Shown: piece after piece, positions 1 to 64,000 of the stretch
How the letters are laid out: each line of letters begins with the position of its first letter
Position numbering within the stretch: the stretch's first letter is position 1
From: Sedimentisphaerales bacterium
Lineage (GTDB): Bacteria > Planctomycetota > Phycisphaerae > Sedimentisphaerales > Anaerobacaceae
Assembly (NCBI GenBank): GCA_963708075.1
Contig: OY970194.1
Location: 832,001-896,000, forward strand
DNA length: 64,000 nucleotides
Reading direction: 5' to 3'
Translations under genes and position numbers: made by a program
The notes under the pieces: generated by a model
Database searches by the model: none
Told to the model about the DNA's origin: nothing
The model's input: the letters and a program-made list of their open reading frames with translations, nothing else

Positions 1-381
1 CCTGTAGACACGCCGGAAAGACAAAATGGCTGGTACGTCATGGCCTTCTCGCTCGACGTCGAGAGGATGAACTGCGACATTCATCAGTTCGTCGCGGCCG
101 CGGGCGCCGAGGGAGCCCCATGCTGGCGGGTCTTCTGGCCCCAGTGCCACACGGAGCGGGCTTACACCGAACACAGGGCCTTTGGACGGAGCGGTTTCCC
201 ATTCACGTCGAAGGAGTACACTGACCCTGCCAGCGTCAACTACCGCAAGGTCAAGGTGCCCAACGCGATCTGGCATCAAAGCCACACCTTTACCTGCTTC
301 GCGTATCCAACCTTCACGGAGGACGACTGCCGGCAAATCGGTGCGGCCCTGGCCAAGGTGATCCAGGCCTATGCCAAGTAG
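1..381 (+). CDS. C-terminal part of a DegT/DnrJ/EryC1/StrS-family aminotransferase (5'-truncated by window edge)
   Basis: Frame is open from position 1 (PVDTPERQNGWYVM...). C-terminus 'PNAIW...TCFAYPTFTEDDCRQIGAALAKV' resembles the DegT-family tail. Confidence 0.7.
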   Translation, partial: PVDTPERQNGWYVMAFSLDVERMNCDIHQFVAAAGAEGAPCWRVFWPQCHTERAYTEHRAFGRSGFPFTSKEYTDPASVNYRKVKVPNAIWHQSHTFTCFAYPTFTEDDCRQIGAALAKVIQAYAK

Positions 382-393
382 GGAGACCGTTGC

Positions 394-1461
394 ATGCGAA
401 AAGTAAGATACGCTCTCATCGGTTTTGGCGGCATCGCCGAGAACCGCATCGCCAGGGAAGGGTTCGGCCTCGATAAGAGCCGCTTTGCAGGACACCCACG
501 CGCAGAGCTCGTCGGTGCGACGGATAGAGTCGTGGCACGGCGGGATGCAGCGGTGCGCCTGGGCCTCAAAGGGTACGATTCCATCGAAGCCGTCCTGAGC
601 GATCCGGCGATAGAGGCGGTCTTCATTGCCACCAACAACTTGTTCCATGCGCCGCTGGCTCAGCAAGCGATCCGGGCCGGCAAGCACTGCCTCATCGAGA
701 AGCCAATCACGACCACGCTCGAAGACGCCACGACATTGCAGCGGTTCGCACGCGAGCGGGGCGTGAGTTTGGCGGTTGATCACATGATGACCGAGAACGC
801 GTACAATCGCCGTGCCAGGGACTTGATCGGCCAAGGCGCCATTGGCGAGGTAAACGACGTATCTCTTCACATGGAGTTCTGCTATGGCTCGACTCCTGAC
901 GAGGCGGCGACCTGGCGATGTGCCGACCCAAAGGAAATCGGCGGCCCCATCGGCGACGTGGGCAGCCATTGCCTCTACATGGCGGAGTTCCTGCTTGGTA
1001 GCGAGGTGATGGACCTATCCTGCGTCTACACGCCCAGGACGCTGAAGATCGCCGTGGAGAATGGGGCATTCGTGCAGTTTCGCCTGCGCAACGGGGTCCA
1101 GGGGACTGTACGCGTGGCCTTCAACCAGCTTCGTGGTGGCCCGGGCGGCACCTTGACCGGCCTGGGCTATGAAGTCTACGGCACTCGCGGCGTTCTCAGG
1201 GGCTGCGCTACATTGTTCCAATTGTCGGGCCATCCCGGCGAGCCGGTGGAGGTCCGCCTCGAAGTGGACAACTTCAATCGTATGGAGAAGATCAAGATCG
1301 ATGCGGTACAAAATATCTACCAGGTGGTCATCGGCAGGCACGCCGAGTCCATCATCAATCGTGCGCCGCTGGATGCCGCCGACGCCGTGCATAACCTCAA
1401 ACTCGTCCTCGCCTGCTACCAATCGGCAGAACACGACGGTCGCGTAATCGAGTTCAAATGA
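394..1461 (+). CDS. Gfo/Idh/MocA family oxidoreductase
   Basis: ALIGFGGIA Rossmann motif, GKHCLIEKP, DVGSH. GGGAG RBS upstream. Confidence 0.9.
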   Translation: MRKVRYALIGFGGIAENRIAREGFGLDKSRFAGHPRAELVGATDRVVARRDAAVRLGLKGYDSIEAVLSDPAIEAVFIATNNLFHAPLAQQAIRAGKHCLIEKPITTTLEDATTLQRFARERGVSLAVDHMMTENAYNRRARDLIGQGAIGEVNDVSLHMEFCYGSTPDEAATWRCADPKEIGGPIGDVGSHCLYMAEFLLGSEVMDLSCVYTPRTLKIAVENGAFVQFRLRNGVQGTVRVAFNQLRGGPGGTLTGLGYEVYGTRGVLRGCATLFQLSGHPGEPVEVRLEVDNFNRMEKIKIDAVQNIYQVVIGRHAESIINRAPLDAADAVHNLKLVLACYQSAEHDGRVIEFK

Positions 1462-1475
1462 CATAGAGGAATCAG

Positions 1476-2501
1476 TTGAACGGCTATCAGAGGATCAAAG
1501 CCGCAGTTGAAGGCAGGCATGCGGACACGCGGCCGGTGATGCTGCACAACTTCTTGATGGCGGCACGCGAAGCCGGCTACGCCATGGCCGAGTATCGTGA
1601 AGACCCCAGGAAGGTCGCCGCGAGTTTCATCCAAGCCGTCGAGACGTACCGATATGACGGGATCGTGGTGGACGTCGATACGGCGACTCTCGCGGGAGCC
1701 GTGGGCGTTCCGGTCGATTTCCCGGAGGATCAGCCGGCAAGGGCGTATCGGTCCGGCATGGCCCATCTTGAACAAGTGAAAGACCTCGATCCACCCGACA
1801 TTGGCAACCATCGCTACGTTCGAAACTGGCTTGAAGCAGTTCGGATTCTGCGCGAGCATTTCCGCGATGAGATTTATATACGAGGCAATTGCGACCAGGC
1901 GCCGTTCTCGCTGGCGAGCATAATGCGGACACCCGAGCAGTGGATGATGGATCTGGTGACGGACGAGGACGGTGTCTTCTCGCTGCTGGAGTATTGCACG
2001 ACAGCGGCCTGTCAGTTCATCCGGCTGATGGCTCAGACAGGTTGCCACATGGTCTCGAACGGCGACAGCCCCGCCGGTCCGGAGATGATCTCTCCTGCCA
2101 TGTATCGCCAATTCGCTCTGCCGTATGAGAAGCGAGTAGTCGAGGAAGCACACAGACATGGGTTGCCTTACACGCTGCACATCTGCGGCAAGACCAACGC
2201 GATTCTGAAGGATATGCTCAGAACCGGCGCTGATTGCTTCGAGCTGGACTACAAGACGGAAATCGAGCTGGCATTTTCCTTGTTCAAAGATACTGCTTGC
2301 TTGATCGGAAACATCGATCCCTCCGGCGTCCTCGCACTGGGTACCGCCGATGATGTGAAACGCGAAACGCAAAGAGTGCTGGACGTGTATTCCGGCTGCG
2401 CCCGCTTCATCCTCAATGCCGGATGCGCGATACCTGCGGAAACGCCGAGCAAGAATATCCGCGCCTTGATCGCCACGGCGCGGGCACACGGTGCGTGCTG
2501 A
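1476..2501 (+). CDS. Uroporphyrinogen decarboxylase / MtaA-CmuA family protein
   Basis: APFSLA, MISPAMYRQFALPY, LHICG, GNIDP, FILNAGC. TTG start after a GAGGA RBS. Confidence 0.88.
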   Translation: MNGYQRIKAAVEGRHADTRPVMLHNFLMAAREAGYAMAEYREDPRKVAASFIQAVETYRYDGIVVDVDTATLAGAVGVPVDFPEDQPARAYRSGMAHLEQVKDLDPPDIGNHRYVRNWLEAVRILREHFRDEIYIRGNCDQAPFSLASIMRTPEQWMMDLVTDEDGVFSLLEYCTTAACQFIRLMAQTGCHMVSNGDSPAGPEMISPAMYRQFALPYEKRVVEEAHRHGLPYTLHICGKTNAILKDMLRTGADCFELDYKTEIELAFSLFKDTACLIGNIDPSGVLALGTADDVKRETQRVLDVYSGCARFILNAGCAIPAETPSKNIRALIATARAHGAC

Positions 2502-2505
2502 CCTG

Positions 2506-3462
2506 TCAGCAGATAATGCGTAGTCTCCGAGGGAGCACGCGGTAGTCGATGGTCTGAATGGGACTTGGATGCATTTCTCCGTCGTCGCACACCCGGCTGG
2601 GGTGATTCAGTGTAACGGAGAGGGAGGTGGCCTGAAAACGCGTGGCTCGCTTATGCCGCTCCAATGCCCTGCGATAGACGAGCGGGATCAGTTGCAGGGC
2701 TTCCCACTTGCTCGCCATCTCGATCAGCAAGCAGTCCAGGATGCCATCATCAGGCTGGGCGCCGGGGAGCATCGTCAGTCCTCCAAATCGCGGAGCATTG
2801 CCGACGAGAAGCACGGCATAGCGGCCATGAAACGTCCGTTCGTCTGTTTTCACAGTCATTTCCCACCCGGCACTCATTTCCCGAATCACGCTAAATGCCG
2901 GAATCACGTAGCGCAACGAACCCCTGAATCTTGTCATCCTTAGGCTCCTGGCGGCGACCTCGGCGAAGTAGCCCAGACAGGACGCCGAGCAGAAGTAGTG
3001 ACTCCCTGCCTGTCCGACATCTACGTCCCGGGCCCTTCCGTTGAGAATGATTCTGCACGCTTCTCGCACGCTTTGAGGGACGCCCAGGCTCTTTGAGAAA
3101 TCGTTCGATGAGCCTGCGGGGACAATGCCGATCGGGGGCAGGTGCTCCTGCCCGGACGCGAGAAGTCCGTTGACCACGTCGTTAAGGGTGCCGTCGCCTC
3201 CGACGACGATGACAGTATCCGCACTCCGTGCTGTGGCGGCCAACTCCCTGGCGTGGCCGGGATACTCGGCCACATGCAATGAGAAGACAAGTCCCTGCAC
3301 GTGCAGGAAGTCTATTGCCTCGCGGACCCTCAGCCGGCCCGATCCCCAGTTGGCCTGTTCGTTGGCGATGATGATGTTGGAGCGTATGCGCTGCGGAGAA
3401 ATCTCTTCCGGCGTACAAGGGTGTTGAGTTCCCAGTGAAAACGCTGCTCTCATGTTATCCAT
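2506..3462 (-). CDS. Diacylglycerol/lipid kinase family protein (YegS/BmrU-like)
   Basis: VVGGDGTLNDVVNG, IVPAGSSNDF, VDVG, GNAPRFGG, DDGE. True start may be downstream of 3462. Confidence 0.88.
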   Translation of the reverse strand: MDNMRAAFSLGTQHPCTPEEISPQRIRSNIIIANEQANWGSGRLRVREAIDFLHVQGLVFSLHVAEYPGHARELAATARSADTVIVVGGDGTLNDVVNGLLASGQEHLPPIGIVPAGSSNDFSKSLGVPQSVREACRIILNGRARDVDVGQAGSHYFCSASCLGYFAEVAARSLRMTRFRGSLRYVIPAFSVIREMSAGWEMTVKTDERTFHGRYAVLLVGNAPRFGGLTMLPGAQPDDGILDCLLIEMASKWEALQLIPLVYRRALERHKRATRFQATSLSVTLNHPSRVCDDGEMHPSPIQTIDYRVLPRRLRIIC

Positions 3463-4351
3463 GGCCGTTTACGATTCTTCGCTTCCGCAATGGCTCTCCG
3501 CGCGAGGGCTGCATCCGTGTCCACCTGAAAATCAAACATGCCCACGCAGATGAAATCCGCGCCGTTGGCGAATGCGAACCGGAATGCGTCCTCGGGTGGA
3601 ACGGCGCCTGCGGCCATGATCTTGAAGGCGATCCAGGGGACCTTCACGTCCCGCATGAAGGCCGCCGTCTTCTCGGGATCGTGGCAGAACATGTTGTCGT
3701 GATACTCCGCGTAATGGGGCGACTCCTTCTCGAACATCTCCAGGAACCGTCGATTCTCCTTCGGATGGGAAGACCAGTAGCGATCGTGATGGAAAGTCGT
3801 GAAGTAGAAGTCGGGCTTGAGCCCTTCCTTCTCGCAAAAGACGACGGGCTCGAGCCGATGGGCGCCGATACCGACGGGAATATCATACTTCCTCATGATC
3901 TTGAACGCTCTTACGATGTTGCCCTGTTTGCCCTGATGGTACCAGGTGTCGCTGGCGCCGCCCCACAGATAGGCCGCGGAGGCGCCCAGTTCCAGGTGCT
4001 CCACGAGCAGCCGTTCGTATTCCTCGATGTCCGTCGTGATCACGTCGGCAATCCACTTCATCTGGCCGCCGAACTCGTCCCAGTACCGGGCCAATCGCAT
4101 TCGCTGAAAGTTATGGTTCTTGAGGACGATGGAATTGATTCCGTTTTCTTCGCATTTCTGTAACGTCTCGAACACTTTCTTCTCGGTGTTGTACTGTCCG
4201 GCAAGGGCGTTCACGTAGAGCAGGTTCTCGCGTGCATGTTCGGGCTGATCAGATTGCTTCCGCTGATCAGGCGGCTGATCGACAGGTTGCGGATCTTTCC
4301 GACGGGCATACCCTTCGGATCGAGCGTCGTTTCCGAATTGTTTGAACCCAT
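3450..4351 (-). CDS. Conserved hypothetical TIM-barrel/aldo-keto-reductase-like protein; frameshift near 4224 (probable sequencing error)
   Basis: ATG at 4351 after GGAGAGG gives MGSNNS...GKIRNLSISRLISGSNLISPNMHAR. Removing one A restores 'HARDLLYVNAL' in frame with ORF 3450..4214 (KPW-like IAFKIMAAG, ADFICVGMFDFQ). Confidence 0.7.
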
Positions 4352-4406
4352 GCTTATGAACCTCTCCACATTGTCATTGGCTCACGTTTGTTCATGGCGC
4401 GCCGGC

Positions 4407-5527
4407 TCAGAAATCGGGAATGCGAATGACCTCTCCGCCCTTCATCGCCGACTCGTGGGCCAGGATGCCCACGGACGTCCAGTTGGCGGATTGGCTGGCG
4501 TTGGGGAAGGGGTCACGATTCTCCACGAGGCTCATGATGAACTCGTGAGCCAGGTGCGGATGCGAGCCCCCGTGCCCGCCGCCCTGCGTGAATGACAAGT
4601 GCTGATGCTCCGCCAGATCGTACACCCCCTTGGTCGTGAACATGCGGATCGGCTCCGGCAGCCGGTGGGCATAGTCGGGCACTTTGACCCTCTGCGGAAT
4701 CTCCGGCTCCGGCTTCTTGGCCGTATGGATGATCGGGTCTTCACCCTCGACCAGGGGCCATTCAAAGGCTTTCTTAGTACCGTACACGTCGAAGCTCTCG
4801 CGATACTGGCGCGCGGTGTCGAAGAGCGACCGGTAGATTCGGCGCAGATATCAGAGTCTTTGAACTTGATGTGCGTGGTCTCGACGGCGAACGGCGAATT
4901 GTACTTCGGAATGAGTTCTTCGCGGATGCGGCCGGAGCCGAAGCAGGAGACGTATTCGGCCGTCGCGCGAGTCAACGCCAGGCACGGGCCTACGCAATGG
5001 GTTGCGTAGTACATCGGCGGCAGGCCGGGCCAGTAATTGGGCCAGCCGTCCATGTCCTGCTGGTGACTCGCCTGCACAAACTGGATCTTTCCGAGCTCGC
5101 CCTTATCGTACAACTCCTTGATGAAGAGGAAGTCCCGGCTGTAAACGACGGTCTCCATCATCATGTACTTCTTGCCCATCTTCTTCGCGAGTTTGACAAT
5201 CTCCTGGCACTCGGCGACCGTCGTGGCCATCGGGACCGTGCAGGCGACATGCTTGCCCGCCTTCAGAGCCTTGATCGCCTGCGGCGCGTGATCGGGGATA
5301 GGCGTGTTGATATGGACCGCGTCGATGTTCTTATCCTTCAGCAGGGTGTCGAAATCGGTGTATCGCACGCCCACGCCGAACGAGTCGCCTATGGCGTCCA
5401 GCTTGCGTTTCGTCCGCTGGCAGATGGCGTACATGTTCGCGTGTGGATGCCTCTGGTAGAGCGGAATGAACTCGGCCCCGAACCCTAATCCGACGATTGC
5501 GATATTGATCTTGCCACCCATAATCAT
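4407..5527 (-). CDS. Gfo/Idh/MocA family oxidoreductase; frameshift near 4838
   Basis: IVGLGFG, GKHVACTVPM, then GGGHGGSHPHL in ORF 4407..4787. Adding one A at GAATCTAC restores 'EIYRSLFDTARQYRESFDVYG'. Confidence 0.85.
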
Positions 5528-5545
5528 TCCTTTCCGCTAAGCACA

Positions 5546-7580
5546 TCATTGTGCGGCCGCTGTTGTCCCTGCCGGCTCCCCAAGGGCATTGAGCGGCTGT
5601 TCGATAACGAGATGATCGCCCAGCACCCGGGCGAGATCGGGCAGGTCATATGTGGTCAGTGCCCCGTGGACTGCGTTGACCAACTGGTTGCGGGACAGAC
5701 CCGATTCGATGATATTCGACCACGAAGTCAGGCCTCGTATCAGCCGGACCGAGCCAAAAAGATTCGGCTCCAGCGCGGCGGCGTGCAGAGCAGGCACGCA
5801 GATGTGTCCCACAGCAACGAGATCGACCGGGCCTTTGGACTGCTCCTGAAGCAGGCGGGCGCATACGAGGATATCTTCCGCTCGCATTCCCACGTAAGAC
5901 CGGCCCAGCAAGTAGGCGGTGAGGACATCCTTGTTATCCGGGCCGAATAGATCGCCGCCCCAGCCGCCGCTCGATTGCGTCTCGCCCGTGCCCCGTACGT
6001 CCACGGCCATAACCACTCGACCAGTATCAACGAGCCTCTCTATCGGTCCGCCCGGCCCGGCATCTGCATCCTTGCCTTTCTCATGAACGTAGAGCACCGC
6101 GCCGGCAAGGGCGTCCCGTTTCGGCACGAAAACGATCGCTGGAAGGAGGACGCCGCTCTCCGGCGTTACCACCGTCTTCTTTACCTCCGGGCTGTCGGTT
6201 CTCGTGGCGCTCGACAGCAGCCTTGGGCAGATCTGCAAGGGCCCGGATACCCGTTATGCGACGGACCTGACTGAGCATGTCTGCCTGCGGAGTTGCGTGC
6301 CAACACTCACGTCGCTTCGCAGCCAACTCCTTCTCAAAATCGCGATTCAGGTCATACGTTGATCTTGCCCCCTCTAAGTGCATTACCTGACCATCAGGCG
6401 CGCATTGAGCCTCTTCGTCGCTGAGGAGCTTGACGGCAGGCTCCGCAATCGCCTTATCGACGCCGAGCAGCCAGCGTGACATCCATCGCGCGACACCCTC
6501 CCGTTGAACGTGGTTGTAGTTGTGCCCCGCATCGTTCTCCAGGAGGCTGATCCGCTCGGCGACACCCATTCGGGTATACAGACGCTTGGCGTAGCGGAAG
6601 CACGTCCACGTGCCCTGAATGTCAAAGAAGTCCTTTGTGGCGGCACAGATGAGAATGGGAGTTGGCGCTCGCATCATCAGGTAATCGGCGTGGTCCATTC
6701 CGAACGCCAGTTGCCCGAAGATATTCTGTTCCGCATCCTGAGGCCCGATGGTGGACAGAAGGGCCTCGAATCCGGTGATGTAGCAGCTTGGGGCTGCGGC
6801 GCGAATCCGGTCGTCCAGCGCCATCAGGTAGGAGGTCTGTGTCCCGCCGCCGCTGTTGCCGGTGCAGCCGATTCGATTTAGATCGACTTCGGGCCGGGAT
6901 TGCAGGTAATCGATCGCGCGCATGCCGTCCCAGATCTCGAACCGTGCGGTGCTGCGGCCGAGCAGAATGCTGCCGACCCCGAGGGTCGTGTGCGCGGTTG
7001 TCCCCTCCACTTTCGGCGATGCGGAGGGCATCTGGCTGCGCTCGCCCTGGTCGATTGGGTCGAACACGAGGGCCGCCATGCCGTTGAGGGCCAATAGAGC
7101 CCCCATGGTTTGATATTCGTCATGGGCTTTCGCTTCGGGCGCATGGCCGCAGGGCACGATCACGCCGGGAAATGGTGGCTTATGACTCTCACCGGTGGGA
7201 AGGAACAGCAGGGCGGTGACGTGGTGCTTCGGCTGGCTCTCGAAGATCACTTTCTCGACACGGTAACCATCGCGTTCAATAACGCCTGTCACTCTGGGAT
7301 TCAAGGGCATTCTAGCAGGCAGGCCGCCAATCGCTTCGAGAAATTTCTCCTGGAGGTTCTTCTGGTAAGCGGTGATCTGTACGGGCGTTTTCAATTCTTC
7401 GTATCGCTGCCGCCATTGCTCGAACTGCTGCCCGGCTTGCTGCCGCAGGTATCGAGCCATCATCTCACCAGCAGGAGCGCCGTCAATGCTCTCCGGCAGG
7501 ACACGCAGAGTCTCGTTTGCCAACGCCGCGACGGTCATCATCAGGCAGCAGCCTGTTATCAGCACGATCACATTGCGCAT
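5546..7580 (-). CDS. Secreted two-domain alpha/beta hydrolase (acetylxylan-esterase-like); frameshift around 6185-6215
   Basis: Signal peptide, GVIVPCGH, DPIDQGER, GCTGNSGGGTQT nucleophile motif. A second, degenerate hydrolase domain (DVRGTGET) is in ORF 5546..6238. Confidence 0.8.
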
Positions 7581-7779
7581 GATTCCGCCCCTTTCATGGA
7601 TCCGGCGTAATTCTATCCCGAGCGGTGTGTTGCGGCCATAGAAAACGGCAGATTACACAGTGCCCATGTCAGAAATGATGGAACATAACTCATGGACTGT
7701 TGCGAGGGACGCGATTAGAATACCGGCAACGCAGCCCGGGACAGACACAAGTGACGGTTTGTATTGGAGGTCGCGACCT

Positions 7780-9167
7780 ATGGCGAGCAGAACAGGAATC
7801 ATTGCGATATGTGTGTGCCTGACCGTATCGGGGTCCGCGCTGGCGGCTGGAGCGGAATCGCAAGCGACGTGGAAGGCGGGGGTGGCCACGGTGGTGATCA
7901 CGCCGGAGCAGTCCATGTGGATGGCCGGCTATGCGGCCCGGAACAAACCCTCCGAGGGAAAGGCCCACGAACTGCACGGCAAGGCCCTCGCCCTGGAGGA
8001 CGCCGAGGGCGCCCGGCTGGTGATCGTGACGGCGGACCTGATCGGCTTTCCCCGCGAACTTCGGAACCTGGTAGAGAAGGAGGTCGGCGACCGTTACAAG
8101 CTAGGCCGCGAGAGCCTGCTGCTCAATGCGTCCCACACACACAGCGGGCCGGAGCTGCGGGCCTGGCGGACGACTCAGGCATGGGATCTGCCGGAAGGGC
8201 AGATTGACCTGTGCAAACAATACAGCGAGAGTCTGCGAGGCAAGCTCGTCGAGCTTATAGGCCGCGCCCTGGCTGATCTCGCCCCGGCACAGCTTTCCTA
8301 CCTGCACGCGAGAGCGGGTTTTGCCATGAACCGCCGCTCGCAGGGAGGAGGCGGGTACAGCATTGCTCCGAATGCGGACGGCCCAGTTGATCACGATGTC
8401 CCCGTGCTTCGCGTGGACGGCCCGGATGGGAAATTGCGGGCGCTGCTCTTTGGCTACGCGTGCCACAACACGACGCTCGACTTCTACCAATTCTGCGGCG
8501 ATTATGCAGGCTTTGCGCAGGAGTACGTCGAGGAAGCTCACCAAGGGACGACCGCATTGTTTATGATCGGCTGCGGCGGCGACCAGAACCCGACGCCTCG
8601 CCGCACGTTGGAATTGGCGAAACAACACGGGCGTGCACTGGCCAATGGGGTAGAGGCAGCGCTGCAGGCGAAGCCTCGGGCAGTACGCGGACCGCTGCGA
8701 GTAGCCTTGGACGAGGTGCCGCTGGAACTGGAGGGACCGCCCAGTACCGAGCAATTGAAACAGCAGGCGCAGTCCACAGACAAGTACCAGAAGCGCAACG
8801 CCGGGGACGTGCTGAGCGCACTGGAGAAGGCGGGCCGGGTGCCCTCGAGTTATCCGTATCTTGTGCAGGTGGTTCAGTTCGGCGACGATCTGACGATGAT
8901 CGGGCTGGCCGGCGAGGTGGTCGTGGACTACTCGCTTCGTCTGAAGAGGGAGTTTGCCGGGCGCCGGTCTGGGTGGCCGGCTACACCAACGACGTGTTCG
9001 GCTACGTGCCGTCGCGGCGAGTCCTGGAGGAGGGCGGGTACGAGGCCCGCGGCGCGATCCTGTACTACGGGACGATGCTGACGCCATTTGCCCCCTCGGT
9101 GGAAGAGCGGATCATCGGCAAGGTACACGAGTTGGTGGATAAGGTGCGCACGCCAAACCAGAAATGA
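7780..9167 (+). CDS. Neutral/alkaline ceramidase N-terminal-domain family hydrolase, secreted; frameshift near 8960
   Basis: GGAGG RBS then ATG 7780. Motifs MAGYAAR, NASHTHSGP, FGYACHNT, GCGGDQNP. C-terminus 'VWVAGYTNDVFGYVPS...EGGYE' lies in the shifted frame. Confidence 0.82.
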
Positions 9168-10564
9168 CATCCTTTGACATTGATCGAAAGGGTTCTGCGA
9201 TGATGGTCGAATCAGTATCAAGGTACTCGGGCTTTTGGAAGTTGATCTCTCTGGCCGCCGTGCTTGCGGCGATCTGTGCGTCACCCGCGTCGGCGGATCT
9301 GAAGGCGCGGATCCATGATTCCGGTTTTGCACTGGCGCACGACACCTACAACGGTATGGGCACCGGAAGCGACGGCAAGATCTACTACGTTCTGTCCTCC
9401 CAGTCCTATGAGGTTGGTGCGAAGATGTTCTGCTACGATCCTGTCACGGACAAGGTCGAGCCCCTGGGGGACATCACCGAGGCGTGCGGTGAGAAGGATG
9501 CCAAGACGATTGTGCAGGGGAAATCGCACGTCACCTTCGTGGAGCGGGAGGGCAAGCTTTACTTCGCCACCCACGTGGGATACTACAGCATCATCGACGG
9601 GATGGAGAAGATAGGTATCCCTCCGCAGGGATGGAAGCCATACCCCGGCGGTCACTTCCTGGCCTATGACATGAAGACAAGGAAGTTCGAAGACCTTGCC
9701 AAAGCCCCGCGTGGCGAGGGGATTCTCACAATGACGATGGATGCGAAGCGAGGACGGCTCTACGGCTTGACCTGGCCTGCCGGGCATTTCCTTCGTTATG
9801 ACCTGGCGAAGAAAGAACTGAAGGACCTGGGCCCCGTTTCAAGGCAGGGCGAGAATGGCAAAGGCGAGAATTACCGCACGCTCTGTCGTTCGTTCGTAGT
9901 CGATCCAACGGATGGCTCGCTCTATTTCACCGTCGGCGATGGCGACATCTTCCGCTATCGTTATGACCGCGACGCCATCGAGGTGGTAAGCGGCGACGAT
10001 CTGCGAAAAGATTACTTTGGACTCTATGACCCGACATCGGCCGGCCACATGGGCTATAACTGGAGACAGACGGTCTGGTATGACCCGGAGAAGGCCATCT
10101 ATGGCGTGCACGGCAACTCCGGCTACCTGTTCCGTTTCGTTCCCGGCGTTTCACAGGTGGAGATCGTGGACCGCATCACATCGAAGCCGTCGCAGCGAAG
10201 CGGGATGTTCGACCAGTTCAGCTACGGCTATCTGGGCTTCACCCTCGGACCGGACGGGAAGACGATTCACTACCTGACAGGCGGTCCGGTGTACGTTGAG
10301 GGTAAGCGAGTCGCGGGGAAATCGAAAACGGCCATGGGTGAATCCAAGGGGATCGAGAATCTCCACCTGATCACCTATGATATCGGGGCCCGCAAGTACA
10401 CGGATCGAGGTCCCATCTTCTTCGAGGATGGACGCCGGCCGTATTATGTGAACTCGATTGCTGTGGGCAAGGACGGCTCGGTGTACGCCCTGTCACGAGT
10501 CACGCAAGGGCCGGATCCGAAAACAGACCTGATCAGCATCCGCGGCCCGTTTGCGGGCAAGTAA
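9164..10564 (+). CDS. Secreted hypothetical beta-propeller-like protein
   Basis: Signal peptide. Repeated DGKIYY / GKLYFAT / GRLYGLT / DGSLYFT / DGSVYAL blades. Start may be near 9200. Confidence 0.75.
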   Translation: MTSFDIDRKGSAMMVESVSRYSGFWKLISLAAVLAAICASPASADLKARIHDSGFALAHDTYNGMGTGSDGKIYYVLSSQSYEVGAKMFCYDPVTDKVEPLGDITEACGEKDAKTIVQGKSHVTFVEREGKLYFATHVGYYSIIDGMEKIGIPPQGWKPYPGGHFLAYDMKTRKFEDLAKAPRGEGILTMTMDAKRGRLYGLTWPAGHFLRYDLAKKELKDLGPVSRQGENGKGENYRTLCRSFVVDPTDGSLYFTVGDGDIFRYRYDRDAIEVVSGDDLRKDYFGLYDPTSAGHMGYNWRQTVWYDPEKAIYGVHGNSGYLFRFVPGVSQVEIVDRITSKPSQRSGMFDQFSYGYLGFTLGPDGKTIHYLTGGPVYVEGKRVAGKSKTAMGESKGIENLHLITYDIGARKYTDRGPIFFEDGRRPYYVNSIAVGKDGSVYALSRVTQGPDPKTDLISIRGPFAGK

Positions 10565-10585
10565 ATCCGGGAAAGGGGAGAACGT

Positions 10586-12112
10586 ATGATGTGGTCCATT
10601 ACACTGCAGATCCTGGTGTGGAGCATGGCAGTTGCGCCATCAGCGGCTGGGTTTCCAGGCGTCGATGACTTGCCGAGGCTACTCCCGGGCAGGACGTTTG
10701 CGGAGAATGCGCTGTGGATCGAGAACCCGTTGGAGAAGCGGTTCAACTCTTCGAAGCAGGTCGTGGTGGCCCAGATCAAGGGGCCCGCGGTCATCACGAT
10801 GATCCATTTCGCCATGCCGCAGGCGTTGACGTTGAATCGCGATGTGCTCCTGCGAGCCTACTGGGACGGCGAGACCTCCCCCAGCATCGATTGTCCTCTC
10901 GTCGACTTCTTCTGCGACCCGGCGGGTCTGCGCGAGGAGGTCAACACGCTCCTGCTGAACAAGCGGCGGGGCTTCAACGGCTGGTTCCCCATGCCGTTTC
11001 GCACCTCCGCCAGAATCGAGCTGGTCTATGACGGACCGGTTGCGCCGGGCGATGAGTTGTGGAAGATCATGCCGTGCTACAGTTATGTCATGTACCGGCC
11101 GCTGAGCGAGGTCGCCCCCGATGTCGGTCGCTTCCACGCCCACTGGCGTCAGGAAGGGCTGCTTCTGGGCACTCGCGACTACGTGGCCCTGGAGGCGAAG
11201 GGACAAGGCAAATTCATCGGCTGGAACGTCACCGTGCGAAAACCGGGCAGGGCGGGCTATCCCGTCGACGAAAATGAGAAGTTCTACGTCGATGGCGAGA
11301 TGACGCCGTCGGTGGAGTTCCAGGGGATCGAAGACTCCTTTGGATTCAGTTGGGGCTTTCCGCCGACCCAGAGCGAGTTTCCTCTGACCGGGTACTTCCC
11401 TTTCCTCAAGGGCGGTTGCGGATACCGGTTCTTCCTCAACGATGCGATCTCCTTTGAGAAGTCCCTGCGAGTGACAATCGGTTTTGGCACCAATGAGGAT
11501 CCTTTCTTTCGCAAGGAGTTCAGCCGGCCGGGCAGCACGCTTCAACTGTCGAGCGTCGTGTACTGGTATCAGACCGAGCCACACGCGCAGTTGCCGGTGA
11601 TGCCCGCAGTGGCGGATCGGGCTCCGGCGCCGGAAGAACCGTTCTGGCCGGACAAGGAGAAGCTGCCTTCGGCCGAGGAGTTGAAGAACCGCGGGGTTCG
11701 CTTTCTGATGCTATGCGGCCGGCCGGAGAAGGAAATCATCTACGCATATCCCGGCTTTGGCGCCGAGGTCAAGTCCGGCTATGCCTGGGACGGCTGGAGC
11801 CTGCCGGTCTATCATTCCCGTGCCGACAACAAGGAGGTGCAAATCGAGCTGAGCGTTCCCAAAGAAGCCAAGGGAACGATCCGTGTGTACATGATCGATC
11901 CCGACAACTTCGAGGGCGGCCGGAAGCAATCCGTCACCATCGCCGGCAAATCGCTCGGTGTCATCGAGAGTTTTCAGGAGGGTCGCTGGTTTGAGCAGGC
12001 TGTCACCGGGGCCGAATCGGCCAATGGCAAAATCCTGGTTCAGGCCACTAACATGCGCCAGGGCTCCAACGCGGTGATCTCGATCATCGAGTGGGTCGAA
12101 GCGAAACCCTGA
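10586..12112 (+). CDS. DUF2961 (GH172-like) glycoside hydrolase with C-terminal extra domain
   Basis: GPAVITMIH, YWDGETSPSIDCPLVDFF, FPMPF, DENEKFYVDGE, GIEDSFG, SSVVYWYQ. Confidence 0.85.
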   Translation: MMWSITLQILVWSMAVAPSAAGFPGVDDLPRLLPGRTFAENALWIENPLEKRFNSSKQVVVAQIKGPAVITMIHFAMPQALTLNRDVLLRAYWDGETSPSIDCPLVDFFCDPAGLREEVNTLLLNKRRGFNGWFPMPFRTSARIELVYDGPVAPGDELWKIMPCYSYVMYRPLSEVAPDVGRFHAHWRQEGLLLGTRDYVALEAKGQGKFIGWNVTVRKPGRAGYPVDENEKFYVDGEMTPSVEFQGIEDSFGFSWGFPPTQSEFPLTGYFPFLKGGCGYRFFLNDAISFEKSLRVTIGFGTNEDPFFRKEFSRPGSTLQLSSVVYWYQTEPHAQLPVMPAVADRAPAPEEPFWPDKEKLPSAEELKNRGVRFLMLCGRPEKEIIYAYPGFGAEVKSGYAWDGWSLPVYHSRADNKEVQIELSVPKEAKGTIRVYMIDPDNFEGGRKQSVTIAGKSLGVIESFQEGRWFEQAVTGAESANGKILVQATNMRQGSNAVISIIEWVEAKP

Positions 12113-12118
12113 TTTCGT

Positions 12119-12967
12119 CTACCGGGCGATCTCCTTTTTCAGCCACTGGACGCTCTGCTCCATCTTGCCTGGGGCGGCCTCGCACTCGATGGACAGGACG
12201 CCGTTCCACCTGGTGTCTTTCAGCACCTCGATGCAGCCGGCGATGTTCTCGGCATTCACGCCCTCGCCGATGGCCACAACAGATGAGGCGATGCCCGTCT
12301 CTTCGCCCCGGACCGCCCTGGCCAGCGCCTCGCTGACGTCCTTGATGTGACAGTGGGAGAGCTTATCCCTGAATCGCTTGAGGAACTTGACAGGGTCCTG
12401 CCCGGCGATGAACGTGTTGCCCGTATCCAGGTTCATCCGCAGGTACGGGGAATCGGAGAGGCTTAGAATCTGCTCCATCGTGTCCGGATTGGTCGTATAG
12501 GGTCCGTGCGGCTCGACGTTGATGATGATGTCATATCTCTCGGCCCACTCCAGCACGACGCGGTAGTACTGCTTGATCATGGCCATTACCTCTTTGTCGC
12601 TGTACCCTTCGGGCTTGCGGGCGCCGTCCGTCGTGTCCACGCAGGGGCAGCCGACCGCCTTGGCGAACTGGATCGCCCGCAGTGTGTAGGCGACGCCGCG
12701 GTACTGGCCTTCCGGCGAAGAGATCGGAAACGCCGCATCGAGCTGCGACATCTTCAGACCCAGGGAATCGAGATACCGCTTCAGTTTGAGCGGGTCCGAA
12801 TGAAGCGGTATGTGCGGACTGTATCCGAGGGCCTGAATGAAGTAATCCCCATCGATCGTGCCGAATTCGACGTACTTGAGGCGGTGGTCCTTTGCGAACT
12901 GGCACGGGACTTCGTAGGAAGTATCAAGGTGCCGCCAGTTATCCACATGCATGCCCAGTCTCAACAT
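12119..12967 (-). CDS. Sugar phosphate isomerase/epimerase (xylose-isomerase-like TIM barrel)
   Basis: NVEPHG, NLDTGN, HCHIKD, LSIECE metal ligands. AAGGAG RBS before ATG 12967. Confidence 0.88.
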   Translation of the reverse strand: MLRLGMHVDNWRHLDTSYEVPCQFAKDHRLKYVEFGTIDGDYFIQALGYSPHIPLHSDPLKLKRYLDSLGLKMSQLDAAFPISSPEGQYRGVAYTLRAIQFAKAVGCPCVDTTDGARKPEGYSDKEVMAMIKQYYRVVLEWAERYDIIINVEPHGPYTTNPDTMEQILSLSDSPYLRMNLDTGNTFIAGQDPVKFLKRFRDKLSHCHIKDVSEALARAVRGEETGIASSVVAIGEGVNAENIAGCIEVLKDTRWNGVLSIECEAAPGKMEQSVQWLKKEIAR

Positions 12968-13011
12968 TGCATACTCCTTTCTCTCCAAGTATCAGTCATT
13001 GAGGTGAGTGA

Positions 13012-16000
13012 CTATCGCCGAGCCATTTGCCCGGTCTTCATCTCCGTACAGAGCACTTCCACGCCGCTGAGAGCGGGTGCGGGTCCATCGGAACGGATCA
13101 GCTCGATCTCCAGATTGCGGTCCACGCGTATCCCCGTGAATTCGAGGGGCGCGGCCTGGTCTGATTGGGCAGGGTCGCCGGCCTTGGCAACAATGGTACC
13201 CTGCAACTTGATATCGAACGGTAACTTGCCGGCCGCTGATTCCGCTGGCGTTGGGAAGTAGAGCCGGACGACATATTCACCCGGTCCGTCTGCCTCGCCA
13301 CGCAGCGGAATCACGCATCGTTTCACACCTTGGGCGAAAGAAGATGTCACGTGGATCTTATCAACCTCCGATGCGCTTCCATGAGAGATGTACTTGCCGC
13401 CGGGGAGGAATTCCACCTTCACATCAAGCGAGAAACCCATCGCGCTGCGGTCGGAGGGTAAGCCGGGGCGAGGGTACGCGAGCCAGAGCGTCCCTTTGGA
13501 GTCCCGCATGTCGCCGGGGGCGCCGAAATTGACCGCCAGATGCCGGACGGGTGTGCTGTCGCCGCCGGCGCTGTAGATTCCCCAGCGGACGTGGTCCTTT
13601 CGCGGCTCAAGAGCAAGCGAGCAGGTGATGGGAAACAGGCAGAGGCAGCCTGCGCTCGCCTCGGGAATGAGGGCCAGTCCATCGGCCGCGATGGCATTGA
13701 TCCAGCAGCCGGGCCTTTGCCCCGCGAAGTGGCGGATGCCGCTGTCGTCGAGGAGGTCGTAATAGGCGGTGAAGCCGGAGCGCATGAGAAGCATTTGCGG
13801 GCAGGCAGAGATCGCGCCGCAATGATGTCCCGGGCGGAGAAACTGCCAGGGAGTCTCAACGCCACTGACGGGGTTCGTACGGGTCCTCTGCTGGCCCGTC
13901 TTGAGATCGAACGCCCATGGCTCAGCGTAGATCGTGTCGCCGACAAGGACAGGCCGGTGGCGATAGTTGGCGTCTCGCGCCCACAGCCGCTCGCCCGTCC
14001 TGCCGGAAAGTGCCACCAGCCGGCGCTCGGAGAACTGGCCGGAAAGGAACTGCTTCCAGTAGTGCCCATTGGCGTTGGCTCCGCACAGGACCACGACGCC
14101 GTTGTGATACATGGCGGTCAGCTCGCCGCCTGCAACCGCGGTCCTGCTGCAATCGGTGACGTCGACCGGTATCTCCCAGAGCTTGCCGCCGGTTTTCGCA
14201 TCGAGAGCGACGGCCATGCGTGCGTCGAGCTTCTTCATAGCCTCTTCCGCCTGCCTGGCGTCGCCATCCTTGAGATTGGCCAGATGGGACTTGTCCTGCC
14301 GCAGGAGTTGCTCCCGCTGTCCGGGGGTGATGGTGCTATCCACAAAGAACAGCCAGCCATCGCCGAGCGCGATCGTCAGGTTGACGATGTTGCCTCCCTT
14401 GTATTGCCAAAGCAGATCGCCACTGTCGGCATCCGCAGCGAAGAGCATATTGGACACAGCCTGCTTCTGCATCGTGCTCCCGTAGAGAACGCCGTCGGCA
14501 TAGGCGAGGAAACCCCACCGGGTCGCTGCCTCGCCTGCGCCGGAAGGGATCGGATACGTGGCGCGGGTCTTGCCGGTCTCGGCATCGAGCCGCAGGCACT
14601 TGTCGGCAAGGGCGACGAAGAAGCTGTCGTCAGAGGCGGCCAGGTTCCCGCATTCGATCTGCTTGAGCCGGGTCCGCATCGCGCCGGGGATCTCGCGCTT
14701 CCACAACTGCACGCCATTATAGGAATCGTAGGCCATCACGACGTTCTCACCCTGGATGAACATCCGGCCGTTGACCGCCAGCGGGGCGGCGGCCGCATCG
14801 TGGCGGTTGACCATCGGCGCCGATCCGGGCTCGCCGAACCAGAGCAGCCCAAGCGATCCCGAGAGTACGCGATCGTCGCTGCAGGCTGTGTTGCCGGCGT
14901 CGGCGTACTGGTGTGTCCATCGGCCCGCGCCGGGCAACGGGCCTCGTCGCAAGGTCGCCCATAGACCGTTCGTTTCGCTGGTTCGGCAGCGGCCCAACTG
15001 CATCTCATCCAGCCAGCCGGCCAGCTTGTCGCGTGATAATGCTCCGGCTTTGCTGAGCCGGTCGGCCGGCACCCCCAGGCAGACCGTGCCGCCGCAGGGT
15101 TTCAGATGCCTTGCAAACTGGCCGGGTTCTCCGGGGATTTTGCCTGTGAGCACGAGAGTATCTGAGACGATGAGATTCGCGAAGTAGTTGGAGTACGGCA
15201 GGGGGGATAGCTCGCCATGATCGATTACGACTCTGTCGCCGTACAGGCCCGCCGCGTCGAGCGCCGCCCTCGCCGCTTGCACCTTGGATTGGTCCGGCTC
15301 GATGCCAATGATGTGCAGGTCCGTTCGTTTGGCCAGCTCGAAAGCCAGTCGGCCCTGTTCGGCCCCGAGCAGCAGGCAGTATCCCTTCGTCACGCCGGTC
15401 TCTATGACAATGGCTTCGGCGGCCGCACGATAGACAGGCGTCAGCTCATCTTGTGGATAAGGATCGGTAACCGGAGGCCGGCTGTGCCTGGCGATGCGAG
15501 CATCGTTGTCGCCCGCCTTTGCCGGAGCGAAGCAGTAGATTCGTCCCTTATCGGTGGTCACGTACAGGCAACCATCCGCGATAGCCAGCGAGCGAGCCTT
15601 GCCCTCCACTTGAGCCTTCCACGCCAATTCTCCGGTCTCCCGGTTGAAGGCGCAGACCTCGTTCTGTCCACCGGCCAGAACCAGGTTCTCACATACGATC
15701 AGCTCGGCGTCACAGGAGCTTGTCACCTGCCACTTGATCGTCGGCTCGACTTTCTCGCGGTTGTGCCGGGCCAGGTCCTCTGTCGCCTGCTCAAGGTTCT
15801 GTTGGATCGTCTTACGTGCATCCGGCGCCGCTGAAGCCAGTTGGGTCCGCAGCGTCTTGGTTTTGAATTCGAGCGAATTGCGGCGCCGGCTTGCCTCGGC
15901 GTACGCGGCCCGATCCATGGCACGGATTTCCCGGCCGGTCGCCATGTAGGACATGTTCCCGGAGACGGTGAGCCGACGGCCGGGGAACCACGCGAAGCCG

Positions 16001-16935
16001 GCCCTGCCGCTTTCCTGATCGAGCGCCAGCAGGTGTTCCTGCGTGCCCGTGAAGATCTGGTTGTCCGCGAGCAAGGCATAGGTCCCACCGACCACGCCGC
16101 CTGCCTCCTCGCCTCGCCACCCGTAGTCGCGGTCGAAGACCAGGTTGCCGGTGGATCGGTCGAAACCGACGGGCAGCGATTGGCCGGACGGCACGAACAA
16201 CCGCGTTGCTGTAGCGAGTAGATAGCCTTGCGGGGACAGATCATTTCGATAGGCCTCCCCCTCGCTGATCGTGCCATTTCTCCAAACAAGCGCGCCGTCG
16301 TCGGCGCGAACAGCCACGAGGTAAACATCCTCATGCGGGAATACGCCCGCCCCGAAGTAGACCGTTCCGTCGTCGACAAGCACGCCTGTGCGGATGGGCC
16401 AACGCGAGATCATCCTGCCGTTGCCGAGCAGTCGCTCGTCGGCCGGACCGCCTCGCACCTTCCACAGGAGTTGACCTGTCTCGGCATTCAGGCAATAAAC
16501 CATGCCGTCGTCTGAGCCGACGAATACACGGTCCTTCCAGATCATCGGGGCCAGGCGGATGGGGCCGCCCGTGCAGAAGGACCATGCCTCTGCGCCGGTG
16601 TCGGCGGACAAGGCGTAAACCTTATCAGCGATTGAGGAGCCGAAATAGAGTCGGCCGCCTGCGGCAACGACCTGGAAGGCATCATCGAAATCGACACGGT
16701 CGCGCATGAGGACACCCTCCCGCGGCCGCGTCGCGATTGCGGACCAGGCGGTCCTGGGCTCATGCGCTGAGATATGTTCCCACTGCGGCACGAGCGGCGT
16801 TTTCAGCGACTCGCCGGCGCATCCTGTACGCGCGATGTCGTGGCGGTAGGTGGGCCAGTCAGACGCAGCAGCAATTGCGGCCGTGAACAGCAAAACCAGT
16901 GCGGACCTCAAGGCAATTAGTTGATGCTTCGACAT
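13012..16935 (-). CDS. Large secreted PQQ-like beta-propeller protein with internal class I SAM-methyltransferase-like domain
   Basis: DWPTYRHDIARTG start, multiple 'ALDAxTGxxLW' blades, internal GYCLLLGAEQGRLAFELA...HLKPCGG, then RPGHHCG and RPGCWIN. Confidence 0.85.
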   Translation of the reverse strand: MSKHQLIALRSALVLLFTAAIAAASDWPTYRHDIARTGCAGESLKTPLVPQWEHISAHEPRTAWSAIATRPREGVLMRDRVDFDDAFQVVAAGGRLYFGSSIADKVYALSADTGAEAWSFCTGGPIRLAPMIWKDRVFVGSDDGMVYCLNAETGQLLWKVRGGPADERLLGNGRMISRWPIRTGVLVDDGTVYFGAGVFPHEDVYLVAVRADDGALVWRNGTISEGEAYRNDLSPQGYLLATATRLFVPSGQSLPVGFDRSTGNLVFDRDYGWRGEEAGGVVGGTYALLADNQIFTGTQEHLLALDQESGRAGFAWFPGRRLTVSGNMSYMATGREIRAMDRAAYAEASRRRNSLEFKTKTLRTQLASAAPDARKTIQQNLEQATEDLARHNREKVEPTIKWQVTSSCDAELIVCENLVLAGGQNEVCAFNRETGELAWKAQVEGKARSLAIADGCLYVTTDKGRIYCFAPAKAGDNDARIARHSRPPVTDPYPQDELTPVYRAAAEAIVIETGVTKGYCLLLGAEQGRLAFELAKRTDLHIIGIEPDQSKVQAARAALDAAGLYGDRVVIDHGELSPLPYSNYFANLIVSDTLVLTGKIPGEPGQFARHLKPCGGTVCLGVPADRLSKAGALSRDKLAGWLDEMQLGRCRTSETNGLWATLRRGPLPGAGRWTHQYADAGNTACSDDRVLSGSLGLLWFGEPGSAPMVNRHDAAAAPLAVNGRMFIQGENVVMAYDSYNGVQLWKREIPGAMRTRLKQIECGNLAASDDSFFVALADKCLRLDAETGKTRATYPIPSGAGEAATRWGFLAYADGVLYGSTMQKQAVSNMLFAADADSGDLLWQYKGGNIVNLTIALGDGWLFFVDSTITPGQREQLLRQDKSHLANLKDGDARQAEEAMKKLDARMAVALDAKTGGKLWEIPVDVTDCSRTAVAGGELTAMYHNGVVVLCGANANGHYWKQFLSGQFSERRLVALSGRTGERLWARDANYRHRPVLVGDTIYAEPWAFDLKTGQQRTRTNPVSGVETPWQFLRPGHHCGAISACPQMLLMRSGFTAYYDLLDDSGIRHFAGQRPGCWINAIAADGLALIPEASAGCLCLFPITCSLALEPRKDHVRWGIYSAGGDSTPVRHLAVNFGAPGDMRDSKGTLWLAYPRPGLPSDRSAMGFSLDVKVEFLPGGKYISHGSASEVDKIHVTSSFAQGVKRCVIPLRGEADGPGEYVVRLYFPTPAESAAGKLPFDIKLQGTIVAKAGDPAQSDQAAPLEFTGIRVDRNLEIELIRSDGPAPALSGVEVLCTEMKTGQMARR

Positions 16936-16947
16936 GCTTATCGCTCC

Positions 16948-18297
16948 TCAATCACTCCATAAAGCCGCCAACTGCTTGACGGTTTCATCGACAAGGACCT
17001 GGCCGCCCTTGGGCCCGACGACGTATTTGTCCGCGCTGTATCCGCCGCCTTTGACGGCTTTCTCTGTCGGCAGATAGCCGCAGCTCCCACAGGACAATTG
17101 GACCAGGAGGGTCAGAACCGCGGGACTGCGTGCCTTGATTCGCACGCCGTAGTCCAGGTACAGCTCGAACGGGTTCGTTGCTATGGCGATATCGCCGAGG
17201 CGCAGGACGTGGAATTCAATCGGGTCGATCGGATCGGTGGTGTAGAAAGGCATCACGGCAGGCTCCTGCGGCAGGCTGACCTTTGCGACCGTGTGCCTGA
17301 AGATCATGTTCGTCTGAATATCCTGCTTCGCGAGGGGCATTGTGCCTTCGACGGCATCCACGATCCGGCGGGCAATCTCCTGGCGGCTGGACAGCCCTCT
17401 TTTCTGCCGCATGAGCTCTTCCGCACGGGAGCGGTAGAGCAGATGCGGCGATACATCTCCCGCCGCCGCACATTGCGGCAGGATGAAAATGTCCCGTGAG
17501 AACCGCCGCCGGACCTCGGCTCGCACATCGTGCCAGAAGTCGGCAGAAATCTCACTCCGTCCCTCCGTCTCCTGGGCGGTGCAGGCGATGTTAATGATAA
17601 TCCCGACCGGCGCTTTGTCCTCATCCCAGAAGAAGAGCATCTCAACACCGTGATCCTCGTAACCTTCCGTGTTCGCGAAGTCCTCACGATTCGTGGCACC
17701 ATACATTATTGTCGAGCCATTGAAGTAGTGGGCCCGGCGATTCATGCCGACCACAGCGTGGCCGAGCGTCCAACTCATGCCGGAGGGCTTGCGATTGCGC
17801 CACGCATCCACGGCGACTTTGGCCACGCGACCGACGAAGAAATCTGCGTACTCAGATGCCTTCATGACACCTTCATCTTTGCTGACATCGTACAGGCTTC
17901 CGAAATCCTCGTCGGCAAACCCCGGGCCCGTATGCGTGTGCGTGGCGTTGAGGAACAGCTTCTCAACGTCAAGGTCGGGCAGTTGGGCCTTGACGGCCTG
18001 TCGAAGCCTGTCCTGAATCGGCTTGCGGACGTAGAGCAGGTCACAAGAAATGAGCAGGGCCTGCTCCCGTCGGCTGCTCTCTGCCTGCATTTCCAGGGCC
18101 AAAGCGGTGGCCGTCAGCGGATCTCGTACTTTCTGGGAGATCCGCTTATGCAACTGGCCGATCAGTGCCGCCGGCTTGTCCGGCGTGATATCCGTGGTTG
18201 CCCAGCCGGCGTACAGAACCGAGTCCTTCTGGTCCGGCGCAGCCTTGCACAGGAGCGGAAGGAGCAGGGCGGTGCAGGCTATGATGACCGATCTCAT
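16948..18297 (-). CDS. Secreted ceramidase-like hydrolase (hypothetical)
   Basis: Signal peptide, AGWATTDITP, NATHTHTGP, ISADFW, TNPFELY, GYLPT...GGYS. Confidence 0.75.
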   Translation of the reverse strand: MRSVIIACTALLLPLLCKAAPDQKDSVLYAGWATTDITPDKPAALIGQLHKRISQKVRDPLTATALALEMQAESSRREQALLISCDLLYVRKPIQDRLRQAVKAQLPDLDVEKLFLNATHTHTGPGFADEDFGSLYDVSKDEGVMKASEYADFFVGRVAKVAVDAWRNRKPSGMSWTLGHAVVGMNRRAHYFNGSTIMYGATNREDFANTEGYEDHGVEMLFFWDEDKAPVGIIINIACTAQETEGRSEISADFWHDVRAEVRRRFSRDIFILPQCAAAGDVSPHLLYRSRAEELMRQKRGLSSRQEIARRIVDAVEGTMPLAKQDIQTNMIFRHTVAKVSLPQEPAVMPFYTTDPIDPIEFHVLRLGDIAIATNPFELYLDYGVRIKARSPAVLTLLVQLSCGSCGYLPTEKAVKGGGYSADKYVVGPKGGQVLVDETVKQLAALWSD

Positions 18298-18324
18298 GCA
18301 TTTCTCCCCTGAGATAAAGAGCCG

Positions 18325-19653
18325 TTACAGATGCCAGGGGCTGCGCATCGGGCGTGACAGCATCCGGCTGGCCTGCGGGTCGTTCACGAAATCTTCCTTC
18401 TGCGGGTCCCACTGCAATTTACGACCCAGCCTTGTGCAGATGTCCGTCAGATGGCAGATCGTGTCCGTGCGAACGGCGACGTCGATGGGACAGATCGTCG
18501 CAGCTCGCGTCTTGACCGCATCAAGGAAGTTCCGCTGGTGGCCCTTGCTTTCCGGCAGGTGAATCTCATCCCGGCCGATCATCGAGGTCAGAAGCGATTG
18601 TGGTTCGGCCCAGATCCCCTGGCGCGTGACGTGCACCCATCCCTCTGTCCCCTGGAAGGTCACGCCATGCTTGGACTGGGCCTCATCCATGTAGACCATC
18701 GTCACGCCGTCAGCGTACCTGTGGTTGACCTTCCAACTGGTGGCGCAGTTGGCCAGTCCATCTTTCGGGAATACGGCGGTCCCTTCGATTTCCACCGGGC
18801 CGGTGTTGTCGGTGCCGTGACCCCATTGGGCGATATCCACGTGGTGTACGCCCCAGTAGCCGCCGATACCGCCGAGGCAGTAGTCGGAGATGTGGTACCA
18901 GATTGAGTAGCTTTCCTCCTTCGTCCACGGCCGGCAACGCTGGTAGGTGTACGGGGCCCACGGTGCCGGGCCGAGCCACATATCGTAGTCGAGACCCTCC
19001 GGCACCGGCTGCACGGGCTGATTCGGCACGGCGAAATCGTAGGGTACGGCCACGAGGATCGTATGCAGCTTTCCGAGCCGGCCGTTGCGAGCCAGCTCAC
19101 AGGCGAAACGGAAGTTCCGGTCTGAGCGCTGCTGTGTGCCCCACTGGAAGACGGTCCCATACTTGTGGCACGCGCCACGGAGGGCCTTGTCCCAGGCGAC
19201 GCTCAGGCCCAGAGCTTTCTCCGTGTACATGTCCTTGCCACTGCGGGCGGCCTCCAGGGAGATGGGGACGTGCCAGTGGTCCGGCGTGGCGATGCACACG
19301 GCGTCGATGTCCGTGCGCCCGCAGATGTCGCGGAAGTCGTTGTACGTGACGCAGTCGCTGTTGCTGTAGTGTTGATCGACGATGCCCTTGGCCTTCTGGC
19401 GTTGACTCTCGCGGACATCGCAGACGGCGACGATCCGGGCATCATTGTGATTGAGAAACGCCCGCATCAGGTCGGTCCCCTGAATCCCCAGGCCGATAGA
19501 GGCCATGACGATCCGCTCGCTCGGCGCGACACTTCCGGCCTTGCCCAGAGCTGACGATGGGACCACATATGGGAATGCGACAAATCCTGCGGCGGCGGCC
19601 GCACTCTTGAGAAACTGGCGACGCGTGCTTGCCATACCCTGTGACATATGCAT
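18325..19653 (-). CDS. Tat-exported Gfo/Idh/MocA oxidoreductase
   Basis: STRRQFLK Tat motif, IATPDHWH, QWGTQQRS, WLGPAP, C-terminal RSPWHL. Confidence 0.92.
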   Translation of the reverse strand: MHMSQGMASTRRQFLKSAAAAAGFVAFPYVVPSSALGKAGSVAPSERIVMASIGLGIQGTDLMRAFLNHNDARIVAVCDVRESQRQKAKGIVDQHYSNSDCVTYNDFRDICGRTDIDAVCIATPDHWHVPISLEAARSGKDMYTEKALGLSVAWDKALRGACHKYGTVFQWGTQQRSDRNFRFACELARNGRLGKLHTILVAVPYDFAVPNQPVQPVPEGLDYDMWLGPAPWAPYTYQRCRPWTKEESYSIWYHISDYCLGGIGGYWGVHHVDIAQWGHGTDNTGPVEIEGTAVFPKDGLANCATSWKVNHRYADGVTMVYMDEAQSKHGVTFQGTEGWVHVTRQGIWAEPQSLLTSMIGRDEIHLPESKGHQRNFLDAVKTRAATICPIDVAVRTDTICHLTDICTRLGRKLQWDPQKEDFVNDPQASRMLSRPMRSPWHL

Positions 19654-19739
19654 GTCTCCTGATTGACTCTCAGCTCAACCATCACAGGATACCACACTGG
19701 ACGCCACAAGGCAAACATGCATGCCCAAACCGACGAATC

Positions 19740-19767
19740 TTGACCGGCGTGCCCAGCGCGGTATTAT
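19740..19767 (+). promoter_or_regulatory. Putative sigma70 promoter
   Basis: TTGACC-N16-TATTAT upstream of ATG 19799. Confidence 0.45.
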
Positions 19768-19798
19768 GATGCACGGATGTACAGGAAAGGATGTCCCG

Positions 19799-21724
19799 AT
19801 GCCTGCCTATCGATGTTATCGTGGGATCGCTTTGCTTGTCCTTGCTCTAGTGGTTGCTCGGCCGGTGACCGCCGTGGTCACTTGCGTTCGCGTGACGAGC
19901 GAGCACACGGCCGACACGACCGATCTGCAGCGGTTTCGGCAATTCGGCCAGTGGAAGGACAAGACCGGCAACGAGCTGGCCGTTGCGGTCTGGAAGTACC
20001 TGAGCGACTATGAAACCGGCCTGTACCACTTCAACGAGGTCCTCGACGGCAGCGATTCGTTCGATGAGTATGCCACCGTTCGCGATCCGCTGAAGATCCT
20101 CAACGTCTACAACATGGCTTATTGCGGGATCTTCGGCCCCGTCCTGGACGGCATATTCCACGGCGTGGGCTTTGAGCAGGGCCGGGCATTCGGACTGGAG
20201 CGATGGAATCATTGTGCGACTGAAGTGTGGTACGACGGTGGTTGGCACTACCTCGACGTGGATGTTCGCGGCGTACTGCTTGGCAGCGATGGGACTGTCG
20301 CCAGCCTGCAGCAGGCCCAGCAGGACCGGAATCTATGGGTGGCGCCGGCGAAACCCATTGACCCCTTTTTTCCGAAGGACGAGGACAAGGCCAAGCTTTT
20401 CGACATCTATCATGATAGCCATGTGGATTACTACTACCGCTGGTTCCAGGGTAGCCACACGATGGACTTTTATCTGCGCCAGGGCGAGTCGTTCACCCGC
20501 TGGTGGACGCCGCAGGGCGGACGCTGGCATCATCTGCCTCGCTACAGTCAGACGAAGTGGGTGCGGGAGCTGATCTCGACCCCGCCCATTGGAATGAAGC
20601 CAAATCATCGTGACTTCACTCGCTGGAATCACGGGAACGGGCTATTCCACTATGCCCCCAGGCTGTCGCGCAACTCGACTGATTTCCAGGATGGGGCTTA
20701 CGCTGTGCGGAATCTGGCTCCGGGGGAAGGGGGACTGCATCTTATCAAGGCGGGCGATGCGGAGGTCGTGTTTGAGGTCTTCACACCCTATATTATCGTG
20801 GCAAAGATCAATGACCTCGACGATCCCAACGATGATGCCGAGGCTTCGGTCGTAACGGTAGATGCGGCTGTGCCTCTTGATCTCTCGCTGTCGCTGGATC
20901 ACGGTTTGACGTGGCAGCAGGGAGGTAAGGTCCAAGGTGGCAGGAATGTGGTCGATTTGACTCGACTGGTCAGAGGGACCTACGGCTACCTCCTGAGATT
21001 ATCTGCGGCTGGGAGCGAGGGACAAGCAGCGGTCAATTCCCTGTGCATTGACACGTGGGTGCAGGTCGCGCCGATCAGCCTTCCCCGTTTGAAGAAGGGC
21101 GAGAACCACCTGCGATGTGACGTCGGGGATCGGTATGGCTTGAAGACTATTCCCATGCTGGTGAACCCGGATACCTCGAATCCCAGGGACTTGGAGAAGT
21201 ACCTTGTGGCAATGCCCGGCGATTATGACCCCCGGCGGGACACGTGCCGCATACGAGGCGAGGCGATTCTGCGTCTTACAGCTCCTGCCGGGCTGAAGAT
21301 TGGCTGGCTCAGCGTCGGTGCAACGTTCCGCACGGACCAGGGCGAGCAGGCCGCCAAGACGAACAACCGCATCGCCTACGCTATCGGCGAGCCGCGGGAC
21401 TTCAAGGAGGTTTACCGTTCCTCGGTGCCGACTTGGGTGAACCACTGGCGATACAACTGGGACACGGACATAAGACTGGATCAGCCTGCGGAGGTGGTCT
21501 ACGTGCGGTTCTACGGCGATCCTGGACTGAATACCATGCGGGCGTGTCTTCACCTGCTGCCGAAAGAGCCCCCGACCACACGTTTACAGGTCACACACGA
21601 ATATTCGATGGATGGACGGGCTTATCGCAGCACACAAGACCTGGCCGAACCGGCGGCCTACACGGTCAACTGTGACGGCGATCCGGAGAACATCTCCATT
21701 ACGATTGCCGTTCCCTCGAACTGA
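19799..21724 (+). CDS. Secreted hypothetical protein with transglutaminase-like Cys-His-Asp core
   Basis: Signal peptide. AYCG...NHCATEVWYDGGWHYLDVD. GGAAAGG RBS. Confidence 0.7.
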   Translation: MPAYRCYRGIALLVLALVVARPVTAVVTCVRVTSEHTADTTDLQRFRQFGQWKDKTGNELAVAVWKYLSDYETGLYHFNEVLDGSDSFDEYATVRDPLKILNVYNMAYCGIFGPVLDGIFHGVGFEQGRAFGLERWNHCATEVWYDGGWHYLDVDVRGVLLGSDGTVASLQQAQQDRNLWVAPAKPIDPFFPKDEDKAKLFDIYHDSHVDYYYRWFQGSHTMDFYLRQGESFTRWWTPQGGRWHHLPRYSQTKWVRELISTPPIGMKPNHRDFTRWNHGNGLFHYAPRLSRNSTDFQDGAYAVRNLAPGEGGLHLIKAGDAEVVFEVFTPYIIVAKINDLDDPNDDAEASVVTVDAAVPLDLSLSLDHGLTWQQGGKVQGGRNVVDLTRLVRGTYGYLLRLSAAGSEGQAAVNSLCIDTWVQVAPISLPRLKKGENHLRCDVGDRYGLKTIPMLVNPDTSNPRDLEKYLVAMPGDYDPRRDTCRIRGEAILRLTAPAGLKIGWLSVGATFRTDQGEQAAKTNNRIAYAIGEPRDFKEVYRSSVPTWVNHWRYNWDTDIRLDQPAEVVYVRFYGDPGLNTMRACLHLLPKEPPTTRLQVTHEYSMDGRAYRSTQDLAEPAAYTVNCDGDPENISITIAVPSN

Positions 21725-21731
21725 CGACCGG

Positions 21732-22376
21732 TCACTGGGCGGAATTTGCAGCAGCCACGGGAGCCTGTTCCTCTGCCTCCGGGGCCTTCGTGGGACCATT
21801 CCATACCCGCAGCTCAGTGATCTCGACCTCGGCGTGCAGACCCTCGGCGGAGTCATCGCCGGACATGCAGGGCTTGATGAAGTACCTGTGAGAACCGGGC
21901 ATGATCGGTCCGCGCAATCCGCCATCTGTCGCCACCGGCGTTGCCGCCCATTCCTGCGTTTCGCACACAAGCTGCCCATTCTCATCGAGGAGGATGATGC
22001 GGAGCGAAAGCAGGGACACGACTTCCTGACCATTGTTGGTAATTTCAATTGCCGTGCGGGTCAGCCCATGCCGCCCCGGCTGCGGCGACACCTTCGTCGT
22101 GATCGCCAGCTTGCCGGCGTAGTCCGGCTGGCGATGATCGTCCAGCATATCCGACAGCACCGGCGGCAAGGACTCTGCCAGGTCCGGCAGTCCCCGGACG
22201 GCGCTCTGCGCCAGTGTCACGAGCCGCTCCGACTTCTCGCCCGCCAGGTGCACGGTGTACAGCAGCACTGCTGTGCAGCACAGGGTGATCGTGATGATCA
22301 CCGCACTGAATCCCATGGCGACGCTCGACAGAAACGTGTGTTTCCGGTACGTGATGTGTGGAACCTGGCCCGTCAT
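21732..22376 (-). CDS. Membrane-anchored hypothetical protein (one TM helix plus FxLYD-like beta domain)
   Basis: AGGAG RBS then ATG 22376. Hydrophobic segment followed by 'IEITNNG...IILLDENGQLV'. The longer 694-aa call runs antisense over another gene. Confidence 0.7.
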   Translation of the reverse strand: MTGQVPHITYRKHTFLSSVAMGFSAVIITITLCCTAVLLYTVHLAGEKSERLVTLAQSAVRGLPDLAESLPPVLSDMLDDHRQPDYAGKLAITTKVSPQPGRHGLTRTAIEITNNGQEVVSLLSLRIILLDENGQLVCETQEWAATPVATDGGLRGPIMPGSHRYFIKPCMSGDDSAEGLHAEVEITELRVWNGPTKAPEAEEQAPVAAANSAQ

Positions 22377-22468
22377 AAGAACTCTCCTGAAAGCAGTTGT
22401 CCAATCCAGGGTTTCAGTCGGGTCAGACCCGCAAATATTTCCGGGAATCTGCGTATTTCTCCGGCAGG

Positions 22469-22552
22469 GGGTGGCAGCGTCAAGCGCAGCTTGGCGATGG
22501 CCTTGCTGCGATGCAACCATCGCCAAGGCCTCCGGCCTTGACGATGCCACCC
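22469..22552. repeat. Dispersed hairpin element, copy 1 (GGGTGGCAGC...GCCACCC)
   Basis: Nested inverted repeats. Similar to copies at 25810 and 36066. Confidence 0.85.
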
Positions 22553-22673
22553 AGATGAGTCCGGGTTTGGCTTGCATCATAGGGGTGTCGCCGCCATAAT
22601 GGGCACGTTTGCAGTGCGGCCTTGGGCCGGACTGTATGGTCACGACCTGTTCAGAGAAGGAAAGGGGTGCCTG

Positions 22674-24023
22674 ATGAACCTGCCAAATGATATTCAACAG
22701 TATTCCACTTCCCGTCGGGATTTCCTCAAGCAGACCTCCGGCGCATTGGCCGGGGCTGCATTGGCTGGCGCGATCAGCACGCGGGCCTATGCCGGTGAGC
22801 AGAACACGATCAAGATCGCCCTGGTCGGCTGCGGCGGACGCGGTACAGGCGCGGCGGACAACGCGCTGTCCACGAAGGGGCCGGTGCAGTTGGTGGCCAT
22901 GGCCGATGCCTTCAACGACCGGTTGCAGGCGAGCCTCAGTAATCTGGCTGGGAAGTTCTCCAAGCAGGTGGATGTGCCCAAGGATCGGCAGTTCGTCGGG
23001 CTCGAAGGCTTCACAAAGGCGATTGACTGCGTTGCCCCGGGCGGGGTGGTTCTGCTGGCGACCCCGCCGGCGTTCCGGCCGATCCATGTGGAGCACGCCG
23101 TAGCCAAGGGTTGCCACGTGTTCATGGAGAAGGCGTTCGCCGTGGATGCCCCGGGCGTGCGGCGGATTCTCAAGGCGGGCAAGGAGGCCGAGGCGAAGAA
23201 TCTCAAGATCGCCGGGGGCCTGATGAGCCGGCATTCCCAGCCGCTCCAGGAGGCAATCGAGCAGATCCACAAGGGTGCCATCGGTGACGTGATCACCTCT
23301 TGGGCGTACCGCGAGCACGGGGCCGTGCCGTTCTCCGACAGACGCCAGGGTGAAAGCGAGCTGGCCCACCAGATTCGTAACTTCCATTGCTTCACCTGGG
23401 CCAACGGGAGCTTCCTTCTGGACTGGCTCATCCATAACCTCGACGTATGCTGCTGGGTGACGGATGCCTGGCCGGTTTCGGCGCAGGGGCAGGGCGGGCG
23501 GCAGGTCCGCACGAACCCGGACCAACTGTTCGACCACTATGCCGTCGAGTACCATTTCCCGAACGGGACACGCCTGTTTGCACAGGGGCGACATATCGAG
23601 AATTGCTGGGGCTTCTTCGGCGACGTCATCCATGGCGCGAAGGGCTCGGCCGTGCTCGGCGAAGGCATCAGCGAGCCCCGCCTGTTCAAAGGGCACAACC
23701 AGACACCCGAGAACGTCATTTGGCGATATAAGGGACCGCCTTGTAACCAGTATCAGGTCGAGCACGATCTGCTGTTCCAGGCGATTCGCGAGAACAAGCC
23801 TTATAACGAGGCGCAACGTTCGGCGTACGCCGCGATGGCCGGCATTCTCGGCCGGATGGCGGCCGAGTCGGGCCAGATGATCACCTGGGAGCAGGCGATG
23901 GCGTCGAACGTGGAGTTGGCCCCCGGCCTGGAGCGCTACACGATCAATTCGAACCCGCCGGTCATGCCGGACGCCAACGGCAACTACCCGGTGGCAATGC
24001 CCGGGTCAACCAAAGTCCTTTAG
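22674..24023 (+). CDS. Tat-exported Gfo/Idh/MocA oxidoreductase
   Basis: TSRRDFLK, IALVGCGGRGTGA, ATPPAFRP, HVFMEK, IHNLDV. Confidence 0.92.
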   Translation: MNLPNDIQQYSTSRRDFLKQTSGALAGAALAGAISTRAYAGEQNTIKIALVGCGGRGTGAADNALSTKGPVQLVAMADAFNDRLQASLSNLAGKFSKQVDVPKDRQFVGLEGFTKAIDCVAPGGVVLLATPPAFRPIHVEHAVAKGCHVFMEKAFAVDAPGVRRILKAGKEAEAKNLKIAGGLMSRHSQPLQEAIEQIHKGAIGDVITSWAYREHGAVPFSDRRQGESELAHQIRNFHCFTWANGSFLLDWLIHNLDVCCWVTDAWPVSAQGQGGRQVRTNPDQLFDHYAVEYHFPNGTRLFAQGRHIENCWGFFGDVIHGAKGSAVLGEGISEPRLFKGHNQTPENVIWRYKGPPCNQYQVEHDLLFQAIRENKPYNEAQRSAYAAMAGILGRMAAESGQMITWEQAMASNVELAPGLERYTINSNPPVMPDANGNYPVAMPGSTKVL

Positions 24024-24335
24024 ACTGCGGCACGAGTACCAGGCGTCACCGGGGATGGTCTATCCCTGTGACCATGCCGGCCCAAACTACGTCCGCTAAA
24101 ATCGCTGACTCCTCGCACCTGGAGCGAAAATGCACGTACTATATTCAGAAAAAGACAGCGACCCGTCGGGCTGTGGAAAGAACAGATATTCCGACGTGGG
24201 AATCGCGACATAAGCTTCAACACCTTTACTTTCTTTCACAACCCCCCGGCATACCCACCCAGTGGCCGGGGAGTGTAAGCAAGAAAGTAGACGGCTTCTC
24301 GCGAGTTGGGGAAGCGTCGTTGTGCCCGCCGGCTG

Positions 24336-25619
24336 TCACGCCGGTTGACCGGGCAGGGGGATGACGTTCTCCTGCGGGATTTCCACCGTGCCTTTCTCGA
24401 AGTCCTCGGCCGTCGGCTTGAGCGTCAGGTTGTAGAACTTGGGGTTCAGGTTCGGGTCTTCCATGATCTCTTTCCAGGAAACCTGCTGGCCGGTATAGGC
24501 GGAGATGCGGCCCATCACGGCCGTGGCGCTGGACTCGGCGACCGCCTTCGCCTGGTTCACCGGTTTGCCCTTGTTCACGTAGTACAGGGTATTGATCTGC
24601 TCCTGATGATGGCTGCTCGGCCCCTGCGGCAGATCGGCCGGGATCGGCGATTGCCGGCAGTCCGGGTGATCGCTGCCGTTGGTGTGGCCCTTCTCATAGA
24701 CGAAGTCATGCCCGGTCCAGTTCCAGCAGCCGTTGATCTGCCGGCACATGGAATGGATGTGCACGCCGTCGCCATAGTCGTAGTCCACGCTGAAGAAGTC
24801 GTACATGTCGCCCGCATTGCGCCGGCCCCGGCCGCCGAATCCCACGGCACTGATCGGCGGGCCCCCACAGTACCAATTGGCGACATCAATATTGTGGACA
24901 TGCTGCTCGACGAGATGATCGCCCGAGAGCGAGATCCAGTTTTGCCACGTCCGCACGAGGTCGTCCGGCGTCTTCGGGTTGATAGGGTGGGTCCAGAACA
25001 TGCTGGCGATGCAGAAGGAGACCCGGCCTGCGTAGAGCCTGCCGAGTGCCTTCTCGACCGCCACGGCCTGGTGGGTCTTGATGAAGTTCCAGTCATGGCG
25101 CATCTCTGTGCCGGCGACGATCACCAGACCCTTCTTCTCCGCTTCCGCTCCGGCGGCGATCACGCGCCGGCACCCCGGCGGATCGACTGCCACGGGCTTC
25201 TCGATGAATACGTTCTTGCCTGCCTTGACTGCCGCCTCCAGATGCAATGGCCGGAAGATCGGAGCCTGCGCCATCAGAACCGTCTGGACATCGGTTGCGA
25301 GCAGGTCGTGATAGCTCGCCGGGCCGTCGAAGCAGCGTTCCGGTGGGACGTTCAGGTCCTTTCCCGCCTGCAGGGCCCGCTCCTTGAAATAGTCGGAGAC
25401 CGCCACAAATTGGACGTTGAAGCCGAGAATCTTGCCCGCCTCCAGCGCATCGGCAGCCGCCCCGCGGCCCCGCCCGCCACAGCCGATCAGTCCCAGCTTG
25501 AACGTCCTGCCCTGCCCCTTGGCCGTCGTGCCAAGGATCAACGGCGCCCCGAGCGCTACACCCGTCCCCAACGTTCTCTGCATGAAATTTCGTCGCGACA
25601 ACCTGGCTGATTTCTCCAT
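24336..25619 (-). CDS. Tat-exported Gfo/Idh/MocA oxidoreductase
   Basis: LSRRNFMQ, LIGCGGRG, VFIEKP, EQHVHNID. AAGGAG RBS before ATG 25619. Confidence 0.92.
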   Translation of the reverse strand: MEKSARLSRRNFMQRTLGTGVALGAPLILGTTAKGQGRTFKLGLIGCGGRGRGAAADALEAGKILGFNVQFVAVSDYFKERALQAGKDLNVPPERCFDGPASYHDLLATDVQTVLMAQAPIFRPLHLEAAVKAGKNVFIEKPVAVDPPGCRRVIAAGAEAEKKGLVIVAGTEMRHDWNFIKTHQAVAVEKALGRLYAGRVSFCIASMFWTHPINPKTPDDLVRTWQNWISLSGDHLVEQHVHNIDVANWYCGGPPISAVGFGGRGRRNAGDMYDFFSVDYDYGDGVHIHSMCRQINGCWNWTGHDFVYEKGHTNGSDHPDCRQSPIPADLPQGPSSHHQEQINTLYYVNKGKPVNQAKAVAESSATAVMGRISAYTGQQVSWKEIMEDPNLNPKFYNLTLKPTAEDFEKGTVEIPQENVIPLPGQPA

Positions 25620-25809
25620 GAGACCGCTCCTTAGAAACTCTTTTGACCTCGGGGTCCCTGCAACAACACTGATCGATGGCGATAGGCAACGGTGTCCGCC
25701 CGCCGCCCGTGACTCTCGTCCCCCGATTGTAATCTCGTGACTGCTCCATTCAAGTGCAATTGTCCGCAATGACCGGAAGGTGTCGGTGCAGGTTTTGGGG
25801 CATTGTGCC

Positions 25810-25901
25810 GGGTGGCAGCGGCAAGCGCCGGCTTGCCGATGGCTCCTCAGATCCATAGCACCATCGGCAAGCTCCGCAGACTCCGCTTGCCGCTGCCACC
25901 C
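25810..25901. repeat. Dispersed hairpin element, copy 2
   Basis: Outer stem GGGTGGCAGCGGCAAGCG / CGCTTGCCGCTGCCACCC, inner stem GCTTGCCGATGG / CCATCGGCAAGC. Confidence 0.9.
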
Positions 25902-26007
25902 GGCCTCCGTGATTGAGCAGAATCCTCATTGGCGTTTCGTCCGGAGCGGCTACACTGAGCCGTGGTTCGGCAATCTATGAATGCATGGCGACGGAAAGGA
26001 GTGAGCT

Positions 26008-26592
26008 ATGAACGACATTGTCAAGATCCTGGGATTCGCGGGCAGCCTGCGAAAGGGCTCATACAACAAGGCCATTCTGCGTGCCGCCCTGGAGCTTGTG
26101 CCCGAGGATGCCGAGTTGGAGACGTTCGACCTCGAAGGAATTCCTCCGTTCAACCAGGACCTGGACACGGCCCCTCCCGCGAAAGTGAAGGAGTTCAAAT
26201 CCGGCATCCGGGCCGCGGATGCCATTCTCATTGCCACGCCCGAGTACAACTACTCCATCCCCGGCGTTCTGAAGAACGCGATCGACTGGGCGAGCCGGCC
26301 GTATGCGGAGAATGTCTTCGACGGCAAACCGCTGGGCATTATGGGGGCCTCCCCCGGCATGATCGGGACGGCCAGAGCCCAGTACGACCTGCGCCGGGCG
26401 TGCGTCTTCCTGAACATGTATCCGGTGAACCGGCCGGAGGTGATGGTCTCGTACTGCGAGGACAAAATCGACCAGTCCGGCAGAGTGACCGACGGACACA
26501 CTCGCGACAAGATCAGACAATTGCTCCAGGCGCTGGTCACATGGACGCGGCGACTCCGTGCCGCCGAGTACGCGGAACAGGCAACCTACTGA
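26008..26592 (+). CDS. NAD(P)H-dependent FMN reductase (ChrR/SsuE-like flavodoxin fold)
   Basis: GSLRKGSYN, TPEYNYSIPGVLKNAIDWASR, GTARAQ. Confidence 0.93.
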   Translation: MNDIVKILGFAGSLRKGSYNKAILRAALELVPEDAELETFDLEGIPPFNQDLDTAPPAKVKEFKSGIRAADAILIATPEYNYSIPGVLKNAIDWASRPYAENVFDGKPLGIMGASPGMIGTARAQYDLRRACVFLNMYPVNRPEVMVSYCEDKIDQSGRVTDGHTRDKIRQLLQALVTWTRRLRAAEYAEQATY

Positions 26593-26611
26593 GAGTCCAC
26601 GTCGCCGCGCA

Positions 26612-29149
26612 TCATTCGGACTTGATCACTCGGATGTCATCGACGTACACGCTGCCTGCGCCGCCCGCTTTCGGGGCGTCGCGGTCCCCGGCTCCAATGT
26701 ATATCTTCTTGATCGCCGACAATGTCACGCCGCTATCGCTGAACCTCTTCAGCGGTATCTTCCACTCGACCCATTGCGTTGCCGTCAGCACGGTGGAATC
26801 CGGGTGAGTGGCAACGGCTGTGCGATTGTTCTTGTCCTGAATCGCGACGTAGAACGACGCGGGCCCGTTGAGAGCCTTGCCCCGGACGTAGAGGACCAGC
26901 GTGTTCATACCGTTGACGGTCCAGTCCTGCGGTGCAGTCCAGGTTCGCTCGGCCTCCGAGTAGTACGGCTTGATCGCATTGTTGTAGTCCATCGGCATGG
27001 ATTGCGAGCCGCCGTGGACGATGCGGGTCTCCGCGATGGTGCCGCCGTAGTACGGGCTGTCCGCATTCCAGATGTCATGCCCGACGACGGCGCCCGTGTC
27101 GTTGCCGGGGACATTCACAGGCTCGCTGTAGCCATAGCCGTCAAGCCAGGCCTGGAATATGCGGTTCCCGACCTCATTCGTGTAGCTCTCGAAGTCATCG
27201 ACGACGAGAAAAGCGGCCGTGGTGAAACTCCAGACGCTGCCTCGCCACGGGCTGTCGGCGGCGGCCGTGTTGACCTCATCGACGCGCCAGTAATACGTCT
27301 TGCCCCAGTCCAGAGTCCCCGGGTCAAACGTCATGGCATCGGCCGCCTGGCGGTTACGATAAATGTCTGCGGTCGTTGCGTCCGCGTTGGCCACTGCCTC
27401 GGCATTGTCGCCAAAGTACACGTCATGATGCGTGGCGCTCTCACCTGGGCTCCAACGGAGCACCGGGGCCTGATAGACATTCACGGCTGTGTTGGTCGGG
27501 TACGGGGTGGTGGCCCGAAGCGGCAACTGCAGGGGACCGGCCGGGATGATCTGCTTTTCAATCGACGGACTCTGCCACGACAATGCGGCCTTGGCGCTGC
27601 CCCCGTCCTCATGCCAGTCCATCTGCAGGCGGTAGATCTGGCCGGCGACGAGATCCACTTCCACCACCTCATCCGCTGTGCTGCCCCAATTGTTGATCAG
27701 TAACCGGCCGTCCAGCCAGAGCCGGACCCCGTCGTCGGTGTTGACGAACAGTCGATACGTCTGACTGAAGGGGACCTCAAGATCGGCCTTCCAGATCGCC
27801 GAAACGTTGTCACTGAGCCCCCCGGCAATTTCTCCGCCGCCCCAATTGTGGTCGATAGAATTCTCGACTTGCGTCAGCACGGGGGCGCCTTCGGCCTCGG
27901 TGCCCTTGAAGTACTGGGCCTTTACGCCGAGGCCCGGGCCAACCGTCTTGAAACTCCAGACGTTGCCCGGCCGAACCGTGTCGTCGATGAGATGCTCGTC
28001 GATCCGCCAGTAGTAGGTGGTATTCGCCGCGAGCGTGCCGGGGTCGAATGTCATCATAGGCTGATTGCCCTTGCGAGCACTCGCATCGCCCGCCTGGACA
28101 GCCGCCTTGTCCGTGCCGAAGTAGACATCGTGGGACACCGCGCCGGCCCCGGGCAGCCACTCCAGGTCGGCCTCGACGTCCACCCCTTTGCGATTGTCCC
28201 ATGGCTGAGGCGCGTAAGCGGCAGCAGGCGCTGAGGTGAAGCTCCAGACGTCGCCCGTGTAGACGGTCTTGCCGTCTGTTCCGATCTCATCCACACGCCA
28301 GTAGTAGGTCGTCTCCGGGGTCAGAAGAGGGGTAGCGATATGCGCCGCCCGGGAGAGGGGCAGACGGGTCACGTATTCCGCCTGGCCCGGCGTCGGGTTG
28401 ACGCCGAAGTACAGATCGTGGGAAGCGGCGGCGACCCCGGGCGTCCACTGAAGCAGCGGCGAGGACACGTTGATGGCTTTGTCCGCCGGTGTGGGCTCTG
28501 ATGCCTTGGCCGGTCCTCTATCGAACACCGCTGTCACCAGCTTGCCGCCGACATTCGATGTGACGGCGTAGCCGATGTAGACCTTCGGGGGAATCCCGGC
28601 TGCGGTGTCGCTGCCCACCTCCGTCCACGTCTTTCCGTCAGGCGAAACAGACCCGGCAAATGTGTCCCCGGTCCGCGTGACCTTGACCCAGTAGGGTGCG
28701 GTCATCGTCCCGCTACTCTCCACCAGGGCGACGCCGCTGACGGCAGTCCGGTAGAAAAGCATGACCCCGTGGTCCCTGGTGTCCGAATTGACGCTGACCC
28801 CCATGAAGATGAACGGCGAGCCGGCCATGTTTGGCACCACGCGAATCATCACGCCCGCCATAGAGTAGTCAGTCACAGGAGGATCGATGCTGGCCACCCT
28901 CGCGACCAGTTCACCGTTGCCGGTGAGTTCCTTGTACACGTAGCGGAACTGGTCCGACGTGCCCATGATCCCGGTGCCGTCCCCCTTGATGGTCCACGAG
29001 TCCGTGGCCGCCTGATACTGAGCGCTGCCGGCCGCCGCGGGACCGCCGACGTCAATGCTCGTCCAGCCCGCCGGCAGTTGGGCCTGAACAGAGGGTACAA
29101 AGGACAGGATTGAAAGGACCACAACCAGACGAATCACCGCTCTGCACAT
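26612..29149 (-). CDS. Secreted modular protein: N-terminal beta-sandwich, Fn3-like YYWRVDE repeats, PA14 domain, C-terminal CBM-like domain
   Basis: AGGAGG RBS, signal peptide, three 'YYWR(V/I)DE...VWSF' modules, PA14 motif 'TDDGVRLWLDG', then 'VVDDFESY...VYVDDIRV'. Confidence 0.85.
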   Translation of the reverse strand: MCRAVIRLVVVLSILSFVPSVQAQLPAGWTSIDVGGPAAAGSAQYQAATDSWTIKGDGTGIMGTSDQFRYVYKELTGNGELVARVASIDPPVTDYSMAGVMIRVVPNMAGSPFIFMGVSVNSDTRDHGVMLFYRTAVSGVALVESSGTMTAPYWVKVTRTGDTFAGSVSPDGKTWTEVGSDTAAGIPPKVYIGYAVTSNVGGKLVTAVFDRGPAKASEPTPADKAINVSSPLLQWTPGVAAASHDLYFGVNPTPGQAEYVTRLPLSRAAHIATPLLTPETTYYWRVDEIGTDGKTVYTGDVWSFTSAPAAAYAPQPWDNRKGVDVEADLEWLPGAGAVSHDVYFGTDKAAVQAGDASARKGNQPMMTFDPGTLAANTTYYWRIDEHLIDDTVRPGNVWSFKTVGPGLGVKAQYFKGTEAEGAPVLTQVENSIDHNWGGGEIAGGLSDNVSAIWKADLEVPFSQTYRLFVNTDDGVRLWLDGRLLINNWGSTADEVVEVDLVAGQIYRLQMDWHEDGGSAKAALSWQSPSIEKQIIPAGPLQLPLRATTPYPTNTAVNVYQAPVLRWSPGESATHHDVYFGDNAEAVANADATTADIYRNRQAADAMTFDPGTLDWGKTYYWRVDEVNTAAADSPWRGSVWSFTTAAFLVVDDFESYTNEVGNRIFQAWLDGYGYSEPVNVPGNDTGAVVGHDIWNADSPYYGGTIAETRIVHGGSQSMPMDYNNAIKPYYSEAERTWTAPQDWTVNGMNTLVLYVRGKALNGPASFYVAIQDKNNRTAVATHPDSTVLTATQWVEWKIPLKRFSDSGVTLSAIKKIYIGAGDRDAPKAGGAGSVYVDDIRVIKSE

Positions 29150-29276
29150 GATGTCCTCCTTCAAATGGGAAACCTCCGTTGCCGTGTCGTGCCCACCGAG
29201 GCACCTCCTATACCGTTGAAGACCTGCAAAATGCCGCAATTTGGCAAAGAATGGCTGGCAGAGATGACCACCCCGT

Positions 29277-29305
29277 ATGATAGCAGATCGCCGCCCTCGT
29301 GGCAA
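29277..29305 (-). promoter_or_regulatory. Putative sigma70 promoter for the PA14-domain gene
   Basis: TTGCCA-N17-TATCAT with TG-extended -10 on the minus strand. Confidence 0.5.
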
Positions 29306-29340
29306 CAGAAAACCGGCCTTATCAGACCCCGCCCCGGCCC

Positions 29341-30876
29341 GGTGTGCGACTACATTTCGTGGGGTCAGGCGGGTATCTTGCGTTGGATGTCCCAGTAGTT
29401 ATGCCATAGATGGCTGGAACGCACTGACGCCAGGGCCATCATGGCCTCAGCATTGGGTTTGTCCCAGCGCATCCCTGGGCCTTTGAGCCGGACCGTCAAC
29501 GTCTTGCAGAAGGCCTCTGTCGGGCCCGAGCCGATCTCATAGCCGGCCGCTTTGAATTGTGGATACTGCGTCATCTCCTGGCGGACATCAATGAACTTGA
29601 TCAACTGCTCCAGGGCTTTGCGTTTGTCGGCGGCTCGAAGCGTCTTACGCAGGGCTTGGATCTGCTCCAGGGCCTGCTCGGGGCCTTGCTCTAAGAAGCA
29701 GCCACAGATCTGCTCACGCCAATGCTGGCTTTGCACACTGCCTTGGCCATAGACGCTTTGACTGGCCTTGATCACGTTGTCCCGCAGGTGATAGTAATCC
29801 AGGATGTTGGCCTTGAGCATCGGCAATTGGAGGTGGTATTGCTTGCGAATCCACTCGGCCCCGTCGCTCACCGAGTAGGCCAGAGCGGCTTGATCCAGCT
29901 TGAGTTGGCCGGCGTGCTGACGCATCAACTGGCCCAGCGTCTGGGCATTGCCGCTGGTGCCGATGGCATATTGGTGCTGTTTCGAGGGATCGTAGAACGC
30001 CACGATCTTGAACTCCTTGTACGGCAGATCACTGCCGGGATGCATCGGCCGACGCTTGGGCTGGCCCTTACGGCGACGGGCCCGTCGCTTGCGGCGTTTC
30101 TCTTTCTCCACCTGGGTGACCAAGGGCACCTTAACCCCATCGGCTCCGGTGATGATGCAGGTGGATTTGTTCGGTCCGGACCGGCAGTCCTCGGCCGCCC
30201 AGTCGGGGCCCAGAGCCCCCGAACGCTGCTGCGTCAGGACTTGCCGGCCCTCACCCTCGACAAGGCCGCGGACCGTCTCATGGCTGATGTGCAATTGACC
30301 GACGTAGGCCAGATTCTCGGCGGCGGTGCGAAAGTCACTGCCGACCGCCGCCCGGCAGCATAACTGGCGAACCCCCACGCTGTAGCGACTGTGGCTCATG
30401 CCCAGCCATTGATCCACCGGGGTGATGGAGCCCTTGCCGCGATTCCAATAGACCCGGCGGCGGATCTGAACAGGACCATTGACCGTCAGATACTCAATCG
30501 AACGGCAGCCTTTACTCTCGTACCTGGGGCCGTCGTCGCTGGGCATCGGGGGAAAAAGCCGCCTCACTGTGCTGCTGGCGTAATTGAAGGGCTCTCTCAT
30601 AGAGACGCTGGCGAAACAACGCACTGGCCTGGCGAACGAGTTCTTCGCTATCGGCAATGATGCGTCCGGCCTGGGCCTGATTGACGGCCTTGACCACGTC
30701 CTCGATCAAGGTATCGACCTCTCCCCTCATCGCCTTTTTCAACTGTGAGGCAGTGAGCTTCTCGTGCATGAGTACTTCCTTGCTGTATGACTGAATGACT
30801 GAATAATTCCATTCTCATCATACGCTGTCCAACTGCCCACAGGCCATACGATCCCCACGAAAATTAGTCGCACACC
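29341..30876 (-). mobile_element. Insertion sequence, ISKra4-like (UPF0236-type DDE transposase), 1536 bp
   Basis: TIRs GGTGTGCGACTACATTTCGTGGGG (29341-29364) and CCCCACGAAAATTAGTCGCACACC (30853-30876), 22/24 match. CGGCCC direct repeats at 29335-29340 and 30877-30882. Confidence 0.92.
29365..30769 (-). CDS. ISKra4-like transposase in two overlapping ORFs (30512..30769 and 29365..~30560) joined at TTTTTCCCCC
   Basis: GADG, SDGAEWI, LDYYH, IGSGPTEAFCK, RLKGPGMRW motifs. AAGGAAG RBS before ATG 30769. Confidence 0.88.
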
Positions 30877-30942
30877 CGGCCCGCGGCTGAAGGGTCGCCA
30901 GCCATGAGAAATTGGCTTTGTTTCGCACAATGGGCCCTGCTC

Positions 30943-30971
30943 GTAGGGGCGGGTTTGAAACCCGCCCGTAC
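30943..30971. repeat. GTAG-type REP-like palindrome
   Basis: GTAGGGGCGGGTTTGAAACCCGCCCGTAC: GTAG tetranucleotide followed by a hairpin. Confidence 0.75.
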
Positions 30972-31276
30972 AACTCTCGATGCCCTTAAAGGCACACTAC
31001 AAACCGGCCAGGCCAAATTGGCTTTGTTTCTCACCGGGGAATGATCCGTGTCTTCTTTTATAACCCCCTTTCCAAACAGAGGTTAGCGTCTATCCGTCTC
31101 TCGCCGAATTGGCTTTGTTTCACACACCAACTCCTGGCCCGCCCGGCGACAACCCCCGGGAATTGGCTTTGTTTCGCAGGACGCGCCGCAGCCGAATTGG
31201 CTTTGTTTCGCAAGACGGCTCCTGGATTCCCGGCGACTGTCTCTGGAATTGGCTTTGTTTCGCAGATTCGGCCCGT

Positions 31277-31318
31277 ACTCCGCACTCCACAATCTGCACT
31301 CCGCACTCCGCAATCCCA
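31277..31318. repeat. Heptamer tandem repeat (ACTCCGC)n, ~6 units
   Basis: actccgc actccac aatctgc actccgc actccgc aatccca. Confidence 0.85.
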
Positions 31319-31454
31319 GGGCGTCCGCCCCATAATTGGCTTTGTTTCGCACAACCGCCTTGTTGCTGTCCGCCCAGTGACGGCCCCCGGATTTCACTGC
31401 GTTCCGTCGGTCGGCCGGCAGGCGTGTCTCGCGGGGCATGGAAGACCCTCCGGG

Positions 31455-31487
31455 AATTTTGATTTTTGATGTTTGATTTTTGATTTG
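31455..31487. repeat. Heptamer tandem repeat (ATTTTTG)n, ~4.5 units
   Basis: aattttg atttttg atgtttg atttttg atttg. Confidence 0.85.
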
Positions 31488-31560
31488 AACGGGGCCATCC
31501 GGCCTGCCTGGGCGCGCCGGCGGATCGGTGAGACGTGGTCACCAGACCCTATCCTATAGA

Positions 31561-31588
31561 TAGACGCTCCAGGGGCCGAAATGTTGCA
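31561..31588 (-). promoter_or_regulatory. Putative ECF-sigma promoter pointing into the repeat array
   Basis: Minus strand reads TGCAAC-N16-CGTCTA, matching the AAC-type -35 and CGT-type -10 of many ECF sigma factors. Confidence 0.5.
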
Positions 31589-31764
31589 GGAAGTTTCGTT
31601 AGATAGCGACAATACATTGAGATGCTTTCTAAGCTCTTGCGGCTGAATGACTTATACGTGGCTACCCTCCGGTGTCCCGCCTCTCGGCTTGCATTTCCGC
31701 AGGTTTGGGCGTACACTGAGGTTGTGGCCTCCGAACTGTTGCGCTATTGAGATCGAGAGCAGTC

Positions 31765-32814
31765 ATGGTCGCGGATACGACACTTGCGGATGGCAGTACC
31801 CGAGGAAAGGCACTATGGCTCAAGCTCAGTGTGCTTGGGGCTGTGGTACTCTGTCTCCTTATTGCGGTCCTGCTGCATCGAGACAAGTTGTCTACACCTA
31901 TTCCCAGTGATTCTACGCGGGCCGAGGTTGAGCTAAACGAGTTGCCTAATCCTGTTCCCATCGATTCTACGCGGGTCGAGGTCGAGCCACCCGCGTTGCT
32001 TGCGCCTATCCCCAGTGATTGTACGCGGGTCGAGATCGAGTACTACCCATCTATATGGGACTACTTCAGGTGGTATCCCATGAGCCCCGATATCTTCAGT
32101 TCGAAAGAGATGGACAGGCTCCAATCGCACGAACCGTTCATCATCAACGATCAGATGCTCATCGAGTCTGTCAGACGCACTCTCCGTCCGATAGCCGTTC
32201 TGAACGGCAACGCGGGCCCGGGGGATGAAGCCAAGTACATAGAGGTTCGATGCTTTCGAGGTAACGAGCCGTTGGCGTCCCTCCGCTTGTATCGGCCGGA
32301 TCTCATGGTGACTAATGACGGGCGCAGATTCCGAGTCAACGTCTGGAATGACGGGCCAGGAAGCTACAGCCTTGAATTGAGCCCGCTTATACATCGCGCC
32401 ATGTGTGCGCGGAATCTGTTGTTGCTGCATCGGTTCATGTTTGAATACATGAGTGGGAGATACCCTCCGCCAGCCAACTGGTGCGATGTTCTGCGCAAGC
32501 CTGTCCGCCAAGAGTCTGTCGATTGGAGGCGGCGTCGCGACTTCCCGTCTCCGTCTCCTGCTGCTGGCCATTTCTCGTGTTCCAGTATGCGCCGAGGCAA
32601 ATGCAGTTATGCGATGAATCCGGATTGCCAGCCGAGTTCACCACCCGATACGGTCCTTTTGTTTGAGACGAGAGATGGATGGAATCAGCATGGTGGCCCG
32701 GAGTTGTTTACGTTTGACAATCACTTTCCCAGGGGCGGCTCCGTTCTCCTGAATGATGGGACCGTCAAGTTCATTCGGACTGAAGAGGAACTGAAGCAGC
32801 TTCGCTGGCAGTAG
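31765..32814 (+). CDS. Membrane-anchored hypothetical protein with C-terminal domain resembling H-X9-DG / DUF1559-type tails
   Basis: N-terminal TM helix. YPPPANWCD, YAMNP, VLLFET..GWNQHGG, H..GGSVLLNDG. Codon usage looks less GC3-biased than neighbours. Confidence 0.75.
   Translation: MVADTTLADGSTRGKALWLKLSVLGAVVLCLLIAVLLHRDKLSTPIPSDSTRAEVELNELPNPVPIDSTRVEVEPPALLAPIPSDCTRVEIEYYPSIWDYFRWYPMSPDIFSSKEMDRLQSHEPFIINDQMLIESVRRTLRPIAVLNGNAGPGDEAKYIEVRCFRGNEPLASLRLYRPDLMVTNDGRRFRVNVWNDGPGSYSLELSPLIHRAMCARNLLLLHRFMFEYMSGRYPPPANWCDVLRKPVRQESVDWRRRRDFPSPSPAAGHFSCSSMRRGKCSYAMNPDCQPSSPPDTVLLFETRDGWNQHGGPELFTFDNHFPRGGSVLLNDGTVKFIRTEEELKQLRWQ
31897..32040 (+). repeat. Intragenic 54-bp-period triplication (P(I/V)PxDxTRxE(V/I)E)
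   Basis: Units start at 31897, 31951 and 32005, e.g. cctattcccagtgattctacgcgggccgaggttgag. Confidence 0.85.
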
Positions 32815-32988
32815 GCCCGAGGCGGCCCCGAACAGGCAAACCGGGGTGACGGGGAAAAGGCTTTGCAGCGGGGGCGGTTCGCAGTAGGATTCTCATCAAG
32901 GTACCGGCGGGTCGGTCGGGATGGATCGGCTTTGGCCGGGTGACGGAATTCAGGAGTTGTGCACTTGATGGGATGCGGAGCGGCGATT

Positions 32989-35900
32989 ATGAGCAGCATT
33001 CAACGCAACTTGTCTGTCTGTATCTGTTTTGTGGTCCTGATTCTGGTTCAGGCGGGGCCGGGGTGGGCGAAGCCGAAGGCCAGGGCCTGGGAGGGGACGG
33101 TCACGATCCCTACCTATGGCTGGGAGGAGGACGTCAACCCGAAGTTCTGGGCCCTGGAGGACCAGATCAAGCTCTCGACGACCGTGAAGGGGGCGATTGT
33201 GTATCCGTACACGATGCAGGACCATCTGTCCCGGGAGAAGAAGGACCGCACGTACAAGGCGCTGTTCCTGGAGAACGAGTACCTGAAAGTGACCTGCCTG
33301 CCGGAACTGGGCGGGCGGCTCCATTCCGTGCTGGACAAGACCGAAGGCAAGGAGACGTTTCACCTTAACCGGGTGATCAAGCCGAGCATGATCGCCATGC
33401 GCGGGGCGTTCATCAGCGGCGGTGTGGAATGGAACGCCGGACCGCAGGTGCACACGGTGACGATTGTCTCGCCCGTCGATGCCCTGGTCGGGACGAATCC
33501 GGACGGCTCGGCCTACCTCGAGGTGAGCAACCTCGAAAAGACCCTGCGGACCCGCTGGACCGTCCGCGTGACGCTGCATCCCGGCCGGGCCTATCTCGAT
33601 GAGCAGATCCGCATTTCCAACCCCATCGACGCCGTAAACCCTTACTACTTCTGGAATTGCACCGCGTTCCCATGCCGGCAGGGGACCCGGTTCATCTATC
33701 CCATGACGCTCGGGACCGACCATAACGGCGTCCGGTTCTTCTCCTGGCCCATTCACGAGGGCAAGGATCTGTCCTGGCTCAAGAACTACGATTCGCCGTC
33801 GTCGATCTTCTCGGTGGATTGCACCTACGATTTCTTCGGGGGCTACGACGTGGACGCGGACCGGGGTGTCGTGCAGGTGGCGGACCATTACGAGCTGGTC
33901 GGCAAGAAGGCCTGGACGTGGGGGACGTCGCAGTTCGGCCTGGTGTGCCAGCAGAACCTCACCGACGAGGATGGCCCTTACATCGAAATCCAGAGCGGTC
34001 CTCTGCCGACGCAATCCGATTACGGCATGCTCGCACCGAGGCAGGTGGTCGCCTGGCGCGAGTGGTGGTACCCGATTCATGGTCTTGGCGAGGGATTCGA
34101 GTTCGCCACAAGGGACTTGGCTGTCCAGACGATCCGCAAAGACAGGCAGCTTGAGCTTCGTATGCTGGCGACGGGGAAATTCTCCGATGCCACCTGTTCG
34201 ATCCGTCCGAAGGGAGCCGAGGGCGTCACGAAGCGGCTGGACCTGTCTCCAATGGAGCCGCAGGTCGTGATCGTGTCGGCGGACGCGAACACGCCGGTCG
34301 ATGTGACGGTTAGGAGCAGTAGCGGAAGTATCCTGGCGACCTTCACGACGCCTTTGCCCATCGCCAAGCTGAGTCCGCCGCAGGTATCCAGACTCATGGA
34401 TAAGCCCGAGGCCGAGCTGACTGTCGAGGAGAAGTACCTGAGGGGCCAGAAGCACGATCTCGGGACGAATCGCAAGAGGGCCCGCGAGTACTATGAAAAG
34501 ACCCTTGCGGTTGATCCCGCATACGCACCGGCGCTGCGTGGCTTGGGCGTGCTCGACCTGGAGGCGGCGCTCTACGAGTCCGCGACAGGACGGCTGCAGA
34601 AGGCCGTCGAGCGAGATCCCGGGGATGGCCTCGCATGGTATTTCCTGGGCGTGACCCACCTGAAGACGGGCGATGCAAAAGAGGCGCTTCGCTGTGCCCG
34701 TCAGGCGACCCGATGCGCCGGGACCGGCTCGCTGGCTCTCGATCTTGCCGGCCGGGCCCATATGGCGCTGGGAGATCGCCGAGAGGCCCACGATGCCTTT
34801 GAAAAGGCGGTCCGCATGGACGCGCGGGACACAGTTGCCCGCGACCACTGGTTGCTGGCCCTGTATGCCAAAGGGGATACTCGTGCCGCAGTTGTGCAAG
34901 CACGGAAAGCCGTCGCACAACAGCCTACCAGCCTTGTGCCAAGAGCGCTGCTCGCGCTACAGGGCGACAAGGAAATGAACCGCTTTGTGAAAGAGGCCTG
35001 GGCTTTCGTAGGTGAAGACGAGTTTGAGATACTGGAGACCAGCCTCGTCTTTGCCGAGGCGGGATTGGCGAAGGAAGCGGCGAAGGTTCTTTCCGCCACT
35101 TGCGTGGATGCGGTTCCTCAGGCCGAACGCAGTCCTCTGCCGCTTTACTATCTCGCGTGGCTCGCTTCTCTACAGAACGATGAGGGGACATCACGGACAT
35201 GGCTGAAGCAGGCGGCCCAAACCTGCAAAGACTACGTGTTTCCTTCGCGTCCGGAGGAACTGGAAATCCTGAAATATGCAATTCGCGAGAATCCGGGGGA
35301 TGCCTACGCGCATCTCCATATCGGGAATCTGTACGCTCACCTTGGCCGTCCGGCGGAGTCCGGGGAGCACTGGCAAAAGGCGGCCGAGCTGGACCCGTCT
35401 CTGAGCGTCGCCTACCGCAATCTAGGACTGAATGCCTGGGCGGCGGCAGAGGATCTGGCCGCGGCGGAGCGATTCTACAAGAAGGCGATTGAGGCTCGGC
35501 CGAGGGATCAGACATTGTACCGCGACCTGGCGGAGATCGTCATGGCGCAGGATAGACGCCCCGACGCGATCCGCATCCTGGAATCGACGCCTCATGAGAA
35601 GCTGCCTCGCGCGGATATCATCATCATGCTCGCGCAGGCGTACCTGGATGAGCAGCAGTACAGCCGGGTGATCGAGCTGCTCGAATCGACGCCGTACTTC
35701 GTGAACTGGGAGGGTCAGACGATCACGTGGGACCTCTACTACCGGGCGCACATGAAGCGCGGCCGGGCCCGCCTTGACGACAAGGACCTTGCGGGGGCGC
35801 TGCATGACTTCGAAGCCGCCCTGGCGTATCCGGAAAACATCGGCGTCGGCCGGTCGAACAGGCCGAGAGAGGCCACAGCGCAATACTGGAGGGGAAAGGC

Positions 35901-36030
35901 GCTCCAACTCCTCGGCCGCCTGGACGACGCGAGATCGGCCTGGAAGCAGGGCGCGGCGGGCATCGAAGGCGGCGACGAGCAGAACGAACATCGCCAACTC
36001 TGTGCCACAGCGTTGCAGGAGACAAAGTGA
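32989..36030 (+). CDS. DUF5107-domain plus tetratricopeptide-repeat protein, secreted
   Basis: LENEYLKVTCLPELGGR, ISGGVEWN, YYFWN, GKKAWTWG, YIEIQSG, followed by many TPR helices. Confidence 0.88.
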   Translation: MSSIQRNLSVCICFVVLILVQAGPGWAKPKARAWEGTVTIPTYGWEEDVNPKFWALEDQIKLSTTVKGAIVYPYTMQDHLSREKKDRTYKALFLENEYLKVTCLPELGGRLHSVLDKTEGKETFHLNRVIKPSMIAMRGAFISGGVEWNAGPQVHTVTIVSPVDALVGTNPDGSAYLEVSNLEKTLRTRWTVRVTLHPGRAYLDEQIRISNPIDAVNPYYFWNCTAFPCRQGTRFIYPMTLGTDHNGVRFFSWPIHEGKDLSWLKNYDSPSSIFSVDCTYDFFGGYDVDADRGVVQVADHYELVGKKAWTWGTSQFGLVCQQNLTDEDGPYIEIQSGPLPTQSDYGMLAPRQVVAWREWWYPIHGLGEGFEFATRDLAVQTIRKDRQLELRMLATGKFSDATCSIRPKGAEGVTKRLDLSPMEPQVVIVSADANTPVDVTVRSSSGSILATFTTPLPIAKLSPPQVSRLMDKPEAELTVEEKYLRGQKHDLGTNRKRAREYYEKTLAVDPAYAPALRGLGVLDLEAALYESATGRLQKAVERDPGDGLAWYFLGVTHLKTGDAKEALRCARQATRCAGTGSLALDLAGRAHMALGDRREAHDAFEKAVRMDARDTVARDHWLLALYAKGDTRAAVVQARKAVAQQPTSLVPRALLALQGDKEMNRFVKEAWAFVGEDEFEILETSLVFAEAGLAKEAAKVLSATCVDAVPQAERSPLPLYYLAWLASLQNDEGTSRTWLKQAAQTCKDYVFPSRPEELEILKYAIRENPGDAYAHLHIGNLYAHLGRPAESGEHWQKAAELDPSLSVAYRNLGLNAWAAAEDLAAAERFYKKAIEARPRDQTLYRDLAEIVMAQDRRPDAIRILESTPHEKLPRADIIIMLAQAYLDEQQYSRVIELLESTPYFVNWEGQTITWDLYYRAHMKRGRARLDDKDLAGALHDFEAALAYPENIGVGRSNRPREATAQYWRGKALQLLGRLDDARSAWKQGAAGIEGGDEQNEHRQLCATALQETK

Positions 36031-36065
36031 CAGCGCGTCTGCGAAGGTCTCACTCCGTTGAGTAT

Positions 36066-36159
36066 GGGTGGCAGCGGCAAGCGCAAGCTTGCCGATGGCT
36101 CTCTCATGCGGCGGAACACCATCGGCAAGCTCCGCGGGCTGCGCTTGCCGCTGCCACCC
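36066..36159. repeat. Dispersed hairpin element, copy 3
   Basis: Outer stem GGGTGGCAGCGGCAAGCGCA / TGCGCTTGCCGCTGCCACCC, same inner stem as copy 2. Confidence 0.9.
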
Positions 36160-36187
36160 GTCACCGGCGTTATCTCAGTAGTAGCGT

Positions 36188-37447
36188 ATGACAGACATGA
36201 TGAGCAGACGTGAGAGACTGATGGCCACCCTGCAAGGCCGACCGGTGGATCGCCCGGCTGTCAACTTCTACGAGGTCGGCGGATTCGCGATTGATCCGGC
36301 TGATCCCGATCCACTCAACGTGTACAGCGATCCCTCCTGGCGGCCGCTGCTGCAACTGGCCGAGGAGCGCACCGACCTGATCCGGATGCGAAGCGCGGTG
36401 AGAGCCCGGTCGTGGGACCCACAGACGGCGGTAGGGAATTGCGGAGTGCGGAGTGCGGAGTGCGGAGTGGCGCCGGGGCCCGAATCCGAAATCCGAAATC
36501 CGAAATCTGAAATGATTCGGGCCCCCAACCTTCGATCCGATCTCGTACGGACACATCAGTACGCAGAAGATCGCTGGCGTTGCACTCGCGTGACGATTCG
36601 CGTTGGCGGCAGAACCTTATCATCTGTCCGACGCCGCAATCCTGACGTAGATACGGTCTGGACGACGGAGCACCTGCTCAAGAACGTTGAGGACCTGCAA
36701 GCCTATCTTCAACTGCCCGACGATTTCTTTGCGGAGGAGATCGATATCGCCAGGCTCATCGACGAGGACAGCCGGCTCGGCGACCGCGGTATTGTCATGG
36801 TTGACACCGAGGACCCCATTTGTGCGGCGGCGTCCCTGTTCAGCATGGAGGATTTTGTTGTCCTCGCAATGACGGAGCAGAGGCTCTTCCACCGCCTCCT
36901 GGAGCGACTCTCGCAGTTCCTGCTCGCCAGGACACAGCGCGTGTCCGAGGCATTCCCGGGGCACTTGTGGCGGGTGTACGGCCCCGAGTATGCGGCCGAG
37001 CCGTTCTTGCCGCCGCATCTGTTCAGGGAGTATGTCGTCCGTTACACGGGGCCCATGGTGAAGGCCATCCAGAAGCACGGCGGCTTCGCCCGTGTCCACT
37101 GTCACGGCCGGCTCCGGGCCATTCTCGACGACATTGTGGCCATGGGCGCCGACGCCACCGATCCCATCGAGCCGCCACCGCAGGGAGACGTCGAGCTGGA
37201 CTATGTGCGCCAAAGGTACGGCGACCGGCTCGTGCTCTTCGGCAACATTGAGCTTTGCGACATCGAGCTGATGGAGCCGGTCGAGTTCCACAAGGTTGTA
37301 GAAAAAGCCCTCGCGGAGGGGACCCAGGGACAGGGCAGGGGTTTCGTCCTGATGCCTTCGTCCGCCCCGAACGGCAGGCATATCTGCCCGCGAATCCTGA
37401 AGAACTACGAGACGATGGCAGAACTCGCCGAGACCTTCCGCCCCTGA
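36188..37447 (+). CDS. Uroporphyrinogen decarboxylase family protein with in-frame heptamer-repeat insertion
   Basis: MSRRERLMATLQGRPVDRP, GPEYAAEP, RVHCHG, DPIEPPPQGD, LFGNIE, GFVLMPS. Confidence 0.85.
   Translation: MTDMMSRRERLMATLQGRPVDRPAVNFYEVGGFAIDPADPDPLNVYSDPSWRPLLQLAEERTDLIRMRSAVRARSWDPQTAVGNCGVRSAECGVAPGPESEIRNPKSEMIRAPNLRSDLVRTHQYAEDRWRCTRVTIRVGGRTLSSVRRRNPDVDTVWTTEHLLKNVEDLQAYLQLPDDFFAEEIDIARLIDEDSRLGDRGIVMVDTEDPICAAASLFSMEDFVVLAMTEQRLFHRLLERLSQFLLARTQRVSEAFPGHLWRVYGPEYAAEPFLPPHLFREYVVRYTGPMVKAIQKHGGFARVHCHGRLRAILDDIVAMGADATDPIEPPPQGDVELDYVRQRYGDRLVLFGNIELCDIELMEPVEFHKVVEKALAEGTQGQGRGFVLMPSSAPNGRHICPRILKNYETMAELAETFRP
36440..36513. repeat. Paired heptamer tracts (TGCGGAG)4 and (AATCCGA)4 inside CDS
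   Basis: Directly visible at 36440-36467 and 36483-36513. Confidence 0.92.
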
Positions 37448-37543
37448 TGCGTCATATCAATACTGCCGGGTGACGACGGCAATCGCAGCCATTCACGGCT
37501 CTTCGATCCATCGCAGGAAGATGAAAATACCCTTGAGCTGCTC

Positions 37544-37618
37544 GTAGGGTGGGTCCTTGACCCACGCGGTTCTTCGAGTGAAACATCCCTTCACGCGTGG
37601 GTTGAGAACCCACCCTAC
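37544..37618. repeat. Inverted pair of GTAG-type REP elements between convergent genes
   Basis: GTAGGGTGGGTCCTTGACCCAC ... GTGGGTTGAGAACCCACCCTAC. Confidence 0.8.
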
Positions 37619-37665
37619 ATGTTAACGCCATCCGCGATCTGGAACCTGCGCTTTGAGCACTGGGG

Positions 37666-39690
37666 TCACTGCCTTGGCGTCGCATCGAATACGAGGACCT
37701 CAAAGGGCTTCAGCTCGAACGCATGTTCCTTGCCTGCTGATAATTCGACCGCTGGGGCTGCGGCATCGCTCTTCCATGGGCTTTTCAGGGAGCACTTCTG
37801 AGCAGCCCCTTCGGGAAGCTCGAAGGCTTTGCCGATGTCGAGGGTGATTCTGCCGGGCTTGTCGCTGGGGTTGCGCAGGCCGATGATGCCTTTGCGTTTG
37901 GACCAGGAGGCCCAGCCGTACACTTCGCCCTTGATCGGGTCGCCGCCGATCCAGTGCGTATCCACGAGAGTGTCGGCATTATCGCGCGACCATTTCGCCG
38001 CCTCGGCCAGTGCGTCCCAAGCCGCCGCATCCAGCAGAGAGGGCGTGAGGTACAGTTCCTGGCAATTCGTGCCGCTGGCGAAGAACGCACGGATGTCTCC
38101 CACCAGACCTTCCGGCTCATCGGGCAGCCCGTGATTGGCGAACATGACGCCCTGGGTCATGAGGGAGTTGATCGGGTACAAGGGCGCTCGCAGCACGACG
38201 TTGTGGTAAGTCTCGTTGTCTCGGTACGTGATCTGCTGCTGGCGTTTGGAGCCCCAGCCGCACGTGCCCCAGTCATTGCCCGACCGCCAGGTCGAGTCCG
38301 CGTACCACAACCAGTAGGGCGAAGACCACGTGCCGGTCGTGACGTTGACGAAGAGATCGGGCTTTGCGTCGCGCAGATCGGTGATCAGCCGCAGCAGGGC
38401 CTCTACGTCCCCGGCATACTCCGGCTCGGCCCCCGTGGGCGCGCCGCTTCCGCTGATGCCGTCGAACTTGAAATAGTTCACATCGTAGTTGCGCAGCATC
38501 TTCATGCACGCGTCACGGAATCTCCCATAGTACTTCGGCCCCGCCAGAGAGAAGCCGCGTTTATTCGTCTCGAATCCCTCCTGCTCGCCATACTTCATCC
38601 GCTGCTCTTTGGATTTTCCATACCCGCCCCAGGGCGACAGCCACACGCCGAGCGTCGATCCATACTTCGCCGCCATCTGTTGCAGCGGCGCGAACCCGTT
38701 GGGCAAGCCGTCATGGAATTGCCACAGCGTCGCCGGATTGTCCCAGCCATCATCCAGCACGAGCGAGTCCAAGACAACCTTCCGCCCTTCGATCAACTCC
38801 TTGCCAAACAGATCGATCACCTTGAGAGCATCGCCCTCCAGTATCTTCTCGCCACCATAGCCGATATCGTACCAGCTATTGTAGTGAAGAAACGGCCGAT
38901 AGGGCTGTGCCCGCTCCCGCTCAACATAATACAGGAACGCCCGGCGAAGCTGCCCCTTCGGAGCCACGCCCATCACTGAACTGTACGTCTCCTCGTTTCC
39001 TGACATTAGCGAGGTTGTTCGAGGCAAGCTGCATTGGAGTTCCGAGTCAACTGTTCGAATCCTGGATAGCGGCTGCTCGAAGGCGAAAAAGAACATGTTG
39101 GCGACTACGACAGGGCAGCCATCCAGCGTGCCCACCGGTTTTGCCTCCGATGCTCCCAATTGCATCAGGACAATTTCCCTGACATCGGCAGCGTTTTTCG
39201 ATGCAAGCGATATGTACTGACGAACGTAGTTGGAGCCGTTACGCAGTTCGGCACGCCACCGAACCACGAGACTATCATCTGATGTGGCCATGACCACGCT
39301 GATCCGCTTGCCGCTGTCGCTAGCTTCAACCTTAGGGTCTGGCCGGGGGCTGTCAATATCCGGCCCGCGCACGACTTTGAGGTCAGACGCTTTTACAGTT
39401 CGCCCGTCCTTCAATCGCAGTTGAAAGCACTCTCTCTCCCGCAACCATAGGGCGACAGAACCTTTGTGCCAGATGTGGAAGGGCTTGAGATGTCCATCTG
39501 TGACAGTCCACCTGCATTCCAGGGTGTCGTTGTGCAAGAGGATGTTCCCCTCTTCGGCAAAAGCGATTGCCTCTCCAGGAGCCCGGCCAGGGTACTCGAC
39601 AGGACCTCCCGCCTTGACACTATCGACAGTGGACAGTCCGATCAAGATCGTCCAGCAGGCGAGATCTCGTTTCCACCATATTGCTGCCAT
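37666..39690 (-). CDS. Secreted GH36-like (clan GH-D) glycoside hydrolase; family often mis-annotated 'enterotoxin'
   Basis: PFLHYNSWYD, LVLDDGWD, GVWLSPWGGY, YFKFDG (KxD nucleophile motif). Confidence 0.75.
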   Translation of the reverse strand: MAAIWWKRDLACWTILIGLSTVDSVKAGGPVEYPGRAPGEAIAFAEEGNILLHNDTLECRWTVTDGHLKPFHIWHKGSVALWLRERECFQLRLKDGRTVKASDLKVVRGPDIDSPRPDPKVEASDSGKRISVVMATSDDSLVVRWRAELRNGSNYVRQYISLASKNAADVREIVLMQLGASEAKPVGTLDGCPVVVANMFFFAFEQPLSRIRTVDSELQCSLPRTTSLMSGNEETYSSVMGVAPKGQLRRAFLYYVERERAQPYRPFLHYNSWYDIGYGGEKILEGDALKVIDLFGKELIEGRKVVLDSLVLDDGWDNPATLWQFHDGLPNGFAPLQQMAAKYGSTLGVWLSPWGGYGKSKEQRMKYGEQEGFETNKRGFSLAGPKYYGRFRDACMKMLRNYDVNYFKFDGISGSGAPTGAEPEYAGDVEALLRLITDLRDAKPDLFVNVTTGTWSSPYWLWYADSTWRSGNDWGTCGWGSKRQQQITYRDNETYHNVVLRAPLYPINSLMTQGVMFANHGLPDEPEGLVGDIRAFFASGTNCQELYLTPSLLDAAAWDALAEAAKWSRDNADTLVDTHWIGGDPIKGEVYGWASWSKRKGIIGLRNPSDKPGRITLDIGKAFELPEGAAQKCSLKSPWKSDAAAPAVELSAGKEHAFELKPFEVLVFDATPRQ

Positions 39691-39702
39691 GCGTCGTCCC
39701 TT

Positions 39703-40824
39703 TCAAACTGTGTGCCCGGGGGTGCTTTGAAAGACCTTTTCGACCAGGGCGTTCATGGCTTTTTCCTGGTCCATGATCGACTCCACCAGCACCATCTGTG
39801 TACGGCAGCGGTCCAGGTTGTGGCCCTCGCGGTGGACCTTGTAGTACACGTCGCCATTGAGGTAATCCGTCAGAAACCGGATGAACTGCTCGAATGTGAT
39901 GAGCTTGGCGCCGAAGACCAGGTGTTCGCGTTCAGCGGGCGTGAGGAATTCGCCCGCTCCGCTCACGAATCCACGAACGAGGGCGCAGAACATGGAGAAG
40001 CTGACAACGACTTTCGAGAGGTCGCGTTCATCCTCCGCTGCTCGGCAGCCGGCGGTCCGCACGAGGTCGCCGAAATCGAAGATCGACAGGCCGGGCATGA
40101 CGGTGTCGAGGTCGATCACGCAAACGCCCCGGCCGGTCCGCTTGTCCAGCATCACGTTGTTGATTTTGGCGTCATTGTGCGCGATCCGGACGGGGATCTC
40201 GCCCTCCTTCACGAGATCGGTCAGGACGTCGCAGATTCCGGCGTAATGGAGCAGAAAGTCGATCTCCGCTTTGGCGTCCTTTGCCCGGTTGAACTTGTCG
40301 GCCTTCAGCACGTCGTGGAAGACCTGCAGGCGGCGAGGCGTGTCGTGAAAGCCGATGATCGTCTCATGCAGCGGGGGGCCCGGAAGGTCGATCAGCATTT
40401 TCTGGAACCAGCCGAACATGCGGGCCGCCTCGTAGGCCGGCTCCGTGGATGCCAGGGTATCGTGCGTGACGGCGTCCTCGACGAAGTTGTATACCCGCCA
40501 GACATTTCCGCCCGTGTCCTGGTGGTAGCCGAGGCCGTCGTGCGTGCTGACGACCGTCAACTGGCGAGCGGCTAATTCCGGATCGCTCTGAATCGTCTTT
40601 TTCTGGAGGTGCTCCGTGACGCGCAGGATGTTGTCCATCGTAGGGACAGGCTCTTTGAATACCGCGTGATTGATCCGCTGAAGGATGTACCGGGTGGCGT
40701 GGCCCTTCTCCTGCGCAGTCAGAATGAACGTGTCGTTGATGTGCCCGGTGGTCAGAGGCTTGATCTCCGCTGGCTTACCCGACAGGCGAAATTGTTTCGC
40801 GATGTGATTGAGATCGTGCTGCAT
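39703..40824 (-). CDS. Aminoglycoside-phosphotransferase-fold sugar kinase (N-acetylhexosamine 1-kinase-like)
   Basis: GHINDTF, LQRIN, ETIIGFHDT, HNDAKINN, VIDLDTVMPG, RFLTDYLNGDVYY. Confidence 0.85.
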   Translation of the reverse strand: MQHDLNHIAKQFRLSGKPAEIKPLTTGHINDTFILTAQEKGHATRYILQRINHAVFKEPVPTMDNILRVTEHLQKKTIQSDPELAARQLTVVSTHDGLGYHQDTGGNVWRVYNFVEDAVTHDTLASTEPAYEAARMFGWFQKMLIDLPGPPLHETIIGFHDTPRRLQVFHDVLKADKFNRAKDAKAEIDFLLHYAGICDVLTDLVKEGEIPVRIAHNDAKINNVMLDKRTGRGVCVIDLDTVMPGLSIFDFGDLVRTAGCRAAEDERDLSKVVVSFSMFCALVRGFVSGAGEFLTPAEREHLVFGAKLITFEQFIRFLTDYLNGDVYYKVHREGHNLDRCRTQMVLVESIMDQEKAMNALVEKVFQSTPGHTV

Positions 40825-40826
40825 CG

Positions 40827-41732
40827 CTATCCCCAGAGCCTTTCCGGGTAGACACCTTCCGCGATCAACCTGTGGATGCACTTCATCGCCAGGTCCCGGT
40901 CCTCACGCCAGGTGACCCCGAACCACGTATCGTGCGTTTGAAGGACTTTGACCCTGGCCTGGCCGCAGGCGATGAGCGCATCGACGACGGAGGGGATGTA
41001 CATTTCCGTCTTCGCCTCGCTCCCGTGATCGCGAAGGAATCGCTCGAATTGCACCTGGAGGTGGGAGAAGATCGAGGGCTGAAATCCCCAGAGGTTCATC
41101 GAGACGATCTCATCGCCGGTCAGCGCACGGGATGTCCCATCGCCGTCGAGGTATCGAGCGCCGGCCCCGGCCTTTTCGATCTTCTTGCATTCGACAATCC
41201 TCTTGAGGAACATGTGCTCATCGTACTGTGTAACGCCTCTGGACACGCCCCCGTGCTCGCTCAGGGTGTTTCGCAGGATGTATCCGACCATGGCGTAATC
41301 AGTGTCGGTGACGTCCTCGCCGGCCAGAAAATCCGCGATTGTCGTGAGGGAATCGACGCCGTAATAATCGTCGGCGTTCACTACGGCGAATGGCTCGCGG
41401 ATCAGGTCCCGACAGACGAGGATCGCGTGGCCGGTTCCCCAGGGCCTGTCGCGATGCGCGGGCAGCTTGAAGTTCCCAATACAGGCATCCAGCTCCTGGT
41501 AGGCATACATGGTCTCGACGAAGCGGTCGAACTTGCTGCTGACCTTCTCCCGGAACGCGTCCTCGAAGTAATGCTGAATCACAAACACCATCTTGCCGAA
41601 TCCGGCCTGGATCGCATCGTAGATGGAATAGTCGATGATCGTCTCGCCGTGCGGACCGATGGAGTCGATCTGCTTGAGCCCGCCGTAACGCGTGCCCAAT
41701 CCCGCGGCCAGAACTAACAACGTTGGTCTCAT
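40827..41732 (-). CDS. Sugar-phosphate nucleotidyltransferase
   Basis: LAAGLGTRYGGLKQ, PWGTGHA, NADDYYG, VSMNLWGF, WFGVT. Confidence 0.9.
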   Translation of the reverse strand: MRPTLLVLAAGLGTRYGGLKQIDSIGPHGETIIDYSIYDAIQAGFGKMVFVIQHYFEDAFREKVSSKFDRFVETMYAYQELDACIGNFKLPAHRDRPWGTGHAILVCRDLIREPFAVVNADDYYGVDSLTTIADFLAGEDVTDTDYAMVGYILRNTLSEHGGVSRGVTQYDEHMFLKRIVECKKIEKAGAGARYLDGDGTSRALTGDEIVSMNLWGFQPSIFSHLQVQFERFLRDHGSEAKTEMYIPSVVDALIACGQARVKVLQTHDTWFGVTWREDRDLAMKCIHRLIAEGVYPERLWG

Positions 41733-41740
41733 GCAGGTCC

Positions 41741-44700
41741 TTAGCGGAGTTGTTTCTCGTATTTTGCCCACAGCTTCTTTGCCACTTCGATGCTGTCCCC
41801 CTGGGGTTGCGTCGGATACGTGTCCCCCTGGTCCGACCAGTCGGCCGTCCATTTTCCGCTCTTGGCCTGGAACGCCTTGTCATCGAATGGTTGGCCGCTC
41901 TTGAGCGATTCGACGAAGTCACGCAGGAACAACTCCCAGCGTTTGAGATAGTATCCGTTGAGCATGCCGGACCATTCCTTGCGGGCGTAGTCATCGAGCG
42001 CCGCGGTCTGGCCCCATTGCGTCAGGACGCGTCGGGCGTTCCACTCAAACCGTGCCCGCTCAGCGTCCGTCGTGCCCCAACGCCTGGCGTCTTCGAGCCA
42101 GCTACCGAGCAGGAACTCCCTGCGCGTTGCCAGCAACTCGTCCACGTCGCGGATCAGTTGCAGGAAGGGTACCGATGCATCATTAAATGCCTGAACATTC
42201 TTATCCTTCGCCGCTTTCATCATTGCGGCGTGAAGCACAGCCGCGTGATTCGACAACACCTGCCGTGCCACATTGGCGAGGTCGAAGCGGAATGTGTCCA
42301 CGTTCCCCAAGTCGTCTGCCGCAGCAAGCAAAGCCTGCCATGCGCCAGCTAATCGCACATTGTTATACGGCGCCTGTGCGGCCGCGGTCTGGACTTGCGG
42401 CCCCTGGTCCACGATGGAACGGGTGTAGTGGGCCCCATCGTAGACGACGTCCAGCAAGATCTCCCAGGCGCGTCGGGCGTCCTCATTGTCCCGGCCGTAA
42501 CGGTGCCATGCGTACTCGCTGATCCATTGCTTGAGATCGACCGGTCCATCCCGCCAGGCCATCTCGAACATCAGATCGTATACGACCGGGTTGTACCCAA
42601 GCCCTTCGTTGACAAAGCCCAGGCCGGAGAGTTTGCCGGAGCGAGGCTCGCATCGAAGAGCCGGAAGGTCCTGGCCGATCCTGCTCAGCGCGCCACTGAG
42701 ATGGACGGAGCGGCCGAAGGTCTCGATATTGCACCACAGCCACGGCTTGCCGCAGAAGGCCTCGGTCTTGTCCCAGGCCGGCGTCTGCTCGCACATGAGA
42801 TCGAGTACGACCATGCGGTCGTCGGGCACGGCGCCGAACATGGCCCGAGCCTGGGGCAGCTTCCAGAAACTCGGATTGTGGACGAAGAGCCAGCCCTGCA
42901 GGACCCACACGGCCTGCGGGTCGCTTGCCGTCATGCCGCGGAAGATGGCTCGCGCCAGATCCGCCAGATAATTCGGGTCATTGCTCGGCGGCTGCATCTC
43001 GATGAAGGTATCGGCGGCATACAGATGGTCCGTGCCGAATCGCTTGGCCTGTTCCTCAAGATATATCGCCGCGAGCCTGGCGAACAGCGGGTCGAGCGGA
43101 TCGAGCAGGCATGTCTCCCATTCGATCCAGCGGATGCGGTGGAGCTTTGCCTGAGGATATTGCCCGGCGATTGGCGATGGCACGTGCCCGGTAAAGCCCT
43201 GTAAGACCGGCGTCATACCCAACTCCCGCTGGCGAGCAAGAATCTTTTTGGCCAGTTCCTCGTGCCGATCGATCCAACTCTGTGGCAGGGGACCGCCCCA
43301 GCCATCGAGGCAGCCCATCCACTGAAACGGCAAGTACGGCGGGCCGGCCAGGAATCCAGTGACCTGTTCATCGGTCATCCCCAGCCGCTTGCATACGGCC
43401 TGCCAGACCGCCTCCTGGCCCGTCACCGCCAGCGGCATATTGACGCCGTTCATCGCCATCCAGTCGATCAACTCCTCCCACTGGCTCCAATCCCACCAAG
43501 GCAGGGAGTACCCGAAACAGCAGTAGTTCAGGAAGTAGCGGTATCTCGCCCAGCTTGTCTGCCGCACTTTCGGCTGGATTACCGGCAGCGGGTCGGGCAG
43601 GTCGAGTTGGCGGCCGTACCACGAAGTGTGACAGTGACAGTAGTGCTTGAGGTACCAGTTCAGGCCAGTCGCCATGGCGACGCCGGTATTGCCGCGAATA
43701 ACGATCTTGCCGTCGCGGCTCTCGATCTCAAAAACATCCTGCCCCTGCTCCGCCGGGATCGCCTCAAAGGTGAAGCGGTCTGCGTGCTCGGGCAATAACC
43801 GTGCGAGTAATGAGCGTGCCGCCGATGACGCCTGGCCGTTCGTGTGGCTGGGTCGGCTCATCGGCGCTTTGTCAAAAGGGCGGTAGTTCACCTCCATCGC
43901 CTTGAACCGCTTCGCGTGCTCGGCAAGCCGGGTCAGGAACACGTCGTAGTTCCGGTCCGCCTGAGGCGACCAGAGGATTTCGCTCATCGCCGCGGCCCGG
44001 GGATAGGTCATGTACTGCAGGTGACTGGCGTTGGTGATGAATTCGCCCCAGAGCTGTGCCTGTCCGCCGAGCACGTGCCTGGCCTGCTCAGCATTGAGCA
44101 CGGCGGGAATCGGCTCATACTGATACACCTTGTCGAGGGGGATGAGCCCGCCGATGGCTTTTGGTTCCTTCTCAGGTGGACCCTGGTAGTAGTCGAAGTA
44201 CGTGTGGGAAGTCGGGGCCATGACGACATCGTGTCCGGCCTTGGCCGCGGTGATGCCTCCGTCCTCTCCTCGCCAGCTCATCACCGTCGCCCCCGGCGCC
44301 AGGCCGCCCTGGAGAATCTCGTCCCAGCCGATCAGCCGGCGGCCATGCGAGGCCAGGAACGAATCCATCTGTGCGATGAACCAGCTATGCAGCCCCGCTT
44401 CGTCCTTGACATCCAACTCCCGGATCAGGGCCTGCATCTCCTCGCATTTCTTCCAGTGCTCGATATTGGCCTCATCGCCCCCGATATGAATGTACTTGCT
44501 CGGGAACAGCTCCATCACTTCCGTCAACACGTCCTGCATGAAGGCGACGCTTTGCCTTCGCGGGGCGAGGACTGCCTCGTGGGCCGTCCATCGCTTGTCC
44601 GGCGGAAGAGCGTTCAGCTTCTCCGGGTACAAGCCGAGCTGCGGGTAGGAGACGATCGCTGCCCCCGTGTGGGCGGGCATCTCGATCTCGGGCACGATTG

Positions 44701-45523
44701 TGATATATCGCTTGGCGGCGTAGCGAACCAAGTGCCGGATCTCGTCCTGCGTGTAGAACCCGCCCGGCCGCTCGCCGTCATCTTTCGGTTTGCCCCCGTT
44801 CCATATCGTCGTCAGGTCCATCCACGCGCCCGTCGCGGTCAACTGCGGGTACTTCTTGATCTCGATCCGCCAGCCCTGGTCGTCGGTCAGGTGGATCTGC
44901 AGCCGATTGAACTTGTGCAGGGCCATCACGTCGATGAACTTCTCGACCTCCCGCACGGGGATGAAGTGCCGGGCCGGATCGATCAACAGCCCGCGCCACT
45001 GAAACCGCGGATAATCAGTGATGCGCACGGTCGGCACCGTCCACTCGACTCCTTCAGCCTTCTGCTTGCTCAGATTGGCCGGTGGGAGCAACTGCCGCAA
45101 GGTCTGAGCGCCGTAGAACAATCCTGCCGGCCCGGCGGCTTGGATCGTGATCGATTCAGCCGTCGCGACAAGCCCATATCCCTCTTCCCCGAGCCGATCT
45201 GCCATGTTCGCTTCGATTTTTAACCGTATGGTGTTCTTGACAGCGGACGAATCCTGGACGACGTTCAAGCGAAATCCCATAGCCGGCGCCAAGGCGTCTA
45301 CGAGCTTGGCTGCCTCGGCCGCCGCGTTACCCTCAGCAACCACCCGCGTCGATGGCGTAATAGAGAACGTCCCTTCACCGTACTCGATGAAAACGGGCAG
45401 GGGAATGATGCTGACTGTCTCACGGGCGCCACTCGCCACGCATGTGAGAGCCAGAGACAGGTAAAGAGTCGTGATCGCACTAGTCATTATTCTGCGTGCA
45501 TGTCGATTCATGGTCGTCTCCAT
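41741..45523 (-). CDS. Fused GH20 beta-N-acetylhexosaminidase and GH89 alpha-N-acetylglucosaminidase
   Basis: GH20: DYPRFQWRG, HLTDDQGWR, PEIEMPAH, HIGGDEA. GH89: YRYFLNYCCFGYS, WMAMNGVN, DTFIEM, GFVNEG, DYARKEWSG. Confidence 0.9.
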   Translation of the reverse strand: METTMNRHARRIMTSAITTLYLSLALTCVASGARETVSIIPLPVFIEYGEGTFSITPSTRVVAEGNAAAEAAKLVDALAPAMGFRLNVVQDSSAVKNTIRLKIEANMADRLGEEGYGLVATAESITIQAAGPAGLFYGAQTLRQLLPPANLSKQKAEGVEWTVPTVRITDYPRFQWRGLLIDPARHFIPVREVEKFIDVMALHKFNRLQIHLTDDQGWRIEIKKYPQLTATGAWMDLTTIWNGGKPKDDGERPGGFYTQDEIRHLVRYAAKRYITIVPEIEMPAHTGAAIVSYPQLGLYPEKLNALPPDKRWTAHEAVLAPRRQSVAFMQDVLTEVMELFPSKYIHIGGDEANIEHWKKCEEMQALIRELDVKDEAGLHSWFIAQMDSFLASHGRRLIGWDEILQGGLAPGATVMSWRGEDGGITAAKAGHDVVMAPTSHTYFDYYQGPPEKEPKAIGGLIPLDKVYQYEPIPAVLNAEQARHVLGGQAQLWGEFITNASHLQYMTYPRAAAMSEILWSPQADRNYDVFLTRLAEHAKRFKAMEVNYRPFDKAPMSRPSHTNGQASSAARSLLARLLPEHADRFTFEAIPAEQGQDVFEIESRDGKIVIRGNTGVAMATGLNWYLKHYCHCHTSWYGRQLDLPDPLPVIQPKVRQTSWARYRYFLNYCCFGYSLPWWDWSQWEELIDWMAMNGVNMPLAVTGQEAVWQAVCKRLGMTDEQVTGFLAGPPYLPFQWMGCLDGWGGPLPQSWIDRHEELAKKILARQRELGMTPVLQGFTGHVPSPIAGQYPQAKLHRIRWIEWETCLLDPLDPLFARLAAIYLEEQAKRFGTDHLYAADTFIEMQPPSNDPNYLADLARAIFRGMTASDPQAVWVLQGWLFVHNPSFWKLPQARAMFGAVPDDRMVVLDLMCEQTPAWDKTEAFCGKPWLWCNIETFGRSVHLSGALSRIGQDLPALRCEPRSGKLSGLGFVNEGLGYNPVVYDLMFEMAWRDGPVDLKQWISEYAWHRYGRDNEDARRAWEILLDVVYDGAHYTRSIVDQGPQVQTAAAQAPYNNVRLAGAWQALLAAADDLGNVDTFRFDLANVARQVLSNHAAVLHAAMMKAAKDKNVQAFNDASVPFLQLIRDVDELLATRREFLLGSWLEDARRWGTTDAERARFEWNARRVLTQWGQTAALDDYARKEWSGMLNGYYLKRWELFLRDFVESLKSGQPFDDKAFQAKSGKWTADWSDQGDTYPTQPQGDSIEVAKKLWAKYEKQLR

Positions 45524-45551
45524 TTCCTTGCAAGCCGGTCACGCGCCGGCG

Positions 45552-48500
45552 TCATTCGAAAATAACCCCTAGTTCCGCCACCGAGGTGAAGGACTGGCCA
45601 CTGACCTCGCTCAACGCGACAAGCTTGATGAACCTTGCGTCGTGCGGTTCGTCGAAGCGGACGGTCTTGCGTTCAGCGTCGTTGGGCCATGCGCCCTCCG
45701 CGACCGGCTCACCCCAGTTCTCGCTGTCGGGACTAGCGTAGATCTCGTAGCGCGCGATACGGCCATTGGTCATGTCCTGTCTGGGAAGATAGGTCAGACC
45801 CGATATGCGGACGGATTTCTTCACGTCGAGGATCAGATGGTGGGGCGGCTGCGCCATCGGCTCCCAGTTCGTGTGCCAGATGGTGGAAGGATTGTCATCG
45901 ATCGCCAACTCCGGGGCGTGGTTTGGGTGATGATTGTCCGCCGTGACGGTTGCACCGAGCTTCTGCAAGGCGCTGGGTTGCCTCCAGAGTTCCGCCAGTT
46001 GTTCAGTCGTCATGCTGCACTTGGGGTCGAACCGCGTGCCGGCCATGTACGTCAGCAGGCTGTGACGCATCTGCCGGGCCACGAGGCGGTTGTCGAGGTC
46101 GCTGACCAGGTCGCAACTGCATGCCAGGAGCTTGCCCTTGCCGACGCGGGCTTCGAACACGAGAGCCAGCTTTCTGGCGGTGACCCAGTCGTCCACAACC
46201 TGCACGACAGGCTGAAGGTCACGATGATCCGTGAGAATGAATGGGGCCGTGTCGTGCATCAACTCCCACCACTGCCAGTTGGAGTGGTACTCGGTGGGGA
46301 ACTGTGCGAGGGCCGGATGCTTCGGGTCACACAGGATGCCCAGCGTGTGCGGCGGCTGCCAATTCGTCCAGACCGTGTTCCAGAAGATGCTCGAAAAGCC
46401 CATCGTGATCGGATGTTTCTCATCGTTCCGGATCGTCGCAGGCAGAGGAAGCAGCAGGACCTTCCCGCCCTCAGCGAGACGCTTGGCCGCCTCGTCGTTC
46501 ATCTCACGTGTGACCAGGATGTCTTTGGTTGGTTCTGTCGGTACGTCCCTGGGGAAAACCCAGAGGTCCCAATCGTTGACTGCGTCCGTGCCGGGGATGC
46601 TGACCTCAAGGTTCAGCTTCTGGCGCGCTTGACGTCGTCCAGCTCGATATTCACTTCGGCCAGCGTACTGAGCGTCCCGGCCTTGATCGTCTGCCGGGCC
46701 AGGCGGCCCTTATCCATGACAGCGGCGGCGGAATCGCGGAGCGTCCACTGCGGCTGGGTGTCCTTCAGGTCCCTGGGACCGAAGTGCGCCAGGTCGATGC
46801 GGGCGTGCAACTCTTCGCCGGCCTTGAAGATGCGCCGCTCCAGCCGGGCTAGTGGGACAATCGGCCCGGAGAATCGGTGGTACTGCTCGGCGGTGACATA
46901 TCCTTTCGCACCCCAGAAGGGGTCCAGCACGCCGACCAGCGCGGTGCCCTGGCCGGGGAAATCGTGCAGGTCGAGCAATTGGAATCCGCCGAAACCGGGA
47001 GTGCGAAGGGCCGACTCGATGTCCTCCTTGTACAACAGAGTCTGCAACTTGCCCGAGGCCATGAGGAAATCGCGGGCCTGGGGCAGCATGCCGTTGCGTT
47101 CGAGCTGCTCGCGGAAGATCTCGAAGCTCTTCGCCTTGAGCAGGCCGGTGTATTTCTTCATCTCGTCGAAGTTCGGGTACACGCACCATTGGCCGATCTC
47201 ATGGCTGATCACTGGGGCCTTGTGCTGCTGGACGAAGTCGCTGTAGTCGGTCATCGTCTCCGGCGGCTTTGCGTTGACCCGGCTGCCCACGCCCTGACCC
47301 CACTGCTGAATCCGCGGTGCCGGTGTGCTGTAATAGTCGCTTTGTGGAAGTATCGGCCAGCCGGCGGCAGTGGTGTACAGCCGTCGCGGGTCGTGATTCT
47401 TCCAGTAGGTCACGAAGTCGCCCAGAAACTGATTCTGGTTCTTCCCGCCGGGCTCGTTGCCGTAGGCCATGAACGTGAAAGACGGGTGATTGCCATAGGC
47501 TTTGATCATGGCTTCGCTCTCTTTGTAGAGCCACTTGTCAAAGGGGCCGCCGTCACCGACCGTTGCCCAGGCGGAGCACTCGACATGATAGTAGAATCCC
47601 AGCTCATCGGCTGCATCGAACGCTGCCTCGGGCGGGCACCAGGAGTGGAAGCGGATATGGTTCAATCCGTGCGCCTTGCAGATGCGGATGATCCGCCGCC
47701 ACGAGTCCACATCGGTAGGGGGGTGTCCTGTCAGGGGGAAAATGCAGCATTCGAGAGTCCCCCGGATGAACGTCGGCTTGCCGTTGATGGTGATTCGCGT
47801 ACCCTGGGTGCCCATTTCCCGCATGCCGAAGCGAGTGGTTGTGCGATCCTGGTACCGCCGGCCCGAGACACCGGCCTGCAATTCCACCGCCATCTCGTAC
47901 GTCACCGGATTGAACTCATCCCACAGCTTGCAGTCCTTGCCCATGGCGTACGTGCATTTCGCCTGACCGCCTTCTTGTCCCCACGAGACAGGGACCGACA
48001 TCTTCTTCCCCGCTCCCGGGACACGAATGGTCAGTGTCGCGTTACCGGCCTGGCCTGTGAGATTGCCGATGGTTGCCCTCACGCCGACGGTCTTATCCTT
48101 GATATTAGGGTACAGACGCACATCCTCAATCCAGACCGGGTCAGTCGCGAGTAGCTCGATCCGCCCGGCGATTCCGTTCCAGTTGCCCTGCGTGTGATCC
48201 GAGACGCTGTGGGCGTCGCGGCCGACATCCACGATCATGCGATTGTCCACGCGGATGGCCACGCGATGCTTGCCGGGAGTGACATTCGTGCCCAGGTCAT
48301 AAGAGTGGGCGGTACCGAGGCTATCCTGCGAGCCGATCTGTTGTCCATCGATCCAGACGGTGGTCTTCCAGTGCGGCCGCTCCAGGAACAGCACGATGCG
48401 TTTACCTTGCCAGTTTTGCGGGACTTCAATCTGTCGTTGATACCAGGCGGCGCCGACGTAGTGCCGGTCCGGCTGGAGCCAGAACGGCATCTTGAAATTG

Positions 48501-48787
48501 TCCGGCGTCTGATACTGCTTGTAGTAAGGGTCCCTCTGCCAGATGGGATTGATGTGGCCCGTCCACTGGGTCTGCATCGACGGCGGATCGCCGTATCCCT
48601 GGGCCGTCAGCACGCCGGGCAGCGCGATCCGGTCGGGAAGGTCACGCTCGAACCATTTGCCCGCCTCGCCCTGGTCCTGGCGGTCCAACTGGAAGGACCA
48701 TGTGCCCGCCAGATCGACCTGATCCGCGCGGGCGGTTAACGGGAGGAGTGAAAACGCCAGCAGAAACAGTCTCATCGTGCTCTCCAT
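45552..48787 (-). CDS. GH2-family glycoside hydrolase with C-terminal F5/8 type C (CBM32-like) domain; frameshift near 46625
   Basis: DLAGTWSF, LERPHW, IRFHSWCPP, NHPSF...GNE, HEIGQW. Shifted frame continues KLNLEVSIPG...WDLWVFP into ORF 45552..46502 (AIDDNPSTIWHT, TYLPRQD). Confidence 0.85.
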
Positions 48788-48823
48788 GCAGGACTCCTTC
48801 ACAAGTCTTGAGCTTTCCCGGCG

Positions 48824-48852
48824 AGTATACTGTAGAAGCCCGACCGCCTCAA
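48824..48852 (-). promoter_or_regulatory. Putative sigma70 promoter for the GH2 operon
   Basis: TTGAGG-N17-TATACT on the minus strand. Confidence 0.5.
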
Positions 48853-48861
48853 TACTGCGCA

Positions 48862-48890
48862 TTGAAATCCCCGCACCTCGGCGGTATACA
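48862..48890 (+). promoter_or_regulatory. Putative sigma70 promoter for the aldolase gene (divergent)
   Basis: TTGAAA-N17-TATACA. Confidence 0.5.
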
Positions 48891-48959
48891 GGGCGTACCT
48901 TATCCTCTGGGCATCGCGGTTACACGTGCCCACAGGGGACACGGGCAGAAAGGGCGATT

Positions 48960-50252
48960 ATGCGATACGAGTATCTCCATCCGCGGGACGAGCTTGTGCT
49001 CACGATGCAGCGGATCTATCGGTACAAGATGACCACCACCTCGGGCGGCAACCTGTCGATCCTGGACGAGAACGGCGACGTCTGGATCACGCCGACCGGG
49101 GTCGATAAGGGGACGCTGACGCCCAACGACATCATGTGCGTGCGTGCCAACGGAAAGATCGAGGGCCTGCACCGGCCCTCCTCGGAGTATCCCTTCCACA
49201 AGGCCATCTACGCAGCTCGCCGCGACATCAAAGCCGTTGTGCACGCCCATCCCATGGCCCTGGTGGCCTTCAGTATCGCGCACAAGGTGCCGGACACCCG
49301 GCTGTTCCACCAGGCCTGGCGGTCCAACGGCAGCGTCGGTTTCGCACCCTATGGCGTGCCGGGCAGCGCGGACCTCGGCAACAAAATCGCCCAGAAATAC
49401 GCGGAGGGATTCGATAGCGTCATTTTGGAAAACCACGGTGTCTGCTGCGGCGGCAGGACCCTCCAGGAAGCCTTCCAGCGATTCGAGACGCTCGAAATGT
49501 GCTGCAAGGTCCTCATCAAGGCCAACGCCATCGGCGAGCCCAAGTACCTCACGGATCAGCAGCTTCAGCTCCAGGGCAAGAGCGACATCCTCATTGATGC
49601 ATTCGAGTACGATCCCACGATGATGACCATTCGCGAGAAGGAACTTCGCAACCAACTCTGCCGGTTCATCGAGCGGGGCTATCGCCAGGGCCTGCTGACG
49701 ACGACCACCGGCTCGTTCTCCGCACGGATCGATAGCGAGAAATTCCTCATCACGCCGTACCCGCTGGATCGACATTCCGTCTTAGCCGAGGACTTGGTGA
49801 TGATCCGCAAAGGCAGGAAGGAGTTCGGCAAACACCCCAGCCGGGCGGTCTTCGCCCACAAGGCGGTCTATGATGCTCAGCCCGATGTGATGGCCGTCGT
49901 CAACGCCTCACCGATCAATGCGATGGCCTTCAGCGTCTGCCACCGGGCCATTGACACCTACACGATTCCCGAGAGCTACATTTTCGTCCGCAAGGTGGGC
50001 TTGCTGCCCTTTGAAACGGCCTTCAACGATCACGCCACCCTCGCGCGGATGCTGACACTGTGCAGTCCGGCAGCCGTGCTGTGCAATAACGGCGTCATGG
50101 TCGTCGGCGACAGCGTACTCTCGGCGTTCGACAAGCTCGAAGTCCTGGAGCACTCCGCGGAAGCCGTGCTCGATTCCCAGCCCATCGGCGGTCATGTCGC
50201 CATGTCCCAGAAGATCATCGACGACCTGAGCGAAGCCTTCCACCTCCAGTGA
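48960..50252 (+). CDS. Class II aldolase/adducin family protein with tandem domains
   Basis: TTSGGNLS, ITPTG, PSSEYPFH, HAHP, LENHG, then a second similar domain. Confidence 0.88.
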   Translation: MRYEYLHPRDELVLTMQRIYRYKMTTTSGGNLSILDENGDVWITPTGVDKGTLTPNDIMCVRANGKIEGLHRPSSEYPFHKAIYAARRDIKAVVHAHPMALVAFSIAHKVPDTRLFHQAWRSNGSVGFAPYGVPGSADLGNKIAQKYAEGFDSVILENHGVCCGGRTLQEAFQRFETLEMCCKVLIKANAIGEPKYLTDQQLQLQGKSDILIDAFEYDPTMMTIREKELRNQLCRFIERGYRQGLLTTTTGSFSARIDSEKFLITPYPLDRHSVLAEDLVMIRKGRKEFGKHPSRAVFAHKAVYDAQPDVMAVVNASPINAMAFSVCHRAIDTYTIPESYIFVRKVGLLPFETAFNDHATLARMLTLCSPAAVLCNNGVMVVGDSVLSAFDKLEVLEHSAEAVLDSQPIGGHVAMSQKIIDDLSEAFHLQ

Positions 50253-50280
50253 AGTGACCAGCGGATGCGGGGCTCTCGCC

Positions 50281-50361
50281 AAGGACCTGGCCGCCGAATG
50301 GGAGGTTCCTCTTGCTCGCAGCCCAGATCCTTCACTCCGCTACGCTTCGTTCAGGATGACA
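50281..50361. repeat. REP-like palindromic element ending in CAGGATGACA (TGTCATCCTG type)
   Basis: AAGGACCTGG...CCAGATCCTTCACTCCGCTACGCTTCGTTCAGGATGACA between convergent genes. Confidence 0.6.
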
Positions 50362-50390
50362 AGCCGCGCTGGAGCCAGTCATGACTCCGT

Positions 50391-53300
50391 TCAGGCGTTG
50401 GTTTGCATGCGTCGACGGGCCCGCCATGCGGCCGGTTTCGTTCGGAGGGCTTCCATGTACAGGTAGAAGACCGGCGTCACGTAGAGGGTCAGGGTCTGAG
50501 AGAACAGCAGGCCTCCCACGACGGCCAGCCCGAGGGGCTGGCGGGATTCGGCGCTGCGCCAAGACCCAGTGCGATGGGCAGGCTACCCATCAGCGCCGCC
50601 ATCGTGGTCATCATGATGGGCCGGAACCGGATGAGGCTGGCCTCCAGAATCGCATCGTGCGGATTCTTGCCCTCGGTCCGTTGCGCCTCGATGGCGAAGT
50701 CCACCATCATAATGCCGTTCTTCTTCACCAGGCCGACGAGCATGACGATGCCGACGAAGGCGTAGATGGAAAGCTCGACGCCGAAGATCATCAGGGTGAC
50801 CAGCGCGCCAAAACCTGCGAAGGGCAACGCCGAGAGAATGGTGATCGGATGAATGAAGCTCTCGTACAGGATGCCCAGCACGAGGTAGATGACGAGGATC
50901 GCCAGAGCGAGGAGCCAGCCGAGCCCTTTCAGGGACGACTGGAAGGCCTGGGCCGTGCCCTGGAAATTCGTGGTGATCGAGGCCGGGAGAGTCGTGGCGG
51001 CCAATTCGTTGACCGTATCGACCGCCTCGCCCAGAGAGACCTCGGACGTGAGGTTGAAGGAGACCGTCACAGAGGGCAACTGGCCCTGGTGGTTGATGGT
51101 CAGCGGCCCGACGCTCGTGCCGACCTCGGCGACCGCATTGAGCGGGACAAGCTGTCCGGTCCTGGCGCGGACGTACAGCATGCTGAGGGCGGAGGGGTCC
51201 AGTTGATACTGATCCTGCAGCTCCAGAATCACGTAGTACTGGTCGTTTGGCGCCAGGATCAGCGAGAACCTGCCGGGAGCCGTAAGCGTTGTACAGGGCA
51301 TCCTCGATCTGGGCGGCGGTGATGCCGGTTGCGGAGGCCTTATCCCGGTCGATCCGGACGTCCACTTGCGGATTCTTCATTCTCAGATCGCTCGTGACAT
51401 CCTGGAAGCCGGGTAGATCGCGGATTTTCTGTTCCATCACCGTGGCATATTGATACAGCTCCTCCGTGCTGGGACTTTGCATCGTGAACTGGTACTGGCT
51501 CCTGGAGACTCGGCCGCCAATGGAGATGGTGGGCGGGTTCAGCAGAAAGACCCGGATGCCGGGAACCGAATTCAGGCCCGGCCTCCATTGCTGGATCAGA
51601 TCGTCGACGCTGTGCTGGCGCTGCGACTTGGGCTTCAGGCGGATCATCAGGTAACCGTTGTTGCCTCCGGAACTGCCGCGAGAACCGGCGCTCGACATGA
51701 ACGAGGCCACTTCGGGTTTCTCGCAGAGCACGGCGGCGACGGCCTGCTGATGCTCGAACATGGATTTGTACGAAATCCCTTCGACCGCCTCCGTCGAGCC
51801 CGAGATCTGCTCGCGGTCCTCGCTGGGCAGGAAGCCCTTGGGGATGTGGAGGAACAGCCAGACGGTGGCCGCCAGGGTGGCTACGGAGAAGACCATCGCC
51901 CCGAGCCTGTGTGCGAGCACCCAGCGCAGTGTCCGCTCGTAGAACCGCAACGTGATCTGGTAGATCCTCTCGGAGAACGCGTAGGCCCGGCCGTGATGGA
52001 CTTCACTGGGGGGACGCAGGAACCGGCTGGCTAACATGGGCGTCAGCGTCAGAGCGATGAAGCCGGACACGAGCACGGCCACGCCGATCGTGACGGCGAA
52101 CTCCCGGAACAGCCGGCCGATCAGACCGCCCATGAAGAGGACCGGGATGAACACGGCGGCCAGTGAGAGCGTCATGCTCACGATCGTGAAGCCGACCTCC
52201 TGGGCGCCATCGATCGCCGCTTTGAAGGGGGCTTTGCCCTTTTCCATGTGCCGCACGATGTTCTCGAGCATGACGATGGCGTCGTCCACAACAAAGCCGA
52301 CCGACAACGTCAGGGCCATCAGCGAAAGGTTGTCGAGGCTGTACCCGCACAGGTACATAACGACGAAGGTCCCGACGATCGCCATAGGCAAGGCTAAGCT
52401 CGGGATCACCGTAGCCGATACATTGCGGAGGAACAGGAAGATGACGAGCACGACCAGAAACAAGGTCAGCAGCAGGGTGTACTCGACGTCCGTAACCGAC
52501 TCTTTGATGGAGAGCGACCGGTCAAACAGGATGTGGATCGTGACGGACGCCGGCAGTTGGTCGCGGAAGGTGGGAAGGAGCTTTTTGACAGCCTCGGCCA
52601 CCTCGACGGTATTGGTGCCGGGCTGACGCTGGACCGCGAGGATCATGGATCGTTGCTGGCCCGTGCCATCAAAGAACCACGCAGCCGATTTGTCGTTTTC
52701 CACGCTATCAATGACTTCGGCCACATCGCCGAGCCGTACGGGCGAGCCGTTGCGGTAGGCCACGATCAGCGGCCGGTAGGCATCGGCCGTGTTGAGCTGC
52801 CCCGACGCCAGAACGGTGAACGCGCGATGCGGGCCGTAGAGAATCCCCGTCGGCATGTTCACATTGCCGGTCCCGATGGCCTCCGTCACTTCATCGATGC
52901 TGATCCCTTTGCTCGACAGCGCCATGGGGTCGAGTTTCACTCTCACGGCATACTTCTGTGAGCCGAAGACCTGCACCTGGGCCACGCCAAGAACAGTGGA
53001 GATCCGCTGAGCCAACAGGGTCTCGGCGTACTCGTTCAGCTCGTATAAGGGAAGCGTCGGACTGGTCAGGGCCAGGTAGAGAATCGGCTGGTCGGCCGGG
53101 TTGACTTTCTGGTACGTGGGCGGACTGGGCATGTCCCGCGGCAGGCGACGCACGGCCCGCGAGATGGCCGCCTGCACGTCCTGCGCGGCCCCGTCGATGT
53201 CCCGCGTCAGGTTGAACTGGAGAGTGATCGAGGTGCCGCCGAGCGAGCTGGACGACAGCATGGAGTCGATCCCGGCGATGGTGGAGAACTGCCGCTCCAG

Positions 53301-53498
53301 GGGCGTCGCCACGGCCGCCGCCATCGTTTCGGGGCTGGCCCCGGGCAGTGACGCCGACACCGAGATCGTGGGGAAGTCCACGTTCGGCAGGTCGCTCATC
53401 GGGAGCTGGCGAAACGCCGAGATGCCGAACAGCAGGATCGCCAGCATGACGAGTGTCGTCATCACCGGCCGGTTGATGAACAGGGCGGAGAAACTCAT
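50391..53498 (-). CDS. RND efflux permease (MdtB/MdtC-like); frameshifts near 51267 and 50554
   Basis: [68 protein letters not shown]. Final frame [19 protein letters not shown] ends at TGA 50391. Confidence 0.9.
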
Positions 53499-54742
53499 GG
53501 ATTACCTCGCTTCGCCTTGTCATCGACACTCTGGGGCGTTGGCGACTGCGGGGAGTTCTTGATCTGCACGCGCGCCCCCGGCACCAATCGAAGCTGGCCA
53601 TCCGTGACAATCACCTCGCCTGGCTGCACCCCCTCGACCACCGTCTCGCTGTTGACGGCTCTCTTTGTCGTGATCGGCCTCGCCTCGACGCTCTGGTCCG
53701 GCTTGACGACGTACACGAACTGGTTGTTCTGGCCGGTCTGGATAGCCTCTGATGGGACGACAATGGAATCCGGCTCTTGCGCGATCGTCAGGACGACGTT
53801 GACGTATTGGCCCGGCCAGAGTCGCCCATCCGCATTCGCAAATGTGGCACGCAAATGGATGGTGCGGTTATCGGGGTCCACGGTATTGTCGATGAAGGAC
53901 AGAATGCCGTGGATGGCTTCACCGCTCTCGCCGGGGGGCGTCACTGCGACGTCCAGCTCATGGGGCGCCATCTCTCTCTTTATCGCGGGCAAGTGATTCT
54001 CCGGGACCCAGAAACTGACGTAGATCGGGTCCACTTGCCTGACGCTCACGACCGCAATGTCGTTGGCCTTGATCAGATTGCCCTGGTGGACGTGCAGGCT
54101 GCCGGTGCACCCGTCCACCGGCGAGCAGATAGAACAGTAATCGAGCTGAAGAGCGGCGTCCTCGATTGCCGCCTTGTTCGCGCTGACTGCCGCCCGCAGC
54201 GTCTCCACGGCCGTCATCGCCTGGTCGTAGATATCCTGGGAGGCGTACCCCTTCTGGAGCAGTTCCGTCTGGCGTGCGGCCTCTCTCTCTGCGTTCTTCA
54301 GTTGAGCTGTATCCCTCTCCAGGTTGGCCTGGGCCATCTTGAGGGCGGCCTGGGGCTGGCGAGCGTCAATCGACAGGAGCTTGTCTCCCTTCTTCACCAT
54401 CTGGCCCTCGGTGAAGTGCACCTGCGTCAAGACGCCGGTGACCTGGGCTTTGATCTCCACGTTCGCGTAGGCTTGGACGGTGCCGAAACTCCGCACGGCG
54501 ATGGGCGTGGTCCTCTGTTCCACGGTGGCCACGCTGACCGGAACCGCCATGCCGCCTTCGCCCCTGGGGCCTTTCCCGGCCGGCGACTCCTTCGGGCAAC
54601 CGGCAAGCAGGAGCAGGCTCACTACTGAAAGCATGAACCCGAAAGAACAATAACGGTGTCGCCGGTGAGGATCCCGGTTCTGGATTTCAAATTTCAGACC
54701 TCGAATTTCTAGTCTCACGATCATAGCATTTCCCGCGAGCAT
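53495..54742 (-). CDS. RND efflux periplasmic adaptor (MdtA-like lipoprotein)
   Basis: LLLAGC lipobox, FTEGQMVKKGD, SPVDG, FIDNTVD, LWPGQYV. Start is uncertain. Confidence 0.9.
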   Translation of the reverse strand: MLAGNAMIVRLEIRGLKFEIQNRDPHRRHRYCSFGFMLSVVSLLLLAGCPKESPAGKGPRGEGGMAVPVSVATVEQRTTPIAVRSFGTVQAYANVEIKAQVTGVLTQVHFTEGQMVKKGDKLLSIDARQPQAALKMAQANLERDTAQLKNAEREAARQTELLQKGYASQDIYDQAMTAVETLRAAVSANKAAIEDAALQLDYCSICSPVDGCTGSLHVHQGNLIKANDIAVVSVRQVDPIYVSFWVPENHLPAIKREMAPHELDVAVTPPGESGEAIHGILSFIDNTVDPDNRTIHLRATFANADGRLWPGQYVNVVLTIAQEPDSIVVPSEAIQTGQNNQFVYVVKPDQSVEARPITTKRAVNSETVVEGVQPGEVIVTDGQLRLVPGARVQIKNSPQSPTPQSVDDKAKRGNP

Positions 54743-54745
54743 CGA

Positions 54746-56383
54746 TTATCGATCCGCTTGAAGTGGAGTCGCATCGGACAATTCTACGGGTTCGCGTCCC
54801 GGGCCGGCAATCCCCCGGCGCTCCAGCAGCGAACCTTCCTGCCGGTACATCTCCACGAACGACTGCAAATAGTTGACGACGGCCTGGACTTCGGTGATCT
54901 GGCTCAAAACCAAGTCCCGCTGCGCCTGGGCGACGAGCAGGGAGGTGGATTTGCCGAGGCGGAACTTCTCTGTCTCCGACCGCAGCTTCTCCTCCTGGAG
55001 CTTTAGCGTGGCGGCGGTGGCGGCCACCTGCTCTTGCGAGCGGGCGATTTCCAGATACGCTGTCCGGACGTCCACCTCGATCAGTTGGGACAGGTTATCG
55101 ATCGCCTCGCGTGCCTGTTGTCGAGTGAGCACCGCGCGAAGGTGGCGGGCCTGGGCGCCGCGATTCAACGGTGGATACTCGATATTGAGCCCGACCAGCG
55201 TGTCATAGCTGTCCCCATCGAGGTCCTCAAGCGATCTGCCGAACGAGTCCGCGTAGCCGGTCTTGCCGAGGGTGACGAACAGGTCCAGCCGCGGCAGTAG
55301 GCCGTTGCGAGTCTTGACTACTTCGAGATCGCCGCGCTGCCAGAGGAGCTTCGCCTGGTTCAGGTCGGGGCGCATCCGCATCGCCAGCGCGACATGGGTT
55401 TCCACGTCGTCAAGCGTGATGGAAGGGATCGTTGGGAGGCTGGCAAGCTCGACCTGCCGGTCCCAGGGATTGCCGCCGGGCGGATTGACCAGTCGCAGCA
55501 ATATCAGCTTGATCTTCGCCAGGTTACTGCGGGCGTTGATGAGATTCTCGCGGCGCGAGGCAACTTCCGCCTCGGCGGCCGAAAGCTCGGTCGCCGCTAT
55601 GTCGCCGACTCTGATCCGTTCGCGGGTCTCCTCCAGTTGCTTTTGAGCCAAATCCAGCGACTGGTTGAAGATCTCGATCCGGCGCTCGGCGAGGGCGTAA
55701 TCCCAGTATGTCTGCTCCACCTGAGCGACCAGCGTCTGGGCGAACCCGCGCAGCTCGTATTGCGATATCCGCGTGTCAATCTTTGCCTGGTTCACGGAGG
55801 CCAGGTTCACCGTCGGTCCAAAACCACGGAGCAGCGACTGGGTCGCATTGAACGCGATTCGTGATGCCCGTTCATCGTCAGTAAGTCCCGCGAGTATGGC
55901 GGGAAATGTACTTCCCGTGACGCCGAGAGAGGTGCCTGTCGGCAGAAACTGGTCAACGCCGACTGCGGCGGAGACCCCGCTGACCTCAGATGTTATCGGT
56001 CCTGCATCAATCTTCTCTTTCTCATAGGCCAGTTGTCCGGTCAGAACCGGATCGAAGACAGCGCGTTGCTCCTGCTCGAACGTGCGGGTGATCTGCGGGT
56101 CGATTCGCTGCACGATGAGCGATTTGTTGTTCTCCAGCGACAGCAAAGTGGCCTGTCCGATAGTGATTTGGAGAGGACCCTCGCTATCAGTGGCCGGCTG
56201 GATGGGTGGCGCATTGACTTCGGCAACGGCATTGGCCTCTGCAGGCGGCTCCGATATCTCCGGGCCGATATAGTCGGCGGGACTGCGGACCTCGTATGGG
56301 GCGCAGGAATGACACGCGCAGGCCAGAAGCGATACCGCCAGAAGACCTGGAATGGACCGCAATCGCATGATGCCCATCAACAC
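54746..56383 (-). CDS. TolC-family outer membrane efflux protein
   Basis: QSLLRGFG, VEQTYWD, RPDL, NGLLPRLDL, FRLGKST. Upstream of adaptor and permease. Confidence 0.88.
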   Translation of the reverse strand: MLMGIMRLRSIPGLLAVSLLACACHSCAPYEVRSPADYIGPEISEPPAEANAVAEVNAPPIQPATDSEGPLQITIGQATLLSLENNKSLIVQRIDPQITRTFEQEQRAVFDPVLTGQLAYEKEKIDAGPITSEVSGVSAAVGVDQFLPTGTSLGVTGSTFPAILAGLTDDERASRIAFNATQSLLRGFGPTVNLASVNQAKIDTRISQYELRGFAQTLVAQVEQTYWDYALAERRIEIFNQSLDLAQKQLEETRERIRVGDIAATELSAAEAEVASRRENLINARSNLAKIKLILLRLVNPPGGNPWDRQVELASLPTIPSITLDDVETHVALAMRMRPDLNQAKLLWQRGDLEVVKTRNGLLPRLDLFVTLGKTGYADSFGRSLEDLDGDSYDTLVGLNIEYPPLNRGAQARHLRAVLTRQQAREAIDNLSQLIEVDVRTAYLEIARSQEQVAATAATLKLQEEKLRSETEKFRLGKSTSLLVAQAQRDLVLSQITEVQAVVNYLQSFVEMYRQEGSLLERRGIAGPGREPVELSDATPLQADR

Positions 56384-56566
56384 GTTACCTTTACCTTTTG
56401 CCGCAAAGACCCATGATAGACGCTTGCGGGGGGAAGGAAATTGCCGCCGTGTTGCCTTGTACCATTTCCCGCAAGAGCTTATAGGTTAGCGCGAAGTCGC
56501 AAGAATAGGCCATCAGCGGCGAAATGTCCAGAGGTTCTTTGACTCGATAGGTCGAGCGTCGGATTG

Positions 56567-57957
56567 TCAAATCCGCCACGGGCAGCGCATGGCGCGGCGC
56601 AAAGGCGGTTGGCGGCATCATCGTTGACGAACTGCTCTGCGGCGGGGTCCCACTGCAGTGACCGTTGCAGCTTGTATGCGATGATCGCCAAATGGCCGAG
56701 AGATGCGCCGCGATGACCAATCTCCTCTGGGCAGTTCGGCGGCCGGCGGGTGCGAATGGATTCAAACCAGTTCGCGTGGTGATTGTTGTCCCCGATGTTC
56801 ACTTCACGGGTCGTCAGGTTCATCTCCTTGAGCAGTTCTTCGGGACCTCCCTCGATGGGGCCGCCGGTGGACAGCGATGTGACCCAGCCTCGCTCGCCCA
56901 CGAAGATGCCGCCGAAGTTGCCCTCTAATCGGGCGGTCGCCGGGACTGCTTTGTAAACGTCCTTCACCATTCCCCAATGATCGACGTGGTGCAGGAGCGT
57001 GCCGTTGGCGTAGCGATACGTGAGTGTCGGGTACTTCCCACTGCTCGGATGGATGATCTCGACCGGTCCGCTGTTTTCCATGCCGAGGGCGTACTGAATC
57101 ACGTCCGCAGCGTGAGAATGATACCAGGTGACGGCTCCGGCCCCGAAATCCTCGTGGAATGCCCAGGGCACGACGCCCGGCACCGGATTCCTGTGGTAGG
57201 CGCGGTTGTATGGCTGCCACGGGGCCGGACCCACCCACAGGTCCCAATCGAGCCCGTCTGGCACAGGCTCGGCTGCCAATGCCGGACTCACGGGCGCGTA
57301 TGAACGACCGAAGTTGTCTCCCAGGCTGCTCCAGAGCGTGAAGACCGATTTGACCTTACCCAGTCCGCCGGCTCGAACGAATTCACAGACTTGGCGGATG
57401 GTCGGGATGGAGCGGTACTGAGTACCGGTCTGAAAAATCCGCCCGTACCTTTGCACGGTTTCCACCAGCCGGCGGCCCTGCTGAATCGTCAGCGAGATCG
57501 GCTTCTCGCAATAGACGTCCTTGCCAGCTTTGATCGCGTCAATCGCTTGGAGAGAGTGCCAGTGATCCGGTGTGGCAATCACGACCGCATCGATGTCCGG
57601 CTTGGCCAGAAGCTCACGATAATCGTTGTACGTCGCGCAGCCGCTGTACCCGCTTTCAGAGCGGGCCGCGTACGTCTGCTCCACATGTCTCTTGCCTTCC
57701 TCCCGCCGCACCGCATCCACATCGCAGACGGCCAGAACCTGAATCTCGCGATCCCCGGCCAGTCGATGCAGATGCCCGCGCCCCATGCACCCGTTTCCGA
57801 TCAGGCCCACCGCGGTCCGCTCGCTCGGGGCAACATTCCCATTTGCTCCTCGCGCCGAGGCAGGAATGATCCACGGCAGCGCGACGGCGCCTGAACTGCA
57901 TGCCGCAGAGGTTAGAAATGTGCGTCTTGTGATCCCAGGTGTATTCGGTCGTGTCAT
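56567..57957 (-). CDS. Tat-exported Gfo/Idh/MocA oxidoreductase; frameshift near 56597
   Basis: ITRRTFLT, ATPDHWH, YCEKP, QTGTQYRS, WVGPAP. Adding one C restores the family-typical end 'ARAMRCPWRI*' (TGA 56567). Confidence 0.88.
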
Positions 57958-58002
57958 GGTGCACCTTTGTCTATCGACGGTAACGTGGCCGTGTTGAAAA
58001 GG

Positions 58003-59329
58003 TTAATCACCGGCGCGGCGACCGGTCAGCAGGATATCGTACTCGTTGCATAGTCTCATGATCACATCCCGCATGTCGGCCGGCGGCGTCGCGATGATCT
58101 GCTCAACGCCCATTTTTCGGGCAAAGGCGAAGATTTCCCGGCAGCCGGGCTCATCAGAGGGCATACGATCTACGTGATACGTCAGTAGACGAACGCCGGC
58201 CGTGTCCAGCTTCAGTCGCACCTGCTCCATTTCTTTGCCGTCAAGTCGCCCATCAAACGCCTTCGGAATGTCACGGCTGATGACCTGGCTGTTCCAGCCG
58301 CCGACGTTCAGCAGACCGAGTTCTGCTGCCTTGTCGATAACCTCGAAAAGCGTCAGTTGTCTGGCGCTGAAGAATGGCTGGCCGTCGATGGGCATCTGCT
58401 CCTGGGCGCGGATCTCGGGGGTCAGCTTGGCGCTTGGAGTTGTCGGGGCGGGCAGATCACCCAAGGCAAACTGGGTGGCGGCGAGGTAGAACCGGAGCAT
58501 CTTCGGGTCCCAGAAGATGGAAGGGTTGTGGGCGAAGCCGCAGTAGAAGACGCATCCCCGGCCGTACTGCCGGACCCAGGCAAGAGCGTAATCGTTGTCC
58601 GCGCGTTCGAGCTTGCCGTAGGCGGGGCCCTGGTTCATGTCTGTTTTCGTGGTGTCAATGCTCAGGAGCACACGCACACGGTTTCGCGAGTACGGCTCGT
58701 GTACGCGGAAGAACTCGTCGCGGTAATCGAAGCCCTGGCCCGCGAAGACCCGGTTCACGGGGTGAGTAGGGTCGTCCAGCTTGATGAAGACGTGCTCGTC
58801 GCTGGCGCGGTGGTTGGCGCCGCGGGCGCCGAGCATGATGCCGAACTCGGGCCAATCCTCGATGGCCCCCGGCCATTTCATGAAGGCCACGGATGTGCCG
58901 TGAACGCCCATCAGTCCGCCGCCGCCATATACGAACTCGACAAGGCTCTGTCTCAATGCGACATCCTCAAAGAGGTTGCCCACGGTGTTATTGAAGAATA
59001 CCGCATCGAATTGCTTGAGGCTGGCGGGTGCGAAGACTGCTGGATCACTGCTGACTACAGTTTCCCACGCGCCGGTCCGCTGGCCCATCAAGGTAAAGGC
59101 GACATTGGCGGTCTTAGCAGAGCGGTGGCCACCATAGTTGACGTTGAAGTCGAAGATCAGGAGCTTTCGCGGCTTGCGTGGCTTGGCGAACGCCCTAGCA
59201 GGAATCGCCGCTTCGATCTTCTGACGCTCCTCAGTGTCACCGGGCCTTGTCTGTGCAATGACACGCGCCAAGTGTGGCCGCTGCCGCGGCAGCGCCAAGA
59301 AATTCACGCCGAGTTGGATGGTTTTGCAT
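58003..59329 (-). CDS. Tat-exported ThuA-domain protein with partial C-terminal TIM-barrel segment; frameshift near 59265
   Basis: ATG 59329 gives MQNHPTRREFLGAAAAAATLG, then the shifted frame. FDAVFFNNT, GGGLMGVHG, DEFF, RVLLSID, YGRGCVFY. Confidence 0.78.
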
Positions 59330-59334
59330 GGGAG

Positions 59335-60090
59335 TCACGCCTTTCCTTCGAGCTTGCTGTTGGATGTTTGTGAGGGCTGCTTGTTCTCAACAAGTGGCGC
59401 AGACCGTTCCGGGGGAGTGATGCCCGGAGGCAGTTCCATGATCCGGATGTTGCGGAAGCGGATGGGAGCGCCCTCGGATTCCAGGCAGATGTAGCCCTTC
59501 TTGATTTGGGAGTTGCTGATGCCGTTGACAAACTTGCCGTTGACCGCTAGCTTGATTGTGCCGTCCACACACACGATTGTGTAGTTGTTCCACTGACCCT
59601 TGCCTTTGCAGCGGTTCTCGGCGGACTTGCTTCGCTCGCCGCGAGGATTGTCCGGCTGGGTCTTGATGCCGCCGGTGCCGAAGATCTCGCCGTGCACGTA
59701 GGCATCGGTCTGATTGTGCTGAACGGCCCACTCGAGTTCCAGGATCTGAACCTCGATGCCTCTCGGCAGTTGCTTGCCTTCGGGAACTGTCCCCTCGCAC
59801 CAGACGAAGCAGCCGGAATTCCCACCTGCTTCCAGGTGCATCCAGTCGAGCTGCAGGATGAAGTTCTCATACTGCCGGTCGGTCCGCAGGACGCCAATCG
59901 GCTGGCCGCTGCACGCGAGAATGCCGTCCTGCACCTGCCATGTGTCCTTGGCCGTGTTGACGTTGACCCACCCCGACGGGTCCTTGCCGTTGAAAAGGTC
60001 CCGAAACTGCGGGATCTCCTGCGCCGGGGCCACAACCTCCGCCGAGAGCACTACGACCGTGACGCAAATCAGCGTTACGCAACTCTTCAT
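59335..60090 (-). CDS. DUF1080 / 3-keto-disaccharide hydrolase family protein, secreted
   Basis: [54 protein letters not shown]. Confidence 0.9.
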
Positions 60091-60191
60091 GGCTATTCCT
60101 CCATCGTCAACACCGCTGTACCGTTCAACGACACCTGCAACACGCTGGGGCCTCAGTGTAAGGAGAATCGATCCAAAACACAAGGTCTGGC

Positions 60192-60220
60192 TTGGCAATG
60201 AGAGGGCGGCAGGCTATAAT
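60192..60220 (+). promoter_or_regulatory. Putative sigma70 promoter
   Basis: TTGGCA-N17-TATAAT upstream of 60277. Confidence 0.6.
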
Positions 60221-60276
60221 AGCTCCCCATGTACGTCTGGAAAGTTGAATAGAATACGCACATCGGGAGGACACAA

Positions 60277-61500
60277 ATGCATACAGTTCGTCAGGCTATG
60301 ACCGTACTCACACTTTCCGCAATTATGTCTCTTGCCGTCGGAGGCCAAATGGCGGCCGGGGCGGATTGGCCGAACTATCGCGGGCCGAACCATGACGGCA
60401 TCAGCAGCGAAACGGATTGGCAATCACAGTGGGGGGAAACCGGTCCCGCCGCACTGTGGAAGAAGTCGATTGGCATCGGGTTCTCGACGACGGCCGTGGC
60501 GAACGGCCGGGCGTACGTCTCGGGCAATACCGACAAGAACACGGACATCGTTTTCTGCTTTGACGCAGAGACCGGCAAGGAACTCTGGCGGCACTCTTAT
60601 CCGTGCCCGCTCGAACCCAAGAGCTATGAGGGCGGCACGCTCGCCACGCCTACCGTGGATAACGGCAAGGTCTATACGCTGAGCAAGATGGGCGACCTGT
60701 TCTGCCTGGACGCCGCCACGGGAAAGGTGATCTGGAAGAAGCAGTTAAATGAGGACATGGGCTTTCAGTTACCGACGTGGCACTTCTCCAGCTCCGGCCT
60801 GATCGCCGGCGACATGCTGATCTTCAACATGGGCTCGGCCGGTCTGGCCCTGAACAAGAATACGGGCGATATCATCTGGCAGAACGGCAAAGGCAAGTGC
60901 GGCTATGCGACGCCCGTGCCATTCCAGATGGATGGACAGCCGTGCCTGGCGATCATGAGCGAAATCACGCTCTTTGCCGTCAAGCAGGCCGATGGCAAGC
61001 AACTCTGGCAGTTCCCCTGGAAGACGCAGTACGAGATCAACGCTGCCGATCCGGTGGTCGTCGGCAACCAGATGTTCATCACATCCGGCTACAAGCACGG
61101 CTGTGCCTTGCTGGAAATCAGCTCGACCGGCGCCAAGCGGCTCTGGGAGAACAAGGCGATGTCGATGCAGATCAACTGCCCGGTCGTGCGCGACGGGTAT
61201 GTCTATGGCTTCGATGAGAGCACATTCAAATGCCTCAAGCTCCAGGATGGCGCGGAGCAGTGGCAGGACAGAAGCCTTGGCAAGGGATCGCTCATGATGA
61301 GTGCCGATGGCAGGCTGATCATCACGAGCGACAAGGGCGAGCTCGTGATCGCGCAGGCCGATCCGCAGAAGTTCAACGTGCTGGCCCGTGCCCAGGTTCT
61401 GCCGAAGAGCAAGTGCTGGACCTCGCCGGTCCTGGCCAACGGACGCATCTACGCCCGCAACGCCAGCGGCGACTTCGTCTGCGTCGACGTGAAGAAATGA
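60277..61500 (+). CDS. PQQ-binding-like beta-propeller protein, secreted
   Basis: ADWPNYRGP, CFDAETGKELW, ATPTVD, GYATPV, WTSPVLANGRIYAR. Confidence 0.9.
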   Translation: MHTVRQAMTVLTLSAIMSLAVGGQMAAGADWPNYRGPNHDGISSETDWQSQWGETGPAALWKKSIGIGFSTTAVANGRAYVSGNTDKNTDIVFCFDAETGKELWRHSYPCPLEPKSYEGGTLATPTVDNGKVYTLSKMGDLFCLDAATGKVIWKKQLNEDMGFQLPTWHFSSSGLIAGDMLIFNMGSAGLALNKNTGDIIWQNGKGKCGYATPVPFQMDGQPCLAIMSEITLFAVKQADGKQLWQFPWKTQYEINAADPVVVGNQMFITSGYKHGCALLEISSTGAKRLWENKAMSMQINCPVVRDGYVYGFDESTFKCLKLQDGAEQWQDRSLGKGSLMMSADGRLIITSDKGELVIAQADPQKFNVLARAQVLPKSKCWTSPVLANGRIYARNASGDFVCVDVKK

Positions 61501-64000
61501 TCACTCGAAGCCGTAGGTCGAGATCTTAGATTCATTGCCGTCCGGGCGGTGGTCCAGGACCATGTGAATGAAGCGGATGTTCCTGGTTTTCAACTGGTCC
61601 AGGATGCTTTGGGATACTCCTGGCTCAAGCCGGGGCTCGAACAGGAAATTCTCGATGAAGTTGTGATGCTCCGGCCGGTACGTCTGAGAGTAATAGCCTT
61701 CCAAGATGATCGGCTCGGCAGCGAGTCCCTGGATCGTCGTGCGGCCCCATCGTTTCAGCGGCGCGGTTGACCCCGCATCCGCCACCCAGTCCGTCTGTCC
61801 CGGCGGCGGGACGGGGTAGTAGAAGGTCGTCTGGATTGAGACGCCGTTAGAGGAGAAGATTCTCTCCTGGAAGATGTCGTCGTCGCTGGGTTCTGTATGC
61901 AGCCAGAGGCGGACCCGGTTCGCCGTGGTGGAGCGCAGGCCGGAAGATGGACCGCCGTTGCCGATCTGCTGATACCACGACATCACAGGATGCTCGTACT
62001 CCGCATCCAGTGTCAGGCATCTGAAGGGCACATTGAATGCACGCGGGCCCAAGTCGGACAGCGTGAACACTGGACTCTGTGTCTGCAGGACGGACGTTGG
62101 GATCTTCGCGGTACGCAGGTGGTACGTGCGAGGGTTGCCCAGGTCGGGCAGTCGCCAGTTGTCCACAACGTCATTGCCATCGTAGGCATGCTCCGCGAAA
62201 GGCAGCAGGGGCATCTCGCCGCTGATCGTGCGAACCTGGTCGTCATCCAGGTACTCAATGTTCACCTTGGTGTAGAGGCCCCGGCTCAGATTGTTGCTGT
62301 CCAGCGTCATGCTCAGTGTTTCGAGCGTCCAGCGGGACTTCAAGCGATGATCGGCGAAAACATCGGTGGGATCAAACAGGTCGAACTCACCCGTATAGAC
62401 TTCGAATTCCGCCGGCGAGTTGACCAGGAAAGGCGTCTGCCTGCGGTCCGGCGATGGCACCTGGCGCACCTGTTTGACGATCAATCCACCCGTGGGCATC
62501 GCCTGCCCGCCCGGGCCCACCTTCTTGTATTCCAGGTCGAGGATGTAGGTGGTCTTGCCTGTCACGGTGCGGAACTGATCGCTGACGTCCATCAGCAGGC
62601 CGACCAGATTCCTGTAGTCGTTGGGCCAGTCCATGACGGTCCTGCCGACGGGGACGAGACTGGACTGGCGTTTCTGCGAGGCCGGCGTCAGCTTCACGAA
62701 CCCGGTGGACAGTACCTCGACGACGACCTCTTCCGGAATGGCCGCGCCCTCGGGATTGGTCACGGACACCGAGCCCTGCTGGGTGACGAGGGTCACAATC
62801 GTGTTCTGGCCCGCGCCTTTTCTCTCGACGGTGGCCACGCCGTTGGCCAGCTCGATTTCATCGGGGAAGGAGTGGTGGACGAGCAGGGCCATACCTACCT
62901 GTGCCTCGTTCACGTCACGGCGGAGCCGCTCGAGGAACGCATTATCATTGTAGAAGCTCGCGAACGCCTGCCGGATTGCCTCGAAGGCCCCGTCCTCGGT
63001 TTCGTCGTTCGGATCGCAGGCGCAAGGCCCGGCCGTGTCGTCGTCCAGGTCGTCGGCGAGGCAGCCGCTGTAGCTGTCGTACATGCCCGCCCCGACGAAA
63101 TCGTCACTGTCCTCCACGTTGGTCGAGCTTCGAAACCGCAGCTTGGCGCTGGGGTCAAAACCATATTGCGGGTCGGTCAACACGTTGGCGACGGCGTCGC
63201 GAAGTGCCGGATCAAGAGGCGTCAGGCTGCCGCTGGTGAAGAACGTGCGAATGGACGCCAGGTCGGCCGCCAGCATCTGCAAATCGTCAGGCGGGTAAGA
63301 ATCGTATTTCGAAAGCCGCTGCCGGATTTCCTGACGAAGTGTCGCCCCGGTGGTGGCGGGGGGGATCTGCCATTTGGTTGGCTCATTTACATCGTCGGTC
63401 AGGTACAGGCCGTTCAAGACGATGGCGCGGTCCGAGGCGTTGTACAACTCGATCCAATCGGGGTACTCGCCCGGCTCGCACGGGTCCTGGATGGTTTGTG
63501 TGTTGGCGGCCATGAGCTCATTGATGACCAGCCCGGGACCAGTCCGGCCGGGCTCGCCGGAGTTCGGCCGGCCGGGCGTCGGTTTGGTGAAGGACTCCCA
63601 CGTGTCGCCGCCATCCACGGATCGTCCATACGAGACATCGTTGTTCTGACGCCCGAAGTTGATCACATCGATCCGGGTGGCGCCGTCGCGGGCGTACAAA
63701 GCCACGGACTCCCCACCCTTGCTCAATGCGAAACTCGTATGTGTCGGGCCCTGTTCTTCGTCGTCATCGACCCAGAACAGCATGTGCTGCCCCGGTCCCA
63801 GGATCATCTCGGGAGCGGGCAGCAACGGTTGATCGAGGAACGCGTTCCACAGATCGAAGCTCAGGGCGATGGCCTTCGGACTATTGTCAGGGATTGCCCG
63901 GCGCAGCAGGCCCGAGTTGGCGGCCTTGCCCCCGAAATACTTCCCATCCACAGGAATCAGCCCGTCCGTCGATGTACCCATCGCCCCATAGGGAACCATG
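61501..64000 (-). CDS. PEP/pyruvate-binding (PPDK_N-like) domain protein with inserted lamin-tail-like domain; probably 5'-truncated by window edge
   Basis: FGGKAAN, RFRSSTNVED..GAGMYDS, MALLVH.SFPDE..ANGVA, LDLEYK. LTD motifs VINELMA, DWIELYN, YLTDD, SYGR, PTPG. Confidence 0.8.
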   Translation of the reverse strand, partial: MVPYGAMGTSTDGLIPVDGKYFGGKAANSGLLRRAIPDNSPKAIALSFDLWNAFLDQPLLPAPEMILGPGQHMLFWVDDDEEQGPTHTSFALSKGGESVALYARDGATRIDVINFGRQNNDVSYGRSVDGGDTWESFTKPTPGRPNSGEPGRTGPGLVINELMAANTQTIQDPCEPGEYPDWIELYNASDRAIVLNGLYLTDDVNEPTKWQIPPATTGATLRQEIRQRLSKYDSYPPDDLQMLAADLASIRTFFTSGSLTPLDPALRDAVANVLTDPQYGFDPSAKLRFRSSTNVEDSDDFVGAGMYDSYSGCLADDLDDDTAGPCACDPNDETEDGAFEAIRQAFASFYNDNAFLERLRRDVNEAQVGMALLVHHSFPDEIELANGVATVERKGAGQNTIVTLVTQQGSVSVTNPEGAAIPEEVVVEVLSTGFVKLTPASQKRQSSLVPVGRTVMDWPNDYRNLVGLLMDVSDQFRTVTGKTTYILDLEYKKVGPGGQAMPTGGLIVKQVRQVPSPDRRQTPFLVNSPAEFEVYTGEFDLFDPTDVFADHRLKSRWTLETLSMTLDSNNLSRGLYTKVNIEYLDDDQVRTISGEMPLLPFAEHAYDGNDVVDNWRLPDLGNPRTYHLRTAKIPTSVLQTQSPVFTLSDLGPRAFNVPFRCLTLDAEYEHPVMSWYQQIGNGGPSSGLRSTTANRVRLWLHTEPSDDDIFQERIFSSNGVSIQTTFYYPVPPPGQTDWVADAGSTAPLKRWGRTTIQGLAAEPIILEGYYSQTYRPEHHNFIENFLFEPRLEPGVSQSILDQLKTRNIRFIHMVLDHRPDGNESKISTYGFE

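Follow-up and report, generated by a model that had tools for sequence, protein, structure and literature searches.

A seven-copy array of an 18-nt motif in a Sedimentisphaerales genome, and the uncharacterised gene family to which the motif is linked

In a 64,000-base stretch of DNA from a Sedimentisphaerales bacterium (hereafter "the window"), an 18-nt sequence recurs seven times between spacers of unequal length, raising the question of what such a repeat is and what holds its sequence constant. A preliminary description of the same DNA had offered a CsrB/RsmZ-like sponge RNA, iteron-like DNA sites or recombination sites as options. None of the three is demonstrated, and the array is not a CRISPR and matches no Rfam family. 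The motif is tied to the 3′ side of a gene, here called X, across several phyla, and X belongs to a large uncharacterised family without domain annotation.

The window array and its surroundings

A search of the window with AATTGGCTTTGTTTCGCA (≤3 mismatches) returned seven matches, all on the plus strand (five exact, two with a single mismatch, at base 16 in both), against a chance expectation of 0.03; none of 100 shuffles reached seven copies. The preliminary description had reported seven same-orientation copies with an invariant 15-bp core and spacers of 16 to 88 bp, and all of this was recovered: the first 15 bases are identical in 7/7 copies, spacers measure 88, 73, 36, 16, 34 and 69 nt, and start-to-start distances are 106, 91, 54, 34, 52 and 87. 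Going beyond that description, the functional strand of the motif is probably the minus strand, on which the leader and gene X are also read. The features of the locus are as follows.

26612..29305, minus strand: host gene for a PA14-domain protein, the target of the leader-to-array direction, now cut off from the array by an insertion sequence
29342..30877, minus strand: the insertion sequence, 1536 bp, with a transposase ORF at 29365-30657 (Pfam UPF0236, PF06782, E 2e-13)
30910..31351, minus strand: seven-copy array of the 18-nt motif, reading TGCGAAACAAAGCCAATT on the minus strand (found by motif search; orientation set by the leader)
30910-30927, 31016-31033, 31107-31124, 31161-31178, 31195-31212, 31247-31264 and 31334-31351, strand as for the array: the motif copies
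30928..31015, plus strand: 88-nt spacer with the GTAG-tagged REP-like hairpin GTAGGGGCGGGTTTGAAACCCGCCC (arms 30943-30956 and 30958-30971; inverted repeat 93% complementary)
31016..31124, minus strand: canonical unit of motif, 73-nt module and motif, alignable over its full length with units 3′ of X in other genera and orders
31125..31246, plus strand: three short spacers (36, 16 and 34 nt) separating motif copies 3 to 6
31265..31333, plus strand: 69-nt spacer of the heptamer-run class (ACTCCGCACTCCACAATC / ACTCCGCACTCCGCAATC), assigned by repeat-family and spacer classification
31383..31439, minus strand: remnant of the start of X, with ATG at 31439 followed by codons for MPRETRLPADRRNAVKSGG; beyond these the sequence is no longer homologous to X (comparison with full-length X, MGSQARVAANRRNAAKSTGP...)
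31389..31615, minus strand: conserved leader module, homologous to those of arrays a5, a8, a11, a12, a13, a14 and a24

The preliminary description had placed the array at 30883..31600; the array itself does lie there, and the far end of that interval takes in the leader module of a larger element. The leader of the window (genome positions 863615-863389) is 73% identical over 231 nt, and 12 leaders were also aligned by eye. It contains a Shine-Dalgarno-like GGAGGG (31446-31451), a CA-rich tract (31456-31490) and, farther upstream, a block CTATCTAACGAAACTTCCTGCAACA...GAGCGTCTATCTATAGGATAGGGTCTGGTGACCA. The leader includes a TAGTATAT block. Read on the minus strand, the leader and X remnant are followed after 38 nt by the array, the rest of X being deleted, a pattern shared with other X-less arrays. 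Because the leader is kept together with only the first ~19 codons of X, the window copy is an X-deletion derivative. Under the definition used for an X-linked motif module (core AAAC[AG]AA[GC]CCAA 3′ of the leader or X start, on the same strand), the window array is a member. The canonical-unit alignment (eight sequences) has a mean column identity of 66%, with both motif copies and an internal TTAT block invariant; the hairpin module of the 88-nt spacer recurs in arrays a9, a33 and a39 (82 signature copies genome-wide), and the 16-nt spacer represents a minimal unit whose 34-nt spacing was seen 10 times in the genome.

The region had been described as lacking a credible coding sequence, which holds with one nuance: mechanical ORFs of 142, 140 and 118 aa traverse the array, and the 118-aa frame (31439..31083, minus) opens with a remnant of the start of a real gene, MPRETRLPADRRNAVKSGG, before continuing into the repeats. 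The insertion sequence, present in six copies that are 99.7-100% identical and bounded at each junction by recognisable terminal inverted repeats, separates the distal end of the array from the next host gene and does not belong to the repeat element. No Cas model was matched among 39 non-overlapping window ORFs of ≥120 aa (PADLOC), in agreement with the reported lack of a cas gene in the window; the sole match was to a CARF/beta-galactosidase fusion model (46613-48862). Like a CRISPR, the arrays described here have a leader followed by alternating repeats and spacers, but CRISPR repeats of ~23-50 nt and near-constant, mostly unique spacers contrast with a repeat of 18 nt and spacers of 15-357 nt that recur, so the non-CRISPR assignment stands. 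Rfam (E ≤1) gave no match in 29500-33000 of the window and none over arrays or units in 29 other loci, where matches elsewhere were confined to Acido-Lenti-1, tRNA, nhaA-I and weak chance rows. Acido-Lenti-1 (RF01687) was considered as a part of the leader and rejected: one near-threshold match lay upstream of X in a single locus (L044), none was found in 18 further loci, and the 116 matches in the source genome occur in inverted pairs unrelated to the leader.

A genome-wide family of modular arrays

The motif is clustered well beyond the window. The 7.5-Mb genome holds 258 copies (≤2 mismatches) in 46 places, with 41 arrays of 2-11 copies, each confined to one strand; a control pattern read backwards gave 0 matches. 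A leader, located by BLAST, adjoins 22/41 arrays (19/41 being without one at the threshold used), and its side and relative orientation are constant in 22/22. In the leader-to-array direction 30 of the 41 arrays point towards a host gene, and arrays tend to sit before housekeeping and stress genes, among them glyA, clpX, fusA, typA, recQ, ahpC and clpC-like and htpX-like genes. Gene X (~175 aa) is kept beside nine of the 22 arrays that have a leader; all nine full-length copies (one frameshifted) lie 2-532 nt from the array, which is always on their 3′ side, while X-less arrays retain an ATG and 13-19 X-like codons. Since paralogous elements are only 70-92% identical, against 100%-identical copies for the insertion sequence, there is no sign of recent movement; for the element itself neither terminal inverted repeats nor target-site duplications nor empty sites were demonstrated.

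The preliminary description had set a conserved motif against freely varying spacers. The motif is indeed far better kept than the adjoining modules, but the spacers (15-357 nt genome-wide) fall into recurring classes, so that each array combines the motif, mosaic-fashion, with some of about ten modules that recur in the genome, GTAG-tagged REP hairpins among them. The commonest recognised class is the heptamer run, which reads GCGGA(A/U/G)U on the leader strand and whose signature, with no other, is carried by 33/212 spacers. GTAG-tagged hairpin families account for 360, 82, 192 and 209 signature matches genome-wide, and some arrays contain runs of near-identical 87-bp units. Modular spacers, the derivation of the window array from a larger unit by loss of its gene, and a family that spans phyla are all additions to the earlier account.

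Among 24 congeners, ATTGGSTTYGTTT was found in every genome at 10 to 1063 copies (controls, 0-1), and X in 23/24 (1-23 matches). Within a single genus, then, species differ strongly in both copy number and position, without synteny of the arrays: upstream of a conserved DUF5107 gene one species (G013, two contigs) has an array and the six others fetched have none, and no homologue of window positions 29343-33050 was found in the congener loci compared, where DNA identity of the conserved neighbouring gene was ≤87% in eight stretches from seven congeners. In 20 fetched stretches of one congener (G006), 40 pairs of motifs stand 86-96 nt from each other, and the 31 that carry a TTATG-type block were aligned; the canonical unit of motif, 72-nt module and motif is multi-copy there and sometimes in tandem.

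Gene X and its motif in other taxa

A consistently linked gene was found within the genome, and the same link recurs in other taxa. In 80 X loci from other organisms, chosen by protein only, the zone from −60 to +800 of the end of X contained 120 copies of the core AAAC[AG]AA[GC]CCAA on the strand of X and 12 on the other strand, whereas the remaining 495,673 bases of these loci held a single copy on both strands together. At least one core copy was present in 57/80 loci; the 23 from which the exact core was absent include several cut contigs or partial X matches, and others with only degenerate or reversed sites. The motif stays nearly invariant while X falls to 30-50% identity and spacers become unalignable. 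Motif-like sites also lie 3′ of X in Acidobacteriota, Actinomycetota, Alphaproteobacteria and Ignavibacteriales, some of them reversed; a reversed motif follows X in loci L087, L090, L095 and L110, and one Sedimentisphaerales group carries the motif as inverted pairs. In Planctomycetota the 120 forward and 12 reverse copies amount to a strong one-strand bias.

X itself matches 22,936 protein clusters (50% clustering, E ≤0.001), 6,005 of them at E ≤1e-10, but has no match in Pfam, NCBIfam, PHROG, PADLOC or PDB. Its most conserved part is the N-terminal 40 residues, which hold 12 of 20 invariant columns and a basic segment, ANRRNAxKSTGPRTxEGKAxxxQNAxKHGL. For the remainder long helices are predicted (mean pLDDT 80.2); the N-terminal segment is modelled at low confidence (pLDDT <50 at residues 15-17 and 31-39). 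Sequence and structure comparisons revealed no recognisable DNA- or RNA-binding domain in X: Foldseek with the X model gave no PDB match at E ≤0.001, the best VIA-align score (Z 7.7) was to generic coiled coils only, and an Atlas search returned only "hypothetical protein" clusters. Neither the 72,556 plasmid nor the 50,697 phage records searched contained a match to X (tblastn, E ≤1e-3). A conserved partner gene was sought and rejected, neighbours being diverse and 14 small upstream ORFs sharing no homology with one another. Full-text literature searches for the motif, X signature peptides and Sedimentisphaerales intergenic repeats returned nothing relevant.

Candidate recognition site and competing readings

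We tentatively read the motif, at rather less than even likelihood, as the candidate recognition site of X on a proliferating modular element. The complete element would consist, on the minus strand of the window, of a leader (putative promoter, CA-rich tract and ribosome-binding site), X of ~175 aa and then at least one motif, TGC(A/G)AAAC(A/G)AA(G/C)CCAAT(T), and the window array would be an X-less, non-autonomous copy of it. The motif may be read by the invariant N-terminal basic segment of X, in which case the arrays, as repeated recognition sites, would be multivalent X-binding platforms. The unit of leader, X and motif could spread as a selfish element and leave behind gene-deleted derivatives that keep its cis parts only (leader and array), and arrays could grow as units of motif and linker are duplicated in tandem, as in the 87-bp runs, and as REP-type hairpins insert into linkers. 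Recognition at the DNA level is slightly favoured because in other phyla the site that follows X occurs in both orientations; a role at the RNA level, in a leader-driven transcript, is possible, and the one-strand bias in Planctomycetota suits it no less well than it suits a DNA role. Site spacing counts against our reading, since cooperative DNA binding on one face would predict helical phasing: the strongest periodicities were at ~5.9 and 18 nt (R 0.24; null 95th percentile 0.21), with nothing at 10-11 nt. Also against it are the lack of a recognisable nucleic-acid-binding domain in X and the low-confidence model of its N-terminal segment, the 19 arrays with no leader at the BLAST threshold, the 23 X loci in which the exact core was not found, and the failure to demonstrate terminal inverted repeats, target-site duplications, empty sites or recent movement.

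Plasmid iterons such as P1 incA or F incC lie downstream of the rep gene. Like the motif here, they are 17-22-bp direct repeats of one orientation with irregular spacing beside the gene of a putative binder, and both would act as multivalent binding or titration platforms. Against the iteron option as such stands the lack of a replicon context: the 41 arrays are chromosomal, no origin features were seen, X is absent from the plasmid and phage records, and X resembles no solved chain, Rep initiators included. In type III toxin-antitoxin systems (ToxIN), the toxin is a ToxN/AbiQ-type endoribonuclease whose fold class differs from that of X, and the ToxI repeats, which lie upstream of it, are exact tandem units. 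A protein gene beside short direct repeats that it may recognise is common to ToxIN and to X with its array, but the arrays lie downstream of X with irregular spacers, and five X homologues had no PADLOC match.

A rather unlikely alternative is that the array works as an RNA scaffold or sponge: the leader promoter would transcribe it, alone or as the 3′ UTR of X, and single-stranded UGCGAAACAAAGCCAAUU segments between structured modules would titrate X, another RNA-binding factor or a small RNA. The conserved leader and fixed array direction (22/22) favour this, as does the co-orientation of motif and modules ≤150 nt away, complete for six signatures (16/16, 15/15, 12/12, 70/70, 63/63 and 56/56) and mixed for four others (7/9, 15/21, 18/24 and 21/27). 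Composition also differs between the two strands, the motif having C-rich flanks on its own strand, and in RNA of the leader direction the motif is predicted to be more often unpaired than its flanks (probability 0.57 against 0.42; 0.46 against 0.47 on the other strand; 253 copies, local windows), although A-richness alone would raise such accessibility. RNAalifold, moreover, found no consensus structure (energy 0.0) for 25 units, 53 pooled units or the 31 G006 units alone. There is no Rfam match, a sigma-70 scan found no site in the leader, whose promoter is putative, and reversed motifs and inverted pairs are hard to reconcile with a transcript-level site. CsrB and RsmZ resemble the array in carrying many irregularly spaced copies of a short motif in a non-coding stretch, and in the accessibility predicted on one strand; against the specific option of such a sponge stand the lack of GGA in the 18-mer, and with it of the defining GGA-in-hairpin motifs there, the lack of an Rfam match and the lack of a consensus structure. 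GGA does occur in the heptamer-run spacers as read on the leader strand.

It is unlikely, too, that the arrays are passive REP/BIME-like clusters, in which the 18-mer would be merely the best-kept part of a miniature repeat moved by IS200/RAYT-type Y1 transposases or recombination and gathering in permissive intergenic regions, with the link to X due to hitch-hiking. E. coli BIMEs are mosaic arrays of REPs and other short motifs, and these, other REP clusters and pneumococcal BOX elements are, like the arrays here, extragenic, high-copy mosaics of short motifs and hairpin modules whose copy number varies between related species (here a 100-fold spread among congeners). The genome has nine Y1_Tnp matches, two of them ~4 kb or less from array a3, and several GTAG-tagged hairpin families occupy spacers in hundreds of copies. 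PMC3733652 reports GTAG-tagged REPs in the PVC superphylum and describes REPs as probably acting for the most part at the RNA level, a view that would also suit the RNA scaffold. In REPs and BIMEs the repeated element is a short palindrome, often with a GTAG tag and commonly in alternating orientation. The constant element here is an 18-nt direct repeat rather than a hairpin, non-palindromic, without a GTAG tag and always direct within an array, and GTAG hairpins make up only some spacers. A genus-level junk repeat would not hold one place after X across phyla (120 copies against 1), where X loci lack a REP context; arrays here have one orientation and begin at a leader and a specific gene, and motif conservation is far above that of adjoining modules. 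Decidedly unlikely is cassette accretion by site-specific recombination, the motif being the crossover or target site and a module with one motif an integron-like, tiny non-coding cassette. Arrays do permute a limited set of modules, each bounded by motifs, in a single orientation with a promoter-like leader at one end, as in integrons, and the canonical unit is multi-copy and sometimes tandem in G006. However, a scan of the 55 ORFs neighbouring X in 31 loci turned up no recombinase of the tyrosine, serine or DDE type, and eight window ORFs in 24336-39690 (Pfam scan) likewise included no recombinase, which leaves the recombination-site option without a linked enzyme. Integrons have a tyrosine-recombinase integrase next to attI and cassettes that end in attC; here there is no integrase and no attC-type imperfect palindrome, the non-coding units can be as short as 34 nt, some spacers measure a mere 15-16 nt, too little for a cassette, and the near-identical 87-bp runs resemble plain tandem duplication.

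That the motif encodes part of a small or repeat protein (M(R/Q)NK(A/P)N..., AKQSQF, ETKPI), the arrays being C-terminal extensions of X or small ORFs, is highly improbable. The 87-bp units of array a5 are in frame with X in a 370-aa open frame, gene callers stretch many X homologues to 250-315 aa, and an ATG precedes the first motif in 10/10 units read in low-GC relatives. Against this, the motif appears in all three frames within single predicted proteins (AKQSQ, CETKPI, RNKAN), spacings in the window and genome-wide are mostly not multiples of 3, the frame between blocks varies by taxon (90-, 91- and 92-nt units; a +1 indel in L071), the start position is GCG in 5/23 units, and in low-GC genomes X stops ahead of the motif.

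The repeat has led to a very large unannotated protein family, so far without a functional handle, for which the motif offers a precise and testable partner: a 12-18-nt site 3′ of the gene in Planctomycetota, Acidobacteriota, Alphaproteobacteria, Actinomycetota and Ignavibacteriales. As arrays sit before housekeeping and stress genes and the site is multiplied 100-fold in some species of the genus, they could affect core-gene expression and genome plasticity. We regard as doubtful the wider proposal that X and its downstream motif form a new class of self-propagating element and a new putative nucleic-acid-binding family with its own 14-18-nt site in at least five phyla, which in some Planctomycetota would have become an accretion system stringing non-coding modules between sites and placed, with its promoter-bearing leader, upstream of housekeeping and stress genes. 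If the motif were only the well-kept part of a junk repeat, the result would be a new repeat family and little more.

Two other origins of the motif were considered and set aside. The canonical sigma-54 promoter has N10 spacing, and this reading was dropped because the spacing counted in the motif is GG-N9-GC. A tRNA or tmRNA origin was rejected, none of the 50 genes found by ARAGORN in the genome containing the motif and only one tRNA lying ≤250 nt from an array. On the plus strand of the window, terminator-like matches depend on stems of 5-6 pairs in which a portion of the motif pairs with bases upstream. A 145-bp segment that matches no tRNA or other Rfam family occurs at the far end of seven arrays and at one isolated motif copy, and terminates in a T-arm-like GCGGTTCGAATCCGC.

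The window array and its relatives in the source genome

The seven same-strand copies of AATTGGCTTTGTTTCGCA reported in the preliminary description were confirmed on the + strand (30910-31351; five exact, two differing at base 16), against a chance expectation of 0.03 copies and with seven reached in 0 of 100 shuffles. Spaced 106, 91, 54, 34, 52 and 87 nt apart, they occupy a ~1-kb intergenic gap where all ORFs were judged mechanical, so the array is without a credible CDS as claimed; Cas models likewise matched none of 39 window ORFs, bearing out the stated absence of a cas gene, and no Rfam family matched the array stretch at E up to 1. An insertion sequence of 1536 bp (29342-30877) codes for a UPF0236 (PF06782) transposase and has terminal inverted repeats; of its six genome copies, which are 99.7-100% identical, two have a motif array no more than 200 nt away.

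The source genome is a single 7.5-Mb contig (60.4% G+C), of which the window is bases 832001-896000. Clusters of the motif were found elsewhere in it: with two mismatches allowed, 258 copies of the 18-mer were counted (158 on +, 100 on -) in 46 places. Five places hold a single copy and the other 41 are arrays of 2-11 copies, each array on one strand only, with spacings of 33-375 nt (most often 87 [26 times], then 34 [10 times]). Bases 2-13 are nearly invariant in a logo built from copies picked by the motif itself, and the flanks show composition bias only, C-rich on the motif strand.

All-against-all comparison of the arrays, 3 kb of flank included, revealed common sequence 3' of the motif in its written orientation. 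Read on the other strand, it consists of a conserved ~220-nt leader, then a Shine-Dalgarno-like GGAGG and an ATG and, at some places, a gene. The linked gene that the preliminary description had proposed to look for was found at nine places: X, of ~175 codons (one copy frameshifted), whose end lies 2-532 nt from the array in all nine. The leader adjoins 22 of the 41 arrays, its side and orientation constant in every case. Where X is missing, 13-19 X-like codons come after the ATG and the first motif comes next, and the window copy is of the same kind:

31389-31615, minus strand: leader, with sequence shared with other arrays
31439, minus strand: ATG of the X start remnant, with codons for MPRETRLPADRRNAVKSGG (full-length X starts MGSQARVAANRRNAAKSTGP)
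31351 down to 30910, minus reading: motif array, after leader and X remnant

The window copy thus has leader, X-like start codons and array without the rest of X, and derives from a larger unit by internal deletion. The minus strand, on which the motif reads TGCGAAACAAAGCCAATT, is probably the relevant one. Paralogous elements are only 70-92% identical in the same comparison, so very recent copying is not indicated. An nhaA-I RNA match (RF03057; L031:1340-1395 [-], 49.2 versus a gathering score of 37 bits) lies ~600 nt upstream of one X copy.

In the leader-to-array direction, a co-oriented gene comes after 30 of 41 arrays. The Pfam scan took in 30 first genes (of the other 11, five were fetched and six unfetched), and 22 of the 26 scanned co-oriented genes had matches, mostly to housekeeping or stress functions.

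Genes behind arrays, by Pfam match
Serine hydroxymethyltransferase, M48 peptidase, AhpC/TSA, RecQ, RF-1-domain protein, ClpX
Clp_N-AAA protein, RNase R-like N-terminus, amidophosphoribosyltransferase, EF-G, TypA/BipA, ECF sigma factor

Proteostasis and translation functions appear well represented among the scanned genes directly downstream (L142-L167: ClpX, ClpC-like protein, M48 peptidase, EF-G, TypA, RF-1-domain protein, RNase R-like protein).

Protein X and the motif behind it

X had no match in Pfam, NCBIfam, PHROGs, PADLOC or PDB sequences, and tblastn found it absent from 72,556 plasmid and 50,697 phage records. A word-indexed search returned 682 homologues, every named one "hypothetical", from sources including Sedimentisphaerales and Planctomycetota; an exhaustive search, with E up to 0.001 allowed, returned 22,936 cluster representatives, of which 6,005 remained at E up to 1e-10. 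In a 54-member alignment the first 36 residues hold 12 of 20 invariant columns (consensus ANRRNAxKSTGPRTxEGKAVVAQNAVKHGL), and we take TGPRTP of X, as a lead only, to resemble the minor-groove-binding TGQGRTP of H-NS. The AlphaFold model is all-helical (mean pLDDT 80.2) with an N-terminal segment of low confidence; Foldseek gave nothing at E up to 0.001, and fold searches gave generic long-helix matches only (best VIA-align Z 7.7). Many database homologues are called at 250-315 aa, and in single proteins their extra C-terminal parts show AKQSQ, CETKPI and RNKAN, which correspond to the DNA motif read in its three frames; hence other organisms also have the motif after X, and it keeps to no single reading frame.

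Eighty X loci were picked by protein alone from Phycisphaerae, Sedimentisphaerales, Pirellulales, other Planctomycetota, Acidobacteriota, Alphaproteobacteria, Verrucomicrobiae, Ignavibacteriales and Actinomycetota.

Exact core AAAC[AG]AA[GC]CCAA in the 80 loci
-60 to +800 of X end, strand of X: 120 copies, at least one in 57 of 80 loci
-60 to +800 of X end, opposite strand: 12 copies
All remaining 495,673 bases, both strands: 1 copy

Among the 23 loci without an exact core, several lie on cut contigs or match X only in part, and others have a degenerate or reversed site (e.g., TGGCTTCGTTTCG behind X in L087, ATGGCTTTGTTTCG in L095). A frequent layout behind X is a motif pair ~90 nt apart flanking a conserved 72-nt module, and the window unit at 31016-31124 is alignable end to end with such canonical units of other orders. 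No partner gene of X is conserved, its neighbors being diverse. In one low-GC Pirellulales locus (L044:4570-5091 [+]), a 173-aa open frame starts before the first motif, crosses the canonical unit and continues into a region that matches the AP2 DNA-binding domain (PF00847, E 1.7e-7, slightly below the cut-off); it may be a genuine fusion or a frame left open by chance where the sequence is poor in T.

Spacer modules and the weighing of explanations

The spacers had been described as freely varying, a view that did not hold when arrays were printed unit by unit: ~10 modules recur, among them the following.

Runs of the heptamer TCCGCA(A/T/C)
Four hairpins, each beginning GTAG
Half-copy of a large palindrome, GGGTGGCAGCG...
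The "acttcaaactt" module
The 72-nt module
Minimal linkers of 15-16 nt

Simple signatures class 127 of 212 spacers, and many of the 85 unclassed fall by eye into recurring groups. A large, near-perfect palindrome (GGGTGGCAGCGGCAAGCG...CGCTTGCCGCTGCCACCC) lies behind X in several elements (L031:2541-2640) and at ~35 other genome sites; its 18-nt arm signature has 381 matches genome-wide, and arrays a5 and a13 contain 87-bp tandem units formed by half-copies of it. Past the last motif of arrays a5, a10, a11, a13, a14, a29 and a35 is a conserved 145-bp segment (e.g., L031:3112-3260) ending in a tRNA T-arm-like GCGGTTCGAATCCGC and an acceptor-like tail; neither ARAGORN nor Rfam made a call on it, and it might be a relic of an old integration site, copied with the element. 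Acido-Lenti-1 (RF01687, Rfam) has 116 genome matches (e.g., C1:4215198-4215398, L033:102-295), mostly inverted pairs ~80-150 nt apart. Such pairs resemble the two termini of a miniature inverted-repeat element more than a small RNA standing by itself.

Within the unit, conservation is strongest in the N-terminal segment of X and in the motif behind X, two features that co-travel over large evolutionary distances while intervening and surrounding sequence changes; the simplest account of this joint conservation is that one recognizes the other. Our tentative reading, to which we give somewhat less than an even chance, is that the motif is the putative recognition site of X, that arrays would serve X as multivalent platforms, and that a selfish unit would have given rise to the copies that keep leader and array but lack X, as its non-autonomous derivatives. 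Recognition might be as DNA, which the reversed sites in other phyla favor to some extent, or as RNA, which gains support from fixed polarity, the leader and co-oriented modules in Planctomycetota. A sponge acting at the transcript level is unlikely. RNAalifold gave no consensus structure in 25 units, 53 pooled units or 31 units of one species. In local folds of the leader-direction RNA, predicted motif accessibility was 0.57 versus 0.42 for flanks (other strand, 0.46 versus 0.47), which is compatible with an RNA role, yet A-richness predicts the same. That the repeats are coding is very improbable, since most motif spacings are not divisible by three, the frame between canonical-unit blocks varies by taxon (90, 91 and 92 nt; a +1 indel in L071), and GCG stands at the putative start codon position in 5 of 23 units.

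Passive REP/BIME-like clusters, linked to X by hitch-hiking, are a less likely explanation than the sponge. GTAG-tagged palindromes are of the REP type tied to RAYT transposases and are reported from the PVC superphylum (PMC3733652); hairpin and heptamer signatures occur by the hundreds genome-wide, mostly not near the motif. The source genome has nine Y1_Tnp matches, and two of these IS200/RAYT-type matches (C1:478768-479094 and 481697-481957) lie ~4 kb or less from array a3 (482605-483124). Accretion of cassettes at the motif seems slightly less likely still. Within 150 nt of the motif, six signatures are invariably co-oriented with it (16/16, 15/15, 12/12, 70/70, 63/63, 56/56), and four further signatures near it are of mixed orientation (7/9, 15/21, 18/24, 21/27). 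Among known systems, BIME/BOX-type mosaic repeats come closest in look and iteron or centromere-type arrays closest in working, as protein-binding repeats beside their own gene (binding here is putative), but the X-motif element misses defining features of the mosaic repeats, as it does of CRISPR, integrons and type III toxin-antitoxin loci, and does not clearly fit iterons or CsrB-type RNAs. No description of the element was found in Rfam, Pfam, NCBIfam, PHROGs or PADLOC, or in full-text literature searched by motif and protein signatures.

Spread and turnover in the genus

All 24 genomes compared within the genus carry the degenerate 13-mer ATTGGSTTYGTTT (10-1063 per genome; controls 0-1), and 23 of them carry X (1-23 matches each); the exact G-variant of the source genome is plentiful in some species only. 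Of 23 congeners, 22 have an orthologue of the DUF5107/TPR gene that stands to the right of the array in the window. Among eight stretches upstream of it from seven congeners, none held a counterpart of window segment 29343-33050, and a leader-plus-array was present in one species only, on two contigs. These two loci (L114 on G013:C8 and L120 on G013:C7) have the same leader-plus-array and DUF5107 gene with four motif matches each, at similar but not identical gaps (273, 92, 233 versus 273, 92, 240), which reflects either recent duplication or assembly redundancy (G013 completeness 74%). Between leader and DUF5107/TPR gene, the window has a 355-aa ORF (31747-32814 [+]) that had no match in a Pfam search and no homologue upstream of this gene in the seven congeners; it carries three tandem 54-nt (18-aa) repeats at 31883-32044.
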